IMG/VR virus record: IMGVR_UViG_2721755662_000004
Source: a virus
Lineage: Duplodnaviria; Heunggongvirae; Uroviricota; Caudoviricetes
Strand: one strand, 5' to 3'
Length of the DNA: 64,000 nt
In this document: one piece after another, positions 1 through 64,000 of the stretch
Layout: each line of letters begins with the position of its first letter
How positions within the stretch are numbered: the stretch's first letter is position 1
Program-made: the position numbers and the translations under genes
Notes under the pieces: generated by a model
What the model was told of the DNA's origin: nothing
The model's database searches: none
The model's input: the letters and a program-made list of their open reading frames with translations, nothing else

Positions 1-190
1 GGCAGGCTTCTTCGAAAGTGACATCTGGCATATCCCCCAGTCTGTCTACTCGCCAGAGTTCTGCTTTTCGCTTGTCGTGCAACTCCTGAGCTTGCCGCTT
101 GTCCTTTGTGCCAAGAGACTCCTTAATTCGCTTCCCGCCCGGGAGCGAGTACGAGGCGTACCATATTTCACCTCTGCGGAAGAGTGACAT
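1..190 (-). CDS. int: Tyrosine integrase, N-terminal 63 codons only (gene continues left of window)
   Basis: Minus-strand ATG at 190 gives [48 protein letters not shown], typical P22-type integrase N-terminus; lies downstream of xis. Confidence 0.65.
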
Positions 191-417
191 TTTCTTTCCT
201 CTGTTATGCCATCACCCGCGCTCACCTGGACAGTATGCAGCGGTGAATGAAGTGCTGCAATGCAGGCTTGCCGGGTTGTGAGATAAGGTGATCTTTTACC
301 GGAAGAATTTTTTCGGGTTGCCTGTAGTCGGCCCGTTCGTATCCAGTTAACAGCTGTTGGCCTTGATATCTTGAGAAACTTACAGGCCTCTTTGAGGGTG
401 ATACTGTGTGAATCCAT
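46..417 (-). CDS. xis: Excisionase-like HTH protein; 3' end overlaps int start and true end uncertain
   Basis: From internal ATG at 417: [33 protein letters not shown], excisionase/AlpA-type HTH; immediately upstream of int. Confidence 0.5.
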
Positions 418-451
418 ATTTTCGCCATTAAAAACCGCCCGAAGGCGGTTG

Positions 452-703
452 TCAGTTGATTGATATGCGGCGCATTTTTCGAAGGCTGGCAATATGCTTT
501 TCCTTCTCAATTTCTGCTTTAATCATGTGTAGTTCGTTGTGATCGATTCGCTCAAATTCTGCATTAAATGCGCTAATTGAAGCGGCTCTGGTTCTCCCAT
601 CCAGCCTGCGGAAGATTACCTGCGTCAGAGTGATTTTGCAGACTTCAACCGGATAGTTGTTGGCATCGACGAAAGACTGCCCGCGCTGGATTAGAACGAA
701 CAC
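452..703 (-). CDS. Hypothetical small protein (PL operon)
   Basis: 83-aa ORF between exo and xis, same strand as operon. Confidence 0.35.
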   Translation of the reverse strand: MFVLIQRGQSFVDANNYPVEVCKITLTQVIFRRLDGRTRAASISAFNAEFERIDHNELHMIKAEIEKEKHIASLRKMRRISIN

Positions 704-754
704 CGGTAGTATTCCTTAATTGTCATATCATTTGCACCTCGTTGCTACTGGCTA

Positions 755-1432
755 TCACCATTGCTCCCCAAATACAAAACCAATTTCAGCCAGTGCCTCG
801 TCCATTTTTTCGATGAACTCCGGCACCATCTCGTCAAAACTCGCCATGTACTTTTCATTCCGCTCAATCACGACATAATGCAGGCCTTCACGCTTCATGC
901 GCGGGTCATAGTTGGCAAAGTACCAGGCATCTTTTCGCGTCACCCACATGCTGTACTGCACCTGGGCCATGTAAGCCGATTTTATTGCCTCGAAACCACC
1001 GAGCCGGAATTTCATGAAATCCCGGGAGGTAAACGGGCATTTCAGTTCAAGGCCGTTGCCGTCACTGCATAAACCATCGGGAGAGCAAGCGGTGCGCATA
1101 CTTTCGTCGCGATAGATGATCGGGGATTCAGTAACATTCACGCCGGAAGTGAACTCAAAGAGGGCTCTGGCGTCGTTCTCGTACTGTTTTCCCCAGGCCA
1201 GCGCTTTAGCGTTAACTTCCGGAGCCACACCGGTGCAAACCTCAGCCAGCAGGGTGTGGAAGTAGGACATTTTCATGTCAGGCCATTTCTTTCCTGAGCG
1301 GGGTTTTGCTATCACGTTGTGAACTTCTGAAGCGGTGATGACGCCGAGCCGTAATTTGTGCCACGCATCATCCCCCTGTTCGACAGCTCTCACGTCGATC
1401 CCTGTACGTTGCAGGATAATGTCCGGTGTCAT
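755..1432 (-). CDS. exo: Lambda-type exonuclease (Red alpha)
   Basis: 225 aa, near-identical over its length to lambda Exo as recalled ([43 protein letters not shown]...). Confidence 0.95.
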
Positions 1433-2214
1433 GCTGCTACCTTCTGCTCTGTGACTTTCTGTTTCAGGAATCCAAGAACCTTCACAGCTTCAGCCTGTGT
1501 TAGTTCTGAAGATGTGTAAATGTTGCGGCGAAAAATCTGGGAACAGAGCGGCAACAGGTCGTCATCCCACGTTTTTTCCATGGAAGTAAGAAGGGCGTTA
1601 ATTTCCGACATGGTTTCTTCGTTAACCGGGGTGATGTCGCGTTCCGGCTGACGTTCTGTAGTATATGCAGTATTTTCGACAATACGCTCGGCTTCATCCT
1701 TGTCATAGATGCCAGCAAATCCGAAGGCCAGGCGAGCACACTGAATCATGGCTTTGTGCCGTAACATCCGTTTGGGATGCGACTGCCACGGTCCGGTGAT
1801 TTCTCTGCCTTCGCGGGTTTTGAATGGTGCGCGGCGACATTCATCCATCCACTCGGTAACGCAGATCGGGTGATTGCGATCTTTGCGGTAAATCCGGCAT
1901 GTACAGGACTCATTGTCCTGCTCAAAGTCCATGCCATCAAACTGCTGGTTTTCATTGATAATGCGGGACCAGCCATCAACGCCAACCACCGGAACGATGC
2001 CGTTCTGCTTGTCAGGGAAGGCGTAAATTTCTTTCGTCCAGGGATTAAGGCCGTACTGGTTGGCGACGATCAACAATGCGATAAATTGCGCATCGCTGGC
2101 ATCACCTTTAAATGCCGTCTGGCGAAGAGTGGTGATTAGTTCCTGTGGGTCGACAGAATCCATGCCGACACGTTCAGCCAGCTTCCCTGCCAGCGTTGCG
2201 AGTGCTGTACTCAT
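1429..2214 (-). CDS. bet: Recombination protein Bet (Red beta, single-strand annealing)
   Basis: 261 aa, lambda Bet-like ([67 protein letters not shown]); overlaps exo start. Confidence 0.95.
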
Positions 2215-2219
2215 CCGTT

Positions 2220-2516
2220 TTATACCTCTGAATCAATATTAATTTGGTGACGGGCGATGGTTTCAGCCATGTAGCGGATGTGTTCTGCCATGCGTTCCTG
2301 AAAATCGACATCGTCATCAAATGCACGGGAAATAGCTTTTTTGCTGGCCCCGTGACGTTGCAGATTATCGATGCATAGCGATTCAAACAGGTGTTGGGGC
2401 AGACCTTTTTCCAGGTCGTCTGCCAGCTCAGCTTCAGTTTCTTCACGGGCAATTTGCTGGTAGTGTCGTGCCCATGACTGCTCTTCAATGCGATCGGGGA
2501 TAAGCCAGGCATTCAT
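2220..2516 (-). CDS. gam: Gam, RecBCD inhibitor
   Basis: 98 aa; matches lambda Gam C-terminal core ([44 protein letters not shown]...DIDSEV). Confidence 0.9.
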
Positions 2517-4585
2517 GATTTATCACCTTCGAAATTTTCAAGCCTGTTGGCAATCATGATGGCGATATCAGGGATTGCTGGCGCTGTGGCTATACATGCG
2601 GGGTTGGCGCACAAACCATAGACGGCGGCAATCACGAGCTGTCTTTTCCAGTCGAGAGTTACTGGCTCAGAATTGGCGTCATCGCCGGACGTATCACTGC
2701 CTGGCTCGTTCTGAACAACGGTTTCGCCCTCCTGAGCGGCATCAACAGAGTTTTCCTGAATGATCTTCTCCTCAGTTTGTGCTGAGTCTTCTCCATCAGC
2801 GGCGTCATTTTCTCCAAAAGTTTCAGCGTAAGTTTCATCTCCCATTACTGGACCACAGTCAGGGCAATGGCCGCCACCGTTCTGACTGCATGTGGTGCAA
2901 ACCTTTTCCACTTCCTGTTGCATTACTGGCCCTGGCTGTTGCTCTTCTGGCCCGTTTTGTTGCGTATCCGGGCTGTTTTGTCCCGCTTCTGGGGCAATTT
3001 GTTCCACTTTGGGCTGATTCTGGTCCTCAGTGTCGCGAGTCTGGATCCCCTTCACCCACTTCGGATCAGCAGGGTTACTGATGCCTTCAACGAATTCTCC
3101 ACGCGAGGCAGCCAGTAATTTGTCGGCATCGACTGGATTTTTTGGGGGGATGTTTTCCCTGGCTTTATTGAGTTCCTCCCTCAGTTCCTGGTATTTCGTT
3201 TCTACAGATGAGACATTTTCCAGTGATTGCGTGTCCTCATTATGTTTAACTGGAATTTCTTCCACTGATTCAGGCGCTGCCTGTTCATTAGCCATTGTGT
3301 CCGATGTTTGTTGCTTTTCTTCATCGCCATGTTTTCCTTCTGCTGTTCCGCGCTGCGGCATCGGTGCTGATGAGCGACCGCAGGCAATTTCCACGATTTC
3401 CGGATCCGGGTTAGCGTGATCGGTTTCGGTCAACACTTTGTTGAGATATTCAGTCACGCGTGCCGGGATGGCCTCAATGCCGATTGGTGCTTCTTTCACG
3501 GAAGCCACCACAATGGCGCGGGAATAATCCAGCCCACCGGGCATGGCGATAAATTTGTCGCGAAAAACAGAAAAGGGCGGCTTATTCTCTGACACGATTT
3601 CTTCAACGCGTTTTGCGTGTGCTGGGTGCAGGTTATAAATATCCACATCCATTGAACGGGCCAGAACGCCGGTGGCTACATCTCGTGCGAGTGATGTCTT
3701 ATCATGTTTGAATCCTTCACCACGATCGGTAATATTTCCGCCGCCAGCGTTAGCACCGGAAGGCGTACGGGTAATGCCTGAAACATAATTTCCGTTCTGC
3801 CATTCTTTTGTCAGCAGGCCCTGATCAAGGTAGTCAGTTTTCATCCAGGTGGAAATGAACTTGTCGAATTCAGCCGGGCTGATGCGATGATTTGCAGAGT
3901 GGGGGAATGCTTTCCCTACAGATTCAGCCAGGCGACTAAGGTGATAGTTCGTCAGTTTATCCAGTTCATGATGCGCGGCGCGCACAGCAGTAAGCAGGCT
4001 CTGAAGGTAACTGTCCTCTGTGTCCATCTCCATACGGATCACGTTATTGCGTTGTTCTGGTGTGGCATGATGCCGGTATTTTCCATCTTCATCTTTGCTG
4101 AATAAGAAGAGGTGAAGGAAGCGATGAGTAAGGCTCAGAGTGGCGACGGGAATTTCACACTCAGAACAGTCATCGTCGCTGTCCGGGGATTCGCTTTTCT
4201 CCACATCATCCGGAATAGTTCCGTCCAGGTTATCGTTGTCATCGCCAGCAGTTGTGGCATCTTCACCGTTGATGTTGTCATCGAAGGGGATAGCCATCAT
4301 GGTGATGCCATCGTTACCGCCTTTTTCATAGCGGTTGCAGAATTCAGTATCAAACACGCCTTCCGGTGGAAGGTCATTCACGACGGGGAAATTTACGCGA
4401 ACGGGTTTTTTGAAATCATCCTCGTCGTAGCCTGCATCGTCCATGGCTGCAATGCAGCGGGAAACTGCGACAGAAAGTTTTCTGGCCTCGGTCCAGAAAA
4501 AACCGCCTTTGATGCCAAGGCGTTTTCTGACTTTATCGTTTTTTGCTTCGCAGTGTAGTGCAAAAGTCTGTTTATCAGCGCTCAT
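2513..4585 (-). CDS. Large acidic hypothetical protein with C-x2-C-x7-C-x2-C motif, in kil/cIII position
   Basis: 690-aa ORF translationally coupled to gam; long Asp/Glu-rich tracts; [16 protein letters not shown] motif; hydrophobic C-terminal tail; no ATPase or nuclease motif seen. Confidence 0.7.
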
Positions 4586-4692
4586 TGTATTTAAACCTCT
4601 GGCTGGATTAGAATTAGCGACCCTTTGTCTGATTTCTCCGAATACGGTGACGCAGGGAGAAATCCGGTAGCCTGCGCTGCCGGATTTTTATT

Positions 4693-5079
4693 TCAGTGGA
4701 AGGTTGCCTGGTTTGCTGTTTTGTGAGTTGTTTTTCCCTTTTCGTGCTGGCATTCAGGGCAGTCGCACTCAGAATTTTCTCTTGCAAACTCAAGAGCCTG
4801 TGCAAGTGTATGGATTTGTTGTACTCCAATGTTGCTTCTGACAACTTCACGTGCAGCATGAATATATGGGCTTGGTGTTTTGCCATTTAACCCACATAAA
4901 ACAAAACGACTGTCCTTATATTCGTTATTTCCAACTTCTGTAAGCACTGAAAAAGAAAATACAAAGTCGATTTTGTATTCTTTGCATATTTTACTGATGC
5001 GTTCTGCAATTTCTTTGAGTTCATTTATTGCATCAGGACTGGTTTTGGAAAATATTTCATTTTGCGCAAGTTCTTTCAT
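4693..5079 (-). CDS. Hypothetical Cys-motif protein (AT-rich accessory gene)
   Basis: 128-aa ORF in AT-rich stretch; C-terminal ECDCPECQHEKGK motif. Confidence 0.45.
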   Translation of the reverse strand: MKELAQNEIFSKTSPDAINELKEIAERISKICKEYKIDFVFSFSVLTEVGNNEYKDSRFVLCGLNGKTPSPYIHAAREVVRSNIGVQQIHTLAQALEFARENSECDCPECQHEKGKTTHKTANQATFH

Positions 5080-5162
5080 TTTGATTTTTCCGTGATTGAT
5101 AATTAATGCGGTTTTATTTCGGCTTGTCTGTTACAGATATGGAAGGTGTATTTTATTACTCG

Positions 5163-5402
5163 TCACAACGACGCTGCTTTTACGGGTAAGCCATCGCGCC
5201 CGATGAAAACTTTAATCATGCAGTCGGTAATGCATGTTTTTGTTGTGAAGTTACGAATATAGAGTTTTCTCTTTTCAATATTGTTTGCTGAAGCGATATA
5301 TGTCCGACCTTCATGAAGAACATAATCGCCAGGCGTCACGCACTGACGTGGTATTTCATCAGTTCCGAAGTGATGAGCAATCATAATTATCTCCATTTTC
5401 AC
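5163..5402 (-). CDS. Hypothetical protein
   Basis: 79-aa ORF, AT-rich, same strand as PL operon. Confidence 0.35.
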
Positions 5403-5840
5403 AAATGAACTTTGTTGATGCGGTGCCTGGTGCCTCCAGGTGACGTTAACCAGTTAACAACTAACGCCGGGTCAGGGGACGATGACTTTCCGTGACATCC
5501 TGTCGGTTTAACTGTTCCGCGTGCGCATAGCCGCATTCACCGCATCACAAAATTCACTTTAAAAAGGGCGGACATCAGCAATCGGCAAACCGATATCCGC
5601 CAAGGGTTACACACAGCAATGTTGTTATTCACAACCGGAAGCGCACGGTCGAAGAAATCTAACGACAATCCTTCTATGGGAAAGAGTCTTCGCCTCGCGC
5701 TTTCGTGTAGTACCCTGGCTTTCAGGGTAATGTCTGTTCAGTAAACTGAGAGTGCAGGAACTCACCCGTGTCCGGCGCACGATCTCCACCTCACCCGTGG
5801 AGAACTCCTCAACTACAAACCCCGTAAGGAGAGTGAATTT

Positions 5841-6050
5841 ATGACACAAGAAGAAAAAGTGATGTTTCTGATGCGGCTGGCTGTCGATACTTACAACACA
5901 CAATTTACGGAGAAAGATATACCTCAAAAGGCAGTTCCTGCCGCGGTAGATAAGGGCGGTGCTATTGCCGTATTTTACGATGCATTTGAATCATTTTTTA
6001 ATGAAAAACTCGACGCTGTTAGCGACTTCGGAACATCGAGTAATAAATAA
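5841..6050 (+). CDS. Hypothetical small protein (opposite strand to PL operon)
   Basis: 69-aa ORF with AAGGAG-like SD 8 nt upstream of ATG; preceded by about 430 bp of non-coding sequence. Confidence 0.4.
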   Translation: MTQEEKVMFLMRLAVDTYNTQFTEKDIPQKAVPAAVDKGGAIAVFYDAFESFFNEKLDAVSDFGTSSNK

Positions 6051-6399
6051 CGTTCATTACGGTTCTTAAACAACAATCAGTGGGCTTGATGTTGTTCTTT
6101 TCAAGCTCACTTGCCATCACTTCCATTATTCTTGCACTTACACGAATTATTTGGTGGCTGTAAGCGACGCAACTGTCGCTGATATTGCTGTTTATTTCTA
6201 TTACTTCATTTTCACTGGCGGCGCTAAATTTGGATATGCCGTTTCCATTGTCCTGTTTCAGTGCTGTTTCCGCTATCCGGATGCGTTCCTGCGTTGCGGA
6301 ATTTGGGCTAAGTCGATAAACCTGTCTGGCATCTTCCAGAAGCAGGGCGATAATGTGCTTCAGTTCTGTTTCATTCATAGTTAACTCCGGTAGTTGCAA
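6019..6399 (-). CDS. Hypothetical protein
   Basis: 126-aa ORF convergent with 5841..6050. Confidence 0.4.
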   Translation of the reverse strand: MQLPELTMNETELKHIIALLLEDARQVYRLSPNSATQERIRIAETALKQDNGNGISKFSAASENEVIEINSNISDSCVAYSHQIIRVSARIMEVMASELEKNNIKPTDCCLRTVMNVIYYSMFRSR

Positions 6400-6409
6400 T
6401 TTATTAATA

Positions 6410-6595
6410 TCAGGCGGTCAGCTCTTTAAGCTTCTGAACTGCTTTATTCATTTCATCCATACAGTCGATGAATTCGTCCAGTTTAAGCTGCATTTTTCCG
6501 GCGGCCTGAAGAATTTCAAGTTTTAAGGGCGCAAGTTTTTTGTTGTAATCGACGCAGGTTATTAACTCGCGGCCAGTAATATTTTGGCTTGGCAC
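6410..6595 (-). CDS. Hypothetical small coiled-coil-like protein
   Basis: 61-aa ORF; overlaps 3' end of 6516..6800 in another frame so only one may be real. Confidence 0.3.
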   Translation of the reverse strand: MPSQNITGRELITCVDYNKKLAPLKLEILQAAGKMQLKLDEFIDCMDEMNKAVQKLKELTA

Positions 6596-6800
6596 GAGAT
6601 CCGGGTCTTGAACCTACACAAACTATATAGCTCTCTTCTTTCCTCGGAAGGCCAGGTGCATCTAGCAGACGGCCTAGTTCGAATTTTTTTACGTTGACAC
6701 CAGGAGGAATCACCTCGACGATAAACCCGATTTTTACCTTCGTTACACCGTTTGATGAGCTTGACCATTTAACTTCATCGTTCAATTTGAACTTCATCAT
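6516..6800 (-). CDS. Hypothetical protein immediately downstream of N
   Basis: Internal start MMKFKLNDEVKW... directly after N stop; protein-like N-terminal half. Confidence 0.35.
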   Translation of the reverse strand: MMKFKLNDEVKWSSSSNGVTKVKIGFIVEVIPPGVNVKKFELGRLLDAPGLPRKEESYIVCVGSRPGSRAKPKYYWPRVNNLRRLQQKTCALKT

Positions 6801-6805
6801 TAACC

Positions 6806-7111
6806 TCAATCGTAATAAGCCGGAATTGATTTTCCGCGTTGTTTCTGGCGGCCTGAGCAAGTCACACCCATTTCACTGCGTGGTTTGCGGTAGTAAATAC
6901 GGTTCTGTTTACTCTCGACTTCTTCTGCCTTCTTGCAGCGAAGGCTTCCGAGTGATACTGCTTTGTCTGCTCCGACGCAACCAGAGATCTTTAGCGCAAT
7001 CTTCCGTGTCAGTCTTTCACTACTGCGCCGCTCTGCAATAAGTTCTTCCCTGCGAGCTTTATAGCGGCTTTTTGCCGTACCTTTGGATTCTTTCCAGATT
7101 ATGGTTACCAT
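6806..7111 (-). CDS. N: Antitermination protein N (phage 21 type)
   Basis: From ATG at 7111 with GGAG SD: MVTIIWKESKGTAKSRYKARREELIAERR..., C-terminus GVTCSGRQKQRGKSIP resembles lambda N C-terminus GITCSGRQKIKGKSIP. Confidence 0.85.
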   Translation of the reverse strand: MVTIIWKESKGTAKSRYKARREELIAERRSSERLTRKIALKISGCVGADKAVSLGSLRCKKAEEVESKQNRIYYRKPRSEMGVTCSGRQKQRGKSIPAYYD

Positions 7112-7221
7112 GATGGTCTCCTTTAAGTGGCTTTGGTGTATGACGCGTCGAGGTGTTTTTCTTCTCGATCGCGGCCTTGCAACTGAAATTCGCGTCATCC
7201 CCAAAACCACTTAGATTTTGG

Positions 7222-7262
7222 TCTCAACGGTTAGGTTGAGAGTCCATCAATGTTAAAGAGCC
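7222..7262 (-). promoter_or_regulatory. nutL: boxA (GGCTCTTTAACA) followed by boxB hairpin (TCTCAACCTAACCGTTGAGA) on the leftward transcript
   Basis: boxA consensus-like element then 7-bp stem hairpin about 110-150 nt upstream of N. Confidence 0.55.
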
Positions 7263-7304
7263 GGCCAATCTGTTCCGTTTGGCTTCCAGCGTCCTGCTGT
7301 TGAA

Positions 7305-7350
7305 TTGAAGATAACCTAAGTTATCTGGTTGTGCAATAACTATATTTATC
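7305..7350 (-). promoter_or_regulatory. pL-like promoter (TTGCAC-17-TATCTT) with embedded operator ATAACCTAAGTTAT
   Basis: Sigma70-like -35/-10 on minus strand with 14-bp inverted repeat in spacer; same half-sites as OR sites. Confidence 0.45.
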
Positions 7351-7444
7351 ATTTTATGAAAAACGTTATAAATGACTGATAACAAAAATATTTTATTTTT
7401 TGTGGTATCCGCGTGATATTTTCAAGGGGGAAAGGCTGATTGTT

Positions 7445-7666
7445 ATGGGTGATTGCATGTTAATCGAAGGGGAATTTGGTGTGTTGCACCAGCGGGTAGT
7501 CGAAATTCTAGGGGTGTCGTTGCTTGAGGTTATTGCTACTGGGGAAGCTATTTCAGCAGATGCTATTGCGGGAATGATCCGAGTGCTTCACCATGATGAA
7601 TTGGATGATCTCGCTGTGAAGTTAGCTATAGATGTGTTACTTCAGGATATGCGACTGTGTAATTAA
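7445..7666 (+). CDS. Hypothetical acidic 73-aa protein between N and cI, opposite strand
   Basis: ATG at 7445 preceded by AAGGGGGA; MGDCMLIEGEFGVLHQRVVEILG...; convergent with cI. Confidence 0.4.
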   Translation: MGDCMLIEGEFGVLHQRVVEILGVSLLEVIATGEAISADAIAGMIRVLHHDELDDLAVKLAIDVLLQDMRLCN

Positions 7667-7668
7667 GT

Positions 7669-7700
7669 AAATAAAACCCGGCACTGGAGCCGGGGGGATT
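7669..7700 (-). terminator. Intrinsic terminator downstream of cI (minus strand)
   Basis: CCCGGC-loop-GCCGGG hairpin followed by TTTTATTT when read on minus strand. Confidence 0.5.
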
Positions 7701-7819
7701 TAGAAATGGCATTTTATGAATTGGCTACTTGGCGAATGGTTTACCATCGGTGGTATTGAGCACAATAAAAGGCCGTTCTTCGTGAGTGTTCTTATAGCAA
7801 AAGTTCAGTTGGAGTCTGA

Positions 7820-8527
7820 TTACCAGCTATGTGATGACCAGAACACTCGCCCTATGATTCTTACGTTTTTGTAGAATTCTTCTCTGTTCATTACTTCATC
7901 AGGATACTCTTCGCGGTTTATCGATCTGATAATTACCGATGTTGGCGTGGCTATGAGCGTTTTTACCCTTAACAAATCAGCTTGGCAAATTGCATATGTT
8001 TTACCATCCCTGATGCTCGTATCTTGCGTGTTTACCCCCACCACATCACCATCATGGAGTGTTGGCTCCATGCTTTGCCCAACAACCCTGACCAACTTTG
8101 CCGCTTTTTCTGGAACTCCCATTTTTTTCAGGTAATAGCGCCTAAAAACTAGAGAGAATTCTGCGGACTCCTCCAATGCACAACTTCCTCCGCCAGCTGA
8201 AAGTGAAATATTTAGAAGGGGGAGCGCAACAAATTCTTCATTATCATTTTGATGATCATCCCAGGCGATAGCTTTTAAAGATGATTCCCGAGCATTAGAT
8301 GGCTCTTCTGCGCTCTGTGGTCTCATTGACCCTATACCAGAGCTTAGCCATTCAGGGCGAACTCTTAACGCGTTGGCTAATTCGACCATTTTACGTGATC
8401 CGGTTGTTTTACCAGATGACATCTTTTGTATGGCTGGTTGTGATACCCCCACCATGTCTGCAAGTTGTGCTTGTGACAACCCGGCTGAACTCATGGCGGC
8501 ATTTAGTCTTTCTGCGAATGTTTTCAT
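7820..8527 (-). CDS. cI: CI-type repressor (XRE HTH plus S24 LexA-like peptidase domain)
   Basis: 235 aa; N-terminal HTH (LSQAQLADMVGVSQPAIQKM), C-terminal VVGQSMEPTLHDGDVV Ser protease motif; divergent from cro. Confidence 0.9.
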   Translation of the reverse strand: MKTFAERLNAAMSSAGLSQAQLADMVGVSQPAIQKMSSGKTTGSRKMVELANALRVRPEWLSSGIGSMRPQSAEEPSNARESSLKAIAWDDHQNDNEEFVALPLLNISLSAGGGSCALEESAEFSLVFRRYYLKKMGVPEKAAKLVRVVGQSMEPTLHDGDVVGVNTQDTSIRDGKTYAICQADLLRVKTLIATPTSVIIRSINREEYPDEVMNREEFYKNVRIIGRVFWSSHSW

Positions 8528-8534
8528 ACCTGTA

Positions 8535-8605
8535 ATCTATAACCACGGTTATCAAAAGTAAAACAACAATTGTTATTGCCCTGGTGTATAACTCATGTTA
8601 TTTTT
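8535..8605. promoter_or_regulatory. OR region: three operator-like inverted repeats (ATAACCACGGTTAT, ACAACAATTGTTAT, ATAACTCATGTTAT) with divergent promoters
   Basis: Three 14-bp sites with ATAAC/GTTAT half-sites spaced 24-25 bp centre to centre between cI and cro. Confidence 0.55.
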
Positions 8606-8637
8606 GGTTATGCTTTATTTGCTGTAGAGGTATGCTC

Positions 8638-8862
8638 ATGAATTTAGTGATTCAGCGAGCCTTGAATATTGTTGGCAGTCAAAAACGACTTGCAGCTGAT
8701 TGCGGCGTATCACAGCCCGCTGTTCATAAATGGTTGCGAGGCGGAAAAGTTTCTCCTGAAAAAGTTTTCGCTATCGTTAATGCCACCAATGGTCAGGTTA
8801 AGGCTTACGAAATTCGCCCGGACTTACCGCACCTGTTTCCTCATCCGAACCAGGCTGAATAA
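8638..8862 (+). CDS. cro: Cro-like HTH repressor (YdaS/Cro family)
   Basis: ATG at 8638 after GAGG SD; MNLVIQRALNIVGSQKRLAADCGVSQPAVHKWLRGGKVSPE...; divergent from cI. Confidence 0.75.
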   Translation: MNLVIQRALNIVGSQKRLAADCGVSQPAVHKWLRGGKVSPEKVFAIVNATNGQVKAYEIRPDLPHLFPHPNQAE

Positions 8863-8869
8863 GTAACAC

Positions 8870-8911
8870 CGCTCTTTAACATTGCTGGTCGTTCACCTCT
8901 AACAGGGTGAG
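8870..8911 (+). promoter_or_regulatory. nutR: boxA CGCTCTTTAACA plus boxB hairpin TTCACCTCTAACAGGGTGAG
   Basis: boxA-like element then hairpin just downstream of cro stop. Confidence 0.55.
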
Positions 8912-8978
8912 CAAACATCAGTGGCAAACCCATTGGGGATTGCCGCTTAACCCCATATCAATATAGGAAAATTAACAA

Positions 8979-9275
8979 ATGTCACAAACAAGTTACAGCA
9001 AACTGTCACAGCGCGATATCGATCGCGCTGAAACGGATTTACTTATCAACCTGTCAGCTCTGACGCAAAGGGGACTGGCGAAGATGATTGGCTGCCATGA
9101 ATCGAAGGTCAGTCGTACCGACTGGCGATACATCGCGGCGATTTTATGCGCGTTCCAGATGGCATCTGATATCAGTCCGATCAGCCGGGCTTTCCAGCAT
9201 GCCATTAACGTTCATGCAAATAAAAAACGTCCGGTTGGGGCCGGACGTTCTGAGCAAATCCTGATGAACATCTGA
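8979..9275 (+). CDS. cII: CII-like transcriptional activator
   Basis: 98 aa; C-terminus ANKKRPVGAGRSEQILMNI resembles lambda CII TNKKRPAATERSEQIQMEF. Confidence 0.8.
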   Translation: MSQTSYSKLSQRDIDRAETDLLINLSALTQRGLAKMIGCHESKVSRTDWRYIAAILCAFQMASDISPISRAFQHAINVHANKKRPVGAGRSEQILMNI

Positions 9276-9345
9276 TATTCAGGCAGGGCATGGAGCAATA
9301 CACGGGAATAATTCTGCCACATCTGGAAGAATTTCGCCAGCAACA

Positions 9346-9495
9346 ACACCAACCGCAGCAGCCTGAAGCCGATTGGGTTAACCCGGAGATACCGGGACCG
9401 TCTGTGAAGATGTGCAGTCACACCAATGTGCAGTCACACCAACCGCAGCAGCCTGAAGCCGATTGGGTTAACCCGGGAGATACCGGGACCGTCTG
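9346..9495. repeat. Two direct copies of a roughly 59-bp repeat (CCAACCGCAGCAGCCTGAAGCCGATTGGGTTAACCCGG...GGGACCGTCTG); putative origin iterons
   Basis: Copies at about 9346-9404 and 9436-9495; third diverged copy inside replication gene. Confidence 0.6.
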
Positions 9496-9528
9496 CGGTA
9501 TGGAGTAAATCTTGTATGCGAGGGGACT

Positions 9529-27101: not shown

Positions 27102-28788
27102 ACCGCGATGTGATGAACCGTCAGAAATGACAGAGGCCGAACAACGTCTGTTCATCATGACTAAACTGAGCAATCCCTGGTGGCGGCTCAATCATCTCTA
27201 CAAGATACAGAACGAAAAAGGTGAGCTGGTCACCTTCAGAATGCGACCGGCGCAGCGCCAGTTGTTCCGGAGCATGCACAATAAAAATATTATCCTGAAA
27301 GCACGCCAGCTGGGGTTTTCCACGGCCATTGATATTTATCTTCTCGACCAGGCATTATTCATACCGCATCTCAAATGCGGGATTGTCGCTCAGGATAAAC
27401 AGGCTGCCAGTGAAATTTTCCGCACCAAAATTGCTGTACCGTTTGATCATCTTCCTGACTGGCTGAGAGCCTCATTCACCATCGTTGAACGTCGTAGCGG
27501 AGCCAGCGGTGGCTATATCCTGTTTGGGCACGGCTCGAGTATCCAGGTGGCAACCTCATTCCGTTCAGGTACGGTGCAGCGCCTGCATATCTCAGAGCAC
27601 GGCAAAATTTGCGCAAAATATCCGGCTAAGGCGAAAGAGCTGCGAACCGGTACACTTAATGCCGTCTCTGATGAGTGCATTATTTTTGATGAATCCACTG
27701 CTGAAGGTGTGGGTGGCGATTTTTACGAGATGAGTAACCGGGCACAGGAAATCACTGCATCAGGGCTGGCGCTGACGCCACAGGATTATAAATTCCATTT
27801 TTACGCCTGGTGGCAGGATCTCAAATACAGCGCCAGAGTGCCGGAAAGCGGACTTAAGCTGTCACGGGAAAAAACAGCGTATTTTTCTGCGGTTGAAAAA
27901 GCAATGAACATCACGCTTACCGATGAGCAGAAACACTGGTACATCTGCAAGGAAACTGAACAGCGTGAGGAAATGAAGCAGGAGTTTCCCTCAACACCAC
28001 AGGAGGCGTTTCTGACGTCCGGACGACGGGTGTTCAGTGCGGAAAGCACGCTGCAGGCAGAGTCATTCTGTTCGCCACCGCTGATTGTTTATGACATTGA
28101 ACCGGTTACAGGAACGAAGACCAAAGCGCAGTCTCTGCGTGACGGGAATAAAGCCGAACAGCACCGGACGCTGATGAATTATCTGCTGGTCTGGGAGCTA
28201 CCGGATCCGGATGAAGAGTATGTATGCGGAGCGGATACCGCTGAGGGGCTGGAGCACGGAGACCGCTCATCGCTGGATATCATCAGATGTAGTAATGGTG
28301 AGCAGGTAGCCCACTGGTTTGGTCATCTCGATGCGGAGCTTTTCGCTCATCTCATTGCGCAGGTCTGCCGTATGTACAACAACGCGTTTGTGGGGCCGGA
28401 GCGTAACAATCACGGACATGCCGTTATCCTGAAACTCCGGGAACTCTATCCGACGCGTTATATCTACAACGAACAGCACCTTGACCAGGCATATGACGAC
28501 GATACGCCCCGTCTTGGCTGGCTGACAACCCGCCAGAGTAAACCGGTCCTGACTGAGGGAATGAAAACGCTGCTGAATAACGGCCTGTCGGGGATCCGCT
28601 GGACGGGCACATTATCAGAAATGAACACCTACGTTTATGACGCGAAAGGCTCCATGAATGCACAGGAAGGCTGTTTTGATGATCAGCTTATGAGCTACAT
28701 GATTGCCCAGGAGATGCGCGCCAGAATGCCGGTGAGGGTAAGACAGAAAACGGATAAACGCAGAACCACACACTGGATGGCTCACTGA
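27082..28788 (+). CDS. Terminase large subunit
   Basis: 568 aa; ATPase and nuclease layout; position before portal. Confidence 0.85.
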   Translation: MTFRKNEPRCDEPSEMTEAEQRLFIMTKLSNPWWRLNHLYKIQNEKGELVTFRMRPAQRQLFRSMHNKNIILKARQLGFSTAIDIYLLDQALFIPHLKCGIVAQDKQAASEIFRTKIAVPFDHLPDWLRASFTIVERRSGASGGYILFGHGSSIQVATSFRSGTVQRLHISEHGKICAKYPAKAKELRTGTLNAVSDECIIFDESTAEGVGGDFYEMSNRAQEITASGLALTPQDYKFHFYAWWQDLKYSARVPESGLKLSREKTAYFSAVEKAMNITLTDEQKHWYICKETEQREEMKQEFPSTPQEAFLTSGRRVFSAESTLQAESFCSPPLIVYDIEPVTGTKTKAQSLRDGNKAEQHRTLMNYLLVWELPDPDEEYVCGADTAEGLEHGDRSSLDIIRCSNGEQVAHWFGHLDAELFAHLIAQVCRMYNNAFVGPERNNHGHAVILKLRELYPTRYIYNEQHLDQAYDDDTPRLGWLTTRQSKPVLTEGMKTLLNNGLSGIRWTGTLSEMNTYVYDAKGSMNAQEGCFDDQLMSYMIAQEMRARMPVRVRQKTDKRRTTHWMAH

Positions 28789-30932
28789 TGAAAAATGAAA
28801 CTAATACCATGGCGACGAAAAACGACAACGGAGCCACGCCGCGTTTTTCTCAGCGCCAGTTACAGGCGCTTTGTTCTGATATTGACAGTCAGCCTAAATG
28901 GCGCGATGCCGCAAACAAGGCCTGTGCGTATTACGATGGTGACCAGTTGCCACCAGAAGTTCTTCAGGTACTGAAAGATCGCGGTCAGCCGATGACTATC
29001 CATAACCTCATCGCGCCTACCGTTGATGGTGTTCTGGGAATGGAGGCCAAAACACGGACTGATCTGGTGGTGATGTCAGACGAGCCAGATGATGAAACTG
29101 AAAAACTGGCTGAAGCTATTAATGCTGAATTTGCCGATGCATGCCGCCTTGGCAATATGAATAAAGCCCGCTCTGATGCCTATGCGGAACAAATCAAGGC
29201 GGGGCTCAGCTGGGTGGAGGTCAGACGGAACAGCGATCCGTTCGGGCCTGAGTTTAAGGTGTCTACTGTCAGCCGGAATGAAGTGTTCTGGGACTGGCTC
29301 AGCCGGGAAGCTGATTTAAGTGACTGCCGCTGGCTGATGCGCCGCCGCTGGATGGATACCGATGAGGCAAAAGCCACATTCCCGGGAATGGCTCAGGTTA
29401 TCGATTATGCCATTGATGACTGGCGTGGTTTTGTCGATACCACGGTTACTGAAGGCCAGCCCAGTCCGTTGATGAGTGCATGGGAAGAGTATCAGTCATG
29501 GGATCGTAAGGAGAACGAATGGCTTCAGCGTGAACGCCGTCGTGTGCTGCTTCAGGTGGTTTATTACCGTACATTCGAGCGTCTTCCGGTGATTGAACTC
29601 AGTAATGGACGGGTGGTGGCCTTTGATAAAAATAATCTGATGCATGCGGTGGCTGTGGCATCCGGGCGGGTGCAGGTGAGAGTCGGGCGGGTAAGTCGTA
29701 TTCGTGAAGCCTGGTTTGTGGGACCGCACTTTATTGTGGATCGCCCCTGCAGTGCGCCGCAGGGGATGTTCCCGCTGGTTCCCTTCTGGGGATACCGGAA
29801 GGATAAAACCGGGGAGCCTTACGGGCTGATTTCCCGGGCCATTCCGGCACAGGATGAGGTGAATTTTCGTCGTATAAAACTGACGTGGTTGCTTCAGGCC
29901 AAACGCGTGATTATGGACGAGGATGCCACCCAGTTGTCAGACAACGAGCTGATGGAGCAGATCGAGCGTCCGGATGGCATTATTAAACTGAATCCGGCCC
30001 GAAAAAATCAGAAAAGCGTTGCTGATGTTTTCCGGGTTGAACAGGATTTTCAGGTTGCCAGCCAGCAGTTTCAGGTCATGCAGGAGTCGGAAAAACTTAT
30101 CCAGGACACGATGGGGGTTTATTCCGCATTTCTCGGGCAGGATTCAAATGCATCGTCCGGCGTGGCGATCAGCAACCTGGTGGAGCAGGGAGCCACAACC
30201 CTTGCCGAAATCAACGATAACTACCAGTTTGCCTGCCAGCAGGTGGGAAGGCTGTTGCTCGCTTATCTTCTCGATGGCCTGAAAAAGCGGCGTAATCATG
30301 CGGTGGTGATTAATCGTGATGATCGCCAGCGTCGCCAGACCATTGTTCTCAATGCTGAAGGTGATAATGGTGAACTGACCAATGATATTTCAAGGTTAAA
30401 TACACATATTGCGCTGGCTCCTGTTCAGCAGACACCGGCGTTTAAGGCACAGCTTGCACAGCGAATGTCAGAGGTTATTCAGGGGCTGCCACCTCAGGTG
30501 CAGGCCGTCGTGCTCGACCTGTGGGTTAACCTTCTGGATGTGCCGCAGAAACAGGAATTTGTCGAACGTATTCGTGCGGCGCTGGGGACACCAAAATCAC
30601 CGGATGAGATGACCCCGGAAGAGCAGCAGGCCGCTCAGCAGCAACAGGCCCAGGAGCAGCAACAACAGGAACTGCAGATGCGCGAAATGGCAGGCCGGGT
30701 GGCTAAACTGGAAGCAGAAGCTGCCAGGGCACAGGCAGCTGCGCAACGGGATAATGCTGGCGCACAACGGGATGTCGCCGCGGCACAGGGACAGCGTTAT
30801 GTGGATGCGCTCAACCAGGCGCATACGGCAGAAATCATTACCGGCATACAGAATATGGAACAGGAGCAGGAAGCTCTTCAGCAACAGATGCTACATACAC
30901 TACAACAGCGGATGCATGAATTGCCGCTATGA
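28788..30932 (+). CDS. Portal protein
   Basis: 714 aa; start overlaps terminase stop (ATGA); Gln/Ala-rich C-terminus. Confidence 0.8.
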   Translation: MKNETNTMATKNDNGATPRFSQRQLQALCSDIDSQPKWRDAANKACAYYDGDQLPPEVLQVLKDRGQPMTIHNLIAPTVDGVLGMEAKTRTDLVVMSDEPDDETEKLAEAINAEFADACRLGNMNKARSDAYAEQIKAGLSWVEVRRNSDPFGPEFKVSTVSRNEVFWDWLSREADLSDCRWLMRRRWMDTDEAKATFPGMAQVIDYAIDDWRGFVDTTVTEGQPSPLMSAWEEYQSWDRKENEWLQRERRRVLLQVVYYRTFERLPVIELSNGRVVAFDKNNLMHAVAVASGRVQVRVGRVSRIREAWFVGPHFIVDRPCSAPQGMFPLVPFWGYRKDKTGEPYGLISRAIPAQDEVNFRRIKLTWLLQAKRVIMDEDATQLSDNELMEQIERPDGIIKLNPARKNQKSVADVFRVEQDFQVASQQFQVMQESEKLIQDTMGVYSAFLGQDSNASSGVAISNLVEQGATTLAEINDNYQFACQQVGRLLLAYLLDGLKKRRNHAVVINRDDRQRRQTIVLNAEGDNGELTNDISRLNTHIALAPVQQTPAFKAQLAQRMSEVIQGLPPQVQAVVLDLWVNLLDVPQKQEFVERIRAALGTPKSPDEMTPEEQQAAQQQQAQEQQQQELQMREMAGRVAKLEAEAARAQAAAQRDNAGAQRDVAAAQGQRYVDALNQAHTAEIITGIQNMEQEQEALQQQMLHTLQQRMHELPL

Positions 30933-30952
30933 ATATCCTGAACTTAACGGAA

Positions 30953-30977
30953 CCCCGTCATCGTACGGGGTTTTTTG
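30953..30977 (+). terminator. Intrinsic terminator-like hairpin between portal and scaffold
   Basis: CCCCGT-loop-ACGGGG plus T6. Confidence 0.5.
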
Positions 30978-31089
30978 TTTCCGGAGATAAGCGTCCCGGG
31001 AGCGGTGCGCTTATTCGCGGGGGCAGCGATAAGCCTTATTTACTCAACCATTCGGATCTGTCCGATAAACAGACCATGCGGAGTTATTT

Positions 31090-32097
31090 ATGGATTTTGA
31101 ATTTACGGGTGAAGAAACCCCGGAACAACTGGAAAAAATGCTGGAAGGACTTGGGGATGTGGATATTGACGGTCACGAACAGGACGGCGTGACAGAGGCC
31201 GCCACAGAAAATCATGCGGATGAGGCAGCACAGACACAGACGGGCGATAACACTGCGGCACCGACGCCGGATGCCAGTGCTGAGCAGACGCAGGACGTGA
31301 AGGAGCCGGAGGCGAAGGGTGTGCTCACCCGCGATGGTAAACACGTCATTCCCTATGAAGTCCTTGAGGCTGAACGTTCCGGTAAGCAGCGGGCCGAACA
31401 GGAAGCCGCACTTCTTCGGGGACAGATAGCCGAAGAAAAACGCCTGGTTGAACTGCTGACGTCTCAGATTCACCAGGCCGGTATGAAACCCGCACCGTTA
31501 CCGGAAAACGAAAAAATCTCTGATGAGAAGATTGCCCGTATCAGGGAGATGTATCCGGAAATTGGTGACGCGGTGGCTTCGCTTATCCGTAAAAATAACT
31601 ATCTCCAGTCCCGTGTTCAGCAATCAGCACAGCAGGCAGAAGGTCATGGTGGTGAGGATTTATCACCGGTTCTTGATGCAATGAATGACGTGCCGGTGCT
31701 GAAAACGTGGCAGAACTCCGATCCGGATCGCTTCTCGGTTGCCGTATCCATCGACGGGAAGCTCCAGAATGACCCCGTATGGAAAGACAAACCGCTCACT
31801 GAACGTTTCGCCGAAGTGGCCCGCCGTACGCAGCTCGCTTTCGGTGAAGCCAGTGAGCCGCCTTCTGATGACAAGGCAGACAACACGGATATCCGGAAAA
31901 CGGCAGAAGAAAAAGTGAAAGCCGCTGAACGGGAGATGGCAGTGCCTGCTTCCCCGTCAGAGCTTGGCAACACGGCTTCCGTCGGAACCGGTGATAATTT
32001 TGAACGGTTACTTGGTGCTTCCCATACCGAAATTGAAGCAGCCATGCGAGGCATGACGGACGCTGAAATTGACGCGATTCTGGAAAAACTCGGGTAA
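31090..32097 (+). CDS. Putative scaffolding protein
   Basis: 335 aa, acidic N-terminus, predicted helical; between portal and capsid. Confidence 0.6.
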   Translation: MDFEFTGEETPEQLEKMLEGLGDVDIDGHEQDGVTEAATENHADEAAQTQTGDNTAAPTPDASAEQTQDVKEPEAKGVLTRDGKHVIPYEVLEAERSGKQRAEQEAALLRGQIAEEKRLVELLTSQIHQAGMKPAPLPENEKISDEKIARIREMYPEIGDAVASLIRKNNYLQSRVQQSAQQAEGHGGEDLSPVLDAMNDVPVLKTWQNSDPDRFSVAVSIDGKLQNDPVWKDKPLTERFAEVARRTQLAFGEASEPPSDDKADNTDIRKTAEEKVKAAEREMAVPASPSELGNTASVGTGDNFERLLGASHTEIEAAMRGMTDAEIDAILEKLG

Positions 32098-32119
32098 CCA
32101 CTGAAGGAGTACTGACGTA

Positions 32120-33334
32120 ATGACCACAGTAACAACAGCCCAGGCGAATAAGCTGTATCAGGTGGCGCTTTTCACGGCTGCCAACCGAAACCGCTCGATG
32201 GTGAATATTCTCACTGAACAGCAGGATGCACCAAAAGCAGTTTCGCCTGACAAGAAAAGCACGAAGCAGACCAGTGCAGGTGCACCGGTTGTGCGAATCA
32301 CGGACCTCAACAAACAGGCCGGTGATGAAGTGACGTTCAGCATCATGCACAAACTCTCTAAACGTCCGACGATGGGGGATGAGCGCGTTGAAGGCCGTGG
32401 TGAAGACCTCAGCCATGCTGATTTTTCCCTGAAAATTAATCAGGGCCGTCACCTGGTGGATGCGGGCGGACGTATGAGCCAGCAGCGTACGAAGTTCAAC
32501 CTGGCATCCTCTGCCAGAACGCTGCTGGGTACGTACTTTAACGACCTGCAAGACCAGTGTGCGATAGTGCATCTTGCCGGTGCCCGCGGTGATTTTGTTG
32601 CTGATGACACCATTCTGCCAACGGCAGATCACCCTGAATTCAAAAAAATCATGATCAACGACGTACTGCCGCCGACGCATGATCGTCATTTTTTCGGTGG
32701 GGATGCGACGAGTTTTGAGAGTATTGACCAGTCTGACCTGTTCACCCTTGCGCTGGTCGATAATCTCTCGTTGTTTATTGACGAGATGGCTCATCCGTTA
32801 CAACCGGTACGCCTGTCCGGTGATGAATTGTATGGCGAAGATCCGTATTACGTCCTCTACGTCACGCCGCGTCAGTGGAATGACTGGTACACCTCCACGT
32901 CCGGCAAGGACTGGAACCAGATGATGACGCGTGCCGTAAACCGCTCAAAAGGTTTTAACCATCCGCTGTTCAAAGGCGAATGTGCGATGTGGCGCAATAT
33001 TCTGGTCCGTAAGTATGCGGGGATGCCGATCCGTTTCTATCAGGGGTCAAAGGTTATGGTGTCGAACAATGACCTTACGGCAACGATGGCAGAAAAGGCT
33101 GCTGCAACCAACATCGACCGTGCCATGCTGCTGGGGGCTCAGGCGCTGGCGAATGCGTACGGTCAGAAGGGCGGCGGTCACTTCAACATGGTTGAGAAGA
33201 AAACGGATATGGATAACCGTACTGAGATAGCAATCAGCTGGATCAACGGTCTGAAAAAAATCCGTTTCCCCGAGAAGAGCGGCAAGATGCAGGATCACGG
33301 CGTGATTGCCATTGATACCGCAGTGAAGCTGTGA
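32120..33334 (+). CDS. Major capsid protein
   Basis: 404 aa with AAGGAG SD; position after scaffold; followed by strong terminator. Confidence 0.8.
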   Translation: MTTVTTAQANKLYQVALFTAANRNRSMVNILTEQQDAPKAVSPDKKSTKQTSAGAPVVRITDLNKQAGDEVTFSIMHKLSKRPTMGDERVEGRGEDLSHADFSLKINQGRHLVDAGGRMSQQRTKFNLASSARTLLGTYFNDLQDQCAIVHLAGARGDFVADDTILPTADHPEFKKIMINDVLPPTHDRHFFGGDATSFESIDQSDLFTLALVDNLSLFIDEMAHPLQPVRLSGDELYGEDPYYVLYVTPRQWNDWYTSTSGKDWNQMMTRAVNRSKGFNHPLFKGECAMWRNILVRKYAGMPIRFYQGSKVMVSNNDLTATMAEKAAATNIDRAMLLGAQALANAYGQKGGGHFNMVEKKTDMDNRTEIAISWINGLKKIRFPEKSGKMQDHGVIAIDTAVKL

Positions 33335-33350
33335 TTTTTCCTTTCCCCAT

Positions 33351-33373
33351 GCCGGGTTATCGCCCGGCTTTTT
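33351..33373 (+). terminator. Intrinsic terminator after capsid gene
   Basis: GCCGGG-loop-CCCGGC plus T5. Confidence 0.55.
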
Positions 33374-33388
33374 CAGGAGTCATTAATT

Positions 33389-33778
33389 ATGGCAAAGACT
33401 ATCCTTGCTCCATCACTGAGTGAGCGGATTTATTCAGGTACGCACGGTAATGAGTCGGTGGCAGAAGGTGTGTTTACAGTGAACGCTGCGGAAGCGGACA
33501 GTGTTATTCATCTTCTTTCACTGCCAGTTGGTATCCGTATCAACTCACTGCAACTGGTTTCAACGGGCGGTCTGGGTACTGCAACCGTCAGCATTAAGTC
33601 CGGTGAGCATGTTCTCATCGATAACAGCGAAGCTGTTTCTGCAAAATTTGCCAGATATGTGCCCGTGGAGCCGTACACCACACTGCGTGACGGGGAGCTG
33701 GTTACTGTCACCATTAAGACTGCCGCTGCAACCGGCACCCTGAATGTTCTGCTGCGTTATACCGTGGTGGGTTACTGA
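33389..33778 (+). CDS. Virion structural protein (hypothetical)
   Basis: 129-aa ORF in structural module. Confidence 0.55.
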   Translation: MAKTILAPSLSERIYSGTHGNESVAEGVFTVNAAEADSVIHLLSLPVGIRINSLQLVSTGGLGTATVSIKSGEHVLIDNSEAVSAKFARYVPVEPYTTLRDGELVTVTIKTAAATGTLNVLLRYTVVGY

Positions 33779-33791
33779 TATAAACCTTCTG

Positions 33792-33814
33792 GCCCGCGTC
33801 ATGCGGGCTTTTTT
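33792..33814 (+). terminator. Intrinsic terminator
   Basis: GCCCGC-loop-GCGGGC plus T6. Confidence 0.55.
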
Positions 33815-33828
33815 ACCCGGGGAATTAT

Positions 33829-34290
33829 ATGAGCGAAAAAATTGCCGTTGTCTATATCGGCCCCAAACCCGTGAAAAAGGATACCCTTACCGGGAGTCGT
33901 ACACTGTTCCCGCGTCTTGAGCCGGTGCATGTTGACAATGCGTTTGCTTGGCAGTTGCTGGCCTTTTCTGACGTCTGGGTTCGTCATGAAGAGCTTGATG
34001 GCGTACTGAAAAAGCAACAACAGGATGAGCAGTTGCGGCAGGCACAGCAGGCGCAGGAAAGAGAACAGGTTGCTCTTGCAGAAGCGGAGAACAGTTTTGT
34101 GGTTAGCGTTGGTGGTCAGGATGTGGATTTGAGCAAACTCACGTCCGCACGGCTGGCAACGTTGTGTGAGGCAGAAGAGCTGAATATTCACAAAGACCCG
34201 AAAGAAACGGCTGATGCATTCCGTATCCGTGTGCGTGAGGCATTTCGCCGTCGTGTTGCGGAGACTGAACAGCATGGCGGAACTGACTGA
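33829..34290 (+). CDS. Virion structural protein (hypothetical)
   Basis: 153-aa ORF, Gln-rich coiled-coil segment. Confidence 0.55.
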   Translation: MSEKIAVVYIGPKPVKKDTLTGSRTLFPRLEPVHVDNAFAWQLLAFSDVWVRHEELDGVLKKQQQDEQLRQAQQAQEREQVALAEAENSFVVSVGGQDVDLSKLTSARLATLCEAEELNIHKDPKETADAFRIRVREAFRRRVAETEQHGGTD

Positions 34291-34837
34291 TTTTTTACCG
34301 TATGTCCGTCGCCATATCAGTGGTCCGCTGAACATTATGATGACGGATGCGTTATCCATGTCGGCAGTGGCATTCTGCCGTCAGTCCCTGTTGTGCCGCC
34401 GTGAAGCCACGCTGTCACCGTCAGCTGGAGAGGACTGTGTGCTGCCATATGACGCGGAGAATGAAGAGTGCGTACATATTATTCGTATCCTCGCTGACGG
34501 GCGTGAGCTTTTTGCCGGTCATGATGTAGAAATCCGCCCGGGGCGGGTAATGCATTTTGCCTGTTCGCCCGGAGAGGTGAGTGTGCTTTATGCCGTTGCT
34601 CCGAAAGCAGGGAGCCGTCAGGTGCAGGATGAACTGCGGGCATGGTCTGAAGAAGTGGCAGCAGGGGCGCTTGAACGGTTGTTCATGCAGACCGGGGTTT
34701 CATGGTCAGACCCGTCGCGCGCACAGTATTTCTCTGTGCTGTTTTCTGAGGGTATCCGTCGGGCATATCGCGACACACTGGCGACAAGTCCGTACTCCTC
34801 ATACCGCAATCCTGTCCGCAGACAAAGGTTTTACTGA
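34274..34837 (+). CDS. Virion structural protein (hypothetical)
   Basis: Internal start MAELTDFLPY...; coupled to neighbours. Confidence 0.5.
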   Translation: MAELTDFLPYVRRHISGPLNIMMTDALSMSAVAFCRQSLLCRREATLSPSAGEDCVLPYDAENEECVHIIRILADGRELFAGHDVEIRPGRVMHFACSPGEVSVLYAVAPKAGSRQVQDELRAWSEEVAAGALERLFMQTGVSWSDPSRAQYFSVLFSEGIRRAYRDTLATSPYSSYRNPVRRQRFY

Positions 34838-35487
34838 TGACGACGATTACAGAAATCATCGGACGTGTGAATACACAACTGGTTGACCCGATGATGGTTC
34901 GCTGGTCCCTGCAGGAATTGTGCGATTATTACAATGATGCTGTGAGGGCAGTGATTCTGGCGAGACCGGATGCTGGCGCAAGCCTGGAAACAATCAGTTG
35001 TGTTCCGGGCGCCCGTCAGGTTTTGCCCGATGGTGTAATACAACTTCTTGACGTGATATGCCTCAGTGACGGTAGTGCAGTCAGACCATTATCCCGGGAG
35101 GTGCTGGATGCGCAGTATCCTGAGTGGCTCACAATGAAGGGCATTCCTGAATGTTTTATCAGCAACGACCTGTCCCCGCGCGTATTCTGGCTGTTTCCTG
35201 CTCCTGACAAAGAGATAAGTATTGATGCAGTGGTAAGCCGGATACCGGAGGCAGTGTATGTTCTGACGCAGGACGATGATACGCCAGTTCCACTGGAAGA
35301 TGCTTATGTTAACCCACTGGTGGACTGGATGTTGTTTCGCGCTTTCAGTAAGGATGCTGCCGGTGGCGCAGAATCGGGGCTGGCTGCGCAGCATTATCAG
35401 AGTTTTGTTGAGCAACTTGGGATCAAACAGGGGGCAGACAGTGCATTGTCTGCCCGTAAAAAAGTGTTTAACGGAGGTGGAGTGTGA
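34837..35487 (+). CDS. Virion structural protein (hypothetical)
   Basis: 216-aa ORF, ATGA overlap with upstream gene. Confidence 0.55.
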
Positions 35488-37499
35488 GTGTTGTTGTTTC
35501 GGGGACGCTGAAATCTCCTGATGGTGAGGCGATATCAGGAGCAAATATTACCCTGACGGCGCTGACAGTTTCACCGGATGCGCTCAGCGGCACCAGTGCG
35601 TCGGCAGTGACCCGTGAAGGTGGATATTACGGAATGACGATGGATCCGGGGGAGTATGCGGTTTCGGTGACGGTGAAAGGGAAGACTGCTGTCTACGGAC
35701 GTGTGCGTATTGAGGGGACCGAAAGTACGGTGACGCTCAATATGCTGTTACGCCGCAGTCTTGTTGAGGTGAGCATACCCGGAGAACTGCTGACAGATTT
35801 CCGGCAGATACAGAATAATGTGGCTGATGACCTTGCCACTATTCGTCGCCTGAATGAAGACACGGCGACAAAAAACACTCAGGCCACACAGTCAAAAGAC
35901 AGTGCAGCAGCCAGTGCGAAGAGTGCATCTGACAGTGCAAAGACGGCAACCAGCAGGGCGGCTGAAGCCGGACAAAAAGCCAGTGAAGCTGCAGAAGCGG
36001 CGACCCGGGCATGCGAGTCTGAAAAGGCCGCGGCAGCAGACGCGAATGATGCCAGACAACATGCTGAAACCGCCAGAGTGGCTCATGAGGCCGCCGGAGA
36101 CGTTCTTAAACGTGCTGAGGCTGCTACGGTTAGTGCTGAAGAGGCCAGGCGTATGGCAGAGAATGCCAGAGGCCCTAAAGGTGATACCGGACCGAAAGGT
36201 GATGCAGGCCCTCGTGGAGAAACAGGTCCACAAGGCGCACAAGGACCACGCGGTGAAACAGGACCGGTGGGGCCGCAAGGAGAGCGGGGGATTCAGGGGC
36301 CTGCTGGTCCACGAGGTGAAACCGGGGCCAGAGGTGAAAAAGGAGCCCCCGGAGACCCGGGGGGACCACCCGGGCCGAAAGGTGATGCAGGACCTAAAGG
36401 TGACACCGGACCAGCCGGTCCCGCAGGTGAAAAAGGTGAGCCGGGAGAACGAGGGCCTCAGGGAGAGCAGGGGCTACGCGGACCTGCAGGAGAGAGAGGC
36501 CCGGCGGGGCCGCAGGGACCGAAAGGAGATGCCGGTGCGACAGGTCCGGCAGGTCCGAAAGGTGAACGAGGCGAAGCTGGGCCGCAGGGCCCCCGCGGGG
36601 AGCCTGGTCCGGCGGGCAGCGCAGCAAATGTGGTGGACGCGACGACGGCACAGAAGGGAATTGTGCAGCTAAGTAGTGATACTGCCAGTAATGACGAAAC
36701 AAAGGCTGCCACGTCGAAGGCTGTGAAGGCGGCAATGGATGAGGCCAAGGCGGCGAGACAGAAGGCAGAAGAGGTTGCTGCAGGTGGTGGCGTTCCCGGC
36801 CCGAAGGGAGACAAGGGCGATACGGGTCCGGCAGGCCCACAGGGACCGAAAGGGGATACGGGAGCCGCAGGCCCGGCAGGCGCACAGGGGCCAAAAGGTG
36901 ACAAAGGCGATCCGGGGGTGGCTGGACCAGCAGGTCCGGCGGGGCCACAGGGACCGAAAGGGGATACGGGAGCCGCAGGCCCGGCAGGCGCACAGGGGCC
37001 AAAAGGTGACAAAGGCGATCCGGGGGTGGCTGGACCAGCAGGTCCGGCGGGGCCACAGGGACCGAAGGGAGACACAGGAGCCCCCGGGCAAGGAACAGAA
37101 CTGCTTACTACTGCCAATACATGGACTCAGGCACAAACTTTTAATGGTGGTATTAATGGCAATTTGACGGTGACCGGAAACGGCTCATTTAACGATGTTC
37201 AGATCCGTTCGGATAAACGCAACAAGCGAAATGCAATACGAATAGATAATTGTCTGGAGAAGCTTGACTTGCTAACGGGTTATTTGTATGAAATACAGAA
37301 TGCTGATGGCAGTTGGCAACAATCTGTGGGATTATTTGCACAGGATGCGTTAAAGGCTCAACCAGAGTTAGTTACATCTGATACAGATATCATATCTGGT
37401 GAAGAGAGATTTCGATTAAATTATAATGGTGTTATTGCACTGTTAGTTGAAGGAATAAAAAATCTGCGTAAAGAGATTAGCGACCTTAAAGAGAAATAA
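35484..37499 (+). CDS. Tail fibre/spike with collagen-like Gly-X-Y repeats and C-terminal intramolecular-chaperone-like domain
   Basis: 671 aa; long GPxGxxG tracts; GTG start overlapping upstream stop; C-terminus ...[30 protein letters not shown]...[26 protein letters not shown]. Confidence 0.85.
36839..37054. repeat. Perfect tandem duplication (2 x 108 bp) inside collagen-like region
   Basis: Unit CAGGGACCGAAAGGGGATACGGGAGCC... repeated head to tail; encodes duplicated 36-aa Gly-X-Y block. Confidence 0.8.
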
Positions 37500-37581
37500 T
37501 AAAACAATCAGAGAACAGAGAACCATTAGTCTGAGGCAGAAGATGGTTGGTGTTATCGTCCGAATGACAGGAGGATGTTAA

Positions 37582-38127
37582 ATGGGGGTTGCTTCCGGAT
37601 GGGTTGGCTCCTCTGCCGTTAGTGTAACTGGTGAAAGGTCAATGAAATCGGCAGGTGCCAAACTTAAGCTAAGTACACCGTTTTATATGTCGCAAATGGT
37701 TGGGAAAAGTGTACAGGACTTTTCTATCACTGTAGGTCGTTCAAATTTTGTTGTTTTAGTTCAGGCAACAAATATACAAATTGTTCCTGTAAACAATAAC
37801 TATGGAGGGTATTCTAATAACTCAACAACGACAGGTGCTGGCTCTGCCGTTTCCAGCCGTGTGCAAACACAAAATCCGGCTGGTTCAATAAATGGTTCGT
37901 TGTTAGGTTGTTCAATTACGCATCTTTCTCAAACGCAAGACTCTACCAAGATGTATCTGGGCTTAACGAACGGGCCTAATCAAAACTTTACTCTATCATT
38001 TGATGGAACCAATATCTCATTCACACCATTATCATTTGCAAACAATACTCGGCATTATAGTGCAATAGTTTCTAAAAACTGGCTCTTTAATCAAAACGGA
38101 AAAACTATATCTGTTTATAAGGTTTAG
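37582..38127 (+). CDS. Hypothetical protein in AT-rich island after tail fibre
   Basis: 181 aa; AGGAGG SD; Asn/Ser/Thr-rich. Confidence 0.55.
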   Translation: MGVASGWVGSSAVSVTGERSMKSAGAKLKLSTPFYMSQMVGKSVQDFSITVGRSNFVVLVQATNIQIVPVNNNYGGYSNNSTTTGAGSAVSSRVQTQNPAGSINGSLLGCSITHLSQTQDSTKMYLGLTNGPNQNFTLSFDGTNISFTPLSFANNTRHYSAIVSKNWLFNQNGKTISVYKV

Positions 38128-38133
38128 AAGGAG

Positions 38134-38367
38134 TTGATAATGTACAAATGTGTTTTAGCTGTATTGATATTATTATCTGGTTGCAAATCTTTGCCAACTC
38201 CGCTTTGCCATGGTAAAGCATATTTAGGTGGGGAAGAAACTATAATGCCAATTTATGGGATTAAGAAAAGCGGGAAGTATAAATTGTATCATGCAGGGCA
38301 TCACTACAACTGGCGTTGGGTTGGAGCTGGAGCATTTGACAGCACAACCTGCTCTCAAATAATGTAA
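38134..38367 (+). CDS. Small lipoprotein, Cor-like (candidate superinfection exclusion)
   Basis: 77 aa; signal peptide with lipobox LLSGC; Cor-like call by position and size only. Confidence 0.5.
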   Translation: MIMYKCVLAVLILLSGCKSLPTPLCHGKAYLGGEETIMPIYGIKKSGKYKLYHAGHHYNWRWVGAGAFDSTTCSQIM

Positions 38368-38707
38368 ATCGTATACTATGTATAAAATGTTTAGCTAATG
38401 CTAATTGATAAATTGTCATGAAACAGGCAAATCTGAAATACGTAAAGAAGCACTACACAGCAGGAGATTTTTGTGTGGCTGGGTGCAGTGGTAACGCTCT
38501 GTGCAGTGGCTGCCGTAATGATGCAATAAAAAGGGGAGCAACATGCTCCCCGACCAGAAGAAAGAAGTTTGATAACAATTAGTGAGTTGTTACGTCTTGC
38601 CCAGAATATCATAGCAACACTCTGTTGCAGTGATACCGATCGCGATTTTAGCGAATTCCATCATAAATCCCCTGATTTTTAAGCCTGAAGCAGTCAAAGG
38701 AATTTCT

Positions 38708-40333
38708 ATGCCCTATATCGATATCACCACGATGCGTGGGATGATGCCGCGCGTTGTGACATCCATGCTGTCCGAGCATTCCGCTGTACTGGCGGAGGAC
38801 TGCCATTTCCGGTTTGGTGTTATTACACCAGAACGTCAGATATCCGGGGTTGAGAAAACATTCACAATTAAGCCAAAAACAATTTTTCATTACCGTGACG
38901 ATTTCTGGTTTGCATGGCCGGATGTGGTGGATGTGATCCGCAGTCCGATCGCTCAGGACCCCCACGGGCGTATTTACTACACTGACGGGCGTTTTCCTAA
39001 AGTGACGGATGCGACTATTGCCACAAAAGGGGACGGGAATCACCCGACATCATCGTATCGTCTTGGGATCCCCGCGCCGACGACAGCTCCTGTCTGTACT
39101 GTCCAGCAGGGCGGTGATGTTTCTGACGATAACCCGAATGATGATGAAACCCGGTTTTATACGGAAACCTTTGTCTCAGATTATGGTGAAGAAGGTCCGC
39201 CAGGTCCGGCGTCTCTGGAGGTAACACTCCGTACTCCGGGAACTGCGGTACAACTGGCGCTGGCTCCGGTACCATTGCAGAATGCCAGTATTAAACGTCG
39301 CCGGATTTATCGCTCTGCATCAGGTGGAGGGGAGGCGGATTTTTTACTTGTGGCTGAACTGGATGCATCCGTGCTCAGTTACACGGACAAAATACCGGCG
39401 AAAAACCTTGGGCCTTCCCTGGCGACATGGGATTACCTGCCGCCGCCAGAGAATATGACAGGCCTTTGCCTGATGGCTAACGGTATTGCCGCCGGGTTTG
39501 CCGGTAATGAAGTGATGTTTTCGGAAGCGTATCTGCCGTATGCATGGCCGGAAGTGAATCGTCACACGACGGCAGAAGATATTGTAGCTATCTGTCCGCT
39601 GGGAACGTCACTGGTGGTGGCGACAAAGGGGGAGCCTTATTTGTTCAGTGGGGTATCACCGTCCACAATTTCTGGTTCCAAAATCCCTTCCATGCAGGCA
39701 TGCCTGAGCCGAAGAAGTATGGTGGCGATGGAGGGATTCGTGCTGTATGCAGGAACAAATGGCCTGGTATCGGTTGATGCAGGCGGCAGTACAGCCGTGG
39801 TAACGGAAAAAATCATTTCACCAGAACAGTGGCAGAGTCAGTTTAATCCGTCGTCCATTGTGGCTTACTCATGGCGTGGTGAGTACATTGCCTGTTACAC
39901 GAAACCTGATGGTAAGCAGGATGTGTTTGTCTTCAACCCGGTGAACATGGATATCCGCTATCTCAGTACACCGTTTGACTGCGCATGGGTTGATCTCGCA
40001 AAAGATATGATGCGCGTGGTGACAGGAGACAAAATGTCAGTGCTTGCCGGGGGCTCTCTGCCGTCCACGATAAGGTGGCATTCAAAAATTTTTTCATTGC
40101 CTGAAAGAACCTCTTTTTCCTGTATCAGGGTGAAATCTCCAGCACCTGAGCGGGTGGGGATCACCGTTATGGCTGATGATGTTCCTGTTATTCATTTTGC
40201 GCCGGGTACGTTTAAGGGAAGTGTGGTGAGACTTCCGGCAGCAACCGGGCAAAACTGGCAGGTGATGGTATCCGGATTTGGGCAGGTGGAACGAATAACC
40301 CTGAGTACATCGATGTCGGAGTTACCGATATGA
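38708..40333 (+). CDS. Tail/virion structural protein (hypothetical)
   Basis: Internal ATG at 38708 with SD; large ORF in structural module. Confidence 0.6.
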   Translation: MPYIDITTMRGMMPRVVTSMLSEHSAVLAEDCHFRFGVITPERQISGVEKTFTIKPKTIFHYRDDFWFAWPDVVDVIRSPIAQDPHGRIYYTDGRFPKVTDATIATKGDGNHPTSSYRLGIPAPTTAPVCTVQQGGDVSDDNPNDDETRFYTETFVSDYGEEGPPGPASLEVTLRTPGTAVQLALAPVPLQNASIKRRRIYRSASGGGEADFLLVAELDASVLSYTDKIPAKNLGPSLATWDYLPPPENMTGLCLMANGIAAGFAGNEVMFSEAYLPYAWPEVNRHTTAEDIVAICPLGTSLVVATKGEPYLFSGVSPSTISGSKIPSMQACLSRRSMVAMEGFVLYAGTNGLVSVDAGGSTAVVTEKIISPEQWQSQFNPSSIVAYSWRGEYIACYTKPDGKQDVFVFNPVNMDIRYLSTPFDCAWVDLAKDMMRVVTGDKMSVLAGGSLPSTIRWHSKIFSLPERTSFSCIRVKSPAPERVGITVMADDVPVIHFAPGTFKGSVVRLPAATGQNWQVMVSGFGQVERITLSTSMSELPI

Positions 40334-41604
40334 GCAAAAAACCGTGGCGGGCGGGGAAGGATTTATCCGCTGTTGTGGAAAATATGGAAATTGGCACCGG
40401 GCAGCGTGGCGACGGTCGTCATGCTTTTGTGACCCGTGAAGAGCTGGTTGGCCTTAAACTTGCCCGACGTCGTACACAGGGTGGTGCGGGTACCTCATAT
40501 GCACTGAATCCAGGAGTTGACATTGACAGCACCTTAATGGCTGTTGATTTTCCCACAAAACCACTGAATTTTAAGGCGACCGGAGGATTTGGTTCAGTTC
40601 TTCTGGAATGGGATGTGGCCAATTATCGGGGGCATTCACTGACAGAAATCTGGCGGGGAACGAAGGACGACCTTTCAGATGCTGTGCTGGTTGCCACGAC
40701 ACCGGGGCAGGTTTATGGTGATCCGGTTGACCCGGGTTGGTCGGGATTTTACTGGATACGCTTTGTCAATGCAGCGGGAGTGAAGGGGCCGTGGCACGCA
40801 GTGGCAGGCGTGGCAGCACAGACACAGATATCAGTTCAGGCGGTGATTGACCAGATAAAAGAAGAGGCGGCGAAGTCTCCCGTCATAGAAGAGCTTCGCA
40901 AGGAAATAAAAAACGCGCAGGGGCAGGCTGTAAAGGATGCGGCAATTAAGACAACCGAAGTTGTGGGGGCTCTCAGGGAGGAAACGACAAGAACGATTGG
41001 TGGTATTGAAACCCGCATAACCACACTGGATTCGTCAACCAGTGAATCGCTTAATGAGGTCGACAAGCGCATCACTAAACTGGATAAAGAAGGCGGTGAG
41101 GCCTTCCTTGCGATGTGGTCAAAAAAAGCGGGAGTTGATGGCATCACTGCGGGGATCGGGATTGTCGCCGGAAAAGACAGTGAAGGCAGGCCTGTAAGTC
41201 AGGTTGCAATTTCTGCGTCACAGCTGTTTGTCTTTGACCCGAATAATCCGGATAACACCGCCTATCCGTTTGCGGTATCAGGTGGCAAGGTAGTGATCCC
41301 GAAAGCGATGATTTATGACGCGGTGATTGAAACACTGGTGTCGCGGAAGGTTGTGGCGGATGAGGTAAAAGCCGGGGTAAGTATCACTTCGCCAGTTATC
41401 CGGAGTGCCGTTATTCAGAACGGAAACTTTCAGGTTGATTCTCAGGGTAACCTGAATATTGGAGGCCTTTTCAGTGTTACGTCACAAGGGCAACTGACAA
41501 TTCGTTACTCTAATCAGAATGTAGGACTGGTGATCCGCAATGATAAAATTGAGGTTTATGATCAGAATGGACGACTGGCTGTTCGCATAGGCAGATTACG
41601 CTGA
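40330..41604 (+). CDS. Tail/virion structural protein (hypothetical)
   Basis: 424-aa ORF, ATGA-coupled. Confidence 0.6.
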   Translation: MSKKPWRAGKDLSAVVENMEIGTGQRGDGRHAFVTREELVGLKLARRRTQGGAGTSYALNPGVDIDSTLMAVDFPTKPLNFKATGGFGSVLLEWDVANYRGHSLTEIWRGTKDDLSDAVLVATTPGQVYGDPVDPGWSGFYWIRFVNAAGVKGPWHAVAGVAAQTQISVQAVIDQIKEEAAKSPVIEELRKEIKNAQGQAVKDAAIKTTEVVGALREETTRTIGGIETRITTLDSSTSESLNEVDKRITKLDKEGGEAFLAMWSKKAGVDGITAGIGIVAGKDSEGRPVSQVAISASQLFVFDPNNPDNTAYPFAVSGGKVVIPKAMIYDAVIETLVSRKVVADEVKAGVSITSPVIRSAVIQNGNFQVDSQGNLNIGGLFSVTSQGQLTIRYSNQNVGLVIRNDKIEVYDQNGRLAVRIGRLR

Positions 41605-41618
41605 TCAGGAGGTGAGTA

Positions 41619-41897
41619 TTGGAATACGGTTTTGCCATTTATAACAGAAATAACGTTAATGTTACGGGCGTGCTTACTCCCATATTTTTCCTGGACAGGT
41701 TTACGGCGGAGTCGGGATCAAAAACGTATACGAATAAACCAGAAGGGAAAACATTGCAGGCAGTCTGTTCATTATTTCCGTGGAATAATGTATTTAAGGA
41801 CCGGAAAGTACCGAAGATAACCATTAATGGCAATACGGTGATGTGGTCAAATCTTGAGCAGGGGATGGGGTCATATATTTATACATTCTGGGGGTGA
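41619..41897 (+). CDS. Hypothetical protein (TTG start)
   Basis: AGGAGG SD 7 nt upstream of TTG; 92 aa. Confidence 0.45.
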   Translation: MEYGFAIYNRNNVNVTGVLTPIFFLDRFTAESGSKTYTNKPEGKTLQAVCSLFPWNNVFKDRKVPKITINGNTVMWSNLEQGMGSYIYTFWG

Positions 41898-42520
41898 GTT
41901 GTATGTATGGTTTAAGCATTACGAAACCAGATGGCAGCTTGTGGATAAGCCCGGGGTTTACGCCTCAGTGTCTGATCAATAAGGGAACTATTCCGGCGAC
42001 TGAGAAGGCTTTTTTTAAAACGTCAATTCCGTCAGGAAAAAGTTGTTTTTTCTTTATCAGAACAGAGAAGAAGGCCGATGTCATGTACACGCATGAACAG
42101 ATTGATGGATATCATGCCTTAAGGCTTCATCAAATTGTCAGGGGAACGAATCCTGGTGTTACGACTGTTTATGCTTTTGCGAATATGGTTACTCAACCTT
42201 CTGAGTATGGTATCGCCATGTATAATCCGTTGGGTGAGATGATTTACCATGGCGAAATGATGCTGCTTGACGCGAAGTTAATACCTGTTGATATCAAATT
42301 TGAAAAGGACCTTGGATATCCATGCGCAATTATGCCTGCACTGGTCGGGTATTATAACTGGAAAAGAACTCCTTATGATCGACCGATTTATACCACATCC
42401 ACTGGCGCTACAGGAAATAAAATATATTCCTGTGAGCATTATTCAGGTGGTGCAACATGGGATATTCGAAAGCCTTATGTAGACAAAGTTCTTGTTATTA
42501 ATACTTCAATGTATGATTAG
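41894..42520 (+). CDS. Hypothetical protein
   Basis: 208-aa ORF; likely start GTG at 41894 or ATG at 41903. Confidence 0.5.
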   Translation: MSCMYGLSITKPDGSLWISPGFTPQCLINKGTIPATEKAFFKTSIPSGKSCFFFIRTEKKADVMYTHEQIDGYHALRLHQIVRGTNPGVTTVYAFANMVTQPSEYGIAMYNPLGEMIYHGEMMLLDAKLIPVDIKFEKDLGYPCAIMPALVGYYNWKRTPYDRPIYTTSTGATGNKIYSCEHYSGGATWDIRKPYVDKVLVINTSMYD

Positions 42521-42646
42521 CACAATAAAATTTATCAATCATTTTAAGAAAAATTTTTATTTTTTATTTCCAGGCAGGATGGTAAATAATCAAAAATGTG
42601 GAAAGGACAGAGAGAACAATGTTTTTAATATAGGAAGATTCTTAAA

Positions 42647-43384
42647 ATGAAAAGTATCACAAAATTTCTTGTGTGCGCAACTCTGGGCTTAGGTGGATTA
42701 ACTGCACAGGCACATGCTGCATCTGGTGATAGTACCGTATCCCTTGGATTCGCTCACCTTCAGCTATCCGGGCTGAATAATTTTGTTAAGGATTTAAGTC
42801 TTCATAACCTTGATACCTTTAACAATTTTGTGAATGAAAACTATTTCAATTCACCTGGAGAATATGACGATGCGTTTGTCCGGGGCCATGATGGTAAAGA
42901 GAAAAGTCCCTTGGGAATGAACATTAAGTATCGTTATGAGATTACGGATGAGATCGGTGTTATAACCTCTTTTGCATGGGCTCGATCCATGACTAATGCA
43001 CAGGCATTCATTGATGTTAAGCCTTCCGATCCATCACGAGAGGTAAAAAAACCGGCAGCTTCAGCGAGAACTGATATCAGGGCTAATTACTGGAGTCTAC
43101 TATCCGGTCCTTCGTGGCGGTTTAATGAATACCTCAGTGTGTATTCAATGGCAGGTGTTGCGGTTGCAAAAGTAACTTATGATTTGAAAGTTAACGACAA
43201 TCTTAATGGTGGTGTAGGTAGTTTTTCTGAAAGTAACAGCACCAAAAAAACGTCTATTGCATGGTCTGTCGGCGCGCAATTTAACTTCAATGAAAGTGTT
43301 ACTATGGACGTCACTTATGAAAGCTCAGGCTCTGGCGACTGGAAAACTGATGGTTTATTTGCAGGCATTGGCCTGAAATTCTGA
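42647..43384 (+). CDS. lom: Lom/Ail/OmpX-family outer membrane beta-barrel protein
   Basis: 245 aa; signal peptide, alternating amphipathic strands, C-terminal GLKF; AT-rich. Confidence 0.8.
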   Translation: MKSITKFLVCATLGLGGLTAQAHAASGDSTVSLGFAHLQLSGLNNFVKDLSLHNLDTFNNFVNENYFNSPGEYDDAFVRGHDGKEKSPLGMNIKYRYEITDEIGVITSFAWARSMTNAQAFIDVKPSDPSREVKKPAASARTDIRANYWSLLSGPSWRFNEYLSVYSMAGVAVAKVTYDLKVNDNLNGGVGSFSESNSTKKTSIAWSVGAQFNFNESVTMDVTYESSGSGDWKTDGLFAGIGLKF

Positions 43385-43408
43385 GTAATACCCGACAACA
43401 TGTCATAA

Positions 43409-43431
43409 CCCGCTGTGATGGCGGGTTTTTT
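43409..43431 (+). terminator. Intrinsic terminator after lom
   Basis: CCCGC-loop-GCGGG plus T6. Confidence 0.6.
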
Positions 43432-43616
43432 GTTGCCCGTGCAGGGCAAAAATCGTAGATTATGCGCGGGTGTCTTTCGGCTGATGGCTGGAAGGTGAAC
43501 CTGAAGGCCTGATGTGGAAAGGCCCCGAGTCAAACATTTTGTTTAACCCGAGGCCCTAACCATCATACCTTAAGCAAGTAGAAGGTTAGCGCCTCTCCAC
43601 TCAGGAGGCAAGCGCT

Positions 43617-43757
43617 ATGTCGCAAAAATCGCTCATCACCGTCACAATTTGTATGACGGTAATCTTCACCATCTGGATGTTACACGGCTCGTTGTGTGAG
43701 TTCCGGCTGAATTTGTGGGGAGCGGAGTTTGCGGCGTTCTTACAGTGTAAGCAGTAG
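43617..43757 (+). CDS. Hok-family type I toxin (HokA/HokE-like), second copy in this prophage
   Basis: 46 aa MSQKSLITVTICMTVIFTIWMLHGSLCEFRLNLWGAEFAAFLQCKQ; matches Hok pattern TM-SLCE.R...E.AAFL; AGGAGG SD; followed by strong hairpin. Confidence 0.6.
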   Translation: MSQKSLITVTICMTVIFTIWMLHGSLCEFRLNLWGAEFAAFLQCKQ

Positions 43758-43813
43758 GAAAACCGCGACGGGGACGAAAGTCCCCGTCAACTGGTTGCTG
43801 AGGTTCAGCCGAT

Positions 43814-44215
43814 ATGGCACCCGTTTCTGGTGAGAGAATGGACGACAAAATTCTCCGGTATATGCAGCGTGTTGTGAGAAATTCCCGCAACCCTGAATTT
43901 ATGAATGAAGTTAAAGACGCCTGCCTTAAAAAGCAGGCGTTTTGTTTTGAGGCACCTGATGGCTTTCTGGTGCTGCGTTCTGTGCTCAGTGCTGATGGTA
44001 TCCCTTATGTTTTGGTGTTGCTGGGCGTGTGTACGGGGAGTAACAGCGTTGAGCGTTATCTGCCGGAGGTGAAGACATTAACCCGTCTGGCTGGCGGACG
44101 CTGGGCTGAATTTCATACGGCAAGACGGGGATTTATCCGGCTGGGAAAACGTCTGGGCTTTGAGCGAATGCCGGATGATGAGGATGGCTTCATGGTGTTC
44201 AGGATAGCGGTCTGA
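43814..44215 (+). CDS. Hypothetical protein
   Basis: 133-aa ORF; alternative start MDDKILRY at 43838 has better SD. Confidence 0.5.
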   Translation: MAPVSGERMDDKILRYMQRVVRNSRNPEFMNEVKDACLKKQAFCFEAPDGFLVLRSVLSADGIPYVLVLLGVCTGSNSVERYLPEVKTLTRLAGGRWAEFHTARRGFIRLGKRLGFERMPDDEDGFMVFRIAV

Positions 44216-44306
44216 CTGCCACTGTATTCATTATCGTGTGTAAACCAATTGCAATTCACATTCTGACCCTGCCCCGGCAGGGTTTTTTGTTATCCAGGGG
44301 GCCATA

Positions 44307-44963
44307 ATGGGCGGAAAAAAAGGCGGTGGTGATACCAAAGTAAAACCAACAGCAGCGCAAATAGCACAGGAAGAAGTGGCCTGGAAAGGGTGGCAGGATT
44401 ATCAAAAAATCCTCCGCCCGGCTGAAGATAACTTCATGGAAAAGGTCGATGACCTGAACAGTGAGCAGCAGTACGACAATATTGCTGGCACCACAAATCT
44501 GGGGTATCAGAAACAGTTTGGCGAAGCACGGAAGGAGCTGGCGGGTAATCTTGCTCAGTCCGGTGTTGACCCGTCCAGTGGTCGCTTTAACGCGGTAATG
44601 AATGCGAACCAGAGTGATCAGGTAACCGGGCAGATTGACACAACCACACGGGGGCAGGTATCGCAGGCAGATAAGTATGTTGCCGGGCTACAGGATGTTG
44701 CTGCTCTCGGTTCTGGTCAAAAGGCGGATGCGTTACAGAGTTTTAACTCGCTGGCAGACAGCAGTCTGGCAAAAGCTAAATCGGACGCACAGGCTGCGTT
44801 TACGAAACAGCAGGGGCGAGCCTCTCTTGTTGGCGCTGGTTTGGGTGCGGTAGGTGCATATGCGATGTATAAGGCTGGCGGTAGCGGAGGAAGTGGCGGT
44901 GCTAAAACACCTGGCATCGGCGCTAATGCCATTCAGCATCAGGCTCAGAACTGGAGACTGTGA
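44307..44963 (+). CDS. Virion-associated protein (hypothetical)
   Basis: 218 aa; Gly-rich ends; first gene of coupled cluster leading into giant gene. Confidence 0.55.
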   Translation: MGGKKGGGDTKVKPTAAQIAQEEVAWKGWQDYQKILRPAEDNFMEKVDDLNSEQQYDNIAGTTNLGYQKQFGEARKELAGNLAQSGVDPSSGRFNAVMNANQSDQVTGQIDTTTRGQVSQADKYVAGLQDVAALGSGQKADALQSFNSLADSSLAKAKSDAQAAFTKQQGRASLVGAGLGAVGAYAMYKAGGSGGSGGAKTPGIGANAIQHQAQNWRL

Positions 44964-45412
44964 TTATGGAGTACGGTAAATACGAAACACTTGCGAGATA
45001 CGGTTATACCGGAGCTGCCCGTCCACAGGGTGACTGGCAGACGTCAGCAGCGCTGACACGCCAACAATACGACGACTGGCGAACCAGATATTTGCCCCGC
45101 GTGGCAAGGCTGGCTGACCTTGGCGAGAACAACAGCCTGATGAATGCACAGCTTGCCCGGGTGGGCGGCCTTGCCACTTCCAGTCTCCGTACAGCGCAGA
45201 TGGCGCAGGATAACCAGATGGCGAGATACGGGGTAAGCCGCCCGGATAATCCCAACAGTAACACACTGGGTTTGCGTAATGCTCTGGCAATTGCTGGCGC
45301 GAAAAATGGTATCCGTGAAGCAGAGCAGGATCGCCAGATGAACATACTGACGGGGGCTTCTGCACCTGCAAGACAACAACTGAGTGTTGGCGGAAAACTG
45401 GTGTCAGCGTAA
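44960..45412 (+). CDS. Hypothetical protein
   Basis: 150-aa ORF overlapping upstream stop. Confidence 0.5.
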   Translation: MIMEYGKYETLARYGYTGAARPQGDWQTSAALTRQQYDDWRTRYLPRVARLADLGENNSLMNAQLARVGGLATSSLRTAQMAQDNQMARYGVSRPDNPNSNTLGLRNALAIAGAKNGIREAEQDRQMNILTGASAPARQQLSVGGKLVSA

Positions 45413-45421
45413 GGGGGCAAT

Positions 45422-45673
45422 ATGGGATACGGTTTACTGGATATTGCGAATCAGTCGCGGCGTGAGGCATTACAGGGAATAAGTGATGCCGACAGACGAC
45501 GTGAAGAAATTGAGGCCGCGAACAAACAGATGGCGGCGCAACAGAAAGCGCAGAACAAACAGAATATCGGCACGGGAATTGGTACGGGTGCAGCTATGGG
45601 CGCTGCTGTTGGTGGTCTCCCCGGTGCGGCTATTGGTGCTGTCATAGGTGGTATTGCTGGTTCTTTGTTTTAA
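45422..45673 (+). CDS. Small glycine-zipper membrane protein
   Basis: C-terminus GTGIGTGAAMGAAVGGLPGAAIGAVIGGIAGSLF. Confidence 0.55.
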   Translation: MGYGLLDIANQSRREALQGISDADRRREEIEAANKQMAAQQKAQNKQNIGTGIGTGAAMGAAVGGLPGAAIGAVIGGIAGSLF

Positions 45674-45683
45674 GGAGTGGTGA

Positions 45684-46949
45684 ATGAGCGGATTTGCACA
45701 GGGTTTACTTGCCGGATTCAGCACGGTTGACCAGGCAATGACCCGTCGTAAGGAACTTGGTTTGCGAGAAGCACAGCTTGCTCAACAACAGAAAAATAAC
45801 GAGCGCGATTTTGAATTTGCACAGTCGCAGTTTGAACATAATAAAGACGTTGATCAGCGGAACTTTGATTACAGAGCCAAAGTCGACGACCGTAATTATG
45901 CACTGCAGGAAAGGGAGTTTAACGCCAACCAGAATTACCGGAATGCGTCGCTGGGTATGGAGCAGCAGCGACTCCGGATGCAGAAATACAACCAGCGACG
46001 GCTTGAGTATAACGATATGCTGGCGCGCGATCAGCCTGTGATGGCGGCGCTTGGAAAGGCTGTGGATGCTGGCGATCGGGATGCAGCAATGCGTCTTTAC
46101 GGCCAGTTGTCAGAGGGTAATCCGCTGAGGCTGATGGCGAATGATGGCTATGTAGCGAAAGCGGGTCAGGCCGTGAACAACCTGCAAAAAATCTTTGATG
46201 ACAAGCCAGACAGGGCTATCGCTTCACTTAATACGCCGGAGAATCTTGATGTCCTTTCCGGGGTGTTTGGCCCGGAACTGCAACAGCGTATTGGCATGCC
46301 CGATTCAACCGGGAAAAAGACGATAAAAGAGGCCAGGATTGGCAGTATAGTACCGGCACAGCAGGAAGGGTACATACTTATCGGCCTTGATCTCACATAC
46401 AGTGATGGCTCTACAGCACATAAACCCGTTACGGAATACGGCAGTGCACATCCTGATGATCAAACCGTGCTGGCGGTGCCTGTTGATAAGGCTGTTGAGC
46501 TTGTCAGGGAACGCAGTAAATTCGCGGAAATTTCGAAAAATTTCGGCTATTTCACGCCGAAGCAGCAGGGACTTTCTGCGGATCAACTTCAGAAAGGAGC
46601 CAGCCAGGTAGCGATAAAGGTTGCACAGGACGGCGGTGATGCGCAGGGAGCAGTGACGCAATATTATGCTTCGATGGGACTGCCGCAGTATCAGCAGCAA
46701 ATTCAGCAGCAAAAAATTCAACAAGGGATTACCAGTTGGGCGGGTGATGATCCGGATAAGCAGGCATTTGCCAGAGAAGTGGCCTCCCGTCAGCCAGAAA
46801 TGCTGGAGCCTCAGAATCAGAAATTGCTGGAACACGGGTATGCGAATTTTCTCCGTATTCAAAAGGCCAGGGAGGAACAGGCCAGGGATGATAGCGCGGC
46901 CTCTGCATCTGAGTTTATCCGTGGTCTGAAACAGAATTACGCGCAGTAA
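45684..46949 (+). CDS. Hypothetical virion-associated protein
   Basis: 421-aa ORF with SD, coiled-coil-rich. Confidence 0.55.
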   Translation: MSGFAQGLLAGFSTVDQAMTRRKELGLREAQLAQQQKNNERDFEFAQSQFEHNKDVDQRNFDYRAKVDDRNYALQEREFNANQNYRNASLGMEQQRLRMQKYNQRRLEYNDMLARDQPVMAALGKAVDAGDRDAAMRLYGQLSEGNPLRLMANDGYVAKAGQAVNNLQKIFDDKPDRAIASLNTPENLDVLSGVFGPELQQRIGMPDSTGKKTIKEARIGSIVPAQQEGYILIGLDLTYSDGSTAHKPVTEYGSAHPDDQTVLAVPVDKAVELVRERSKFAEISKNFGYFTPKQQGLSADQLQKGASQVAIKVAQDGGDAQGAVTQYYASMGLPQYQQQIQQQKIQQGITSWAGDDPDKQAFAREVASRQPEMLEPQNQKLLEHGYANFLRIQKAREEQARDDSAASASEFIRGLKQNYAQ

Positions 46950-47017
46950 TTCACCATTCCCGTTAATACTATTTCCTGATACCCGGTCATTGTGCCGGGT
47001 TTTTTTATGGAGTCTGT

Positions 47018-50000
47018 ATGGCTTATTCCGATGAACAGCGCCCTGAAGCGCAATTTGGCAACCAGAGCCGCAACAGCCTGAACATTCAGCAGCCGGGAGA
47101 GACTGACAGCTATGATGTGTTTTTCTCCGATCCCAATCGCTGGAAGGACAACAGCACGTCGTTCAGCCTGGGCGATGTATTGCCAACTATGGGGAAAGGT
47201 GTCGCCCAGTCCGTCCGGGGGACAGGGGAAATGGCCCGTGGACTCGGTGATGCGATGATTCAGAGCCCGGTAAAAACAGGGGTACGTATTTTAAATGAGT
47301 TCAGCCGTATGGGGCTGCCGGGAGTCGCAACTGTTCAGGATATTTTTGTCGGTGGCAGCAAGGGGGCGGATGAGGTCATCGACACTCTGCCTGATGGAAA
47401 AAATGCGGTTACTGATACTGTCGGTAAAGGTCTGAAGGTCACAGGCAAGGCCGTCAGTGGCGGCGCTAAAGCCTCGGATGAATGGCTGACTGGCAAGATG
47501 TCGCCGGGGGCGCAGCGGGCGCTGAATACACCGATGACTGAAGGATATGATGATTCAGCGGTCTGGGTAGCGAAAGGGGTTAACCTGATTGGTGCGCTTG
47601 TACCGGATATGGTTGCAGGCGGTGTGACTAAAAAGCTGGGTGATGTCACTCTGCGAAAAGTGCTGACCGCCGGGCTGGAGAAAAAATACATCGCGGCAGG
47701 GATGCAGCCGGAAAGAGCCACAGCACTGGCAGCCGAAGCTGTCGATAAAAAAATGCCGGATTTTTTCCAGGCAGGCCTGATCACCCATTCCACTGTCAGT
47801 GCGCAAGGGCGGAGTGCAATGGCAGCGGCAGATGCTGTTCTTAACGCGGATTATTCTGAGCTGGCGAAGTCACCGAAATTTCAGCAGACCTTTTTGTCAA
47901 TTGATGCAGATCCGCAGCACGCGCAGCTTACTGACCGCCAGAAAATGGACCTGGCAAAAGAGCGTGTTGCCGATGAGGTGCGTGCGCAGCTGGCAACCGA
48001 TCCTGAATTGCTGGCTGTGAATGCCATGGCGGCAAAACTGGGCGATGCTCAGTTGCTTAATCTGGCGATGCGGGGCACGGCGAAGACCGTTAAAAGCGGC
48101 ATTGTCAGAAATGCCACGGAACAGGGGACGATTAATGCGGCGCAGGGTGGCTATTCACGCTATCAGGAAAACACGGCATTGCGTGAGACCGCCGGAATGG
48201 ATGTGTCACCGTGGGAGGGCGTGGCTGACGCAACGATCGAAGGTGCAGCCCTTGGTGCTGCAATGGGGGCACCATTCGGTGCGGCTGCCGGATATCGTGG
48301 AAAACGTCAGGCGGCAGATGAAGCAGCCATGCGTGAGGCTGAAAGCGTTCCTCAGGACGAATCGGCTCCGCAACCCGAACCGGTTGATCCGGTGGCACAG
48401 CATCGTGAATCTATGCAGGGGATGAATCGCGAGCAGCTTCTGGAACAGTATGCTGATGCGGATATGGCACATGAGGGAGACACGTCTGCCGTTCATCGCC
48501 GGGAAGCCGCCAGCCAGCTGTTGAATGAACTGGATGAACAGGCGAAGCGACAGGCGGTGATGGATGAGCTGAAGGCGAAGCCGCGCCCTGAACTGCTTGA
48601 GGAATACCGAAAACTCAGCCAGAAGGAAGGGCGTACTGATACTGAAGAGCAGCAGTTACAGGCAATACGTGATGTGCTTCGCCCTCAGCGGGAGGCCAGA
48701 CCGGAGGCACAGCCACAGCCGGAAAATGCGGATGATGGCGACGGGAGTATTTACCCGACGGTGCGGTTCCGCGATCCGGATGAAGTTCGTATTGAAATTA
48801 ACGAGAGTGGTGCGTCCAGACCAGCAGAACGCATTGAAAAGGTGCGTCCGGACAACCGTTATTTCACGGATGAAAAAAGTGCTCTGGGGAGCGACGTTTT
48901 CCGCAATGCCAGCGCCACCGGCCTGAAACCGTCCGTAGTGAAGAAAGGCGAGAATCAGTATGCCGTTGAAATGGATAATCCTGCGTTCTCTGAAGATGTG
49001 GCAACGGAGACCATTAACACTCTGGCTGACGGAGAGCGTATTACTGATGCTGATCCGATGGAACAGCCCGCGTTCATGCGTGACCCGCGATTCCGTGGTT
49101 TTACGGGGGATGATACAGAAGTGCAGGCCCGTCTTGCTCGTGGCAACGCGCCGACGGCGGAAGAACTGGTGCGTTCCCAGATGGCTGAAGGTGATGCCGG
49201 TCCGACAGCACAGGAGTTAACTGAGCGTCCACGCCTTCCCGCTCCCGGCGATATTCATCCCGGACAGGGATATCCGTTACCAGGAGAAGTAGCGCGTACG
49301 CCGGATGAAAATCAGGCCGGACGTGGTGGTCGTTTTACCACAACCGGTGAGGTGAAGGGCCAGAGTTTCCAGAAAGGACGTGCGCAGGCACCGGAAAATG
49401 CCGCTGGTCGCCAGGGGGAAATACTGGAGGGCGAAACAGTTCGTCGTGGTCTGCCGTCACCGGATGAGCAGAACGCCACAGCACCAGTGCGTGAAGGTCT
49501 TCCTGCACCTGAAAGTCAGCGTGGGGTTGATATGCCACAGCCTGAATCACTCCCTCGTATGGTTCGTGACTCCCTTCCGGAACTGGCACAGCAGGCAGAA
49601 GCACGCAGACAGACCGGGGATAATCGCCAGACCATAACCGATGTTCCGGATACTGAGGTGCCGGTGCCGGTAGATAAACCGAGCACTCACCAGCAGGCGC
49701 GTGGTGCGAAAATTGAAGACTTTGGCGAGGAGATTAAGGGCGCGGCAAAACACCGTTATGCGCAGCTTGCTGAAGCTATGGGTAAAACGCTGGAGGATGG
49801 GGAGTACGCGACACAACCACTGAGCAAACTGTTTCCAAAGCCGGATTATGCCCGTCTGGAAAAAGAAGGTGTGGATAGTGACACGCTGGCAATGATGGCG
49901 TTGTATCGCAGTGAAATTCCCACCAGAACAAGCCGTAACATGCAGAAATGGATCAGCATTGTTAAAAGCGGTCGCGAAGCTACTGCCGGTATGCTGGAGG

Positions 50001-53000
50001 GGAAAATTCCGGCAGCGAAACTGGCTGATATGATGGACAGTAAGCCGGGGTTACGGAGCATGTCGGATACCTGGAAACTGCTCCGTACGCTTTCTGCATT
50101 GCAGATTGATAAAGCATCCGGCTATCGTGTCAGGTCCGGTGTTTATTCGTTTGTCGGGGGAAAACGTTACGATCCGCCGCAAATGATGTATTCGCTTCGT
50201 GATAGCAAGGGGCGCGACCTCTTTTTCTCGGAAAGCCGGGATGAGTTACTGAAAAAGGCGAAAGCATATTTCGATGAACAAGGCTCCAGAGAAAGGGAAA
50301 CGCCAGCAACCTCTGCTGATGACAGAATAACCTTTGACGTGTACCGGCATAAGGCCAGTGGCGACATTTTTATCGGTTATGGCAAAAACAGGCAGAAACT
50401 GAAGGGCGGTTTTGAGTCTGCCCGTGATGCACATGATTATGTGCGCACACATCGTGATGAGCTGGTTAATCAGGTGAAGGCGCTGCGTGAAGTCTCGCGT
50501 GAGGAGCAGCGTAACGCCACCAACCGCGATCGTACCGGACCAGAACGCCGCAAGGGGGATGTTTCGCCGGAGCAGTTCAGTGATGCGTTTGGTTTTCGTG
50601 GTGTGCAGTTTGGTAATTATGTGGAAAGTCCGCGTCGTCAGGCTGATTTGAACCGGGCTTATGACTCGCTGCATGACCTGGCTGACGTGCTGAACGTGCC
50701 GACAAAAGCGCTTTCTCTGAACGGTCGTCTTGGGCTTGCTTTTGGTGCCCGTGGTAAGGGTAAGGCGGCGGCACACTATGAGCCGGGTGAGGTGGCAATC
50801 AACCTGACAAAAGGTAACGGACCGGGGGCGCTGGCCCACGAATGGTTCCATTCACTGGATAATTATTTTGGTCGTTATGATGTTTCCACTGACGGGAAGA
50901 TCACGTCAGGTGGCGACTATATGACGGAAGCACAGCGTGCCGGGCGCGTATTTAAAGACGGCAGGTATGTTGATGCGGAATATCCGGTACGTCAGGAGGT
51001 TTACGACGCGTTTAAAGGCGTGATGAAAGCCATTAACAGCAGTGACATGTTGCGTCGTTCTGAACGCCTGGATGGCGTTCGTTCAAAACCGTACTGGTCA
51101 ACGGATGTTGAAATGGCGGCGCGAGCCTTTGAGCGTTATGTTCAGGATAAAGCGCGTATGGCTGGCGTGGAGAATGATTATCTGGTCAATATCCGTAAGG
51201 CGGATGACCATGGACAGCCGGACACCTACGCTTATCCGACGAATGCAGAACTGGATGGCGGTATTCGTGAGGCATTCGATCACTTGTTCCGAACACTGAA
51301 AACCCGTGAGACGGACAAGGGAGTTGCGTTTTATTCCCGTAAGGGCGTGACCCGCACACCTGAAGGCAATCTGATTTCGGATGTTAACCGCAGTGCGGAA
51401 GCCAAAGGCAGTCCGGTCCCGCAGGTTGAAGCTGTTGCCCGTGGCGTGATTAGTGGCATTAAGGACAGTGACCTGAAGGTCCGCGTGGTGAAGTCACAGA
51501 AAGAGGCTGAAGCACTGGCGGGTGAATCATTCGACGGTTACGGCAAGGTGCACGCGTTCTATCGTCCGGATAAACGTGAAATTGTCCTGGTGGCGGATAA
51601 CATCCCTGACGGGCGGACCGTTCGCGAGAAGTTACGTCACGAGATTATTCACCATGCAATGGAGCATGTAGTCACGCCAGCGGAATATCAGACGATTATT
51701 AAGACCGTGCTGAAAACCCGTGACAGTGATAACGCCACCATCCGTGAAGCCTGGCGTAAGGTTGATGCGTCTTATGGTAAGGAATCACCGGAAGTGCAGG
51801 CGGGTGAATTTCTGGCGCATATGGCAGAGAAGCAGCCGATTAAATTCGTGGCGGCATGGGAGCGTGTTGTTGCCCTGGTCAAAGGGGTACTGCGTCGTAC
51901 GGGGTTACTGAAGCCGACGGAACTGAACGATATCAGACTTGTTCGCGAAACTATTCGCACGTTAGGCCAGCGTGTGCGGGAAGGTTACACGCCGCGTGAG
52001 GATGGCGCGGACGCATCGTCTCAGTACTCCCGTAGCGGTAAGCCTGATCCGTTCAAAGTGCCGGAAGGTGAGGGCGAGCGTTATCGTGATGACCTTGCCA
52101 GAATGATGAAGTCTCTGCGCACCACAGATTTAACGGTAAACATCGGGCGTACGCCGCCGGTATTGCGTCACCTTGGCGCACCAGATTTGCCGCTGGTTAT
52201 CTCCCGCGACACTGTGCGTAAGGCCACCAATGGAGTGAAACATGTGGTGCCGATGGATGTTATCGAGAGACTACCGGAACTGATGCACGATCCGGATGCA
52301 ATTTACCGTTCCGCGACAGAAAGAAATGCGGTTGTGATGCTGCTTGATGCCATGGATAAAAATGGTGATCCTGTAGTGTCAGCGGTACACATGAAGGCTG
52401 TCCGGTCGCGCCTGGAAATCAACAAGGTAGCTTCGGTTTACGGTACGGAAGGAGGAATGAATAAGGCAAATAGTCTGGATAAAGCCGGATTAACGCTTTA
52501 CCGGAAGAAAAAATTAAGCCGCGATAACCTTCTGCACAGAGGGCTTCAATTGCCCAAAGGGGAACATTCTTATCGCGGCTCTGTAGATAAAATACTCTAT
52601 CCTGAAGATATTCGCAAGGGGCCGTATTACTCCCGCACCAGCAGTCTGACGCCGGAAGAGACAATTGCATCCCGTTTTGTTCGCCAGATGCAGGATAAAT
52701 TCCAGGTGCTGAAGGCGGTGCAGGAGAATATCCGTAAAACTGGCGGAAAAATAGATGACAGCAATAACGCCTATATGGCTGAAGAACTCTTCCACGGGAA
52801 GGCGGAAAACGACCTGAACGTAATGAAGGAGCGCTACGTTCAGCCGCTGGCCAAATTGCTGGCGGACTACAAAATTGCGCAGGCCGATCTGGATGAGTAC
52901 CTCTACGCCCGTCACGCGCCGGAACGTAACGCGCATATTGCGAAAATCAACCCGAAAATGCCGGACGGCGGTTCGGGGATGACCAACGCGGAAGCGGCGG

Positions 53001-55372
53001 AAATCATGCAGCGTGTGCGTAACAGCGGCAAACAGGCACAGTATGACCGTCTGGCAGGGATTATTGACGATATGCTGGCCCGTCGCCGTGAGATTATCCG
53101 TGAGGCAGGACTGGAAGAGAGCGGCGTGGTGGATGCCTGGCAGAAAGCCTACCGTTACTACGTCCCCCTGAAAGGGCAGGATGTTGACGGTGTGGTGTCA
53201 CTGCCACGTACAGGCAAGGGATTCACCATCGGCGGGCGTGAAAGTAAGCAGGCCATGGGGCGTGCATCCCGCGCACAGTCTCCTTCCACTCAGGCGATAC
53301 AGGATTTGAGTGAATCGCTGATCCGCAATCGCAAAAATGAAGTGGGTAACGCCTTCCTGAAACTGGTACAGGATAATCCCGACAAGGATTACTGGCAGGT
53401 ATTCACTGATGACAGACCGGATACAATGCGTGTGATTGCAGAGCGCAAGGACCAGGAAACTGGTGAAACCATTCGCGAAGTTGTCGAGCGCCCTGTGCCG
53501 ATGGCAATGATGGCGGATCGCTACTTCACCACCAAAAAGGACGGCAAAACTTACTACATTAAACTTCATGATCCGCGCCTGATGCGTGCGATGAAGAACA
53601 TGGGGCCGGAAACCAGTAACGCCGTAATCCGTACGCTGGGGAAAGTTAACCGCTTCCTGGCAACGGTGAACACGTCGTATAACCCGGAATTTCTGGTCAG
53701 TAACTTCATCCGTGACGTGCAGACTGCGGTGATGAACCTGAAGGCTGAGCAGGGAAGAAGCGACGGCAAACTGAAAGGGCTGGATAACTTATCCGCGCTG
53801 GCTGTGGTGAAAGACAGCCGTTCCGCCATGTCAGCCGTATACGCAAGTCTGCGGGGTAAAACCCTCACGGGCAAAGGCGCACAGTGGCAGAAAGTGTGGA
53901 AAGAGTTTGTTGAGGACGGAGGTAAAACCGGCTGGTTTAACATGGGTGACCTTGAGGGCCAGCAGAAGGAAATGGATCGCCTTGTGTCGCTGGCGAAGGG
54001 CGGATGGAAAGGCCAGAGTATCGGTGCATGGCATTCGTTCCTGAACCTGGTCGAGGATGCCAACGGCGCGGTTGAAAACGCTCTGCGTCTTTCTGCCTAT
54101 AAACACGCCCGTGATGCCGGTTTGTCACGCCAGCAGGCGGCGTCTCTTGCCAAAAACATGACGGTGAACTTTAACCGTCGTGGTGAGCAGGGGATGCTGA
54201 TGAACTCGCTGTACATGTTTGCCAACGCCAGCATTCAGGGGACCGCAAACCTGGTGAGAACGCTCGGACATCTTAATGGCGACGGGCCGTTACTGGAGCG
54301 CCTTCGCTGGAAGAATCTCAATGTACCGCAGAAAATCGTGCTTGCAGCTGTGGGAGCGGGTTATCTGCTTGGCTCGCTTAACCGCAGTGTGGCGGGTGAG
54401 GATGATGACGGGGTTAACTGGTACGACAAAGTACCGTCTCATGTGAAAGAGCGTAACCTCGTCATCATGAAATCGATGTTCGGGGGCAAGGCCGGTGAGT
54501 ACTGGAGTATTCCTCTGCCTTACGGGTACAACGTGTTCTTCCTGCTTGGTCATACAGCTGAAGGTGTGGCAGCGGGCGACCTGACTGCTTCACGTGCTGC
54601 CGGTAATGTTGTCGGCGGTATCCTGGGGGCATTCAGCCCGATCGGCAGCGAGATGTCGGAAACGTTGTCGGGGGCATTGCTGAAAAATGCAGCACCGACA
54701 ATTCTGCGTCCGTTTGCGAATCTTGCCATGAACGAAAACTTCATGGGGGCGCAGATTTACCAGGAGAACATGCCGTTTGGTACACCAAAACCTGACAGCC
54801 AGCTGGGAAGACGTTCAACGCCAGAAGCGTACAAGGCGTTTGCATTCTGGCTGAATGCGTTCTCAGGTGGCAGCCAGTATCGTCCCGGCGCGGTGGATAT
54901 CACACCGGAATCGCTGAAATTCTGGATTGACTATATCTCCGGAGGGACAGGGCGCTTCATTTCCAAAACCACGGATGCGGCGGTGAAATCGCTGAATGGT
55001 ATTGATATACCGGAACAGCAGGTGCCCTTCCTGGGGAAAATTTCGGGTGAGGTGATGCCGTATGCAGACCAGCAGAAGATGTACGACCGGATGACAGAGG
55101 TTGCGCAGTATCACGCAGAGCTGAAGAGTCTAACCGGTGCAGAAAGAACGGCGTTCATTGACGAGAACAACGGAAAATTGTTGATGAACGGGCTTATGCA
55201 GGATACCCGGAAGAGACTGAAGGATTTGCGCAAACAGCGCGATGCCATTTATGCCGACAGTTCTCTCAGTCTGGCGCAGCAGGCGGCGATGGTGAAATCG
55301 GTAGAGCGGGATATGAAGGTTGCCGTGGATCGGTTTAACCGCGAGTACAACAAAAAAGTGGGAGTGGATTAA
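47018..55372 (+). CDS. Giant 2784-aa protein with zincin-like HExxH motif (polyvalent-type virion protein)
   Basis: Single uninterrupted ORF of 8.35 kb; internal ALAHEWFHSLDNYFG motif; multi-segment composition. Confidence 0.8.
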   Translation: MAYSDEQRPEAQFGNQSRNSLNIQQPGETDSYDVFFSDPNRWKDNSTSFSLGDVLPTMGKGVAQSVRGTGEMARGLGDAMIQSPVKTGVRILNEFSRMGLPGVATVQDIFVGGSKGADEVIDTLPDGKNAVTDTVGKGLKVTGKAVSGGAKASDEWLTGKMSPGAQRALNTPMTEGYDDSAVWVAKGVNLIGALVPDMVAGGVTKKLGDVTLRKVLTAGLEKKYIAAGMQPERATALAAEAVDKKMPDFFQAGLITHSTVSAQGRSAMAAADAVLNADYSELAKSPKFQQTFLSIDADPQHAQLTDRQKMDLAKERVADEVRAQLATDPELLAVNAMAAKLGDAQLLNLAMRGTAKTVKSGIVRNATEQGTINAAQGGYSRYQENTALRETAGMDVSPWEGVADATIEGAALGAAMGAPFGAAAGYRGKRQAADEAAMREAESVPQDESAPQPEPVDPVAQHRESMQGMNREQLLEQYADADMAHEGDTSAVHRREAASQLLNELDEQAKRQAVMDELKAKPRPELLEEYRKLSQKEGRTDTEEQQLQAIRDVLRPQREARPEAQPQPENADDGDGSIYPTVRFRDPDEVRIEINESGASRPAERIEKVRPDNRYFTDEKSALGSDVFRNASATGLKPSVVKKGENQYAVEMDNPAFSEDVATETINTLADGERITDADPMEQPAFMRDPRFRGFTGDDTEVQARLARGNAPTAEELVRSQMAEGDAGPTAQELTERPRLPAPGDIHPGQGYPLPGEVARTPDENQAGRGGRFTTTGEVKGQSFQKGRAQAPENAAGRQGEILEGETVRRGLPSPDEQNATAPVREGLPAPESQRGVDMPQPESLPRMVRDSLPELAQQAEARRQTGDNRQTITDVPDTEVPVPVDKPSTHQQARGAKIEDFGEEIKGAAKHRYAQLAEAMGKTLEDGEYATQPLSKLFPKPDYARLEKEGVDSDTLAMMALYRSEIPTRTSRNMQKWISIVKSGREATAGMLEGKIPAAKLADMMDSKPGLRSMSDTWKLLRTLSALQIDKASGYRVRSGVYSFVGGKRYDPPQMMYSLRDSKGRDLFFSESRDELLKKAKAYFDEQGSRERETPATSADDRITFDVYRHKASGDIFIGYGKNRQKLKGGFESARDAHDYVRTHRDELVNQVKALREVSREEQRNATNRDRTGPERRKGDVSPEQFSDAFGFRGVQFGNYVESPRRQADLNRAYDSLHDLADVLNVPTKALSLNGRLGLAFGARGKGKAAAHYEPGEVAINLTKGNGPGALAHEWFHSLDNYFGRYDVSTDGKITSGGDYMTEAQRAGRVFKDGRYVDAEYPVRQEVYDAFKGVMKAINSSDMLRRSERLDGVRSKPYWSTDVEMAARAFERYVQDKARMAGVENDYLVNIRKADDHGQPDTYAYPTNAELDGGIREAFDHLFRTLKTRETDKGVAFYSRKGVTRTPEGNLISDVNRSAEAKGSPVPQVEAVARGVISGIKDSDLKVRVVKSQKEAEALAGESFDGYGKVHAFYRPDKREIVLVADNIPDGRTVREKLRHEIIHHAMEHVVTPAEYQTIIKTVLKTRDSDNATIREAWRKVDASYGKESPEVQAGEFLAHMAEKQPIKFVAAWERVVALVKGVLRRTGLLKPTELNDIRLVRETIRTLGQRVREGYTPREDGADASSQYSRSGKPDPFKVPEGEGERYRDDLARMMKSLRTTDLTVNIGRTPPVLRHLGAPDLPLVISRDTVRKATNGVKHVVPMDVIERLPELMHDPDAIYRSATERNAVVMLLDAMDKNGDPVVSAVHMKAVRSRLEINKVASVYGTEGGMNKANSLDKAGLTLYRKKKLSRDNLLHRGLQLPKGEHSYRGSVDKILYPEDIRKGPYYSRTSSLTPEETIASRFVRQMQDKFQVLKAVQENIRKTGGKIDDSNNAYMAEELFHGKAENDLNVMKERYVQPLAKLLADYKIAQADLDEYLYARHAPERNAHIAKINPKMPDGGSGMTNAEAAEIMQRVRNSGKQAQYDRLAGIIDDMLARRREIIREAGLEESGVVDAWQKAYRYYVPLKGQDVDGVVSLPRTGKGFTIGGRESKQAMGRASRAQSPSTQAIQDLSESLIRNRKNEVGNAFLKLVQDNPDKDYWQVFTDDRPDTMRVIAERKDQETGETIREVVERPVPMAMMADRYFTTKKDGKTYYIKLHDPRLMRAMKNMGPETSNAVIRTLGKVNRFLATVNTSYNPEFLVSNFIRDVQTAVMNLKAEQGRSDGKLKGLDNLSALAVVKDSRSAMSAVYASLRGKTLTGKGAQWQKVWKEFVEDGGKTGWFNMGDLEGQQKEMDRLVSLAKGGWKGQSIGAWHSFLNLVEDANGAVENALRLSAYKHARDAGLSRQQAASLAKNMTVNFNRRGEQGMLMNSLYMFANASIQGTANLVRTLGHLNGDGPLLERLRWKNLNVPQKIVLAAVGAGYLLGSLNRSVAGEDDDGVNWYDKVPSHVKERNLVIMKSMFGGKAGEYWSIPLPYGYNVFFLLGHTAEGVAAGDLTASRAAGNVVGGILGAFSPIGSEMSETLSGALLKNAAPTILRPFANLAMNENFMGAQIYQENMPFGTPKPDSQLGRRSTPEAYKAFAFWLNAFSGGSQYRPGAVDITPESLKFWIDYISGGTGRFISKTTDAAVKSLNGIDIPEQQVPFLGKISGEVMPYADQQKMYDRMTEVAQYHAELKSLTGAERTAFIDENNGKLLMNGLMQDTRKRLKDLRKQRDAIYADSSLSLAQQAAMVKSVERDMKVAVDRFNREYNKKVGVD

Positions 55373-55495
55373 CAGAAATGGCCCCGTACGGAAGTGCGGG
55401 GCTGATTAAGAAATAAACACACATTAACCTGTAATAACCGGAGCTATTAACATATAGTCAGAAAGAGTATTTCATGTGAGACAGAGAGCCGATTT

Positions 55496-55687
55496 ATGTT
55501 TAATGAAGAAAAAGTTGCGCAAATGGCAGCGTATTTGCTGAAAAAGCATGGCGGATCTATGCGTTTCATTAAGCTGATGAAGCTGATGTATCTCTCTGAC
55601 CGCAAAGCAATGGAGTCTTTAACCGGGAAGGGGAGAGGTTTGAATGCTCCCCCACAATTCCCCGGCATCAAATCTCCATGCAGGTGA
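55496..55687 (+). pseudogene. Possible N-terminal fragment of Panacea-domain (DUF4065) protein
   Basis: MFNEEKVAQMAAYLLKKHGGSMRFIKLMKLMYLSDRKAMESL then unrelated sequence; weak. Confidence 0.25.
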
Positions 55688-55773
55688 ACTATTTTACCCC
55701 CAGCGGCAAATCGCAAAAACAATCAGTGCGATCGAAATGGCAGCCACTACAATTGCAAATGCTTCAGGCTAGG

Positions 55774-56502
55774 TCATTGGCGTACCTCCTTCGGCGGTTC
55801 TGGTAGCGGCATCCAGTGGGTTACTTCTTTGAGATGCAGGTCTTCGCCATCACCGTCATCCCAAGTGGGATTGCCATCATTAAACCAGTCGCCATATACG
55901 CCGACCTGAGTGTTGGGGATGCTTGGTGGGTAGTTGTTTTTAAAGTCAGCTGCTAACACATAGTATTGTCGCTCTCCCATTTCTGGCATTCGATCACTAC
56001 AGCTTATCCAACCATCCGGAGTTACCGGAGAGCTGGTTGACGCTTCCGGGATTTTCCGAAAATTATTGGTTGACGAATCTTTATTTTCCCGAAAGTTTCC
56101 GGACTGAAGCATGGCGGCGCGGCAGGCGTTCCATATTTCGGCAGCAATATCGCGCTCGCTATCGGTTAATTTGTACGTGGAAACATAGCCAGAGAGCATT
56201 TCTACGTTTTCCGGAGTTGCTTCTTCCGGCACTACCGGCGCTGGCGGGGCGATGCGTCCAAGCAACTTATTTACCTCTTTCGCCATCGCGTCATATTTAT
56301 CTAAATGGCGATTAGCTTCTAAGCAGACTCGGCGCATCTGATCTGAGTTAACTCGTTTAACTGGATCTGCTTCCAGCGATGCCAGTGCAATCCGTGCCAG
56401 TTCTTCCGCTTCTTCTGCTGGCAGTACAACGTTGCTACCAGGTCCGTATGTTTCGCGCCACTGCTTGATTGTCAGTAGTCGCTCTTTGGTAATAGTGATC
56501 AT
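55774..56502 (-). CDS. DUF551-family protein (second paralog)
   Basis: 242 aa; C-terminal region PDGWISCSDRMP...WMPLPEPPKEVRQ near-identical to first copy. Confidence 0.65.
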   Translation of the reverse strand: MITITKERLLTIKQWRETYGPGSNVVLPAEEAEELARIALASLEADPVKRVNSDQMRRVCLEANRHLDKYDAMAKEVNKLLGRIAPPAPVVPEEATPENVEMLSGYVSTYKLTDSERDIAAEIWNACRAAMLQSGNFRENKDSSTNNFRKIPEASTSSPVTPDGWISCSDRMPEMGERQYYVLAADFKNNYPPSIPNTQVGVYGDWFNDGNPTWDDGDGEDLHLKEVTHWMPLPEPPKEVRQ

Positions 56503-57014
56503 GCCGCGTTTCCTTCTTTCTTATTAACAATTACACCGTCATATATTTCATTAAGGTGCCCTCTCAACTCCATGCGCCTTAATGCAGATAACATGTAATC
56601 GCATTCAACCTGCTTATTTCCAGTAAATGGCTTATCGTCAGGATTACCCCAACAGCAATTACCCTTGGGCCACCCATGTACTTTCCGTACTCTTCCGTTA
56701 ACAACGTGAAGTAACCCCCAGCCAGGTGGTAAATCCTCAATTGAAATAATTCCCGGCTCACTAATAAAGAATCGCCAGTCGCCCATTCCAAGAGACGGAT
56801 TTTTACGAAAACGCTTTTTTCTATCTGCTAACAAGTCAGCACGAGAACACTTCGCCTCTATCAGGCATGATGCTGAATTTCTGAATCCCATAGCATCTGG
56901 CTGTTCTCCGGTACTGGTTACAGCTATAAAGCGGTCATGAAAACAAACCTTGAACCCGTTGCGCTTAAGGAACTTGTACGCAATCTGACAGAGTTCGTGG
57001 TGTGTTAACGCCAT
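56499..57014 (-). CDS. Hypothetical protein, possible PD-(D/E)xK-type nuclease fold
   Basis: Start MALTHHELCQ with AAGGAG SD; D...EAK-like motif (DAMGFR...LIEAKCS); weak. Confidence 0.45.
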   Translation of the reverse strand: MALTHHELCQIAYKFLKRNGFKVCFHDRFIAVTSTGEQPDAMGFRNSASCLIEAKCSRADLLADRKKRFRKNPSLGMGDWRFFISEPGIISIEDLPPGWGLLHVVNGRVRKVHGWPKGNCCWGNPDDKPFTGNKQVECDYMLSALRRMELRGHLNEIYDGVIVNKKEGNAA

Positions 57015-57015
57015 A

Positions 57016-57501
57016 TCACTCTCCTTTGATGCGAATGCCTGTTGCAATGCTGTTTATGATGCTGTCAGTGCATGGGGTAGAAAGCTGGGCATCTCCAGCA
57101 ATTTTCATGACCTCAACATCTGCATATCGAATACCGAGGTGTATCAGACCGGCTATGCCTGACTTAAGCCGAGCATTTTCCATAAATAGAACTTTTGCCC
57201 GCTGTTTTTCTGCTTCAAGCTCAACGCGCAGCTTCCCTACCGTTAGCGCAATATCCTCGTTCTCCTGATCGCGGCTTTTGATGTATTGCAGGTTTCTTTC
57301 CCGTTCATCCAGCAGTGCCAGCACGGTTTCTGGTCCGGTCAGAAATTTGAAGGCGTTGAGCGCATCAATATCCACACCGTAATCTTTAAGTTCCTGTTCA
57401 CTTAACAAGTCATCATCAGCTGGCAACATTAACAGGCGTTCCATTGCTGGAATTGCACGTTCCGCCACCTCACGCAGTGCCTGGTAATTAATTTCGCTCA
57501 C
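57016..57501 (-). CDS. Ea22-like early protein
   Basis: 161 aa; N-terminus MSEINYQALREVAERA shared with adjacent paralog. Confidence 0.55.
   Translation of the reverse strand: MSEINYQALREVAERAIPAMERLLMLPADDDLLSEQELKDYGVDIDALNAFKFLTGPETVLALLDERERNLQYIKSRDQENEDIALTVGKLRVELEAEKQRAKVLFMENARLKSGIAGLIHLGIRYADVEVMKIAGDAQLSTPCTDSIINSIATGIRIKGE

Positions 57502-64000: not shown

Follow-up and report, generated by a model that had tools for sequence, protein, structure and literature searches.

Positions 2513 to 4585 of the window, the whole 64,000-nucleotide stretch of viral DNA that was analysed, encode a 690-residue protein. Judged by its sequence relatives, this protein is a nuclease-less member of the RecE N-terminal (RecE-N)/YdfE family, with a conserved 47-residue tail in the place of the nuclease. 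We infer that it acts as a non-catalytic accessory or adaptor of phage double-strand-end recombination, and we put the probability of this at roughly one half. The open reading frame (ORF) and the three genes 3' of it are as follows.

2513..4585, minus strand: whole ORF, 690 aa, nuclease-less RecE-N/YdfE-family protein (ORF list, PF06630, phrog_607, BLASTP to RecE relatives, dN/dS)
2220..2516, minus strand: gam, translationally coupled through an ATGA overlap (Pfam PF06064 in homologous loci)
1429..2214, minus strand: bet, Red-beta/RecT-family annealase (PF03837 in homologous loci)
755..1432, minus strand: exo, lambda exonuclease, YqaJ family (PF09588 in homologous loci)

The ORF is real, intact and under purifying selection. 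It starts with ATG in the ORF list, with an AGAGG Shine-Dalgarno sequence about 10 nt 5' of this codon, and its stop overlaps the start of gam (…TCATGAATG…), in agreement with the coupling to gam in the early-left operon that the initial annotation had described. About 110 protein clusters of 680-700 aa match the protein over its whole length at 77-99% identity, and conservation of the length over about 110 clusters extends to identities as low as 65-77%. Pairwise comparisons gave a whole-ORF dN/dS of 0.22-0.30, and the divergence of the gene forms a block-wise mosaic with dS from 0 to 1.4. A frameshift or fusion artefact, which the initial annotation had named as a finding that could overturn it, is ruled out by the kept length and the selection.

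Over residues 1 to ~590, Cys motif included, the protein shows homology to the N-terminal part of RecE (exonuclease VIII). The 690-aa protein shares 87% identity over 612 aligned columns with a 1049-aa full-length RecE-like protein, whose gene is followed by recT, and 51% with RecE of Escherichia coli K-12, rising to ~90% over aa 256-412 (BLASTP). Residues ~43-560 of the latter, the 866-aa RecE of the Rac prophage, align with aa ~51-600 of the 690-aa protein, and the two have in common a helical segment (KYQELR…DPKW) and a C-x2-C-x7-C-x2-C motif. Pfam PF06630 matched at aa 55-197 (E=1.8e-12; 48 bits, with the cut-off at 25), and aa 1-687 matched positions 1-617 of the 883 in the phrog_607 profile. 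Only positions 1-598 of 877 were matched in NCBIfam NF007259, where the score of 740 bits did not reach the curated equivalog cut-off of 1269, unlike that of K-12 RecE (1830). These Pfam, PHROGs, NCBIfam and BLASTP matches exclude an orphan protein; the product, earlier described as uncharacterised, does have relatives. The initial annotation had itself named homology to a well-characterised family as a point against it. This point applies in part, through RecE, but the homologous portion is the one whose function reviews call unknown (PMC11611040, PMC11610958), and no function for the RecE N-terminal region or YdfE was found in the literature searched.

The nuclease domain of RecE comprises residues 564-866 (PMC11611040); its structure has been solved, and in the longer subtype it is Pfam PF12684. 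PF06630 was the only Pfam family found in the 690-aa protein, PF12684 being absent, and local phmmer with both nuclease domains gave no true match. A PDB sequence search gave no match at E<=1. The alignment with two full-length RecE proteins (A1) ends at the nuclease-domain boundary: homology to RecE stops in the fourth linker of the 690-aa protein, where the RecE nuclease domain starts (compare the junction in P0117). On these comparisons the PD-(D/E)XK nuclease domain is absent, which agrees with the earlier observation that no enzymatic motif could be recognised. Public records say 'exodeoxyribonuclease VIII' or 'RecE family exodeoxyribonuclease' and so speak for a functional exonuclease VIII. 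Because the nuclease domain is absent and the tail is in its place, the label 'exodeoxyribonuclease VIII' is misleading for this protein, and we give such an activity a negligible chance.

The predicted build is that of beads on a string. An N-terminal domain and a large helical core are followed by a shorter helical stretch, then by a probable zinc ribbon and last by the tail, with four acidic disordered linkers in between.

4286..4585, minus strand: N-terminal alpha/beta domain, aa 1-100 (AF2 pLDDT 85-98; dN/dS 0.10-0.26; overlaps the start of the PF06630 match)
4154..4285, minus strand: acidic disordered linker 1, aa 101-144 (41% D+E, net charge -17; pLDDT <50 at aa 103-138; dN/dS up to 1.35)
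3341..4153, minus strand: large, mostly helical domain, aa 145-415 (pLDDT mostly >90)
3215..3340, minus strand: acidic disordered linker 2, aa 416-457 (pLDDT <50; net charge -9; dN/dS 0.77)
3047..3214, minus strand: conserved helical segment KYQELR…DPKW, aa 458-513 (helices 458-477 and 487-494, pLDDT 84-88; conserved in K-12 RecE)
2906..3046, minus strand: disordered linker 3, Q/E/P-rich, aa 514-560 (pLDDT <50; length differs among homologues)
2855..2899, minus strand: C-x2-C-x7-C-x2-C motif, probable zinc ribbon, aa 563-577 (regular expression; pLDDT ~60)
2657..2815, minus strand: acidic disordered linker 4, aa 591-643 (net charge -15; pLDDT <50; dN/dS 0.37-0.65; A1)
2516..2656, minus strand: conserved C-terminal helical tail, aa 644-690 (near-invariant in alignment A2; helices 646-684, pLDDT 50-73; in the place of the nuclease domain)

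The family-defining core lies within the large helical domain at aa 251-415, includes the TETDH motif and has invariant columns in alignment A4. Its motifs RTxSGxNAGGGxxTDR, DFDIY, PGxLDYSRA and TExDH are all present at aa 273-390, in columns that are invariant in a 14-sequence core alignment. The invariant polar residues are D287, R288, Y317, D353, Y354, S355, R356, E387, D389 and H390. The core domain is confidently modelled and had no structural match in the PDB or BFVD. Further along the protein, the helical segment showed a dN/dS of 0.05-0.15 in three of four pairs, the fourth being uninformative with 0.5 synonymous changes.

The C-x2-C-x7-C-x2-C motif singled out in the initial annotation was recovered at aa 563-577, and the regular expression also matches K-12 RecE (aa 517) and the 1049-aa relative. 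All four of its Cys are invariant in alignment A2, as are C140 and C143 of a conserved CSEC pair in linker 1. Of 120 close homologues 116 have the motif, against only 7 of 87 distant representatives. The region was modelled with isolated beta bridges (pLDDT ~60), and Pfam zinc-ribbon models reached E-values of only 0.25-0.43 on the homologue P0121. A zinc ribbon is the probable identity of this motif.

The remaining feature in the nuclease's place, the tail, is conserved across the whole of a deep family branch. Its dN/dS was 0.07-0.09, from 10 synonymous and 3-4 non-synonymous changes. Its module, xQQLTIAALQGLCANPA…(D/E)(I/L)PxMA, aligns with 24 tail-class members, ends 20-23 of the 87 distant representatives and recurs at the C-terminus of YdfE-type relatives that are 30-45% identical. 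The protein does end in a hydrophobic stretch, as first noted (best Kyte-Doolittle 19-residue mean 1.75, at aa 650-668), compared with 0.5-1.3 in most tail-class relatives, and the stretch holds conserved N, P and D/E residues. A membrane anchor, as in a tail-anchored protein, is ruled out since the hydrophobicity is not kept in relatives. No conserved small partner gene was found downstream of tail-class genes, where the small ORFs are heterogeneous.

The RecE-N/YdfE family is essentially limited to Enterobacteriaceae prophages. We took a census of the C-terminal domains of 87 family representatives of at least 400 aa. A PD-(D/E)XK domain was found in ~23-26 of them, a PF16473 DEDDh exonuclease in 14 (E ~1e-66), the tail in 20-23 and a RecT fusion in two; P0124 is an example of a deletion fusion of RecE-N to RecT. 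Another eight representatives carry a fourth C-terminal domain, which PHROGs labels only 'exonuclease'. PDB sequence and profile searches with this domain gave no match and Pfam Rad52_Rad22 matched below threshold, in six of seven members, so a Rad52-like annealase is possible. The invariant core motifs are absent in one RecE-like subgroup (e.g. P0132, P0136).

Relatives at the locus level were found by a hand-made degenerate motif scan. Proteins of ~825 aa in Enterobacter, Citrobacter and Kluyvera prophages combine PF06630 with the DEDDh 3'-5' exonuclease PF16473. They have the same N-terminal domain, core and operon position as the 690-aa protein, and a catalytic C-terminal domain where the latter has only the tail. 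Among YdfE-type proteins, the ydfE of the Qin prophage in K-12 is an IS2-truncated pseudogene that had no significant direct match to the 690-aa protein. Direct similarity to K-12 YdfE is thus ruled out, and the link runs only via the complete form P0181 (627 aa), which carries precomputed Pfam PF27430 YdfE_N and PF27432 YdfE_C and to which aa 145-680 aligned by BLASTP, tail included (E=7e-41). YdfE-type proteins share the helical domain, the core motifs and the C-terminal tail with the 690-aa protein, and their genes are the last before xis/int in the early-left operon, a comparable position. They differ in their N-terminal region and in having neither the zinc-ribbon motif nor adjacent recombination genes.

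The initial annotation had placed the 690-aa gene in the slot of kil and cIII. Yet kil is present upstream at 5163-5402 (phrog_294, E=1e-37), and the order is kil, a 128-aa ORF, the 690-aa ORF and gam. Because the ORF stands between kil plus the 128-aa ORF and gam, it is an addition and not a kil replacement. It occupies the family's location, towards the end of the early-left operon in lambdoid prophages of enterobacteria, where kil/dicB lie on one side and xis/int on the other, and like recE it comes after kil. Unlike RecE, whose gene is followed by recT, the protein has the 47-residue tail instead of a C-terminal nuclease domain and its gene is followed by gam, bet and exo, with no recT immediately 3'. 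Between the ORF and bet lies gam, and Bet (RecT/Red-beta family, PF03837) has an exonuclease of its own as partner. The order of the 690-aa-gene homologue, gam, bet and exo is kept at 99%, 94%, 90%, 79% and 65% identity, and it also occurs in a different prophage backbone.

The fusion of the family to DNA-end enzymes and the kept gene-gam-bet-exo order link the protein to recombination. Its relatives carry the N-terminal region in one polypeptide with a 5'-3' PD-(D/E)XK exonuclease (RecE, then RecT), with a DEDDh 3'-5' exonuclease or with what may be a Rad52-like annealase. In this phage, Exo and Bet would provide the enzymes in trans while Gam blocks RecBCD, and the conserved tail may be where the protein contacts a partner from phage or host. 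More efficient recombination of linear DNA ends would be expected, as reported for full-length versus truncated RecE. A more speculative version, which we hold to be rather unlikely, makes the RecE-N/YdfE region an autonomous hub module of recombination, of a fold not described before, which enterobacterial prophages couple to interchangeable DNA-end enzymes either covalently or, as in this phage, non-covalently via the GLCANP tail. The 690-aa protein might then be a fourth Red-type component that brings Exo/Bet, or else a host factor, to double-strand ends and promotes end-to-end recombination.

The gene could instead be an evolutionary remnant, in which a lambda Red cassette (gam-bet-exo) replaced the 3' nuclease part of recE together with recT. 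What is left would be a functionless 5' fragment whose new C-terminus arose by chance. The P0117 break exactly at the RecE nuclease-domain boundary, the mosaic divergence, the 474-aa truncated versions that precede gam in some genomes of E. coli and Shigella (L011, L051) and the existence of RecE-N-to-RecT deletion fusions would all fit such an origin. Against it, all folded blocks and the tail are under purifying selection, the length is kept across the clusters, the gene is translationally coupled to gam, and a module that ends 20-23 distant family members is not fortuitous. We consider the gene functional and not a relic because of its dN/dS, its kept length and the recurrence of the tail in relatives that are 30-45% identical. 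Selection and the conservation of the tail largely refute the remnant, which we regard as very improbable.

The product had also been proposed as a DNA-mimic-like factor of host takeover or anti-defence. In its broader form, this would make it an early protein that targets the host on its own account, be it in takeover, the cell cycle, replication or anti-defence. Its function would then lie in the conserved N-terminal domain and core, with the nuclease fusions incidental, linkers that might mimic nucleic acid electrostatically and a tail that might bind a host protein. The gene does lie in the early-left operon among kil and gam, and the protein is strongly acidic as claimed, with a net charge of -59 and a pI of 4.56 computed from the sequence. 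YdfE-type core and tail relatives without an adjoining phage recombinase also favour a host-directed role. The core is ~90% identical between proteins otherwise ~50% identical, which fits a conserved host target, and its invariant polar residues could form an active or binding site; the invariant core motifs are, on the other side, absent in the subgroup of P0132 and P0136. The long Asp/Glu tracts on which the DNA-mimic idea was based proved to be the four predicted disordered linkers (net charges -17, -9, -8 and -15), and the folded modules carry little net charge (-1 to -4). The acidity thus sits in segments with pLDDT <50 that evolve near-neutrally (dN/dS 0.4-1.35), and a folded surface with a DNA-like acidic array was not found. 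Ocr, ArdA and lambda Gam are likewise strongly acidic early phage proteins, but they are folded DNA mimics that carry their charge on a rigid folded surface, and no sequence or fold similarity of the 690-aa protein to such proteins was found. PADLOC, a library that covers defence and not anti-defence, gave no match. That the family has been joined repeatedly to DNA-end enzymes of three or four kinds is also difficult to dismiss as incidental. The family's alternative C-terminal domains are nucleases, and we therefore favour a role in recombination over defence evasion; the DNA-mimic and anti-defence idea has little support, and a host-directed protein is conceivable but doubtful.

Decades of work on recombination and recombineering could dispense with the ~600-residue N-terminal region of RecE and left it unexplained. 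The only clue is that linear-linear recombination, on which direct cloning is based, works far better with full-length RecE. The phage described here offers a natural separation of function, with the RecE N-terminal region as a stand-alone, selected protein beside a complete Red system, and the role of this region is thereby open to testing in the phage's protein. Hundreds of database entries are labelled 'exodeoxyribonuclease VIII' without any nuclease domain. The pattern of one conserved region with swappable DNA-end enzymes can serve as a guide when early regions of prophages are annotated, among them those of Stx-converting phages.

The 690-codon ORF starts with an ATG behind an AGAGG Shine-Dalgarno sequence, and its stop codon overlaps the start codon of gam (…AAA TCA TGA ATG…), as expected from the coupling to gam described in the initial annotation. 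The gene and its neighbours are arranged as follows:

755-1432, exo, downstream of the 690-codon ORF
1429-2214, bet, downstream
2220-2516, gam, downstream
2513-4585, minus strand, the 690-codon ORF (ORF list)
4693-5079, minus strand, a 128-aa ORF, upstream
5163-5402, kil (phrog_294, E=1e-37), upstream
6806-7210, an N-like antiterminator, upstream

The gene had been placed in the slot of kil and cIII. However, kil is present and the gene lies between it and gam, so it is an addition and replaces neither kil nor cIII. Other properties described initially were recovered: the product is acidic (pI 4.56, net charge -59), its Cys motif spans residues 563-577 and its C-terminus is hydrophobic. A second CxxC pair (DDDCSECE; aa 140-143, nt 4157-4168) within acidic linker 1 is invariant in 12 aligned homologues, though the neighbouring linker varies. 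The 128-aa ORF, directly 5' of the gene and its constant upstream neighbour in all window-type loci, lies in a low-GC patch (0.38-0.42 vs ~0.50 in the surroundings), matches phrog_2016 (unknown function, E=1.9e-78) and has a Cys-rich end, ENSECDCPECQHEKG.

Elsewhere, the window contains two tandem sets of antisense RNA elements about 1.6 kb apart, a single large late-region ORF and other Rfam matches, the latter above gathering score:

13503-13677, plus strand, sok antitoxin RNA (Rfam, 110 bits)
15542-15740 and 17127-17325, plus strand, c4-a1b1 / isrK / C4 antisense RNA sets (Rfam RF03163, RF01394, RF01695)
20467-20672, plus strand, sRNA STnc100 (Rfam, 165 bits), just upstream of a 636-aa ORF
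47018-55372, plus strand, 2784-aa ORF
59696-59785 and 60579-60664, minus strand, two copies of sRNA-Xcc1 (Rfam), near the window's right end

The 690-aa protein belongs to the RecE-N/YdfE family. Pfam PF06630 ('Enterobacterial exodeoxyribonuclease VIII') covers residues 55-197 (E=1.8e-12), and phrog_607 covers residues 1-687 using just profile positions 1-617 of 883. The NCBIfam exonuclease VIII equivalog scores 740 bits over profile positions 1-598 of 877, against a cut-off of 1269 bits and 1830 bits for K-12 RecE. By BLASTP, the protein is 87% identical to residues 1-585 of a RecE-like protein of 1049 aa, whose gene is followed by recT, and 51% identical to K-12 Rac RecE over residues ~43-560 of the latter, which has the same Cys motif (CNACGQTGGDNCPDC in K-12). 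These matches rule out orphan status. The family is known but functionally unexplained, and the 690-aa protein is a new, nuclease-less and tail-bearing variant.

In this variant the nuclease domain has been lost and a conserved tail (aa 644-690) stands in its place. A three-way alignment shows homology ending within the acidic linker, just ahead of the RecE nuclease domain, and PF12684, present in close full-length relatives, is missing from the 690-aa protein. The homologous protein P0117 tracks K-12 RecE to the domain boundary and then changes to tail sequence. A crystal structure exists for the RecE nuclease domain (PMC11611040), and no PDB chain matched the 690-aa protein at E<=1. Near-identical genes in phages and E. 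coli are all labelled exodeoxyribonuclease VIII or RecE family, but that this is a true exonuclease VIII can be practically dismissed, and the gene's annotation as an enzyme is wrong.

It is a real, fairly common prophage gene, with near-identical copies in Escherichia phage PhiR5_2 (99% identity), phiSTEC1589-Stx1c (94.5%), Shigella phages 75/02 Stx and POCJ13 (90%) and 98 of 5426 complete E. coli genomes. When 1.84 billion representative proteins were searched exhaustively with HMMER, just 208 relatives emerged, and a degenerate-motif scan of species-representative genomes gave 51 loci, of which ~47 belong to Enterobacteriaceae or their close relatives.

The gene is under purifying selection. 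Nei-Gojobori dN/dS estimates were 0.22-0.30 for the whole gene, 0.05-0.2 for folded blocks, 0.07-0.09 for the tail (10 synonymous vs 3-4 non-synonymous changes) and 0.4-1.35 for the acidic linkers. Among homologues of 77-99% identity the tail is near-invariant, whereas the flanking linkers vary freely. A length of 680-700 aa is kept in ~110 clusters (at 90% identity), the tail in 110 of the 120 closest homologues and the Cys motif, whose conservation had been proposed as a check, in 116. A truncation relic or an artefact of assembly is thereby ruled out, and a non-functional remnant is very improbable given this selection, conserved length and tail. Between homologues, some blocks had a dS of 0 and adjacent ones 0.5-1.4, which indicates intragenic mosaicism by repeated recombination with breakpoints near the disordered linkers.

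The tail is unlikely to be a membrane anchor because its hydrophobicity is not conserved (best Kyte-Doolittle 19-mer mean 0.5-1.3 in most relatives vs 1.75 in the window protein). In some tail-class variants (P0113, P0117, P0122, P0130, P0134; e.g. L061:5001-7055) the tail is lengthened by an acidic tip, with …DDEYMPNF or …DDEHIPDF at its end; the window protein lacks this tip and ends …NFEGDKS. The tip resembles the one at the C-terminus of SSB (…DDDIPF), a peptide on which DNA-metabolism proteins are known to dock.

The family is modular, with a defining core at residues 251-415 (motifs RTxSGxNAGGGxxTDR, DFDIY, PGxLDYSRA and TExDH) and alternative C-termini. Among 87 representatives with a length of 400 aa or more, about 23-26 end in a PD-(D/E)XK exonuclease, with recT next wherever the flank is visible, and 14 in a DEDDh 3'-5' exonuclease (PF16473, E about 1e-66), followed directly by xis/int. 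The window protein's tail occurs in 20-23 (consensus xQQLTIAALQGLCANPA…(D/E)(I/L)PxMA), in every case as the very end of the protein and behind a disordered linker; two are direct RecT fusions. A fourth domain, in eight, may be an unrecognised annealase, since six of seven members have sub-threshold Pfam Rad52_Rad22 matches (best E=0.003). This domain (…KKSLTDAxKKALSxLGFxADIxxGLYD…), joined to the RecE-N/YdfE region in P0127, P0142, P0177, P0190, P0200, P0224, P0258 and locus L043, is labelled just 'exonuclease' in PHROGs (phrog_2489, phrog_7838). P0124 (703 aa) is a natural deletion derivative joining the RecE N-region to RecT sequence inside the zinc motif, and a 474-aa truncated form (loci L011, L051) lies upstream of gam in some E. 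coli and Shigella flexneri genomes.

One distant tail-class protein, P0181, has YdfE_N and YdfE_C among its precomputed Pfam assignments. The window protein can be aligned to it from residue 145 to the tail inclusive (E=7e-41), and the N-terminus of P0181 matches the ydfE pseudogene, truncated by IS2, in the Qin prophage of K-12 (E=1e-12). A literature search found no characterisation of YdfE and no partner assigned to the RecE N-terminal region.

After Escherichia-type tail-class genes (PF06630 N-region, zinc motif and tail), gam-bet-exo always comes next. This order was seen in the window, four phages, E. coli chromosomes, P0117 (79% identity) and P0121 (65%), whose backbone is a different one, of YdaS/YdaT type. 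After YdfE-type tail genes come small ORFs of various kinds and xis/int, and neither a phage recombinase nor a conserved partner gene lies next to these genes.

We suggest, at a probability of about 0.5, that the window protein would serve double-strand-end recombination as an accessory or adaptor, its tail being the putative docking element. This is suggested because one conserved region recurs fused to either of two exonuclease folds that are unrelated, and possibly to an annealase, because the four-gene arrangement with Red is stable, and because of the one phenotype that is known for RecE's homologous part. An autonomous host-directed function is the main alternative and a rather doubtful one, though the near-invariant core and the tail-class relatives without any neighbouring recombinase speak for it. 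Its DNA-mimic or anti-defence version, proposed initially from an acidity that is real, is weakened because the charge lies in disordered, fast-evolving linkers. The window gene is a natural handle on an old question: what the N-terminal 600 residues of RecE do.

Follow-up and report, generated by a model that had tools for sequence, protein, structure and literature searches.

A DicF-like putative terminator element and an STnc100-like leader in the probable control region upstream of kil in a lambdoid Escherichia coli prophage

In this lambdoid E. coli prophage, the 456-bp gap upstream of kil probably controls the expression of this toxic division-inhibitor gene. The gap lies in a block (positions 4586–6400) of the window, that is, of the whole 64,000-nt stretch of viral DNA that was analysed (IMG/VR record IMGVR_UViG_2721755662_000004). 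We read it as RNA-level machinery of the operon on the minus strand, which belongs to the transcription unit of kil as its cis/processing part and does not form an AT-rich island of its own. The block is a divergent version of a known prophage module in which a DicF-type terminator/small RNA and a conserved leader precede kil; the RNA variant is unannotated in the matching public records, and the module is otherwise largely ordinary. We consider it probable that a kil segment of an N-antiterminated pL operon, with its RNA machinery in the gap, is the best explanation of the whole.

Layout and composition of the block

The block is a segment of the leftward, minus-strand early (pL) operon of the prophage. 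Starting at N, the gene order is 119-aa ORFan (minus), 69-aa ORFan (plus), the 456-bp gap, kil, 128-aa ORFan and a RecE-family gene. The minus strand is shared by the N-like gene, the nutL boxA/boxB, kil, the RecE-family gene, gam, bet and exo. The following features were distinguished.

4693–5079, minus strand: 128-aa ORFan (phrog_2016) with a C-terminal ECDCPECQ motif (residues 104–111)
5163–5384, minus strand: kil, 73 aa, KilR-type FtsZ/cell-division inhibitor
5385–5840: non-coding gap of 456 bp, no credible ORF
5385–5564, minus strand: kil leader with an STnc100-like fold, about 180 nt (Rfam STnc100 match and consensus fold)
5561–5636, minus strand: DicF-like element with a single-stranded 5′ part, a 13-bp hairpin and U5 (Rfam DicF match and fold)
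5630–5840, minus strand: conserved non-coding structured element of about 210 nt, flanked by the DicF-like element and the 69-aa start codon
5841–6050, plus strand: 69-aa ORFan (phrog_2605), acidic and helical, antisense to the pL operon
6019–6378, minus strand: 119-aa ORFan (phrog_2982, E 8e-78), a pL operon gene
6806–7111, minus strand: N-like gene (phrog_271, E 7.6e-35), with nutL upstream of it
7222–7262, minus strand: nutL with boxA GCUCUUUAACA and boxB hairpin UCUCAACCUAACCGUUGAGA, read directly from the sequence; context outside the block

The initial annotation had described an AT-rich block with several small ORFs on both strands and about 430 bp without a convincing ORF. The ORFs were confirmed at their place, with the 128-aa (ECDCPECQ), kil and 119-aa genes on the minus strand and the 69-aa gene on the plus strand, and the non-coding stretch corresponds to the 456-bp gap. 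The AT-richness holds for the block as a whole (GC 0.431 compared with a window mean of 0.50, within the lowest 5% of 1815-nt windows) and for its ORFs (128 aa 0.38, 69 aa 0.405, kil 0.42, 119 aa 0.43). It does not hold for the non-coding gap, whose GC of 0.50–0.51 equals the window average; the low GC is confined to the ORFs.

The only long ORF touching the gap, a 100-aa ORF with a TTG start (5625–5927, minus strand), was rejected, its frame being broken by single-base indels in close relatives. Mechanical ORFs of 41–45 aa are also present in the gap, so that small protein genes could be hidden there. This is extremely improbable, as single-base indels occur inside these ORFs even among near-identical relatives, and neither a ribosome-binding site, a family match nor an annotation in any record was found for them.

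The suggestion of an unannotated RNA is supported: on its minus strand, the gap contains a DicF-family hairpin/terminator followed by an STnc100-like leader, and annotation of either RNA element is absent from the phage records and from the identical region in RefSeq. In the minus sense the gap folds with a z of −4.9 versus shuffles; the plus-sense strand likewise folds well (z −4.7). The proposed search of the gap against Rfam covariance models gave DicF and STnc100 matches lying head-to-tail on the minus strand, at 29 and 31 bits, both under the gathering cut-offs. A promoter scan of 5385–5840 found no sigma-70-like promoter on either strand.

kil and its structured leader

The 73-aa product matched NCBIfam NF008465 with 154.9 bits (cut-off 92, E 4e-46) over residues 1–72, i.e. 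above the curated cut-off and over the full length of the KilR/Rac-type Kil family (NF008465, PF27398). It also matched phrog_294 “Kil” (E 8e-36), and the identical RefSeq record as well as phage records already annotate kil/Kil. A ribosome-binding site, GGAG, is located at 5391–5394. The small ORFs had all been listed as of unknown function; this description fails for 5163–5384 and stands for the 128-, 69- and 119-aa ORFs, which are ORFans.

The leader of kil folds by a long-range helix in which 5538–5564 pairs with 5396–5425, enclosing three hairpins, one of them being CCUGG-AGGCA-CCAGG (5426–5440). The Rfam STnc100 match covers 5370–5564 (minus strand) and the full model positions 1–206, with 31 bits (E 4e-4) under a gathering cut-off of 47 (RF02076); a match of 28–44 bits was present at the equivalent place in 9 of the 10 relatives scanned. 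In the consensus fold of 20 sequences, 98.4% of cells were paired compared with 36–48% when the fold was slid, six pairs had changed on both sides, and the outer helix comprised 26 bp. The many G·U pairs make the fold specific for the minus sense. The leader core was detected in 4616 of 5426 complete E. coli genomes (85%), mostly at about 80–87% identity.

The 26-bp duplex begins right after the U tract of the DicF-like hairpin. In Qin, the 72-nt DicF made by RNase III has its 3′ end 19 nt beyond the 53-nt end, and this published 72-nt end maps into the 5′ arm of the homologous leader helix (PMC5069750, PMC9438474). We infer that the leader studied here may carry an RNase III processing site as well.

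The DicF-like element

The DicF-like element starts with a conserved, single-stranded 5′ part (…AACAUUGCUGUGUGUAACCCUU), followed by a hairpin at 5567–5601 with a 13-bp GGCGG...CCGCC stem (GGCGGAUAUCGGU/GCUGAUGUCCGCC) and a U5 tract at 5561–5565. The hairpin has a folding energy of about −22 kcal/mol (z −4.7), and its stem is kept via compensating changes among 20 sequences. The GC-rich terminator hairpin with U tract that characterizes DicF is therefore present; the consensus terminator scan did not list it because its 9-nt loop lies outside the scan rule. Rfam DicF (RF00039) matched 5566–5615 (minus strand, model positions 1–52) with 29.2 bits (E 0.0016), under the gathering cut-off of 48. 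At the equivalent slot, the relatives form a continuum of DicF scores of 61, 61, 43, 39 (Rac K-12), 36, 34 and 29.5 bits, the two 61-bit matches belonging to a Qin-like prophage and to a canonical DicF upstream of kil (L084). Alignment of 40 distinct upstream regions, together with the annotated Rac and Qin-like loci, placed the element where DicF lies, namely in the early operon, with a division-inhibitor gene about 190 nt downstream and the conserved leader in between. The window-type element is complete in about 1.4% of complete E. coli genomes.

The segment of canonical DicF that pairs with ftsZ (loop and 3′ part, …UUUUACUCCG…) is replaced here by UUGCCGAUUGCUGAUG. The pairing of DicF variants with ftsZ −80..+40 was assessed by RNAduplex and ungapped complementarity, and no variant beat shuffles. 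For ftsZ −45..+20, complementarity of the DicF-like RNA gave P 0.84 versus shuffles, in a test without power, as canonical DicF itself gave P 0.30. A primary DicF-like transcript from its own promoter was rejected because the manual minus-strand promoter candidates lack a −11 A. By its sequence, the element reads as an intrinsic terminator and a candidate small RNA; any trans action of the RNA would probably be on targets other than those of canonical DicF.

The hairpin might also be a cis-acting tL-type terminator/processing signal only, giving no stable trans small RNA and resembling DicF by terminator ancestry. Such a restricted role agrees with the score far under the DicF cut-off, with the replacement of the ftsZ-pairing loop and 3′ arm, with the locking of this region in a perfect 13-bp stem, with a complementarity to the ftsZ translation start no better than that of shuffles, and with loop sequences that vary freely among relatives. 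However, Rac-type and window-type elements share a conserved 5′ single-stranded segment (AACAUUGCUGUGUGUAG/A) despite their different hairpins, and a 5′ seed followed by a terminator and a U tract is the architecture of Hfq-type small RNAs and of DicF (PMC9438474). A purely cis-acting hairpin is plausible, though we lean against it.

A further explanation would regard the conservation of the gap as a by-product of mosaic recombination, the gap being a shared lambdoid “linker” with no function beyond the terminator. Modules indeed reassort, since kil is accompanied by a canonical DicF in L084 and dicB by a Rac-type element in L081, and conservation of the block reaches ~15 codons into the 69-aa ORF before divergence jumps. 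The compensatory changes in leader and hairpin and the very strong folding energy versus shuffles are not expected of a mere linker, nor is a leader core that is kept in 85% of the genomes at identities short of near-identity. We regard this explanation as quite improbable.

The conserved element of about 210 nt

The element upstream of the DicF-like part contains two hairpins with a common CACGGGUGAG loop (5784–5802 and 5754–5776), a further hairpin at about 5711–5729 and a 21-bp helix of 5690–5712 with 5630–5652. It is about 85–100% conserved in 12 distinct relatives, with the adjacent ORF saturated at synonymous sites, and it stays in place where the plus-strand ORF is swapped (L037). Single-base indels among relatives exclude coding. 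Pairing of the 21-bp helix amounts to 97.6% in the minus sense and 90.5% in the plus sense, and six of its pairs vary by one-sided changes that preserve pairing through G·U in the minus sense alone. Since no pair in 5630–5840 had changed on both sides on either strand, leaving the G·U asymmetry as a hint, the RNA role and strand of this element rest on weak evidence. The element may belong to the pL transcript, may serve as promoter and 5′UTR of the plus-strand gene, or both.

A different view of the whole gap takes it mainly as a DNA-level divergent promoter/operator that serves kil leftward and the 69-aa gene rightward, with CTCACCCGTG repeats as protein-binding sites. The two genes lie back-to-back, the 69-aa ribosome-binding site is closely preceded by two exact CTCACCCGTG copies 29 nt apart, the TAAACT at 5743–5748 is invariant, and the 210-nt element outlasts replacement of the plus-strand ORF. 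Yet the promoter scan was empty for both strands, the leader half shows RNA covariation and minus-sense-specific G·U pairs, the one-sided substitutions in the 21-bp helix suit the minus sense only, and the homologous Qin leader belongs to a polycistronic transcript (PMC5069750). A divergent promoter is thus rather unlikely, and operon RNA read on the minus strand remains the preferred reading.

The 69-aa gene on the opposite strand

The 69-aa gene has the ribosome-binding site AAGGAG, and its product matched its PHROG over the full length (E 9e-45). The 15 homologues, of which those named are all from E. coli, go down to 47% identity, and the first 15 residues are invariant among them. With a dN/dS of 0.29–0.39 and synonymous-only changes in the first 15 codons, the ORF is truly coding and under purifying selection. 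In divergent prophages, family members are found at the matching site upstream of kil or dicB, again on the opposite strand; elsewhere, this slot contains sieB (Rac), another ORF (L037) or divergent family members. A scan for a consensus sigma-70 promoter of the gene found none, and the best −10 candidate, the invariant TAAACT, is combined with a poor −35. No terminator was identified for the gene, whose 3′ end lies within the convergent 119-aa gene. A PDB sequence search gave no match for the protein, and its AF2 model, a two-helix hairpin (pLDDT 64, pTM 0.30), was too simple and uncertain for a fold search.

The opposite orientation, the GC of 0.405 compared with 0.50 and the variable slot content are those of a moron. 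The gene fits a candidate moron, a separately transcribed accessory gene in the Rac sieB slot that would be expressed independently of the operon. The initial annotation had named the small ORFs as candidate morons by analogy to ral and sieB of lambda. The moron proposal survives for the 69-aa gene and not for the other ORFs; the analogy itself found no support, as no ORF within 4586–6400 matched SieB or Ral in Pfam, PHROGs, NCBIfam or PADLOC.

The 128-aa and 119-aa ORFans

The 128-aa product matched its PHROG over the full length (E 1.9e-78). Its family spans 58–100% identity, with named matches all from E. coli and with C107 and C110 invariant. A profile search against 1.84 billion representatives returned its own family and one marginal match. 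Its AF2 model (pLDDT 67, pTM 0.58) gave nothing with an E below 0.4 in Foldseek against BFVD, and the PDB sequence search was empty. A weak YnfU-like zinc motif (E 0.045) was noted; similarity to Rac YdaE was not found. The 3′ end of the 119-aa gene overlaps the end of the convergent 69-aa gene by 32 nt. Matches of its product are hypothetical proteins of 65–100% identity, the named ones from E. coli or Shigella, and no family was found in Pfam, NCBIfam or PADLOC. The PADLOC defence models matched no ORF of the block. Overall, the recommended homology and structure searches of the small proteins identified Kil and yielded PHROG families, with no fold match for the 128-aa and no PDB match for the 69-aa protein. 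The three ORFans are candidates for host-interaction functions.

Proposed mechanism and significance

The mechanism is proposed by homology with the Qin dicF-dicB locus. A transcript from N would cross the 210-nt element, the DicF-family element and the ~180-nt leader in this order, the 26-bp long-range duplex of the leader ending at the kil ribosome-binding site. Without N, the hairpin would stop transcription, so that the toxic kil and the recombination genes would be silent. With N, RNA polymerase would pass through the hairpin; RNase III would then cleave the long duplex and RNase E would cleave upstream, which would free a DicF-like RNA of ~60–80 nt and leave the kil mRNA with a defined 5′ end. 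DicF biogenesis involves the terminator, RNase E, and RNase III giving the 72-nt form (PMC5069750, PMC9438474), and Rac KilR is silenced by termination and expressed upon read-through (PMC5793797, PMC10798246).

A wider reading, unlikely when all its parts are taken together, would combine a DicF-slot repertoire with swapped seeds/loops, a general STnc100-type device and an undescribed 210-nt/69-aa cassette. The small RNAs of the DicF slot would be built on a common terminator scaffold with an RNase III “release” leader, each having its own host targets, and the window type would be an uncharacterised member of this repertoire. The STnc100-type fold would follow terminators subject to antitermination (tL in this case, tR′ in the late region), where it would release terminator-type small RNAs from transcripts that read through and fix where the downstream mRNA begins. 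The 210-nt element and the 69-aa gene, with its invariant 15-residue N-terminus, would form a regulatory or exclusion cassette.

An apparently empty, unannotated stretch of 456 bp is now explained. Divergent DicF-slot elements, one of them in K-12 Rac, escape detection at the standard Rfam thresholds, and the literature counts a single dicF for K-12. Should these elements act in trans, the number of prophage small-RNA regulators in E. coli strains would exceed the annotated number. Moreover, the likeness of the kil/dicB leader to STnc100/PasD joins two prophage RNA sets that have so far been handled separately.

Comparison with known systems

The pair of DicF and STnc100 matches was likewise found upstream of kilR (Rac K-12), kil (IMG/VR prophages) and dicB (Qin-like prophages).

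In the pL operon of lambda, an intrinsic terminator between N and the kil/recombination genes is overridden by N-nut antitermination, and the toxic kil is off in the lysogen. The likeness to this tL / N / kil-cIII region, drawn from established lambda biology, is one of layout only. The Kil protein of lambda is not known to be related to KilR in sequence, and no DicF-type RNA or STnc100-like leader is known at the corresponding place in lambda.

With STnc100 (RF02076) / PasD, the kil leader shares the outline of the fold across the full model, the core motifs GGUGAAU … UCACCNGGAGGCACCNGGCACC and the position after an intrinsic terminator in an antiterminated lambdoid operon. Canonical STnc100 is located in the late region near Q/stx (PMC12370729; bioRxiv 10.64898/2026.05.13.724894), whereas the kil leader is located in the early-left operon directly upstream of kil. 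The window has its own canonical STnc100 copy at 20467–20672 (165 bits). The kil leader differs from STnc100 in its score of 31 bits and its closing helix of 26 bp instead of ~9 bp, and it runs straight into a coding gene.

The Rac kilR-sieB intergenic region of K-12 has nearly the same arrangement of kilR (minus strand), a gap of ~440 nt with a DicF-like hairpin (39 bits) and leader, and an opposite-strand gene, with ~80% identity over 267 nt. dicF-like sequences were reportedly described in Rac in work of 1994–96. Rac differs in that sieB (162 aa) occupies the opposite-strand slot, ydaE follows kilR in place of the 128-aa ORFan, the hairpin loop is longer, no N/nut system lies nearby and the distal half of the gap has diverged. 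The silencing of KilR by termination in Rac (PMC5793797) has a proposed counterpart here.

The dicF-dicB locus (dicBF operon) of the Qin (Kim) prophage in E. coli K-12 has dicB downstream instead of kil, and ydfABC upstream where the window has the opposite-strand ORF and the 210-nt structured element. The 5′ part, the loop and the 3′ arm of the hairpin differ (Rfam 61 bits compared with 29 here), so that the ACUCCG loop segment that aligns with the ftsZ ribosome-binding site is absent here. Common to both loci are the GGCGG…CCGCC stem and U5 of a terminator-type small RNA (a candidate one in the window), a leader of ~190 nt with shared sequence (AAAGUGAAUUUUGUGAUGCGGUGAAUGCGG … CACCUGGAGGCACCAGGCACCGCAUC), a division-inhibitor gene and the location within a leftward early operon, and the published RNase III site of Qin lies in the homologous duplex (PMC5069750).

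Gene content and composition

The sequence of the window is that of a lambdoid prophage of E. coli. Its early-left operon is encoded by the minus strand, with a clear nutL upstream of an N-like gene. Gene order from nutL leftward was as follows:

7222-7262, minus, nutL: boxA GCUCUUUAACA and boxB hairpin UCUCAACCUAACCGUUGAGA, read directly from the sequence
6806-7111, minus, N-like gene
between the N-like gene and the 119-aa ORF, minus, two small ORFs
6019-6378, minus, 119-aa ORF
5841-6050, plus, 69-aa ORF
5385-5840, non-coding gap of 456 bp
5163-5384, minus, kil (73-aa ORF; NCBIfam NF008465 and phrog_294)
4693-5079, minus, 128-aa ORF carrying the ECDCPECQ motif
left of the 128-aa ORF, minus, RecE-family gene (690 aa), then gam, bet and exo

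A prophage of E. coli FORC_069 is 100% identical to the region and phage PhiR5_2 97%. A 94-aa ORF (6516-6800, minus), unannotated in the identical RefSeq region, matched phrog_11941 over its full length (E 3.5e-46). A 61-aa ORF overlaps it (6410-6595, minus) and retains only the C-terminus of a 229-237-aa gene, of which PhiR5_2 and the comparison locus L094 have intact copies; 6410-6800 (minus) resembles a junction of mosaic or deletion origin.

The initial annotation described 4586-6400 as an AT-rich block of small ORFs of unknown function around a non-coding stretch. The GC content of the block was 0.431 versus 0.50 in the window, among the lowest 5% of equal-length windows. Only the ORFs are low in GC (0.38-0.43); with 0.50-0.51 in the non-coding stretch, "AT-rich" is true of the genes and not of the gap. 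ORFs lying wholly within the gap encode 41-45 aa only, and its right part is overlapped by a 100-aa TTG ORF. Single-base indels between close relatives fall inside these frames; a protein-coding gap was therefore rejected and the non-coding description upheld.

The 73-aa ORF is no longer of unknown function: it is Kil/KilR (NF008465, 154.9 bits versus a cut-off of 92). The 69-, 119- and 128-aa ORFs remain ORFans. The families of the 128-aa and 119-aa proteins are narrow and made up of hypothetical proteins; where members are named, they are from Escherichia or Shigella. For the 128-aa protein, in which C107 and C110 are invariant across the family, a profile search of 1.84 billion representatives recovered its own family only, no fold match was found with the AF2 model (pLDDT 67), and a YnfU-like zinc motif matched weakly (E 0.045).

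A DicF-like element and an STnc100-like leader precede kil

An unannotated RNA had been suggested for this block. An Rfam covariance-model scan of the gap at a permissive threshold revealed two adjacent minus-strand matches over the full models, both below the curated cut-offs: DicF at 5566-5615 (29.2 bits, E 0.0016) and STnc100 at 5370-5564 (31 bits, E 4e-4). No RNA features are annotated in the retrieved stretches of the FORC_069 prophage and PhiR5_2 records, in line with that suggestion.

About 90 loci of Kil relatives together with annotated Rac and Qin-like loci were collected, and 40 distinct upstream regions were aligned. All shared one architecture:

1, 5' part, either of Rac/window type or of Qin type
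2, GGCGG…CCGCC hairpin with variable loop, then U5
3, AAAGUGAAUUUUGUGAUGCGGUGAAUGCGGCUAAGCGCACGCGG, almost invariant
4, variable stretch of 40-70 nt
5, CCGGCGUUAAUUGUUAACUGGUUAACGUCACCUGGAGGCACCAGGCACCGCAUC, almost invariant
6, ribosome-binding site of kil or of dicB

In the window, 13 bp form the stem of the hairpin (5567-5601, minus), whose energy is about -22 kcal/mol (z -4.7), and U5 comes next. DicF scores across the ten loci scanned were 61, 61, 43, 39, 36, 34 and 29.5 bits, the two highest being found in a Qin-like locus before a truncated dicB pseudogene and in L084, a relative, before kil. This run from 61 to 29.5 bits at the same slot, where a terminator-type hairpin precedes the kil or dicB leader, places the window element at the divergent end of a continuum. 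Modules have been reassorted, since canonical DicF is found with kil and a Rac-type hairpin with dicB (L081). The Rac prophage of K-12 (L004, an MG1655 derivative) itself carries a DicF-like element (2686-2741, 39 bits, below the cut-off) directly upstream of kilR, accompanied by an STnc100-like leader; the element is not annotated in the RefSeq record. This contrasts with the statement in reviews that commensal E. coli has a single dicF copy (PMC7873438), a count also given for K-12.

Three Qin-like loci with dicB (L097-L099) contain at about 3690-3800 an extra insertion of ~110 nt compared with the window type. This insertion separates the conserved CCGGUUGUG from the hairpin of the DicF slot, itself a further loop/stem variant (GGCGGGUAUCCG…CAUGAUACCCGCC).

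Canonical DicF pairs with ftsZ via its 3' part (PMC5069750), and its loop segment AGUUUUACUCCG aligned with the ftsZ ribosome-binding region in a complementarity comparison. In the window variant the loop and 3' arm are replaced. The variant may or may not act in trans; complementarity tests against ftsZ had no power.

Structure and kinship of the leader

STnc100-like matches (28-44 bits) occupied the same relative position in 9 of the 10 loci scanned. Of 5426 complete E. coli genomes, 4616 had the leader core and 76 the entire window-type gap. The RNAalifold consensus of 20 sequences recovered the 5567-5601 hairpin and a 26-bp long-range helix (5538-5564 with 5396-5425) that encloses three hairpins, its end lying four bases short of the kil GGAG. 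Paired cells amounted to 98.4% versus 36-48% when partners were slid, and six pairs had changed on both sides versus 0-3 in these controls. The fold contains many G·U pairs, possible on the minus sense only.

The RNase III-dependent 72-nt DicF ends 19 nt past the 53-nt species (PMC5069750, PMC9438474). Since this end, mapped to the homologous sequence, falls within the 5' arm of the 26-bp duplex, we infer that the duplex is the RNase III site, where cleavage would release the small RNA from the mRNA of kil (or dicB).

In its late region the phage also holds a canonical STnc100 (20467-20672, plus, 165 bits), ~60 nt past an intrinsic terminator (a terminator-like hairpin at about 20380-20408) downstream of a putative Q gene. 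The core GGUGAAU … UCACCNGGAGGCACCNGGCACC, which it has in common with the kil leader, argues that the phage carries two paralogous copies of the STnc100-type fold. The late region is the reported location of STnc100 (PMC12370729; bioRxiv 10.64898/2026.05.13.724894). The preprint (bioRxiv 10.64898/2026.05.13.724894) mentions neither DicF nor kil, and so seems not to remark on how STnc100 relates to the kil/dicB leader.

Other RNA matches were seen in the window. A sok antitoxin RNA match (13503-13677, plus, 110 bits) implies a putative hok/sok-type toxin-antitoxin locus in the prophage. Two sets of isrK, C4 antisense RNA and a1/b1 target matches (15542-15740 and 17127-17325, plus) appear to be a duplicated P1/P7-like c4-type immunity/antirepressor control module; an isrK and C4 pair also adjoins DicF in the Qin-like locus L005. 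Close to the right end of the window there are two sRNA-Xcc1 matches (59696-59785 and 60579-60664, minus; 68 and 73 bits).

Proposed control of kil

In Rac, termination silences kilR and read-through permits its expression (PMC5793797, PMC10798246), and dicBF biogenesis is established in Qin (PMC5069750, PMC9438474). Transferring these models by homology, the most likely mechanism for the window is that the hairpin would serve as an intrinsic terminator of the tL type, silencing kil and the recombination genes, which would be switched on when N-modified polymerase reads through. Cleavage of the leader duplex by RNase III, together with an RNase E cut upstream, would then yield a DicF-like RNA and processed kil mRNA.

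The distal half of the gap and the 69-aa gene

The interval 5630-5840 shows conservation across 12 distinct relatives. These include Qin-like loci, whose adjacent plus-strand ORF is down to 44-47% amino-acid identity with saturated dS. The interval is also kept in the relative L037, where another ORF replaces this one. It folds into several hairpins, two with an identical CACGGGUGAG loop, and a 21-bp helix. No both-side pair changes were found. At six pairs of the helix just one partner varies, which preserves pairing (G·U) on the minus sense and breaks it on the plus sense (97.6% versus 90.5% paired), and this asymmetry is a weak hint of a minus-sense RNA. Alternatively, the interval may act at the DNA level, controlling the 69-aa gene as its promoter or operator, a possible reading in view of the invariant TAAACT at 5743-5748 and the CTCACCCGTG direct repeat upstream of that gene; a promoter scan found no consensus promoter on either strand of the gap. 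The two exact copies of CTCACCCGTG (5761-5770 and 5790-5799, plus, 29 nt apart) each make up the loop of one of two neighbouring hairpins immediately before the gene, and may serve as a loop motif of the RNA or as a repeat bound by a protein.

The 69-aa ORF belongs to a tiny family with named members exclusively in E. coli. Homologues at 58% and 47% identity are found in this slot as well, on the opposite strand and 450-570 nt upstream of kil or dicB. A dN/dS of 0.29-0.39 and solely synonymous changes in codons 1-15 show that the gene is real. AF2 modelled its product, with low confidence, as a two-helix hairpin. The proposal that the small ORFs are morons was retained for this gene, which fits one by its opposite orientation, low GC and the presence of sieB in its slot in Rac; neither SieB/Ral homology nor a defence-model match of its product was found.

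Relation to known systems

The closest known systems are the Qin dicF-dicB segment and the Rac kilR-sieB interval and, for the leader, STnc100/PasD. The element upstream of kil is a divergent, sub-threshold member of an already known kind.

Follow-up and report, generated by a model that had tools for sequence, protein, structure and literature searches.

A short plus-strand open reading frame (ORF) lies between the pL promoter and the cI repressor gene in the early region of a lambdoid prophage, and it runs against the direction of cI. The question it raises is whether such a short frame is a gene at all and, if it is, whether its product serves the phage's own switch, the defence genes that gather in this interval, or the host cell. 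The DNA analysed here (the window) is a stretch of 64,000 nucleotides. Within it, the ORF sits between pL/oL and the end of cI, which is the position taken by rexAB in lambda. The features that frame it are the following:

6806–7111, minus strand: N-type antiterminator (phrog_271, E 7.6e-35; weak Pfam N_peptide match; PA28 annotation).
7222–7262, minus strand: nutL, with boxA GGCTCTTTAACA and a boxB hairpin; 93% identity to the annotated nutL of phage 21, HK629 and mEp235.
7306–7369, minus strand: oL/pL region, with operator-like ATAAC-N4-GTTAT sites at 7311–7324, 7336–7349 and 7356–7369, found by pattern search.
7820–8527, minus strand: cI-type repressor (HTH_3 and Peptidase_S24; Pfam and PHROG matches).
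8640–8862: cro.
8979–9275: cII, with O- and P-like replication genes next.

The start codon of N is uncertain, a longer form being annotated in other records. In the same pattern search, the 14-mers at 7311, 7336 and 7356 carried 0, 1 and 2 mismatches, respectively. The 14-mer also occurs three times between cI and cro (at 8539, 8563 and 8588, within 8539–8601), and we take the two sets, at 8539–8601 and 7311–7369, to be oR and oL. The predicted pL is most plausibly made of a −35 element TTGCAC at 7334–7329 and a −10 element TATCTT at 7311–7306 on the minus strand. The cI gene itself looks leaderless, as in lambda (8527–8552, minus strand), with a TAGATT −10 element 5 nt ahead of the ATG. Measured from the A of this ATG, the oR3 centre lies at about −19 and the oR2 centre at about −42, which is the geometry of lambda pRM.

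The open frame was predicted to run on the plus strand of the N–cI interval, convergent with cI, and the sequence contains it, from ATG 7445 to TAA 7664–7666. The mechanical ORF starts at TTG 7400 and has 88 aa. Three elements matter for its translation:

7457–7666, plus strand: coding sequence of a 69-aa acidic protein (73 aa if the start is 7445); PGAP WP_024166114.1, phrog_3946.
7426–7435, plus strand: purine run GGGGGAAAGG, first taken as the Shine–Dalgarno sequence of ATG 7445; read from the sequence.
7447–7453, plus strand: GGGTGAT, candidate Shine–Dalgarno sequence for ATG 7457; read from the sequence.

The original prediction gave the product 73 residues. Its frame stands, but a start at 7457, giving 69 aa, is more likely than one at 7445. 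The RefSeq/PGAP entry WP_024166114.1 starts at ATG 7457 with 69 aa, the phrog_3946 profile match begins at residue 6 of the 73-aa version, and homologues of 66–68 aa all align to the 7457 start; together these favour the shorter form. The 73-aa version is annotated in one GenBank record. The purine-rich Shine–Dalgarno sequence was likewise half right: the run GGGGGAAAGG is present, but its role is doubtful because the predicted transcript start (approximately 7429) falls inside it. Homologues carry GAGG or GGAG 6–8 nt ahead of the start codon. The acidity that had been noted holds for both versions, with a pI of 4.4 for 69 aa and 4.3 for 73 aa, and 12–13 D+E against 4 K+R. The GC content of the ORF is 0.44 and that of cI is 0.45, so there is no compositional contrast with its neighbours.

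The length of the ORF alone is not beyond chance (94 ORFs of at least 30 aa occur in 8 kb), and we judged it to be real by its conservation instead. The protein matches phrog_3946, a family of uncharacterised function, with an E value of 3.2e-30 and 104.8 bits; residues 6–70 of the 73-aa version align with positions 2–67 of the 67-position profile. Searches with tblastn found it in 54 phage records. PA28, 06-3462 and Stx1a-converting phages carry it at 97% identity, the P22-like Salmonella phages epsilon34, g341c, ST104, SPN9CC and MG40 at 46–49%, and Klebsiella phages at 32–36%; the records of lambda, phage 21 and P22 are absent from the 54. Clustered at 90% identity, the homologues from a profile search number 625, and every cluster belongs to the Enterobacteriaceae (Salmonella, Klebsiella, Citrobacter, Enterobacter, Escherichia, Yokenella, Jejubacter and Scandinavium). 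When 1.84 billion representatives were searched exhaustively with HMMER, only 64 matched, 37 of them at or below 1e-10, and a scan of genome contigs found at least four loci (Enterobacter, Scandinavium, Kosakonia and Pluralibacter). We judge the family to be narrow but real. Its length is conserved at 66–69 aa.

The dN/dS ratio, calculated by the Nei–Gojobori method over 41 distinct coding sequences, has a median of 0.10 (quartiles 0.055–0.145), and every informative pair (515 of 515) lies below 1. Synonymous sites are saturated between subfamilies, and the protein is conserved. By this measure the ORF is a genuine gene under strong purifying selection. The original prediction had tied its fate to conservation of the reading frame in related prophages, and the frame is conserved there, with the median dN/dS just given. 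The DNA segment is found in 50 of 5426 complete E. coli genomes, each time as a single chromosomal copy. At least 1000 E. coli and Shigella contigs encode the exact 69-aa protein, always named 'hypothetical protein', and several GenBank records leave the gene unannotated.

The gene decays occasionally. One g341c-like locus (L065) has an in-frame stop, W46*; in another (L032) a frameshift lengthens the product to 90 aa, and a third (L075) has lost three codons. A divergent branch of the family (68–71 aa, beginning MDNEKGFFEQAHPHIAQVIG) was observed outside the immunity region, at 4989–5195 of L078 and 4980–5195 of L085. There, it is flanked by genes for tail-fibre assembly and secreted nuclease/PLD-like proteins and, at its opposite end, by two DinI-like genes. 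This branch is without the conserved promoter block described below.

To place the ORF in its context, we compared 88 loci, made up of annotated phages, 80 IMG/VR contigs and the window; many of them are near-duplicates. A family member is on the plus strand in all 88. A minus-strand N-like gene lies 247–580 bp upstream in 68 of the 85 loci with enough flank, and the loci without such a call are mostly of the Klebsiella type, whose N analogue is outside the reference set. Downstream, 73 of 76 loci with enough flank have a minus-strand cI-like repressor. The distance from the ORF to cI spans 67–2126 bp, and the genes that fill it are on the minus strand and differ from phage to phage. This cargo includes BstA (E 1.7e-124, in MG40), KilA-N/BstA-like and P63C-domain proteins, ParA-like ATPases, toxin–antitoxin-like pairs, a PD-Lambda-2 component, a PDC-M24B-like protein, and a gene pair of epsilon34 named genes 44 and 45, whose function is uncharacterised (PMC2629481). 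The slot is empty in the window, where the ORF and cI stop codons are 153 bp apart. That the pL–cI interval is a hotspot for defence genes and other cargo was foreseen, and the related loci bear it out, as does the description of the interval between cI and N as a mosaic hotspot (PMC8585504). The view of the ORF as the variable content of this slot did not survive: across the 88 loci it is conserved at the pL-side border, whether the slot is empty or full. In many lambdoid prophages of enteric bacteria, this conserved gene delimits the defence-gene slot on its pL side.

The 100 nt upstream of the start codon were compared between phages with unrelated operators, N genes and repressors. Two elements were recognised:

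7392–7401, plus strand: T-rich element TTTATTTTTT, −35 area of the predicted ORF promoter; the motif GA(A)TTTATTTTT is conserved.
7414–7422, plus strand: extended −10 element TGaTATTTT, with a predicted transcript start at approximately 7429; from the upstream-sequence comparison.

In heteroimmune loci of Salmonella, Klebsiella and E. coli, the spacing between the GA(A)TTTATTTTT motif and the −10 element downstream of it is fixed. The TGn-extended −10 element follows approximately 15–18 nt past the motif, 28–34 nt from the start codon, and a Shine–Dalgarno sequence of the GAGG type comes after. The −10 element reads TGcCATACT in the Salmonella types, TGtTATGCT in the Klebsiella types and TGaTATTTT in the window, with TGcGATACT as a further form, and it is kept in approximately 42 of 49 distinct upstream sequences. 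The element is outside the operator-like sites (7311–7369), approximately 45 bp past the last of them. The predicted start is approximately 130 bp from the predicted pL start, in the divergent direction, and approximately 67 bp past the outermost operator centre. From this layout we infer an autonomous promoter that would not be directly occluded by cI. Expression independent of immunity control, as first suggested, is plausible since heteroimmune phages share the promoter-like element, which is placed beyond the operators; expression in the lysogen is a more speculative matter. A generic two-hexamer promoter scan did not call the ORF promoter, and our search for a transcriptome covering a phage with this gene found none.

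Other readings were tried and rejected. A cI-activated, pRM-like promoter mirrored at oL would have its operator centres at approximately −67 and −87, compared with −42 in the lambda type, and it is also countered by the conserved promoter block, which is independent of operator type. The BTP1 small RNA STnc6030 was ruled out as the transcript of the ORF, being antisense to the tailspike region according to the published work; BTP1 is without this gene, and the BTP1 study (PMC7067206) therefore has no bearing on its transcription. Rac ydaF and ydaG were considered as counterparts by strand, and both are on the racR strand. A separate observation concerns the minus strand at 7371–7401, where TATCAGTCATTTA matches the IHF core consensus WATCAR-N4-TTR with an A/T tract ahead of it. 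This IHF-like core is approximately 78 bp upstream of the predicted pL start and recalls the IHF site that stimulates lambda pL. Its A/T tract coincides with the T-rich element assigned above to the ORF promoter and may have both roles. Among the other compared loci, conservation of the IHF core was not seen.

On its other side, the gene ends close to a hairpin:

7667–7694, minus strand: intrinsic terminator of the cI transcript (analogue of lambda t_imm), with its stem at 7677–7694 and its T-run at 7676–7667.

The 6-bp GC stem begins 10 nt past the ORF stop; its T-run, TTTTATTT, belongs to the minus strand. The stem has a folding energy of −13.4 kcal mol−1 (z −3.3), with approximately −13 to −15 kcal mol−1 on either strand. 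A terminator scan calls the hairpin on the minus strand only, where TTTTATTTAC follows the stem; on the plus strand the stem is followed by GGGGATTTAG. Because of its minus-strand T-run, and in agreement with the scan, the hairpin can be read as the terminator of the cI transcript, as had been proposed, and for the ORF transcript it is probably only a weak one. The arrangement CCCGGC..GCCGGG with an A-run ahead recurs 10–13 nt past the stop (3 nt in L050) in 18 of 40 distinct downstream contexts. A search of 6900–8000 with the covariance models of Rfam 15 identified no RNA family, the sole match being a chance-level hit to potC (E 0.73) in cI. A 52-aa plus-strand ORF at 7716–7874, which overlaps the 3′ end of cI, is probably spurious.

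The product was modelled with AlphaFold2 from a 20-sequence alignment, which predicts three helices (residues 2–28, 34–44 and 48–62). The best model has a pLDDT of 79.8 and a pTM of 0.68; the other four reach only 55–64. When the best model was compared with the PDB by using Foldseek, YmgB/AriR (2oxl) came first, with a probability of 0.98 and TM scores of 0.65/0.72; these values belong to that one model, the others being of low confidence. Alignment of the family profile with YcgZ, YmgA and AriR by hhalign brings the same h-G-x-A-V-x-x-L...(S/T)-R-x-S segment into register each time. Against an alignment of YcgZ orthologues, the score is 26.5 (P 1.5e-4, probability 51%), a weak but specific signal: 200 column-shuffled controls reach 17.4 at most (mean 9.6, sd 1.8), and reversing the alignment gives 10.4. 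The PF10798 HMM matches neither the window protein nor any of 25 diverse members, even at E 10. In the same comparison YcgZ scores 24.9 bits and AriR 90.3 bits, and YmgA matches no Pfam model. The superfamily is very divergent; the YcgZ profile reaches the YmgB structure only at E 0.35.

YcgZ, YmgA and YmgB(AriR) (PF10798, 2OXL) resemble the ORF product in several respects. They have 60–90 aa, a helical core of approximately 60 residues and a three-helix fold like the one predicted for the ORF product, they share with it the motif h-G-x-A-V-x-x-L...S-R-x-S in helices 1–2, and both groups are restricted to Enterobacteriaceae. The chromosomal ycgZ-ymgAB operon adjoins prophage e14, and acquisition by way of a phage has been proposed (PMC3509220). 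The differences are also clear. The ORF product is far more acidic, and it is encoded by a single prophage gene with its own predicted promoter, not in the BluR/BluF-controlled ycgZ-ymgABC operon; the bluR-bluF-ycgZ-ymgAB context is absent, and the ORF is in the immunity region between N/pL and cI. By our reading of the alignment, Arg74 of YmgB, which is required for SpoT binding, aligns with an invariant Val in the family. This is a weak argument against a SpoT route. Taking alignments and models together, we infer the fold and the superfamily link, and we consider true homology to the YcgZ/YmgB group probable, though well short of certain. The function, left blank in the original prediction, can thus be narrowed, with moderate support, to that of a probable distant YcgZ/YmgB(AriR) relative. 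The ORF product would probably be a divergent, phage-borne addition to the small regulators of this type.

No significant match came from scanning the window protein and a diverse set of homologues against Pfam, NCBIfam and PADLOC. In PADLOC, neither the window protein nor two homologues had a match, and the cargo of related loci matched BstA, PD-Lambda-2_B and PDC-M24B. Sequence searches of the PDB with the family profiles gave chance-level matches only (Syo1, E 0.06; USP28, E 0.7). DUF2767 (PF10965), which has no known function, has a profile length of 67, the same as the family, and one UniRef cluster of the family is named DUF2767. Residues 6–53 of the distant member P0161 are collinear with positions 5–52 of this profile at 14.7 bits, which is below the cut-off of 20.7 bits. 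Of the 25 members tested, 24 have no match to it, nor has the window protein, and a literature search for DUF2767, PF10965 and phrog_3946 found nothing.

We propose that the ORF is a self-contained, moron-like accessory gene that encodes a connector-type protein-binding factor and has its own promoter; we hold this proposal with evenly balanced confidence. The gene lies back to back with pL, on the left border of the immunity region. A sigma-70 extended −10 promoter outside the cI operators would give a short mRNA and, from it, a 69-aa cytoplasmic protein (73 aa from 7445). The product is very acidic and predicted to form three helices, and its gene ends 10 nt ahead of the terminator assigned to the convergent cI(-cargo) transcript. 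As a distant member of the YcgZ/YmgA/YmgB(AriR) group, it would be non-enzymatic and would bind and modulate a conserved host regulator. Precedents for such a target would be the Rcs phosphorelay (RcsC/RcsD) and SpoT, and the expected effect would be an altered envelope or stress physiology of the lysogen (capsule, porins, acid resistance or ppGpp). Both target and phenotype are speculative. The argument for a conserved host target, and for a role in lysogenic conversion or as an accessory gene, comes from the heteroimmune carriers, from the retention of the gene with or without cargo, and from the divergent branch in another accessory region.

The YcgZ/YmgB relatives are small, cytoplasmic and work by attaching to regulators. 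Precedents for Rcs activation and/or SpoT binding by YmgB-type proteins are found in the literature (PMC10704370, PMC11709261). YmgB, with YcgZ and YmgA, activates the Rcs phosphorelay in a manner that is independent of RcsF and blocked by RcsD T411A (PMC11709261), and one report links YcgZ to the control of ompF (PMC5491885). A bolder form of our proposal, which we regard as conceivable but doubtful, is that a constitutive YcgZ/YmgB homologue fixed beside pL plugs into Rcs and/or SpoT–ppGpp and reprograms the capsule, porin, acid-resistance or stringent physiology of the lysogen, and that the chromosomal ycgZ-ymgAB genes descend from such phage genes.

The comparison with morons, which are independently transcribed accessory genes (lambda bor and lom, the 'ant moron' of P22-like phages), shows both likenesses and differences. 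Like them, the ORF is small, has a promoter-like element ahead of it and a hairpin behind, is missing from some close relatives and is probably not needed for lytic growth; the divergent branch of its family lies in a classic moron region near tail-fibre genes. Unlike them, it has an unusually fixed position at the pL border, its hairpin is oriented mainly for the opposite strand, and its composition does not set it apart from the genes around it. The gene is present in PA28-type phages, epsilon34, ST104 and MG40, with the conserved promoter-like element and with the T-run of the hairpin on the opposite strand.

That nearly all loci carry the gene at one fixed site within the immunity region, next to oL/pL, could instead mean that the protein tunes the phage's own lysis–lysogeny switch by binding cI, N, CII/CIII or a host factor that the switch uses, for instance FtsH or RNA polymerase. 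The product is small and acidic, like many anti-repressors and modulators, and the ppGpp route of YmgB could feed into lambdoid development. However, the same protein is found alongside unrelated cI, N and operator types, which makes an immunity-specific binding partner unlikely. The divergent branch resides in a tail-fibre/DinI accessory region remote from any switch, and the well-studied lambdoid switches of lambda, P22, 434 and 21 work without the protein. We consider a switch role unlikely.

A role in the hotspot itself, as a DNA-mimic anti-restriction or anti-defence protein, in superinfection exclusion or as a self-immunity partner of the cargo, also seems rather unlikely. The strong negative charge would suit a DNA mimic, but at 69 aa and three helices the protein is smaller than known mimics, Ocr and ArdA among them. 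It adjoins BstA, PD-Lambda-2 and other cargo, yet many different cargos lie beside the same protein, which is therefore not a cognate partner; it is also present beside an empty slot, in the window and in 50 E. coli genomes, and has no PADLOC match. Lambda rexAB, BTP1 bstA and other cargo occupy the same cI–pL interval, and rexAB and bstA are defence genes expressed in the lysogen, as genes of this interval are (PMC8585504; PMC7067206). Such cargo is co-directional with cI, transcribed from the cI promoter and variable between phages. The ORF, in contrast, is on the opposite strand, has its own predicted promoter, is conserved across phages and flanks the cargo.

An improbable reading would place the function in the DNA or RNA, with the peptide incidental: the block would insulate pL/N from read-through out of the strongly transcribed cI–cargo operon, or offer a homology block for the exchange of modules. 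The hairpin faces the way needed to end cI transcripts and lies right next to the ORF stop, and conservation makes the block an island in mosaic surroundings. Against this stand the saturated synonymous sites beside a conserved protein, with dN/dS near 0.1, and the hairpin, which is missing in about half of the distinct contexts in which the ORF is kept. Insulation or recombination linkage may be an additional function of the block, especially of the terminator. Finally, a chance ORF or annotation artefact, suggested by the many frames of the same size that arise by chance in the window and by the several GenBank records without annotation, is extremely improbable for a PHROG family with hundreds of homologues in several genera, a set length of 66–69 aa and strong purifying selection.

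Databases already list the ORF, both under the name hypothetical protein and within a PHROG of uncharacterised function, and the epsilon34 genome paper leaves it unannotated (PMC2629481). Its position at the hotspot border, the conserved extended −10 promoter and the probable YcgZ/YmgB link appear to be unreported in the searchable literature. Relatives are found in Salmonella, Klebsiella, Citrobacter and Enterobacter prophages, and Stx-converting phages are among the carriers. If the product proves to be a true Rcs/SpoT modulator, it would be a widespread lysogenic-conversion factor for the capsule, biofilm, acid resistance or persistence of pathogens, and it would provide an origin for the ycgZ-ymgAB genes. 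Whatever its function, the ORF-plus-terminator block is a sequence anchor by which the defence hotspot downstream of cI can be located and mined. Among the 88 loci it led to BstA, PD-Lambda-2 and PDC-M24B-like proteins and to several uncharacterised cargo families.

Two kinds of repeat were seen in the window. An exact 11-nt direct repeat, CATTTTATGAA, flanks the ORF module at 7350–7360 and 7710–7720 and could be due to chance or a trace of module insertion. An 85–90-bp block (beginning CAACCGCAGCAGCCTGAAGCCGATTGGGTTAACCCGGGAGATACCGGGACCGTCTG) occurs three times. Two copies, at 9339–9498, are in tandem approximately 90 bp apart, immediately upstream of the O-like replication gene. The third, at 10178–10270, is within that gene and codes for QPQQPEAD...PGPS. 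These blocks could be origin iterons or a duplicated coding segment.

In the cargo slot, an uncharacterised pair downstream of cI recurs in 13 loci (L048 5320–6091, L059 5320–6193 and 11 more; it corresponds to epsilon34 genes 44 and 45). One protein, of approximately 110–140 aa, combines a Gly-rich segment and a coiled coil with a transmembrane helix at its C terminus; the other has approximately 157–162 aa. Neither matches Pfam or PADLOC, and the two are candidates for a defence or exclusion pair. Two further kinds of slot content were noted, at 5457–6409 of L079 and 5693–6285 of L056. In some loci a PD-Lambda-2_B-like protein (E 5.6e-50) is accompanied by a small partner; in others there is a pair that looks like a HicA/HicB-type toxin–antitoxin system, as judged by eye from the sequences.

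What the first reader, a model, noticed from the sequence alone, without database searches (positions are those of the whole stretch)
36839..37054. Perfect 108-bp tandem duplication inside the collagen-like tail fibre gene
Two head-to-tail identical 108-bp units encode a duplicated 36-aa Gly-X-Y block. This is likely a recent slippage or recombination event and a site of fibre-length variation between isolates; it also explains the many spurious antisense ORFs here.
Basis: seen in the sequence. Interest (0 to 1): 0.35.

Follow-up and report, generated by a model that had tools for sequence, protein, structure and literature searches.

The report
Recent 108-bp duplication lengthening a prophage tail fibre
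A prophage tail-fibre gene in an E. coli O104:H4-type genome carries a real, perfect, in-frame 108-bp tandem duplication that adds 36 residues (about 10 nm) to a collagen-like stalk. This is one ordinary allele in a series of stalk-length variants that this family of phage proteins is already known to show.

Summary
Window 36839-36946 is identical to 36947-37054. The exact period-108 tract is 36837-37066, which is two units plus a 14-bp repeat. Codon-aware shuffles give at most 26 nt of exact repeat, against 122 nt here.

The duplication lies in frame in the second collagen-like domain of a 671-aa tail fibre (35484-37499). The fibre belongs to a 933W/Sp5-like short-tailed prophage that has no stx gene.

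Copy number varies between isolates:
- Six complete Korean E. coli genomes carry two units.
- Seventeen O104:H4 outbreak-type genomes carry exactly one.
- Short-read contigs carry none, and the deletion is the exact reciprocal across the same 14-bp repeat.
- The closest known relative of this prophage carries a 390-bp in-frame deletion that still keeps the junction between the two units.

Together these argue against an assembly artefact. They point to misalignment between short Gly-X-Y-coding direct repeats as the cause.

The long antisense ORFs come from stop-poor, 71% GC collagen coding; they are also present in the one-copy and zero-copy alleles. "Recent" is only loosely bounded.

Variable collagen-domain length in these proteins was published in 2012. 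The finding is real but ordinary.

The parts
35484..37499 (+). Tail-fibre gene, 671 aa with a GTG start. Layout: N-terminal attachment domain, Ala/Ser/Glu-rich coiled-coil region, Col1, Pf2 repeat, Col2, C-terminal S74 chaperone domain.
   Evidence: ORF list. Pfam hits. 100% identical to RefSeq WP_000117972.1, 'tail fiber protein', in FORC_069.
35496..35741 (+). N-terminal domain, aa 5-86. Matches CarboxypepD_reg and corresponds to the PfN domain of Ghosh et al. Presumed to attach the fibre to the virion.
   Evidence: PF13620 scores 34.7 bits against a cut-off of 32.3. PF08400 aligns over positions 1-130 of 134 but scores below its cut-off, 18.6 against 26.6.
36171..36623 (+). Col1: 151 aa of Gly-X-Y with the single family-typical interruption GDPGGPPG at aa 290.
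   Evidence: Regular-expression search on the translation. The interruption motif is described in PMC3368898.
36642..36767 (+). Phage_fiber_2 (Pf2) repeat, aa 387-428, lying between the two collagen domains.
   Evidence: PF03406, E = 1.3e-14.
36789..37094 (+). Col2: 102 aa, 34 uninterrupted Gly-X-Y triplets, 71% GC. This domain contains the duplication.
36837..36944 (+). 108-bp unit, copy 1, given in codon phase.
36945..37052 (+). 108-bp unit, copy 2, identical to copy 1. The sequence around 36933-36976 (GCGGGGCCACAGGGACCGAAAGGGGATAC...) is the junction between units and exists only in alleles with two or more units.
37053..37066 (+). Third copy of the 14-bp direct repeat CCACAGGGACCGAA (also at 36837-36850 and 36945-36958). 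It sits inside an imperfect repeat of about 44 bp (36825-36868 and 37041-37084). This is the site of misalignment.
   Evidence: The 0-copy allele is joined exactly across this 14-mer.
37209..37376 (+). Peptidase_S74 intramolecular-chaperone domain, aa 576-631. It begins with the SDKRNK motif; Ser576 is encoded at 37209-37211. Self-cleavage here is presumed, not shown.
   Evidence: PF13884 scores 34 bits against a cut-off of 22. PDB 6f45_A, 'Long tail fiber distal subunit', matches at E = 1.4e-11 over query residues 23-136.
37582..38127 (+). Downstream 181-aa ORF with a Gp38_N domain. Probably the tip adhesin carried by this fibre.
   Evidence: PF21721, E = 1.1e-19.

Best explanation
This is a genuine, heritable, in-frame tandem duplication of 12 Gly-X-Y triplets in the distal collagen-like stalk (Col2) of the tail fibre. 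The fibre belongs to a 933W/Sp5-like short-tailed lambdoid prophage in the Korean branch of E. coli O104:H4-type strains.

How it arose (inferred). In the one-unit allele, the 108-bp unit is bracketed by a short direct repeat: 14 bp exact, within about 44 bp imperfect, encoding [11 protein letters not shown]. Misalignment of these two repeats, by replication slippage or by unequal sister-strand exchange, gives a two-unit product and a zero-unit product. Both products exist in nature.

What it does (partly shown for homologues, inferred here). Col2 folds as a collagen triple helix in the trimeric fibre. At 2.9 Angstrom per residue, each unit adds about 10.4 nm, so Col2 would be about 8.7, 19 and 30 nm long in the 0-, 1- and 2-unit alleles. 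The virion-attachment end, the Pf2 joint, the S74 chaperone and the gp38-like tip adhesin are all unchanged. Only the reach of the tip changes.

Whether the extra length alters adsorption or host range is not known. The default reading is a neutral or nearly neutral length polymorphism.
For: - The repeat is perfect and far beyond chance.
- It is in frame and keeps the Gly-X-Y register.
- The window is 100% identical to FORC_069 over 42,016 bp.
- Six complete genomes (FORC_029, FORC_043, FORC_069, NCCP15648, NCCP 13905, NCCP 13983) carry the 2016-bp allele at 100% identity. Their chromosome lengths range from 5,189,917 to 5,329,605 bp. Two of them were isolated in 2001 and 2016.
- Seventeen O104:H4-type genomes carry a 1908-bp allele that differs by exactly one 108-bp gap plus 9 substitutions.
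- Between fixed anchor sequences, Col2 DNA measures 300, 192 and 84 bp in the 2-, 1- and 0-unit alleles. The 0-unit allele reads left flank, then CCACAGGGACCGAA, then right flank. That is the exact reciprocal product.
- L010 and L011 are 99.95% identical to the window over 12,084 bp of prophage. They have a 390-bp in-frame deletion (window 36551-36930) across the 10-mer CAGGTCCGGC and still carry the two-unit-specific junction. Their ancestor therefore had two units.
- The domain layout comes from Pfam.
- Homologues EPclA and EPclB were shown to be trimers with collagen triple-helix stalks whose length fits 2.9 Angstrom per residue (PMC3368898).
- The Sp5 homologue ORF67 is essential and was located at the tail end by immuno-electron microscopy (PMC5155283).
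Against: - I had no sequencing reads. Several of the six assemblies come from the same two Korean collections, and three have nearly the same chromosome length, so they may not all be independent.
- The exact one-unit ancestor was not found. The O104:H4 one-unit allele ends its unit in GCA, whereas both window units end in GCG.
- Fourteen bp of exact homology does not distinguish slippage from recombination.
- Gene conversion between older copies would also give identical units.
- Nothing here tests the triple-helix fold or fibre length for this particular protein, or any phenotype.
- The Korean and German prophages differ by 1.2-2.4% overall, so the alleles are not separated by this one event alone.
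Confidence: 0.85

Rival explanations
1. Assembly artefact: the true sequence has one unit, and the assembler duplicated it.
For: Tandem repeats are a known weak point of assemblies. I could not inspect reads. Three of the six carriers have almost identical chromosome lengths (5,189,917, 5,189,943 and 5,189,944 bp) and could be the same strain sequenced more than once.
Against: - Six complete-genome records agree at 100% identity. They include assemblies of 5.23, 5.24 and 5.33 Mb and isolates dated 2001 and 2016.
- Assemblers usually collapse perfect repeats rather than expand them.
- The duplication is exactly in frame.
- Two further records from other sources (IMG/VR and ENA; L010, L011) carry a derived allele that retains the junction between units.
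Confidence: 0.03
2. An old two-unit array kept identical by gene conversion, with the one-unit and zero-unit alleles being deletions from it. On this reading the site is not a recent duplication.
For: - Zero differences in 108 bp is weak dating evidence. At the 0.47% divergence between the window and O104:H4 alleles (9 of 1908), only about 0.5 differences would be expected.
- A perfect 108-bp repeat deletes readily (general knowledge).
- Related fibres hold long-standing arrays of 2-5 units of 36 aa.
- The L010/L011 allele shows that deletion from a two-unit state does occur.
Against: - The two-unit allele is confined to one small clade: 6 of 5,426 complete genomes, plus one derivative.
- One-unit, zero-unit and other forms occur on more diverse backbones.
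- Both window units share the GCG variant, as expected if one was copied from the other.
- Parsimony favours a single gain.
Confidence: 0.1
3. An adaptive length-tuning site: copy-number changes in Col2 are selected because fibre reach matters for adsorption through O-antigen or capsule. The site would then act as a host-range contingency locus.
For: - Many independent in-frame length alleles occur at this one domain. Spans of 393, 465, 501, 519, 571 and 616 bp for the same query all differ by multiples of 9.
- Further alleles of 599, 623, 635, 671, 677 and 541 aa are seen.
- Relatives show 2-5 units of 36 aa.
- In a virophage, an 81-nt deletion in collagen-like repeats accompanied host-range expansion (PMC7242381).
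- In Bacillus anthracis BclA, the number of collagen-region repeats is reported to set filament length (Sylvestre 2003, cited in PMC10470788).
Against: - There are no phenotype data for this fibre.
- In-frame alleles are the only ones that survive in an essential fibre gene, so their abundance may reflect mutational bias plus purifying selection.
- The one-unit and two-unit carriers are both O104:H4-type hosts.
- The rest of the gene is nearly invariant.
Confidence: 0.15

Closest known systems
EPclB, the EHEC prophage collagen-like protein B (Z1483 of 933W, ECs1228 / ORF67 of Sp5). Described in Ghosh et al. 2012 (PMC3368898) and Mondal et al. 2016 (PMC5155283).
   Same: - Same gene position, directly after the adaptor gene in a 933W/Sp5-type late operon.
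- Same order of parts: PfN, PCoil, Col1 with the GXPGGPXG interruption, Pf2, Col2.
- The first 690-750 bp are 89-93% identical to Stx-phage fibres.
- Col lengths vary in multiples of three residues, as that paper reports.
   Different: - The C-terminus is a Peptidase_S74 chaperone domain rather than PfC (PF06820).
- It is followed by a gp38-like gene.
- Col lengths are 151 and 102 aa, against 157 and 114.
- The prophage has no stx gene.
EPclD-type fibre of Stx2-converting phage 86 (Stx2-86_gp21, 673 aa).
   Same: Both the N-terminal and C-terminal pieces match the window gene: 59% coverage at 82% identity in two pieces. The C-terminus is not a PfC domain.
   Different: It has a single long Col domain of 322 aa with no Pf2. 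The L010/L011 deletion allele seen here converges on that single-Col layout.
Lambda-Stf-like E. coli prophage side-tail fibres with arrays of 36-aa units (P0082-P0120).
   Same: Col2 begins with the same [19 protein letters not shown]. It is built of tandem 36-aa (12-triplet) units containing [11 protein letters not shown], with 2 to 5 copies depending on the allele.
   Different: The unit sequence and register differ, the C-terminal domain differs, and the prophages are long-tailed.
T2/S16-type long-tail-fibre tip: the gp37 distal subunit with its intramolecular chaperone, plus the gp38 adhesin (PDB 6f45).
   Same: The C-terminal 114 residues align to 6f45_A at E = 1.4e-11. The next gene has a Gp38_N domain at E = 1.1e-19.
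   Different: The shaft here is collagen-like rather than beta-structured, and the phage is a temperate short-tailed lambdoid.
Bacillus anthracis BclA and other bacterial collagen-like proteins that vary in Gly-X-Y repeat number.
   Same: A strain-specific number of collagen triplets in a trimeric surface filament. Repeat number is reported to set filament length (title of Sylvestre 2003, as cited there).
   Different: An unrelated protein with a different function (spore nap). It has short repeat units rather than a 108-bp unit.

Membership tests
EPclB-type prophage collagen-like tail fibre (Ghosh 2012) | N-terminal PfN domain (PF08400) | tested here: inconclusive
   PF08400 aligns over positions 1-130 of 134 but scores 18.6 bits, below the 26.6 cut-off. 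The overlapping CarboxypepD_reg model passes at 34.7 against 32.3.
EPclB-type prophage collagen-like tail fibre (Ghosh 2012) | [quoted passage not shown] | tested here: met
   Col1 is aa 230-380 with GDPGGPPG at aa 290. Pf2 is aa 387-428 (E = 1.3e-14). Col2 is aa 436-537.
EPclB-type prophage collagen-like tail fibre (Ghosh 2012) | Ala/Ser/Glu-rich PCoil region between PfN and Col1 | tested here: met
   Read directly from the translation at about aa 130-229 ([41 protein letters not shown]...). I ran no coiled-coil predictor.
EPclB-type prophage collagen-like tail fibre (Ghosh 2012) | C-terminal PfC domain (PF06820) | tested here: not met
   No PF06820 hit. The C-terminus is Peptidase_S74. The protein is therefore EPclB-like up to Col2, with an EPclD-like non-PfC end.
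Tandem duplication by misalignment at short direct repeats | Identical head-to-tail units, with the single-unit allele flanked by a short direct repeat | tested here: met
   The units match 108/108. A 14-bp exact repeat lies within about 44 bp of imperfect repeat at both unit ends in the one-unit allele.
Tandem duplication by misalignment at short direct repeats | The reciprocal deletion product exists, with its junction inside the same repeat | tested here: met
   L007 and L008 have an 84-bp Col2 joined across CCACAGGGACCGAA. It was found on six contigs.
Tandem duplication by misalignment at short direct repeats | The array is present in the reads and is not an assembly product | not testable with these tools
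   Indirect support only: six complete assemblies and a derived allele that keeps the junction.
Fibres with a Peptidase_S74 intramolecular chaperone | S74 domain with the conserved Ser...Lys cleavage motif | tested here: met
   PF13884 scores 34 bits against a cut-off of 22. The motif is IRS576DKRNK. It aligns to 6f45_A.
Fibres with a Peptidase_S74 intramolecular chaperone | Self-cleavage and release of the chaperone after trimer folding | not testable with these tools
   This needs protein biochemistry.
Collagen triple helix | Uninterrupted Gly-X-Y repeats | tested here: met
   Col2 has 34 consecutive triplets. PF01391, E = 5.8e-38.
Collagen triple helix | Trimeric triple-helical fold | not tested
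   Shown by circular dichroism and electron microscopy for the homologue EPclA only (PMC3368898).

The most novel reading that the evidence does not exclude
Col2 of these short-tailed prophage fibres could act as a modular length cassette. Frequent gain and loss of 54- or 108-bp Gly-X-Y units at built-in short repeats would generate fibres of graded reach, roughly 9 to 30 nm. Selection would act on that reach according to the thickness of the target cell's O-antigen or capsule. The site would then be a host-range contingency locus for Stx-type phages.
Probability: 0.15. Interest if true: 0.4.

Novelty: new member of a known kind. Interest (0 to 1): 0.15.

Why it matters
The practical value is modest.

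- **Strain marker.** The 108-bp indel cleanly separates the Korean O104:H4-type lineage (two units) from the 2009-2011 outbreak-type lineage (one unit). It could serve as a simple PCR marker. Short-read assemblies are likely to collapse it.
- **Worked example of the mutational mechanism.** Both reciprocal products and a secondary deletion are seen on one gene backbone. This shows how collagen-like coding repeats produce in-frame fibre-length variants.
- **Basic biology.** It adds nothing unexpected. Variable collagen-domain length in these proteins is published, and no phenotype is attached to this allele.

Tried and rejected
- **Exact-sequence look-ups failed.** The 671-, 635- and 677-aa proteins were not found in the 15-billion-protein collection, with either V or M as first residue. 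I therefore could not count carriers among short-read assemblies.
- **Junction search gave derivatives, not new carriers.** Searching viral and metagenome collections for the two-unit-specific junction found no further full two-unit alleles. It found only the 390-bp-deletion derivative.
- **No sequenced phage carries the allele.** No record in the phage collection covers 80% or more of the gene.
- **tRNA scan was empty.** No tRNA genes were found in the window.
- **Antisense ORFs rejected as genes.** The long ORFs at 36394-37056, 36458-37117 and 36669-37136 are composition artefacts.
- **Programmed diversification rejected.** A diversity-generating retroelement or phase-variation system is unlikely. 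The annotation shows no reverse transcriptase in the prophage, and the unit is far longer than a slippage-prone microsatellite.
- **Structure prediction not run.** A monomer model cannot represent a collagen trimer, so it would not test the length claim.

Full report
**1. The observation**

Window 36839-36946 and 36947-37054 are identical at all 108 positions. The phase is arbitrary. Identity at a lag of 108 runs for 122 consecutive nucleotides, so the exact periodic tract is 36837-37066. That is two 108-bp units followed by a third copy of the 14-mer CCACAGGGACCGAA. Tandem Repeats Finder gives 36825-37082, period 108, 2.4 copies, 96% matches and no indels. It also reports a weaker 54-bp sub-period; the two halves of a unit match at 35 of 54 positions.

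This is not what collagen-like low complexity produces by itself. The longest exact repeat in the 756 nt of Gly-X-Y coding sequence is 122 nt. It drops to 17 nt when one unit is removed. In 500 shuffles that keep G, X and Y codons in their own position classes it is 14.3 +/- 1.9 nt, with a maximum of 26. Identity at lag 108 in Col2 is 0.82, against 0.44-0.59 at other multiples of 9.

**2. The gene and its setting**

The repeat lies in frame in ORF 35484-37499 (+), 671 aa. Pfam finds four domains:

| Domain | Residues | Score |
|---|---|---|
| CarboxypepD_reg / prophage-tail-fibre N-terminal | 5-86 | 34.7 bits (cut-off 32.3) |
| Collagen | three stretches | E = 5.8e-38 |
| Phage_fiber_2 | 387-428 | E = 1.3e-14 |
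| Peptidase_S74 | 576-631 | 34 bits (cut-off 22) |

The Gly-X-Y runs are aa 230-380 and aa 436-537. The first is Col1, with one GDPGGPPG interruption. The second is Col2: 102 aa, 34 triplets, 71% GC. The duplication occupies aa 448-519 of Col2.

The C-terminal 114 residues align to PDB 6f45_A, 'Long tail fiber distal subunit', at E = 1.4e-11. The next ORF (37582-38127) has a Gp38_N adhesin domain at E = 1.1e-19. The upstream ORF is an SU10-type adaptor.

The window is 100% identical over 42,016 bp to E. coli FORC_069 from Seoul. The annotation there shows a 933W/Sp5-type late region: N4-gp56-type capsid protein, adaptor, fibre, Cor, tail-tip protein, Lom, and a 2,784-aa LPD38 protein. It also has lambdoid early genes and no stx gene. 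The prophage lies between intD and ynfF.

The Sp5 homologue of this gene, ORF67/ECs1228, is essential and was located at the tail end by immuno-electron microscopy (PMC5155283).

**3. Variation between isolates**

Among 5,426 complete E. coli genomes, 27 carry this allele family over at least 80% of its length:

| Genomes | Gene length | Notes |
|---|---|---|
| 6 (FORC_029, FORC_043, FORC_069, NCCP15648, NCCP 13905, NCCP 13983) | 2016 bp | 100% identical to the window; two units |
| 17 (O104:H4 outbreak-type: 2011C-3493, C227-11, HUSEC2011, 2009EL-2050, 2009EL-2071 and others) | 1908 bp | one unit |
| 4 (O10:H32 and others) | 2034 bp | different repeat structure |

Aligning the 1908-bp allele to the window gives exactly one 108-bp gap plus 9 substitutions. 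Six of those substitutions cluster at gene positions 57-141. FORC_069 (2016) and NCCP15648 (2001) are listed among South Korean isolates in a genomic comparison of O104:H4 strains (PMC9423916).

Col2 DNA, measured between two fixed anchor sequences, shows the following:

| Allele | Col2 length | Structure |
|---|---|---|
| Window | 300 bp | two units |
| O104:H4 (L002) | 192 bp | one unit |
| L007, L008 (Logan contigs) | 84 bp | no unit; reads left flank, CCACAGGGACCGAA, right flank |
| L003 | 318 bp | a perfect 54-bp duplication plus a diverged third copy |
| L009 | 156 bp | a further variant |

The zero-unit protein is on six contigs from several sources. A shared 14-mer is too short to mislead a k-mer assembler, so this allele is not a collapsed repeat (inference).

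A 501-bp query across Col2 matches record spans of 393, 465, 501, 519, 571 and 616 bp. All differ from the query by multiples of 9.

**4. A derived allele that vouches for the two-unit state**

I searched for the sequence that only a junction between two units can contain (GCGGGGCCACAGGGACCGAAAGGGGATACGGGAGCC). It hit one IMG/VR contig (L010) and one ENA contig (L011).

Their fibre gene is 1626 bp (541 aa). It is identical to the window gene for 1,067 bp and has one mismatch in the last 569 bp. An in-frame 390-bp deletion (window 36551-36930) is joined across the 10-mer CAGGTCCGGC. It removes the end of Col1, Pf2 and the first unit, but keeps the junction between units.

A one-unit allele could not give this sequence by simple deletion, because every allele seen has GGTCCGGCAGGCCCA to the left of the first unit. 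These contigs are 99.95% identical to the window over 12,084 bp of prophage, against 98.8% for the German O104:H4 prophage. So the nearest known relative descends from a two-unit ancestor.

**5. Mechanism**

In the one-unit allele the unit is bracketed by GGTCCGGC(A/G)GG(C/G)CCACAGGGACCGAA..., which encodes [14 protein letters not shown] at both ends. Misaligning these repeats during replication or sister-strand exchange yields a two-unit and a zero-unit product, and both are observed.

Fourteen exact base pairs is shorter than RecA-dependent exchange is generally held to need, which favours slippage. That rests on general knowledge and was not tested here. Once made, a perfect 108-bp repeat should itself expand and contract more readily (general knowledge).

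**6. Timing**

Zero differences between the units gives only a loose bound. At the 0.47% divergence between the window and O104:H4 alleles, about 0.5 differences per 108 bp would be expected. The 95% upper bound is about 2.8% divergence (my calculation). The restriction of the allele to one small clade is the better argument that it is derived.

**7. Consequence**

Homologous EPclA and EPclB proteins are trimers with collagen triple-helix stalks whose electron-microscopy length fits 2.9 Angstrom per residue (PMC3368898). On that basis one unit adds about 10.4 nm, and Col2 would be about 8.7, 19 and 30 nm long with 0, 1 and 2 units (inference).

The attachment domain, the Pf2 joint, the S74 chaperone and the downstream gp38-like adhesin are unchanged. 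Only the reach of the tip should change. No phenotype is known for this allele.

**8. Antisense ORFs**

Col2 has no stop codon in any of the three antisense frames or in frame +1. Col1 has 1-2 per antisense frame. The AT-richer C-terminal region has 5-10. The longest antisense open frames are 236, 200 and 164 aa in the 2-, 1- and 0-unit alleles. Composition creates these ORFs, and the duplication only extends them.

**9. Comparison with what is known**

Ghosh et al. 2012 defined the EPclA-D prophage collagen-like proteins. They reported that Col lengths vary within each architecture in multiples of three residues.

This protein follows the EPclB order up to Col2 but ends in an S74 domain instead of PfC. 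Its ends match the EPclD-type Stx2-86 gp21.

A neighbouring family of lambda-Stf-like fibres has Col2 built of 2-5 tandem 36-aa units containing the same [11 protein letters not shown] motif. Copy-number change of 12-triplet modules is therefore a recurring habit of these genes.

Two outside precedents exist. Strain-specific triplet numbers occur in B. anthracis BclA. In a virophage, an 81-nt deletion in a collagen-like repeat was linked to host-range expansion.

**10. Verdict**

The event is an ordinary allele of a known kind of length polymorphism in an annotated gene. Interest is low.

Noticed in passing
window 37095-38127; L003 5120-5632; L007 4886-5398: The fibre tip is of the T2/S16 type: an S74 chaperone domain similar to PDB 6f45, followed by a gene with a Gp38_N domain. 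In the L003 and L007 alleles the S74 domain sequence and the downstream gp38-like gene (170 aa instead of 181 aa) are swapped together, while the fibre upstream stays 99% identical. This suggests that the tip and its adhesin are exchanged as one module.
   Followed up: partly
L010 (reverse strand) gene at 11456-13081 of the reverse complement; L011 likewise; window 36551-36930: A 541-aa allele has a 390-bp in-frame deletion that fuses Col1 to Col2 across the 10-mer CAGGTCCGGC and removes the Pf2 repeat. This converts an EPclB-like two-stalk fibre into a single-stalk, EPclD-like one.
   Followed up: yes
L003 3001-5034 (Col2): The O10:H32 allele has its own perfect 54-bp (18-aa) tandem duplication plus a diverged third copy at the same site. 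This is an independent repeat change in Col2.
   Followed up: partly
window 35540-35624: Six of the nine substitutions separating the window allele from the O104:H4 outbreak allele fall within 85 bp near the 5' end of the fibre gene. This looks like a small recombination patch rather than scattered mutation.
   Followed up: no
window 19694-22804: The antiterminator Q gene (19694-20128) and the SASA/NanS-type esterase gene (20894-22804) are separated by only 765 bp, with no tRNA genes and no stx gene. This is the position where Stx phages of this type carry tRNAs and the toxin genes (the usual Stx-phage layout is from general knowledge).
   Followed up: partly
P0082-P0120 (for example P0100, P0084, P0111): A related family of E. 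coli prophage side-tail fibres has Col2 made of 2-5 tandem 36-aa units (GEKGATGATGPQG[A/P][22 protein letters not shown]). P0111 lies on a contig of 5,244,443 bp, which is the chromosome length of FORC_043. The same lineage therefore probably holds a second fibre of this repeat-bearing type.
   Followed up: partly
window 25102-25683 (-): A gene annotated as 'lipopolysaccharide core heptose(II)-phosphate phosphatase' lies on the opposite strand between the lysis genes and the terminase genes. It looks like a moron (an inserted accessory gene) that could alter the host's LPS core.
   Followed up: no
window 47018-55372 (+): A 2,784-aa LPD38-domain protein occupies this stretch. It is the counterpart of the unusually large Sp5 ORF80, which is reported as required for tail formation (PMC5155283).
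   Followed up: no

Follow-up and report, generated by a model that had tools for sequence, protein, structure and literature searches.

A lom-adjacent hok gene in an stx-negative 933W/Sp5-like prophage and its predicted hok/sok-type setting without a mok reading frame

The gene at 43617–43757 (+) in the 64,000-nt stretch analysed here (the window; virus record IMGVR_UViG_2721755662_000004) almost certainly encodes a Hok toxin and belongs to a locus of the hok/sok type. With a probability of roughly 0.8, it supplies the toxin of a complete type I toxin–antitoxin module of this type. As a whole, this module is best explained, with good confidence, as a self-contained "moron" between lom and the downstream virion genes of an stx-negative 933W/Sp5-like prophage. 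The gene itself is already known, having been annotated, catalogued, and reported as toxic.

The coding sequence, which carries a 46-aa ORF with an ATG start (MSQKSLITVTICMTVIFTIWMLHGSLCEFRLNLWGAEFAAFLQCKQ; ORF listing of the window), is as follows.

43617..43757 (+), hok coding sequence, a Hok/Gef family membrane toxin (Pfam, PHROG, RefSeq, and dN/dS).

This peptide is present exactly as quoted in the first-pass annotation, which had recognised a Hok signature in it. It matched Pfam HOK_GEF (PF01848) over residues 8–44 with 33.2 bits (E 4e-8; gathering score, 22 bits) and PHROG 251 with 85.8 bits (E 2.8e-24), so that its alignment to the Hok family is far beyond chance. All seven residues found in >80% of peptides in the logo of a 2026 Hok survey (M1, C16, T18, L30, C31, E32, and E41; bioRxiv 10.1101/2025.08.07.668861) have counterparts in the lom-adjacent Hok (M1, C12, T14, L26, C27, E28, and E37). 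The mean Kyte–Doolittle hydropathy of 17-residue windows was 1.4–1.9 for those starting within the first 13 residues and 0.3–0.8 for later ones, and the peptide has the single N-terminal hydrophobic helix and polar C-terminal part expected of a Hok protein of ~50 aa. The gene was said to have been missed by ORF calling; it was absent from the earlier ORF list only because of a 60-aa cut-off, whereas RefSeq/PGAP (WP_000078907.1, "Hok/Gef family protein") and several phage records annotate it.

The gene adjoins lom, as had been noted; lom (Ail_Lom, 105.5 bits) ends at 43384 and is followed by a terminator.

43407..43427 (+), lom intrinsic terminator (9-bp stem + TTTTTGTT) followed by a T-run, the upstream boundary of the hok module (terminator scan).

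An Rfam "Trp_leader" match at 43354–43434 (E 0.21) corresponded only to this lom terminator, and the Rfam matches to BSnc120 and GlmZ were at chance level. The hok gene is situated within the late block of virion genes and shares their strand. The feature had been delimited at 43560–43790, which is too small, because the whole locus extends from the promoter at 43433 to the end of the fbi element at 43822. Of 5426 complete E. coli genomes, 1550 carry the lom-side locus, which is also present in ~198 phage records, among them those of Sp5/VT2-Sakai and 933W. An intact ORF of 46–47 aa occurs in two unrelated phage groups (Sepvirinae and the P2-like Xuanwuvirus), E. albertii, and Salmonella, and P88-type phages carry the same module after tail gene D, away from lom. 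A contig search for the locus returned six loci, three of which, with the implausible titles Xanthomonas, Planococcaceae, and Vagococcus, are probably contamination.

The sequence around the ORF contains the following candidate elements of a hok mRNA.

43433..43461 (+), predicted hok promoter: -35 TTGCCC (43433–43438), 17-nt spacer, and -10 TAGATT (43456–43461) (sequence and homologues).
43468..43483 (+), tac at the 5' end of the hok mRNA (GGGTGTCTTTCGGCTG), whose predicted partner is fbi in the full-length RNA but ucb once the 3' end is truncated (MFE folds).
43514..43526 (+), ucb-like box (GTGGAAAGGCCCC), with the GAGGCC box (full-length fold) and tac (truncated fold) as its predicted pairing partners (folds and pair counts).
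43550..43556 (+), GAGGCCC box, homologue of the mok Shine–Dalgarno (SD) region of hokC (hokC comparison, three-frame translation, and alignments).
43588..43616 (+), SD/anti-SD hairpin, in which the anti-SD CCUCU(C) at 43592–43598 pairs with the SD AGGAGG at 43603–43608, with an outer AGCGC/GCGCU helix (folds).
43766..43789 (+), stable 3' stem-loop after the hok stop codon (CGACGGGGAC-GAAA-GUCCCCGUCA) (terminator scan and homologue pair counts).
43806..43822 (+), fbi element (CAGCCGATATGGCACCC), which pairs with the 5' tac (folds and homologue pair counts).

The hok promoter hexamers were kept in homologues as TTGnnn and TAGATT, TAAATT, or TAGAAT with a spacer of 17–18 nt, and the spacer sequence diverged. 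The hok and sok promoters of this locus were both below the threshold of a consensus promoter scanner. The hokD-like locus and hokC share a GCGGGTG 5' end, homology with which places the presumed transcription start of hok at ~43468. The leader (149 nt) and the trailer (65 nt) were at least as well conserved as the coding sequence; in phi315, for example, the UTRs were 89–97% identical and the coding sequence 67%. The strong SD reported directly upstream of the gene was found at 43603–43608 (AGGAGG), 8 nt before the ATG, and a strong SD at the correct spacing was present in all of the above groups with an intact ORF. The two helices of the SD/anti-SD hairpin were 98% and 88% paired across 10 homologues, with one-sided changes only.

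The hairpin described downstream of the ORF was also well supported. It has 10 pairs, 7 of which are G-C, closed by a GAAA loop, and 98.9% of alignment cells were paired in homologues; two of its pairs changed on both sides and still paired (G-C to A-U in four sequences and A-U to C-G in three). Since no U-run follows it, this hairpin is not a plus-strand terminator; the scanner called it only on the minus strand, which has no gene to use it. By analogy with R1 hok (PMC9841398), we propose that it is the stem-loop protecting the 3' end of a processed, translatable hok mRNA. The terminator scan detected no intrinsic terminator between fbi and the next gene.

A search for an antisense RNA, which had been suggested as a check, yielded a predicted Sok-like gene with a conserved promoter and hairpin on the minus strand.

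43508..43576 (-), predicted Sok-like antisense RNA of ~65–70 nt, both ends of which are estimates (minus-strand fold and homologue consensus hairpin).
43583..43611 (-), predicted sok promoter: -35 TTGCCT (43611–43606), 17-nt spacer, and -10 TAACCT (43588–43583) (hokD-like locus and sokW primers).

The predicted Sok would have a 5' tail complementary to the hok leader at 43556–43576 and a long hairpin spanning 43557–43519. Its minus-strand fold had an energy of -39 kcal/mol, with a z score of -6.9 for the hairpin. The consensus hairpin was kept in all 10 homologues examined, and its conserved G-U pairs are A-C mismatches on the plus strand. The sok -35 hexamer and the hok SD overlap; every aligned homologue has AGGTTAG unchanged, and the hexamers, like their spacing, are identical to those of the hokD-like locus of the window. 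When the Rfam sok model (RF01794) was compared with the hok-sense leader at 43468–43628, it scored 35.1 bits (E 1.8e-5), which is below the gathering score of 59.

No mok ORF starting with ATG, GTG, or TTG in any of the three frames reached the hok start in the window and in 13 of 15 homologues. The TTG ORFs of the other two (P27 and Stx2_481) have no SD and were treated as chance. The lom-adjacent locus lacks the segment (the start codon and ~15 nt around it) in which the hokD-like locus and hokC have their mok ATG. By comparison with the K-12 hokC locus (preprint Table S1), the GAGGCCC box is followed by ATC in place of the hokC ATG, with a TAA downstream at 43571; close relatives differ in the leader by 1-nt indels that break the frame. 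The ATC at 43562 was rejected as a non-canonical mok start, with TAA three codons on and a site that is not conserved. A 15-codon ATG ORF (43512–43559) was likewise rejected as a leader peptide; in VT2-Sakai it is shortened to 8 codons, and its position is within the conserved hairpin. Since there is no mok leader frame, translational coupling cannot be the control route. We found no description of a mok-less hok locus or of a mok-independent control mode in the literature searched. The earlier statement that the gene has no mok-type leader is thus correct as to the reading frame, but a full hok-type 5' leader (tac, ucb, the mok SD box, and the predicted sok) is present. Because of this leader and the predicted sok, the setting appears to be a hok/sok variant rather than that of a plain SD-driven late gene.

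We then considered how such a locus might work, and infer the following scheme, including the transcript ends, Sok expression, the SD switch, and the biological role, from the folds and homologies. An mRNA of ~355 nt would be transcribed from ~43468 by the locus's own sigma-70-type promoter (43433–43461). In the full-length RNA, tac would pair with fbi (43806–43822) and the SD would be held in the anti-SD hairpin, leaving the RNA translationally silent. Trimming of the 3' end back to the stem-loop at 43766–43789 would remove fbi, whereupon tac could pair with ucb, and the freed GAGGC box (43550–43554) could pair with the anti-SD GCCUC (43591–43595). With the anti-SD occupied, the SD hairpin would be weaker, and the strong SD of hok itself could support its translation directly. 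What was once the mok SD box would thus act as an anti-anti-SD. Sok, ~65 nt and transcribed from the promoter at 43611–43583, would pair with the leader at 43508–43576, including the GAGGC box, and would block the switch, keeping the SD sequestered, and/or mark the duplex for RNase III. Hok, as a small inner-membrane toxin, may kill or arrest cells that stop making Sok, serving prophage maintenance or phage exclusion. Alternatively, it may contribute to lysis once the prophage is induced, a role demonstrated for Sp5 hokW-sokW (PMC8621323). The locus is probably functional and under Sok control; the specific SD-switch mechanism is a tentative proposal, to which we give somewhat less than an even chance.

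The two states of this scheme were compared with RNA folds. The MFE fold of the full-length hok RNA (-155.3 kcal/mol, z -6.7) was closed by the 5'–3' (tac/fbi) pairing, and this closure was predicted independently in 8/8 homologues. Across the tac/fbi alignment, 94.8% of cells were paired, compared with 35–46% when the partners were slid by 1–3 columns. Its two helices were 97% and 86% paired, and the changes in them kept pairing through wobbles and, in one case, through a double change; the S. diarizonae homologue has a second helix altered on both sides that still pairs. The MFE fold of the truncated RNA contained the tac/ucb and GAGGC/GCCUC pairings, which were 94–100% pairable in homologues. 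Nearly all of these pairs are invariant, and therefore they provide no covariation evidence, so that this pairing is permitted but not proved. The gain in SD accessibility on truncation was small (mean unpaired probability, 0.18 to 0.22). When the Sok target region was blocked in silico, the full SD hairpin was restored.

The ORF of the window and that of VT2-Sakai differ at seven synonymous and no non-synonymous positions. Overall dN/dS was 0–0.4, and it was 0.2–0.4 at dS 0.5–1.4; the Hok ORF is under purifying selection. Disrupted alleles also occur in some phage lineages: EH2011 has an 8-nt deletion, and 3/3 sampled phages of the LC616xxx/LC645442 set have a +1 G frameshift. The lom-adjacent hok is therefore dispensable.

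In R1 hok, mutations in the mok start codon abolish toxicity (PMC9841398), and the loss of mok could therefore mean that the locus is silenced. On such an account, hok would be an untranslatable relic whose ORF was kept by recent common ancestry and hitch-hiking with lom. The dependence of R1 hok on mok translation, the inactivation of several K-12 chromosomal hok loci (e.g., hokA cut by IS150, with mokA marked as a pseudogene), and the frameshifted and truncated hok alleles of some Stx2a phages are in line with it. However, purifying selection acts across substantial synonymous divergence (dN/dS 0.2–0.4 at dS up to ~1.4), and the 46–47-aa ORF is intact in Sepvirinae, the P2-like Xuanwuvirus, E. 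albertii, and Salmonella, with a strong, well-spaced SD in all of those and a conserved UTR structure. Moreover, the peptide is reported to be toxic (bioRxiv 10.1101/2025.08.07.668861). We consider a silenced relic unlikely.

Less likely again is that hok is a plain late-operon moron, translated from its SD on Q-antiterminated read-through from lom, with no promoter, switch, or antisense RNA of its own, which is roughly how the first-pass annotation pictured it. The strong SD, the absence of mok, the position in a same-strand late virion block, and the lack of a terminator between fbi and the next gene would all suit this arrangement. It leaves unexplained the conservation of the 149-nt leader and 65-nt trailer at or above the level of the coding sequence, the tac/fbi pairing in 8/8 homologues, the promoter-like hexamers conserved on both strands, and the occurrence of the same module after tail gene D in P88-type phages. 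Read-through may nevertheless express hok in addition to its own promoter. Finally, a length of only 46 aa and the low complexity of Hok peptides could suggest a chance open frame with a spurious Hok resemblance, but this is already refuted by the Pfam score above the gathering threshold, the PHROG match (E 2.8e-24), the presence of every conserved Hok residue, an identical peptide named Hok/Gef on at least 1000 contigs, and purifying selection on the ORF.

With a hok/sok-type module as the preferred reading, the clade to which this peptide belongs (cluster 72 of the Hok survey) can be viewed as a natural experiment, in which a hok/sok locus persists under selection without mok. [quoted passage not shown] If confirmed, mok-less persistence would sharpen the textbook account of how hok is regulated and aid automated type I toxin–antitoxin annotation, in which finding mok is a recognised problem.

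The lom-adjacent gene had been called the second Hok gene of the prophage, and the window does contain another, hokD-like gene at 13672–13827, which RefSeq names "hokD".

13503..13918 (+), other hok locus (hokD/hokW type), with leader, mok, hok, sok promoter, fbi, and terminator (Rfam, ORF list, RefSeq, and alignment).

This locus has an in-frame mok from the ATG at 13615 and scored 110.3 bits with the Rfam sok model (gathering score, 59). When the two loci were aligned, the tac, AGGTTAG, GGCAAG, 3' hairpin, and GCACCC blocks were in common. The Sok-target segment differs between the two leaders, and therefore cross-regulation of the two loci appears unlikely.

A close published parallel in setting is hokW-sokW of Sakai prophage 5 (Takada et al. 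2021, PMC8621323), likewise a prophage-borne hok/sok locus in a phage of the same type. In the sokW promoter region, as given by the PMC8621323 probe and mutagenesis primers, the hexamers are identical to those of the lom-adjacent sok promoter. HokW, however, is of the HokD type, has 51 aa, and comes with an in-frame mok, and its counterpart in the window is 13503–13918, not the lom-adjacent locus, with which PMC8621323 did not deal. Sp5/VT2-Sakai carries both loci, hokW being orf74 ("gef homolog", 57501–57713) and the lom-adjacent locus lying at ~44514–44914, where it is unannotated in the Sp5/VT2-Sakai record. Stx phages such as Sp5 thus bear two distinct hok loci, and the published ΔhokW-sokW mutant of Sp5 therefore kept the lom-adjacent one. 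The remaining hok may have masked part of the lysis-timing or phage-release phenotype.

Among Hok peptides, the one studied here had been described as HokA/HokE-like. HokA is indeed its nearest K-12 paralogue (45% identity over 40 aa), and common to the two are the W that ends the TM helix, the SLCE motif, and, close to the C-terminus, AAFL.C. However, it scored only 38.4 bits with the HokA equivalog model NF007290 (NCBIfam; cut-off, 89), and HokA belongs to 60%-identity cluster 93 of the survey. HokE belongs to cluster 46; a tblastn search with HokE against the window alone aligned the two over 34 aa at 35% identity (E 1e-3). By these sequence comparisons, the lom-adjacent peptide is neither HokA nor HokE but falls in its own 60%-identity cluster, 72. 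Survey entry 72_1589 is this exact peptide, cloned as plasmid LRP157 (Escalera-Maurer et al., bioRxiv 10.1101/2025.08.07.668861). Another entry of the cluster, 72_1621, is a P88-type variant one residue off P884B11, and both were taken from a "high-abundance cluster" and cloned for toxicity assays (bioRxiv 10.1101/2025.08.07.668861). On overexpression, 72_1589 was reported to be toxic, as were 42 of 45 peptides, with only 19_179, 60_1482, and 69_1540 named as non-toxic (bioRxiv 10.1101/2025.08.07.668861). That survey covered coding sequences only and explicitly left mok, Sok, and mRNA structure aside (bioRxiv 10.1101/2025.08.07.668861).

The lom-adjacent locus resembles hok/sok/mok of R1 in its Hok-family membrane peptide and in its long structured mRNA with a tac/fbi fold-back, ucb box, GAGG box, and 3' protective stem-loop. 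In both, the antisense Sok promoter lies between the (former) mok and hok starts, with its -35 hexamer overlapping the hok SD region. It differs from R1 in having no mok frame, a consensus hok SD (AGGAGG or AAGGAG), a shorter peptide of 46 aa, no terminator after fbi, and an Rfam sok score of only 35 bits. In control mode it may be closer to aapA/IsoA of Helicobacter pylori, in which the toxin SD is sequestered and freed by 3' processing, with an antisense RNA and no leader peptide (PMC9841398), a mode that the same paper contrasts with that of hok. The aapA toxin belongs to an unrelated family in another organism, and the likeness to the lom-adjacent locus would be one of function.

The lom-adjacent hok gene and its immediate surroundings comprise the following features.

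Features of the lom-adjacent hok gene.
42647-43384: upstream gene encoding an Ail/Lom protein (Pfam, 105.5 bits)
43603-43608: Shine-Dalgarno (SD) sequence AGGAGG, 8 nt upstream of the hok ATG
43617-43757, + strand: hok ORF, ATG start, 46 aa
43766-43789: G+C-rich stem-loop of 10 pairs, downstream of hok

The first-pass annotation had described a 46-aa Hok-type ORF beside lom, a strong SD directly upstream and a stable hairpin downstream, and the coordinates, the quoted peptide sequence and both flanking elements agreed with our ORF listing and analysis. The peptide scored 33.2 bits against Pfam HOK_GEF (gathering score 22, E 4e-8), matched PHROG 251 'MokW-like host killing' (E 2.8e-24), carried 7 of the 7 residues that a survey of Hok diversity (bioRxiv 10.1101/2025.08.07.668861) finds in >80% of Hok peptides, and was strongly hydrophobic in its N-terminal half. 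The ORF is a Hok-family gene, and the resemblance is no accident.

A 451-bp region with this gene showed 100% identity to E. coli FORC_069 (the window corresponds to its coordinates 2472160-2536159) and to several further genomes, in which the ORF carries the PGAP annotation WP_000078907.1, 'Hok/Gef family protein', and is flanked by Ail/Lom and a hypothetical protein. The prophage is of a stx-negative, 933W/Sp5-like type (Sepvirinae) and sits between the integrase gene and ynfF. The locus was matched in 1550 of 5426 complete E. coli genomes and in 198 phage records, including VT2-Sakai (Sp5), EDL933-Stx (933W), 24B, P27 and many Stx2a phages; annotated phage records call the product 'Hok/Gef family protein', 'small toxic polypeptide', 'host toxic membrane protein' or 'MokW-like host killing'. 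In the protein collection, the exact peptide occurred on at least 1000 contigs. Contigs titled Xanthomonas pisi, Planococcaceae MAG and Vagococcus sp. also carry this enterobacterial phage hok (76-100% protein identity) and are probably contaminated or mis-binned. The exact peptide is entry 72_1589 of the high-abundance cluster 72 in the survey, whose authors built pAZ3Ω72_1589 (strain LRP157) to assay its toxicity under arabinose induction; 42 of 45 homologues tested were toxic, and 72_1589 is not among the three named as non-toxic (10.1101/2025.08.07.668861). Since the gene is already annotated by PGAP and in several phage records and is catalogued, the claim that it was missed by ORF calling reflects only the 60-aa cut-off of the first reading. 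The lom-adjacent hok is thus a known, annotated gene with reported toxicity in a recognisable hok/sok-type locus, and is an ordinary finding.

The gene had been called HokA/HokE-like. Among the K-12 paralogues, HokA was indeed the closest (tblastn, 45% identity over 40 aa); however, the peptide reached 38.4 bits with the NCBIfam HokA equivalog, whose cut-off is 89, and HokA, HokE and this peptide fall into separate 60%-identity clusters (93, 46 and 72, respectively; 10.1101/2025.08.07.668861), which rules out identity as HokA or HokE. Identity with hokW was also ruled out. The hokW-sokW locus of Sp5, which has been studied by experiment, codes for a HokD-type peptide of 51 aa (PMC8621323), and the hokW start-codon primer of that study matched the window at 13672 and VT2-Sakai within orf74 'gef homolog' (57501-57713). 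Therefore, hokW corresponds to the hokD-like locus at 13503-13918, the second hok of the window, and the claim that the prophage has two Hok genes held. With the Rfam sok model, the hokD-like locus scored 110 bits; it has an in-frame mok (leader ORF) from 13615 and is annotated as hokD in RefSeq. It follows that Sp5 has both loci, the lom-adjacent one lying at ~44514-44914 of AP000363. In this original VT2-Sakai/Sp5 GenBank record, the lom-adjacent hok (L003 1688-1828) is unannotated and hokW is annotated as 'gef homolog' orf74, and studies built on the record could miss the second hok locus. The published ΔhokW-sokW Sp5 strain still had the lom-adjacent locus. Two Hok homologues occur in only 3.5% of Hok-encoding phages (10.1101/2025.08.07.668861).

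Several elements indicate that the lom-adjacent ORF belongs to a complete RNA module of the hok type. A hit of the 157-position Rfam sok model, here on the hok-encoding strand, spans 43468-43628 (E 1.8e-5, with a score under the gathering score). Alignment of the two hok loci of the window revealed a common 5' end, GCGGGTGC, a common AGGTTAGC and GGCAAG, the complements of the sok -10 and -35 elements, respectively, as well as a common ATG, 3' hairpin and terminal GCACCC. Shortly after the lom terminator (43407-43427), positions 43433-43461 hold a promoter-like TTGCCC-17-TAGATT, whose hexamers and spacing are kept in homologues despite differing spacers (P88, TTGCCG-17-TAGATT; E. albertii, TTGAAA-18-TAGAAT). 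The RNA 43468-43830 was predicted to fold with -155.3 kcal/mol (z -6.7), its first 16 nt pairing with 43806-43822 as the fold-back between tac (the mRNA 5' end) and fbi (its 3' partner). This closure was predicted in all eight homologues folded separately, including the S. diarizonae homologue, whose second helix is changed on both sides. In a 10-sequence alignment, 94.8% of cells were paired under the full-length model, compared with 35-46% when partners were slid by 1-3 columns, and the 3' stem-loop had compensatory double changes at two pairs.

On the minus strand, a predicted promoter for the antisense RNA Sok, TTGCCT (43611-43606), 17 nt, TAACCT (43588-43583), matches the hokD-like locus exactly in hexamers and spacing and agrees with the sokW promoter region as found in the PMC8621323 probe and mutagenesis primers; AGGTTAG was invariant across all homologues. 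The predicted RNA from near 43576 would form a long hairpin (-39 kcal/mol, z -6.9), which was kept in 10 of 10 homologues and which has G-U pairs that would be A-C mismatches on the opposite strand. We infer the ends and expression of both the hok mRNA and Sok.

The claim of no obvious mok-type leader was half right: a hok-type leader is present, but it holds no mok reading frame. In the window, no ATG, GTG or TTG ORF reached the hok SD or start in any frame, and the frame equivalent to mok is interrupted by a TAA at 43571. In the K-12 hokC locus, the mokC ATG comes 6 nt after AACCCGAGGCC (Table S1, 10.1101/2025.08.07.668861), whereas in the lom-adjacent locus the same AACCCGAGGCC (43546-43556) has ATC at this spacing, with TAA three codons beyond. 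Compared with the hokD-like locus, a ~15-nt segment containing the mok ATG is missing. From the GAGG box to the hok SD, close relatives differ by several independent 1-nt indels, which is incompatible with a translated frame there; a TTG-initiated ORF, lacking an SD, occurred only in P27 and Stx2_481. Because mutations of the mok start codon in R1 abolish Hok toxicity (PMC9841398), this mok-less clade either translates hok differently or is silent.

Silence is at odds with the coding sequence, which is under purifying selection. The window and VT2-Sakai differed by 7 synonymous and 0 non-synonymous changes, and dN/dS was 0.2-0.4 (dS 0.5-1.4) against the P88-type, phi315 and Salmonella alleles. 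Intact alleles of 46-47 aa, all with a consensus SD at proper spacing, were found beside lom in Sepvirinae, after tail gene D in P2-like Xuanwuvirus, in E. albertii and in Salmonella. phi315 (PV189403) shared 89% and 97% identity with the window in the 5' and 3' UTRs, respectively, and only 67% in the CDS (54% in protein), its ORF remaining open and Hok-like; these values indicate cassette-like divergence of the toxin ORF within a conserved RNA scaffold. Purifying selection, the intact alleles and the open phi315 ORF together argue for a functional, expressed toxin rather than a silent relic. Disrupted alleles exist in some lineages, so hok is dispensable for the phage: a +1 G in a G-run shifts the frame and alters the C-terminus (44 aa) in all three Stx2a phages sampled from a 95%-identity group (LC616045, LC616034 and LC645442), and an 8-nt deletion cuts the EH2011 allele (LC645443) to 24 aa. 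In the Xuanwuvirus phages P88 and P884B11, the mok-less module follows tail gene D with no lom nearby and therefore moves independently of lom. We found no description of a mok-less yet apparently selected Hok cluster in the searchable literature, and the 2026 survey explicitly left mok out of its scope (10.1101/2025.08.07.668861). That the phage-borne cluster 72 lacks mok yet appears to be under selection is the sole point of interest.

The nin region (13503-15419) holds a toxin-antitoxin gene cluster.

Toxin-antitoxin genes of the nin region.
13503-13918: hokD/hokW-type hok-mok-sok locus
14235-14720: Doc-family toxin gene
14771-15419: RelE/ParE toxin gene with HTH partner

A unit of isrK, c4-a1b1 and C4 antisense RNA, like P1/P7-type immunity, occurs twice (15542-15740 and 17127-17325), flanking ORF6N/ninB/ninE, with the second copy directly upstream of the ant antirepressor gene. 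A strong STnc100 sRNA match (165 bits, 20467-20672) closely follows the Q antiterminator gene, at the site that stx genes occupy in Stx phages; this prophage lacks stx and has a SASA/NanS-type esterase gene after the match. Close to the right end of the prophage, two sRNA-Xcc1 family matches (59696-59785 and 60579-60664, minus strand; 68 and 73 bits) occur amid ant/BRO-type genes.

By analogy, the lom-adjacent hok could serve prophage maintenance, keep out other phages, as R1 hok/sok reportedly does with T4 (cited in PMC8621323), or help in lysis after induction, as hokW-sokW does (PMC8621323). A terminator scan found no intrinsic terminator downstream of fbi, in contrast to the hokD-like locus, and primary transcripts may therefore enter the next gene. 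The annotated ATG of that ORF (43814-44215) falls within fbi; its true start is likely ATG 43838, which has GGTGAGAGA upstream: residue 9 is the first one covered by the PHROG 610 match, and in the P27 record the gene starts at the equivalent ATG.

The most likely mechanism would be an anti-anti-SD switch at the hok SD under Sok control. In the predicted full-length fold, an outer AGCGC/GCGCU helix encloses the pairing of the SD (43604-08) with an anti-SD (43594-98), and 43521-26 is the partner of GAGGCC (43550-55). When the RNA was cut downstream of the stem-loop, tac was predicted to pair with 43514-26 and GAGGC (43550-54) with GCCUC (43591-95), leaving the SD in a weak 3+2-bp arrangement; blocking the Sok target (43508-43576) in silico restored the full SD hairpin. 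These refolds make it possible that the former mok SD box serves as an anti-anti-SD, and Sok might sequester this box and/or direct RNase III cleavage. The computed change in SD accessibility from full-length to cut RNA was small (0.18 to 0.22), and the switch helices lack covariation support because they are almost invariant. The proposed mechanism would resemble that of aapA3, in which gating acts on the SD of the toxin itself (PMC9841398).

Follow-up and report, generated by a model that had tools for sequence, protein, structure and literature searches.

A window of 64,000 nucleotides, the whole stretch of DNA analysed here (IMG/VR virus record IMGVR_UViG_2721755662_000004, Caudoviricetes), contains one giant late gene, and the question arises what a phage uses a 2784-residue protein for. 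A preliminary description, made from the sequence, had read the product as a virion-packaged ejection protein with a zincin-like HExxH signature in a polyvalent, multi-segment architecture. Our analysis supports this interpretation, yet it is not new: the protein family was described in 2017, the protein has RefSeq domain annotation, and virion association was reported in 2026. We consider it probable that the gene encodes an encapsidated polyvalent ejection protein of a Sepvirinae podophage of the 933W/Sp5/phi24B type, equipped with self-cleavage and effectors. The coordinates of the features are collected in Table 1.

Table 1. Features of the giant gene and of the small genes preceding it (positions in the window; aa, residues of the giant protein)
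Feature	Position	Strand	Remarks
218-aa gene	44307-44963	+	upstream cassette, Cys-free product
150-aa gene	44960-45412	+	upstream cassette, Cys-free product
83-aa Gly-zipper protein gene	45422-45673	+	Cys-free product; Gly-zipper_YMGG E=4.5e-6, under the Pfam cut-off
421-aa gene	45684-46949	+	Cys-free product; position as Sp5 ORF79/ECs1241, probable equivalent
Terminator-like hairpin and T7 run	46981-47007	+	adjoins the 5' side of the giant gene's ribosome-binding site
Giant polyvalent protein gene	47018-55372	+	ORF listing; phrog_616 matched full length; 2784 aa and stop
N1 module	47018-48367	+	aa 1-450; Gly/Ala-rich; recurs N-terminally in many giant relatives
E/P/Q/R-rich low-complexity region, then conserved segment	48368-50155	+	about aa 451-890 probably disordered, by composition; segment precedes LPD5 in relatives
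LPD5 domain	50156-50587	+	aa 1047-1190; Pfam PF18799 E=4.5e-43; AF2
Predicted zincin-like metallopeptidase domain 1	50603-51322	+	aa ~1196-1435; Pfam, alignment, AF2 model
HEWFH codons	50837-50851	+	aa 1274-1278, HExxH motif
Predicted zincin-type domain 2	51380-52057	+	aa ~1455-1680; HExxxH: H1541, E1542, H1546, then E1597, E1604; no Pfam model
MuF_C / PBECR RNase-like domain	52235-52513	+	aa 1740-1832; Pfam PF18819 E=1.1e-16; barnase-EndoU-colicin-RelE fold
C-terminal module	52625-55369	+	aa 1870-2784; 915 aa, mostly alpha-helical; includes LPD38
LPD38 domain	54416-55033	+	aa 2467-2672; Pfam E=2.6e-47

The single 8.35-kb ORF is confirmed: the ORF listing of the window gives it, from ATG to TAA, as one ORF of 2784 aa. 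Ahead of the ATG, at a distance of 5 nt, is a GGAG ribosome-binding site. The late block ends with this gene; genes for portal, capsid, fibre, nozzle and needle precede it in the same orientation, and the phage type is podovirus. The window is a Sepvirinae-type prophage of E. coli and, unlike the Stx phages related to it, carries no stx. The encoded protein is 100% identical to RefSeq WP_000331665.1, and the gene is the orthologue of Sp5 ORF80/ECs1242, phi24B gp47 and Stx2-86 gp35. The giant proteins of Sp5, phi24B, Stx2-86 and 933W-type phages have the same Pfam domains and the same position after the 421-aa gene, and their lengths differ by a few residues from the 2784 aa found here (Stx2-86, 2783 aa; Sp5, 2793 aa; phi24B, 2811 aa as annotated). 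Amino-acid identity to Stx2-86 gp35 is 96.3%, with the strongest divergence in MuF-C and in the first 500 residues.

Two of these orthologues have been studied experimentally. Sp5 ORF80 is essential; the deletion mutant packages DNA, binds no tail-fibre antibody and was classed with the tail-formation genes, and Sp5 ORF79 is essential as well (Mondal et al. 2016). Mass spectrometry has shown virion packaging for the orthologue phi24B gp47. The phi24B protein is abundant in purified virions, is invisible by cryo-EM and lies outside the ordered tail and portal (phi24B preprint). According to the phi24B supplement, of which protein-level counts per gel band and total counts per peptide were used, all regions of gp47 reach the virion, N1 peptides included, largely as high-molecular-weight species. 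Homologues of the small upstream gene products are also found in phi24B virions. The cluster of coupled small genes with a glycine-zipper membrane protein, noticed in the preliminary description, is real and consists of four genes (44307-46949), whose order is kept 5' of LPD38 giants in divergent phages.

A domain search along the whole protein, as had been suggested, revealed enzyme-type domains, and the reading as a purely structural tail or tape-measure protein is not upheld. LPD5, MuF_C and LPD38, together with LPD1 (E=7.6e-23), all pass the Pfam cut-offs, which substantiates the multi-segment polyvalent architecture. The LPD5 model comprises two beta3-alpha units. The HExxH motif is part of the peptide ALAHEWFHSLDNYFG (aa 1271-1285, nt 50828-50872) and sits outside every Pfam match, between LPD5 and LPD1 (aa 1351-1430). 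For a protein of this composition 0.038 HExxH motifs would be expected by chance, and 3.6% of 20,000 shuffles contain one. H1274, E1275 and H1278 are at least 90% conserved in 91 homologues that are 32-66% identical; because of this conservation, alongside the low expectation, HEWFH is not a chance match, and the proposed zincin-like signature stands.

Conservation around the motif extends to H1253, D1281 and E1365/E1372. In the AF2 model of the region the motif lies on helix 233-249, and the model contains the elements of a zincin core, namely an N-terminal helix, a three-stranded sheet, the HExxH helix and a second helix with the Glu ligand. A zincin fold is thus predicted for domain 1, and what Pfam calls LPD1 appears to form the Glu-helix half of this first metallopeptidase (MPTase) and not a domain of its own. 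The nearest folds are those of lethal factor, Pro-Pro endopeptidases, MtfA, thermolysin and neprilysin, all protein or peptide endopeptidases. Domain 1 is, however, just 11-14% identical to the gluzincin endopeptidases (anthrax lethal factor/Pro-Pro endopeptidases M34, MtfA M90) and differs from them in having a further conserved His ahead of the motif and a conserved Asp behind it. Searches of all PDB sequences with the domain 1 profile and with the whole protein by phmmer returned zero matches. NCBIfam CLCA_X (NF041907) scores 153.8 bits over aa 1172-1427, below its curated cut-off of 260 bits; the giant protein is related to CLCA_X but not a member by the NCBI threshold. A solo LPD5-MPTase-LPD1 homologue (P0096) is surrounded by small hypothetical genes only.

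A second candidate MPTase follows. Its HExxxH motif (aa 1541-1546) and E1597 are conserved in about 160 relatives (H1541 in 156/159, E1542 in 157/159, H1546 in 135/159, E1597 in 162/163), and the catalytic-type residues are invariant in alignment A3. Pfam scans of ten short domain 2 homologues matched no model, and the domain 2 profile matched none of the PDB sequences. When six segments of the protein were scanned against Pfam at E<=10, only weak Gly-zipper matches and Peptidase_M76 (E=0.18, on domain 2) appeared. In hhalign the trimmed profiles of domains 2 and 1 align over the strand and HE helices with 3.6% probability, whereas the untrimmed alignments A3 and A1 align only where their flanking residues overlap; that the two zincin domains are paralogues is a suggestion.

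The MuF-C domain scores 61.3 bits against a cut-off of 27.6 and was assigned to the PBECR RNase-like fold by the paper defining that fold (PMC5512222). The phi24B preprint labels MuF-C a metallopeptidase; this is a mislabel, which the domain boundaries given here correct. The His of a 'VKH' (aa ~1742) and the Ser/Thr of a 'SaT' motif are conserved over 79 unique MuF-C sequences, and by the description in PMC5512222 they would correspond to catalytic positions of the RNase-like domain. Among close relatives MuF-C is the most variable segment of the giant protein.

N1 contains a single segment of moderate hydrophobicity (aa 181-199) besides a weakly Gly-zipper-like one (aa 406-433). The C module contains one hydrophobic helix (aa ~2436-2458), is common to hundreds of phage giant proteins with differing upstream domains, and found no counterpart fold among solved structures. 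In relatives the middle is replaced by ADP-ribosyltransferase, methyltransferase or RNase-like domains. Judged from sequence comparison, N1 (450 aa) and the C module behave as constant ends around a variable middle.

By domain content and late-gene location the giant protein is a phage-type polyvalent protein. In the class defined by Iyer, Burroughs, Anand, de Souza & Aravind (2017, PMC5512222), LPD domains, zincin MPTase(s) and a PBECR-type RNase-like domain are joined in one giant multi-domain protein whose gene lies with the late virion genes, as is the case here, and both MPTase variants of that study (His + HExxH + Asp; HExxxH) are present. There is no difference in kind; added here are LPD1 as Glu-helix half, the unmodelled second MPTase and the constant ends. 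A similar protein is gp69 (4515 aa) of the Bcep22-like (Lessievirus) phage JC1, which is virion-associated, has LPD38 near its C-terminus and is preceded by mid-size virion-associated proteins; portal, capsid and head-closure proteins of JC1-type phages resemble those of 933W. In contrast, gp69 has lytic transglycosylase, methyltransferase, helicase and LPD3 domains, which are absent here, while the protein studied here has LPD5, two zincin domains and MuF-C. The order of a small membrane protein, a mid-size helical protein and a giant encapsidated protein is shared with N4/DEV (gp50/gp71, gp72/gp73) and T7 (gp14/gp15/gp16). In N4 vRNAP a zincin MPTase lies in the C-terminal region needed for encapsidation. 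In DEV, it is the C-terminal part of gp71 that binds the periplasmic-tunnel protein. The likeness to these proteins is organisational only: RNA polymerase and transglycosylase domains are lacking here, and no sequence or fold similarity of the C module to any solved ejection protein was detected.

What, then, are the zincin domains for? A cell-wall enzyme is a frequent part of podophage ejection proteins; T7 gp16 is a transglycosylase, and an LT-like lysozyme domain is present in the relative from JC1. The giant protein has no lysozyme match, so another wall-breaching activity would be useful, and the phi24B preprint proposes that metallopeptidase domain(s) digest the peptide cross-links of peptidoglycan to let a conduit made of the giant protein reach the inner membrane. 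This proposal is unlikely to be correct. It gives the peptidase role to MuF-C, an RNase-like fold; no peptidoglycan peptidase is among the top 60 structural matches of domain 1; and zincin domains 1 and 2 also occur in other polyvalent proteins and as solo proteins. We are equally doubtful of a chiefly structural or assembly role (as internal core, head-completion factor or tail-assembly scaffold), in which the HExxH domains would be non-catalytic relics or serve only virion maturation. The Sp5 deletion phenotype, the great abundance in phi24B virions and N4 vRNAP, whose zincin-containing region is required for encapsidation of a protein packaged unprocessed, would fit such a role. However, the catalytic-type residues of both zincin domains are near-invariant over distant relatives, the exchange of the middle for other enzyme domains is the behaviour of cargo and not of a scaffold, and phi24B gp47 is no part of the ordered tail or portal. 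A tape-measure or purely structural tail protein was rejected, as there is no such family match, the phage is a podovirus and enzyme-type domains are present.

Two annotations point to other activities. A role in antirestriction like that of DarB, with incoming DNA being modified or shielded, is suggested by phrog_10089 ('DarB-like antirestriction'), which matches aa 2345-2672 with E=8.5e-27, and by the DarB-like annotation of virion-associated Bcep22-like relatives. Within the shared C module, though, the phrog_10089 match is confined to the LPD38 part, and the DarB family is defined by a dyad of N6-adenine methyltransferase and SF2/SNF2 helicase. Neither these nor LPD36 were found in the Pfam or NCBIfam scans, and there is no Walker A motif; membership in the DarB-like family was rejected, and an antirestriction role of this type is very improbable. 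The COG1483 match reported for Sp5 led to the suggestion of an AAA+ ATPase driving a tail-assembly step (Mondal et al. 2016). No ATPase family is matched in Pfam/NCBIfam at E<=0.1 or in segment scans at E<=10, and even a loose Walker A motif is missing. This candidate was likewise rejected, and hardly any likelihood remains for it.

The favoured reading, an encapsidated polyvalent ejection protein, starts from what is shown: the ORF with its domains and conserved catalytic-type residues, the zincin fold predicted for domain 1, the modular build, the synteny, and orthologues known to be essential or to be present in virions. The giant protein would be made late together with the four small Cys-free proteins, be packed in the head and be needed for infectious, tailed particles. 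Upon infection the tail needle would be released, and the giant protein would presumably leave the capsid with the DNA through portal and tail channel. N1 and C modules, together with the 83-aa Gly-zipper and 421-aa proteins, may provide head incorporation and a route across the envelope, possibly as a conduit, a set that would parallel the small, medium and giant ejection proteins of T7 (gp14/15/16) and N4-like DEV (gp73/72/71). The variable middle would be cargo, consisting of LPD5, the two zincin-type domains and the PBECR/MuF-C RNase-like domain. Most likely the peptidase domains would cut the polyprotein at its long linkers and so free the cargo in the newly infected cell; there, host or defence RNA could be the target of the RNase-like domain.

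A more far-reaching version, which we regard as a long shot, is an injected polyprotein that dismantles itself: C and N1 modules with the 83-aa and 421-aa proteins would form an undescribed trans-envelope channel, and the zincins would free a fast-evolving PBECR RNase that disables RNA-dependent defence or host tRNA/mRNA. If true, this RNase activity would have a bearing on the range of E. coli strains that Stx-type phages can lysogenise. The domain boundaries give exact targets for mutagenesis (the two predicted zincin active sites H1274/E1275/H1278 and H1541/E1542/H1546, the RNase-like domain with its conserved His and Ser/Thr, and the constant ends). Short-tailed Stx phages are vectors of Shiga toxin genes in E. 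coli, and the giant gene takes up about 13% of the genome of such a phage. Over its full 8.35 kb the gene occurs at 93-96% nucleotide identity in 186 Stx-phage records, and of 5426 complete E. coli genomes 427 carry it.

The giant protein is best supported as an encapsidated polyvalent ejection protein, for which packaging and essentiality have been shown in orthologues and ejection we infer. The single 8.35-kb ORF of the preliminary description was found as stated (ORF listing), with an ATG start, 2784 codons, a TAA end, no internal stops upon translation and a GGAG 5 nt before the ATG. The claimed upstream cluster of coupled small genes with a glycine-zipper protein was likewise recovered as a cassette of four ORFs, whose 83-aa product is Gly-zipper-like (Pfam Gly-zipper_YMGG, E=4.5e-6, slightly under the cut-off). 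Cysteine is absent from the giant protein and from all four cassette proteins. The protein at the needle position (424 aa) is also Cys-free, and the neighbouring 133-aa and 567-aa proteins contain Cys. The 133-aa ORF just upstream of the cassette (phrog_610, 3 Cys) is kept in only few of the divergent loci and may be a moron outside the internal-protein cassette. A terminator-like hairpin (RNA fold -17 kcal/mol; z = -3.66 vs shuffles) precedes the giant gene and might lower its expression relative to the cassette, unless Q-modified polymerase reads through.

Features of the prophage and of the giant protein, with peptide-spectrum matches (PSMs) of the phi24B counterparts
Feature	Position	Strand	Details
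Q antiterminator	19595-20128
NanS-p-type esterase	20894-22804
P22-like portal	28788-30932
Capsid protein	32120-33334		phi24B: 17,998 PSMs
Collagen-repeat fibre	35484-37499
567-aa gene	38630-40333		position of phi24B nozzle gp57
424-aa gene	40330-41604		position of phi24B needle gp56
Lom	late block
133-aa ORF	43814-44215
Cassette gene 1	44307-44963	+	218 aa; gp51, 523 PSMs
Cassette gene 2	44960-45412	+	150 aa, overlaps 218-aa gene; gp50, 129 PSMs
Cassette gene 3	45422-45673	+	83 aa, hydrophobic, Gly-zipper-like C-terminal tail; gp49, 13 PSMs
Cassette gene 4	45684-46949	+	421 aa; gp48, 1,634 PSMs
Hairpin	46981-47007		ACCCGG, 6-nt loop, CCGGGT, then T7; between 421-aa gene stop and giant gene RBS
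Giant gene	47018-55372	+	2784 aa; gp47, 10,962 PSMs
N1 module	aa 1-450		gp47 peptides 358-369 (84 PSMs), 399-406 (72)
LPD5	aa 1047-1190		Pfam
Zincin domain 1	aa ~1196-1435		gp47 peptides 1265-1272 (55 PSMs), 1344-1352 (74)
LPD1	aa 1351-1430		Pfam
Zincin domain 2	aa ~1455-1680		gp47 peptide 1548-1560 (80 PSMs)
MuF_C	aa 1740-1832		Pfam
C module	aa 1870-2784		gp47 peptides 2134-2142 (56 PSMs), 2407-2414 (103)
LPD38	aa 2467-2672		Pfam

Domain searches along the protein agree with the multi-segment polyvalent architecture proposed for it: Pfam gives LPD5, LPD1, MuF_C and LPD38, and HMMER adds an HExxxH domain, the second of two predicted zincin-type domains. The zincin-like signature had been noted in the peptide ALAHEWFHSLDNYFG (aa 1271-1285, nt 50828-50872), where HEWFH occupies aa 1274-1278, outside all Pfam domains in the gap between LPD5 and LPD1; NCBIfam CLCA_X extends over aa 1172-1427 with 153.8 bits, under its 260-bit cut-off. 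Given 39 His and 194 Glu, 0.038 HExxH strings are expected by chance, and at least one occurred in 3.6% of 20,000 shuffles; a chance origin is ruled out mainly because the motif is conserved among homologues. In an alignment of 91 homologues (32-66% identity; many are solo proteins, 330-470 aa long), H1253 (AAHYEP), H1274, E1275, W1276, H1278 and D1281 are conserved at ≥90%, as are D1352, Y1359, E1365, A1368, R1369, F1371 and E1372. At the sequence level this matches a described variant of the zincin-like metallopeptidases (MPTases), with a His ending strand 2, an Asp three residues past HExxH and a Glu on the second helix as third zinc ligand (PMC5512222). AlphaFold2, run on the homologue alignment for aa 1040-1440, gave a model (mean pLDDT 90.5, pTM 0.82) with, in order, helix 165-186, strands 200-203, 213-216 and 221-224, helix 233-249 (HExxH) and helix 324-342 (E1365/E1372). 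Conservation and predicted fold together support domain 1 as a zincin, and the Pfam LPD1 region probably gives its Glu helix instead of forming a separate domain.

Elsewhere in the protein, HEIIH (aa 1541-1545) also fits the HExxH pattern but is actually an HExxxH motif. Used as query in an exhaustive HMMER search, aa 1430-1740 retrieved 425 cluster representatives at E<=1e-3, nearly all giants of 2000-6000 aa. Conservation among the matches is high for H1541 (156/159), E1542 (157/159) and H1546 (135/159) and for the downstream Glu residues E1597 (162/163) and E1604 (147/163); all but E1604 show no variation in an alignment with solo proteins (210-270 aa) among its members. This pattern is that of the 'HEXXXH' clade of MPTases described by Iyer et al. 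(PMC5512222). No Pfam model matches it, in the giant protein or in ten short homologues, and no PDB relatives were found by sequence. A trimmed profile-profile comparison with domain 1 pairs 'HAFYRPD..IVLVADNI..LRHE' with 'AAHYEPG..VAINLTK..LAHE' at only 3.6% probability, and a zincin fold for domain 2 is thus a putative assignment. Some relatives (P0266, P0390, P0267, P0268, P0273) carry two MuF-C or two HExxxH copies in one polypeptide.

MuF_C is, by its defining paper, an RNase-like domain of the barnase/EndoU/colicin/RelE fold (PBECR) and not a peptidase (PMC5512222). Across 79 unique sequences the domain keeps the 'VKH' His, the 'SaT' Ser/Thr and several further polar positions, consistent with an active enzyme. 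Identity to Stx2-86 gp35 is lowest in this region (85-90% over 52100-52700, aa ~1700-1900) vs 97-100% in the flanks, and MuF-C alleles in E. coli and Salmonella prophages are only 50-71% identical, which suggests that an RNase-like cargo may be replaced cassette-fashion. One Salmonella fragment of the region is named phosphoribosyltransferase. Further upstream, aa 451 to about 890 are rich in E/P/Q/R and poor in hydrophobic residues. Neither a Walker A motif nor an ATPase family match (Pfam, NCBIfam) was found in the giant protein, leaving the COG1483/AAA+ suggestion of the Sp5 paper unsupported; the defining features of DarB-like and AAA+ proteins are lacking.

The two ends of the protein are constant. 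Many phage proteins that differ upstream share its last 915 aa, in alignments spanning 95-99% of that segment at 33-58% identity; six such relatives scanned with Pfam have ART-PolyVal, methyltransferase, PBECR1 or LPD3 ahead of the same LPD38-containing module, which is encoded on at least 455 viral contigs and for which no solved structural counterpart was found. When ten segments were mapped onto 113 giant relatives, N1 (aa ~100-430) recurred N-terminally and C1-C2-LPD38-Cend C-terminally, with the HExxxH domain usually directly before the C module and a variable middle. In divergent viral contigs the cassette keeps its order and immediately precedes the giant gene, with cassette proteins 23-46% and the C module 40-56% identical.

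In phage Sp5, ORF80 (2793 aa) and the preceding ORF79 are essential, and their mutants produce heads filled with DNA to which tail-fibre antibody does not bind (PMC5155283). In the supplementary PSM table of CsCl-grade phi24B virions (bioRxiv 10.64898/2026.04.10.717836), gp47 is second only to the capsid protein, mostly in four gel slices above the portal band, with similar counts for individual peptides across regions. Since peptides come from every region and from high gel slices, the particle contains the whole polypeptide, to a large extent as high-molecular-weight species. The proposed virion packaging therefore stands for the phi24B orthologue, and ejection is the inferred part of that claim; gp47 is not visible in the cryo-EM map, and the authors propose an ejection protein (bioRxiv 10.64898/2026.04.10.717836). 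Their supplement labels gp48 'Transcription factor?' despite its clear virion association. Bcep22-like phage JC1 has a virion-associated relative of 4515 aa, whose LPD38 covers aa 4195-4401, and the 196-aa and 510-aa proteins before it are virion-associated as well. The order of small-membrane, mid-size and giant genes parallels T7 gp14/15/16 and DEV gp73/72/71, where the C-terminal part of gp71 binds the periplasmic tunnel protein.

As an ejection protein, the giant protein would use its constant N and C modules, together with the cassette proteins, for incorporation and passage across the envelope, and the variable middle would be cargo. The zincin domains would most plausibly cut the polyprotein itself, and the PBECR domain may act on RNA in the new host. 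The preprint instead proposes peptidoglycan degradation, building on MuF-C named as a metallopeptidase domain (bioRxiv 10.64898/2026.04.10.717836). That label is wrong by the defining paper, the actual zincin-type domains lie elsewhere, and the folds closest to the real zincin domain belong to protein endopeptidases, which makes this the weaker proposal. A mainly structural role, to which the Sp5 tail phenotype would point, agrees poorly with catalytic-type residues that hardly vary and with domains swapped in relatives.

The gene, its domain content and polyvalent family membership are already public (PMC5512222; PMC5155283; RefSeq/Pfam annotation), as are virion association and a proposed ejection role (bioRxiv 10.64898/2026.04.10.717836). 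Added here are refined domain boundaries, the HExxH-LPD1 link, a second zincin-type domain without Pfam model, the constant-ends architecture, the conserved five-gene module and a C module without solved structural counterpart.

Full-length matches to the giant gene (90-96% identity) occur in 186 phage records, all Stx-converting or related short-tailed phages (Sepvirinae/Traversvirus), e.g. Stx2-converting phage 86 (gp35, 'LPD5 domain-containing protein'), and 427 of 5426 complete E. coli genomes carry it; the copy in strain FORC_069 is 100% identical (WP_000331665.1, 'LPD38 domain-containing protein'). The window is a prophage next to ynfF, with truncated ynfG, and its late block, from Q to Lom, is of the customary make-up. 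It appears stx-negative because Stx A-subunit peptide motifs are absent from every frame, tRNA genes are absent throughout the window, and the interval between Q and the esterase gene measures only 766 bp. By order and size, the 567-aa and 424-aa genes would be equivalent to phi24B gp57 and gp56. Read from the identical FORC_069 region, the right prophage end (~61500-64000) borders ynfF and the ynfG remnant; the stretch from the giant gene to the host junction holds early-left genes (Ea22-like, antirepressors, DUF551) and no integrase. Annotation of the same FORC_069 region gives a Hok/Gef-family toxin gene between lom and the 133-aa gene (window ~43617-43757) and a Cor exclusion lipoprotein gene upstream of the nozzle-position gene (window ~38140-38367).
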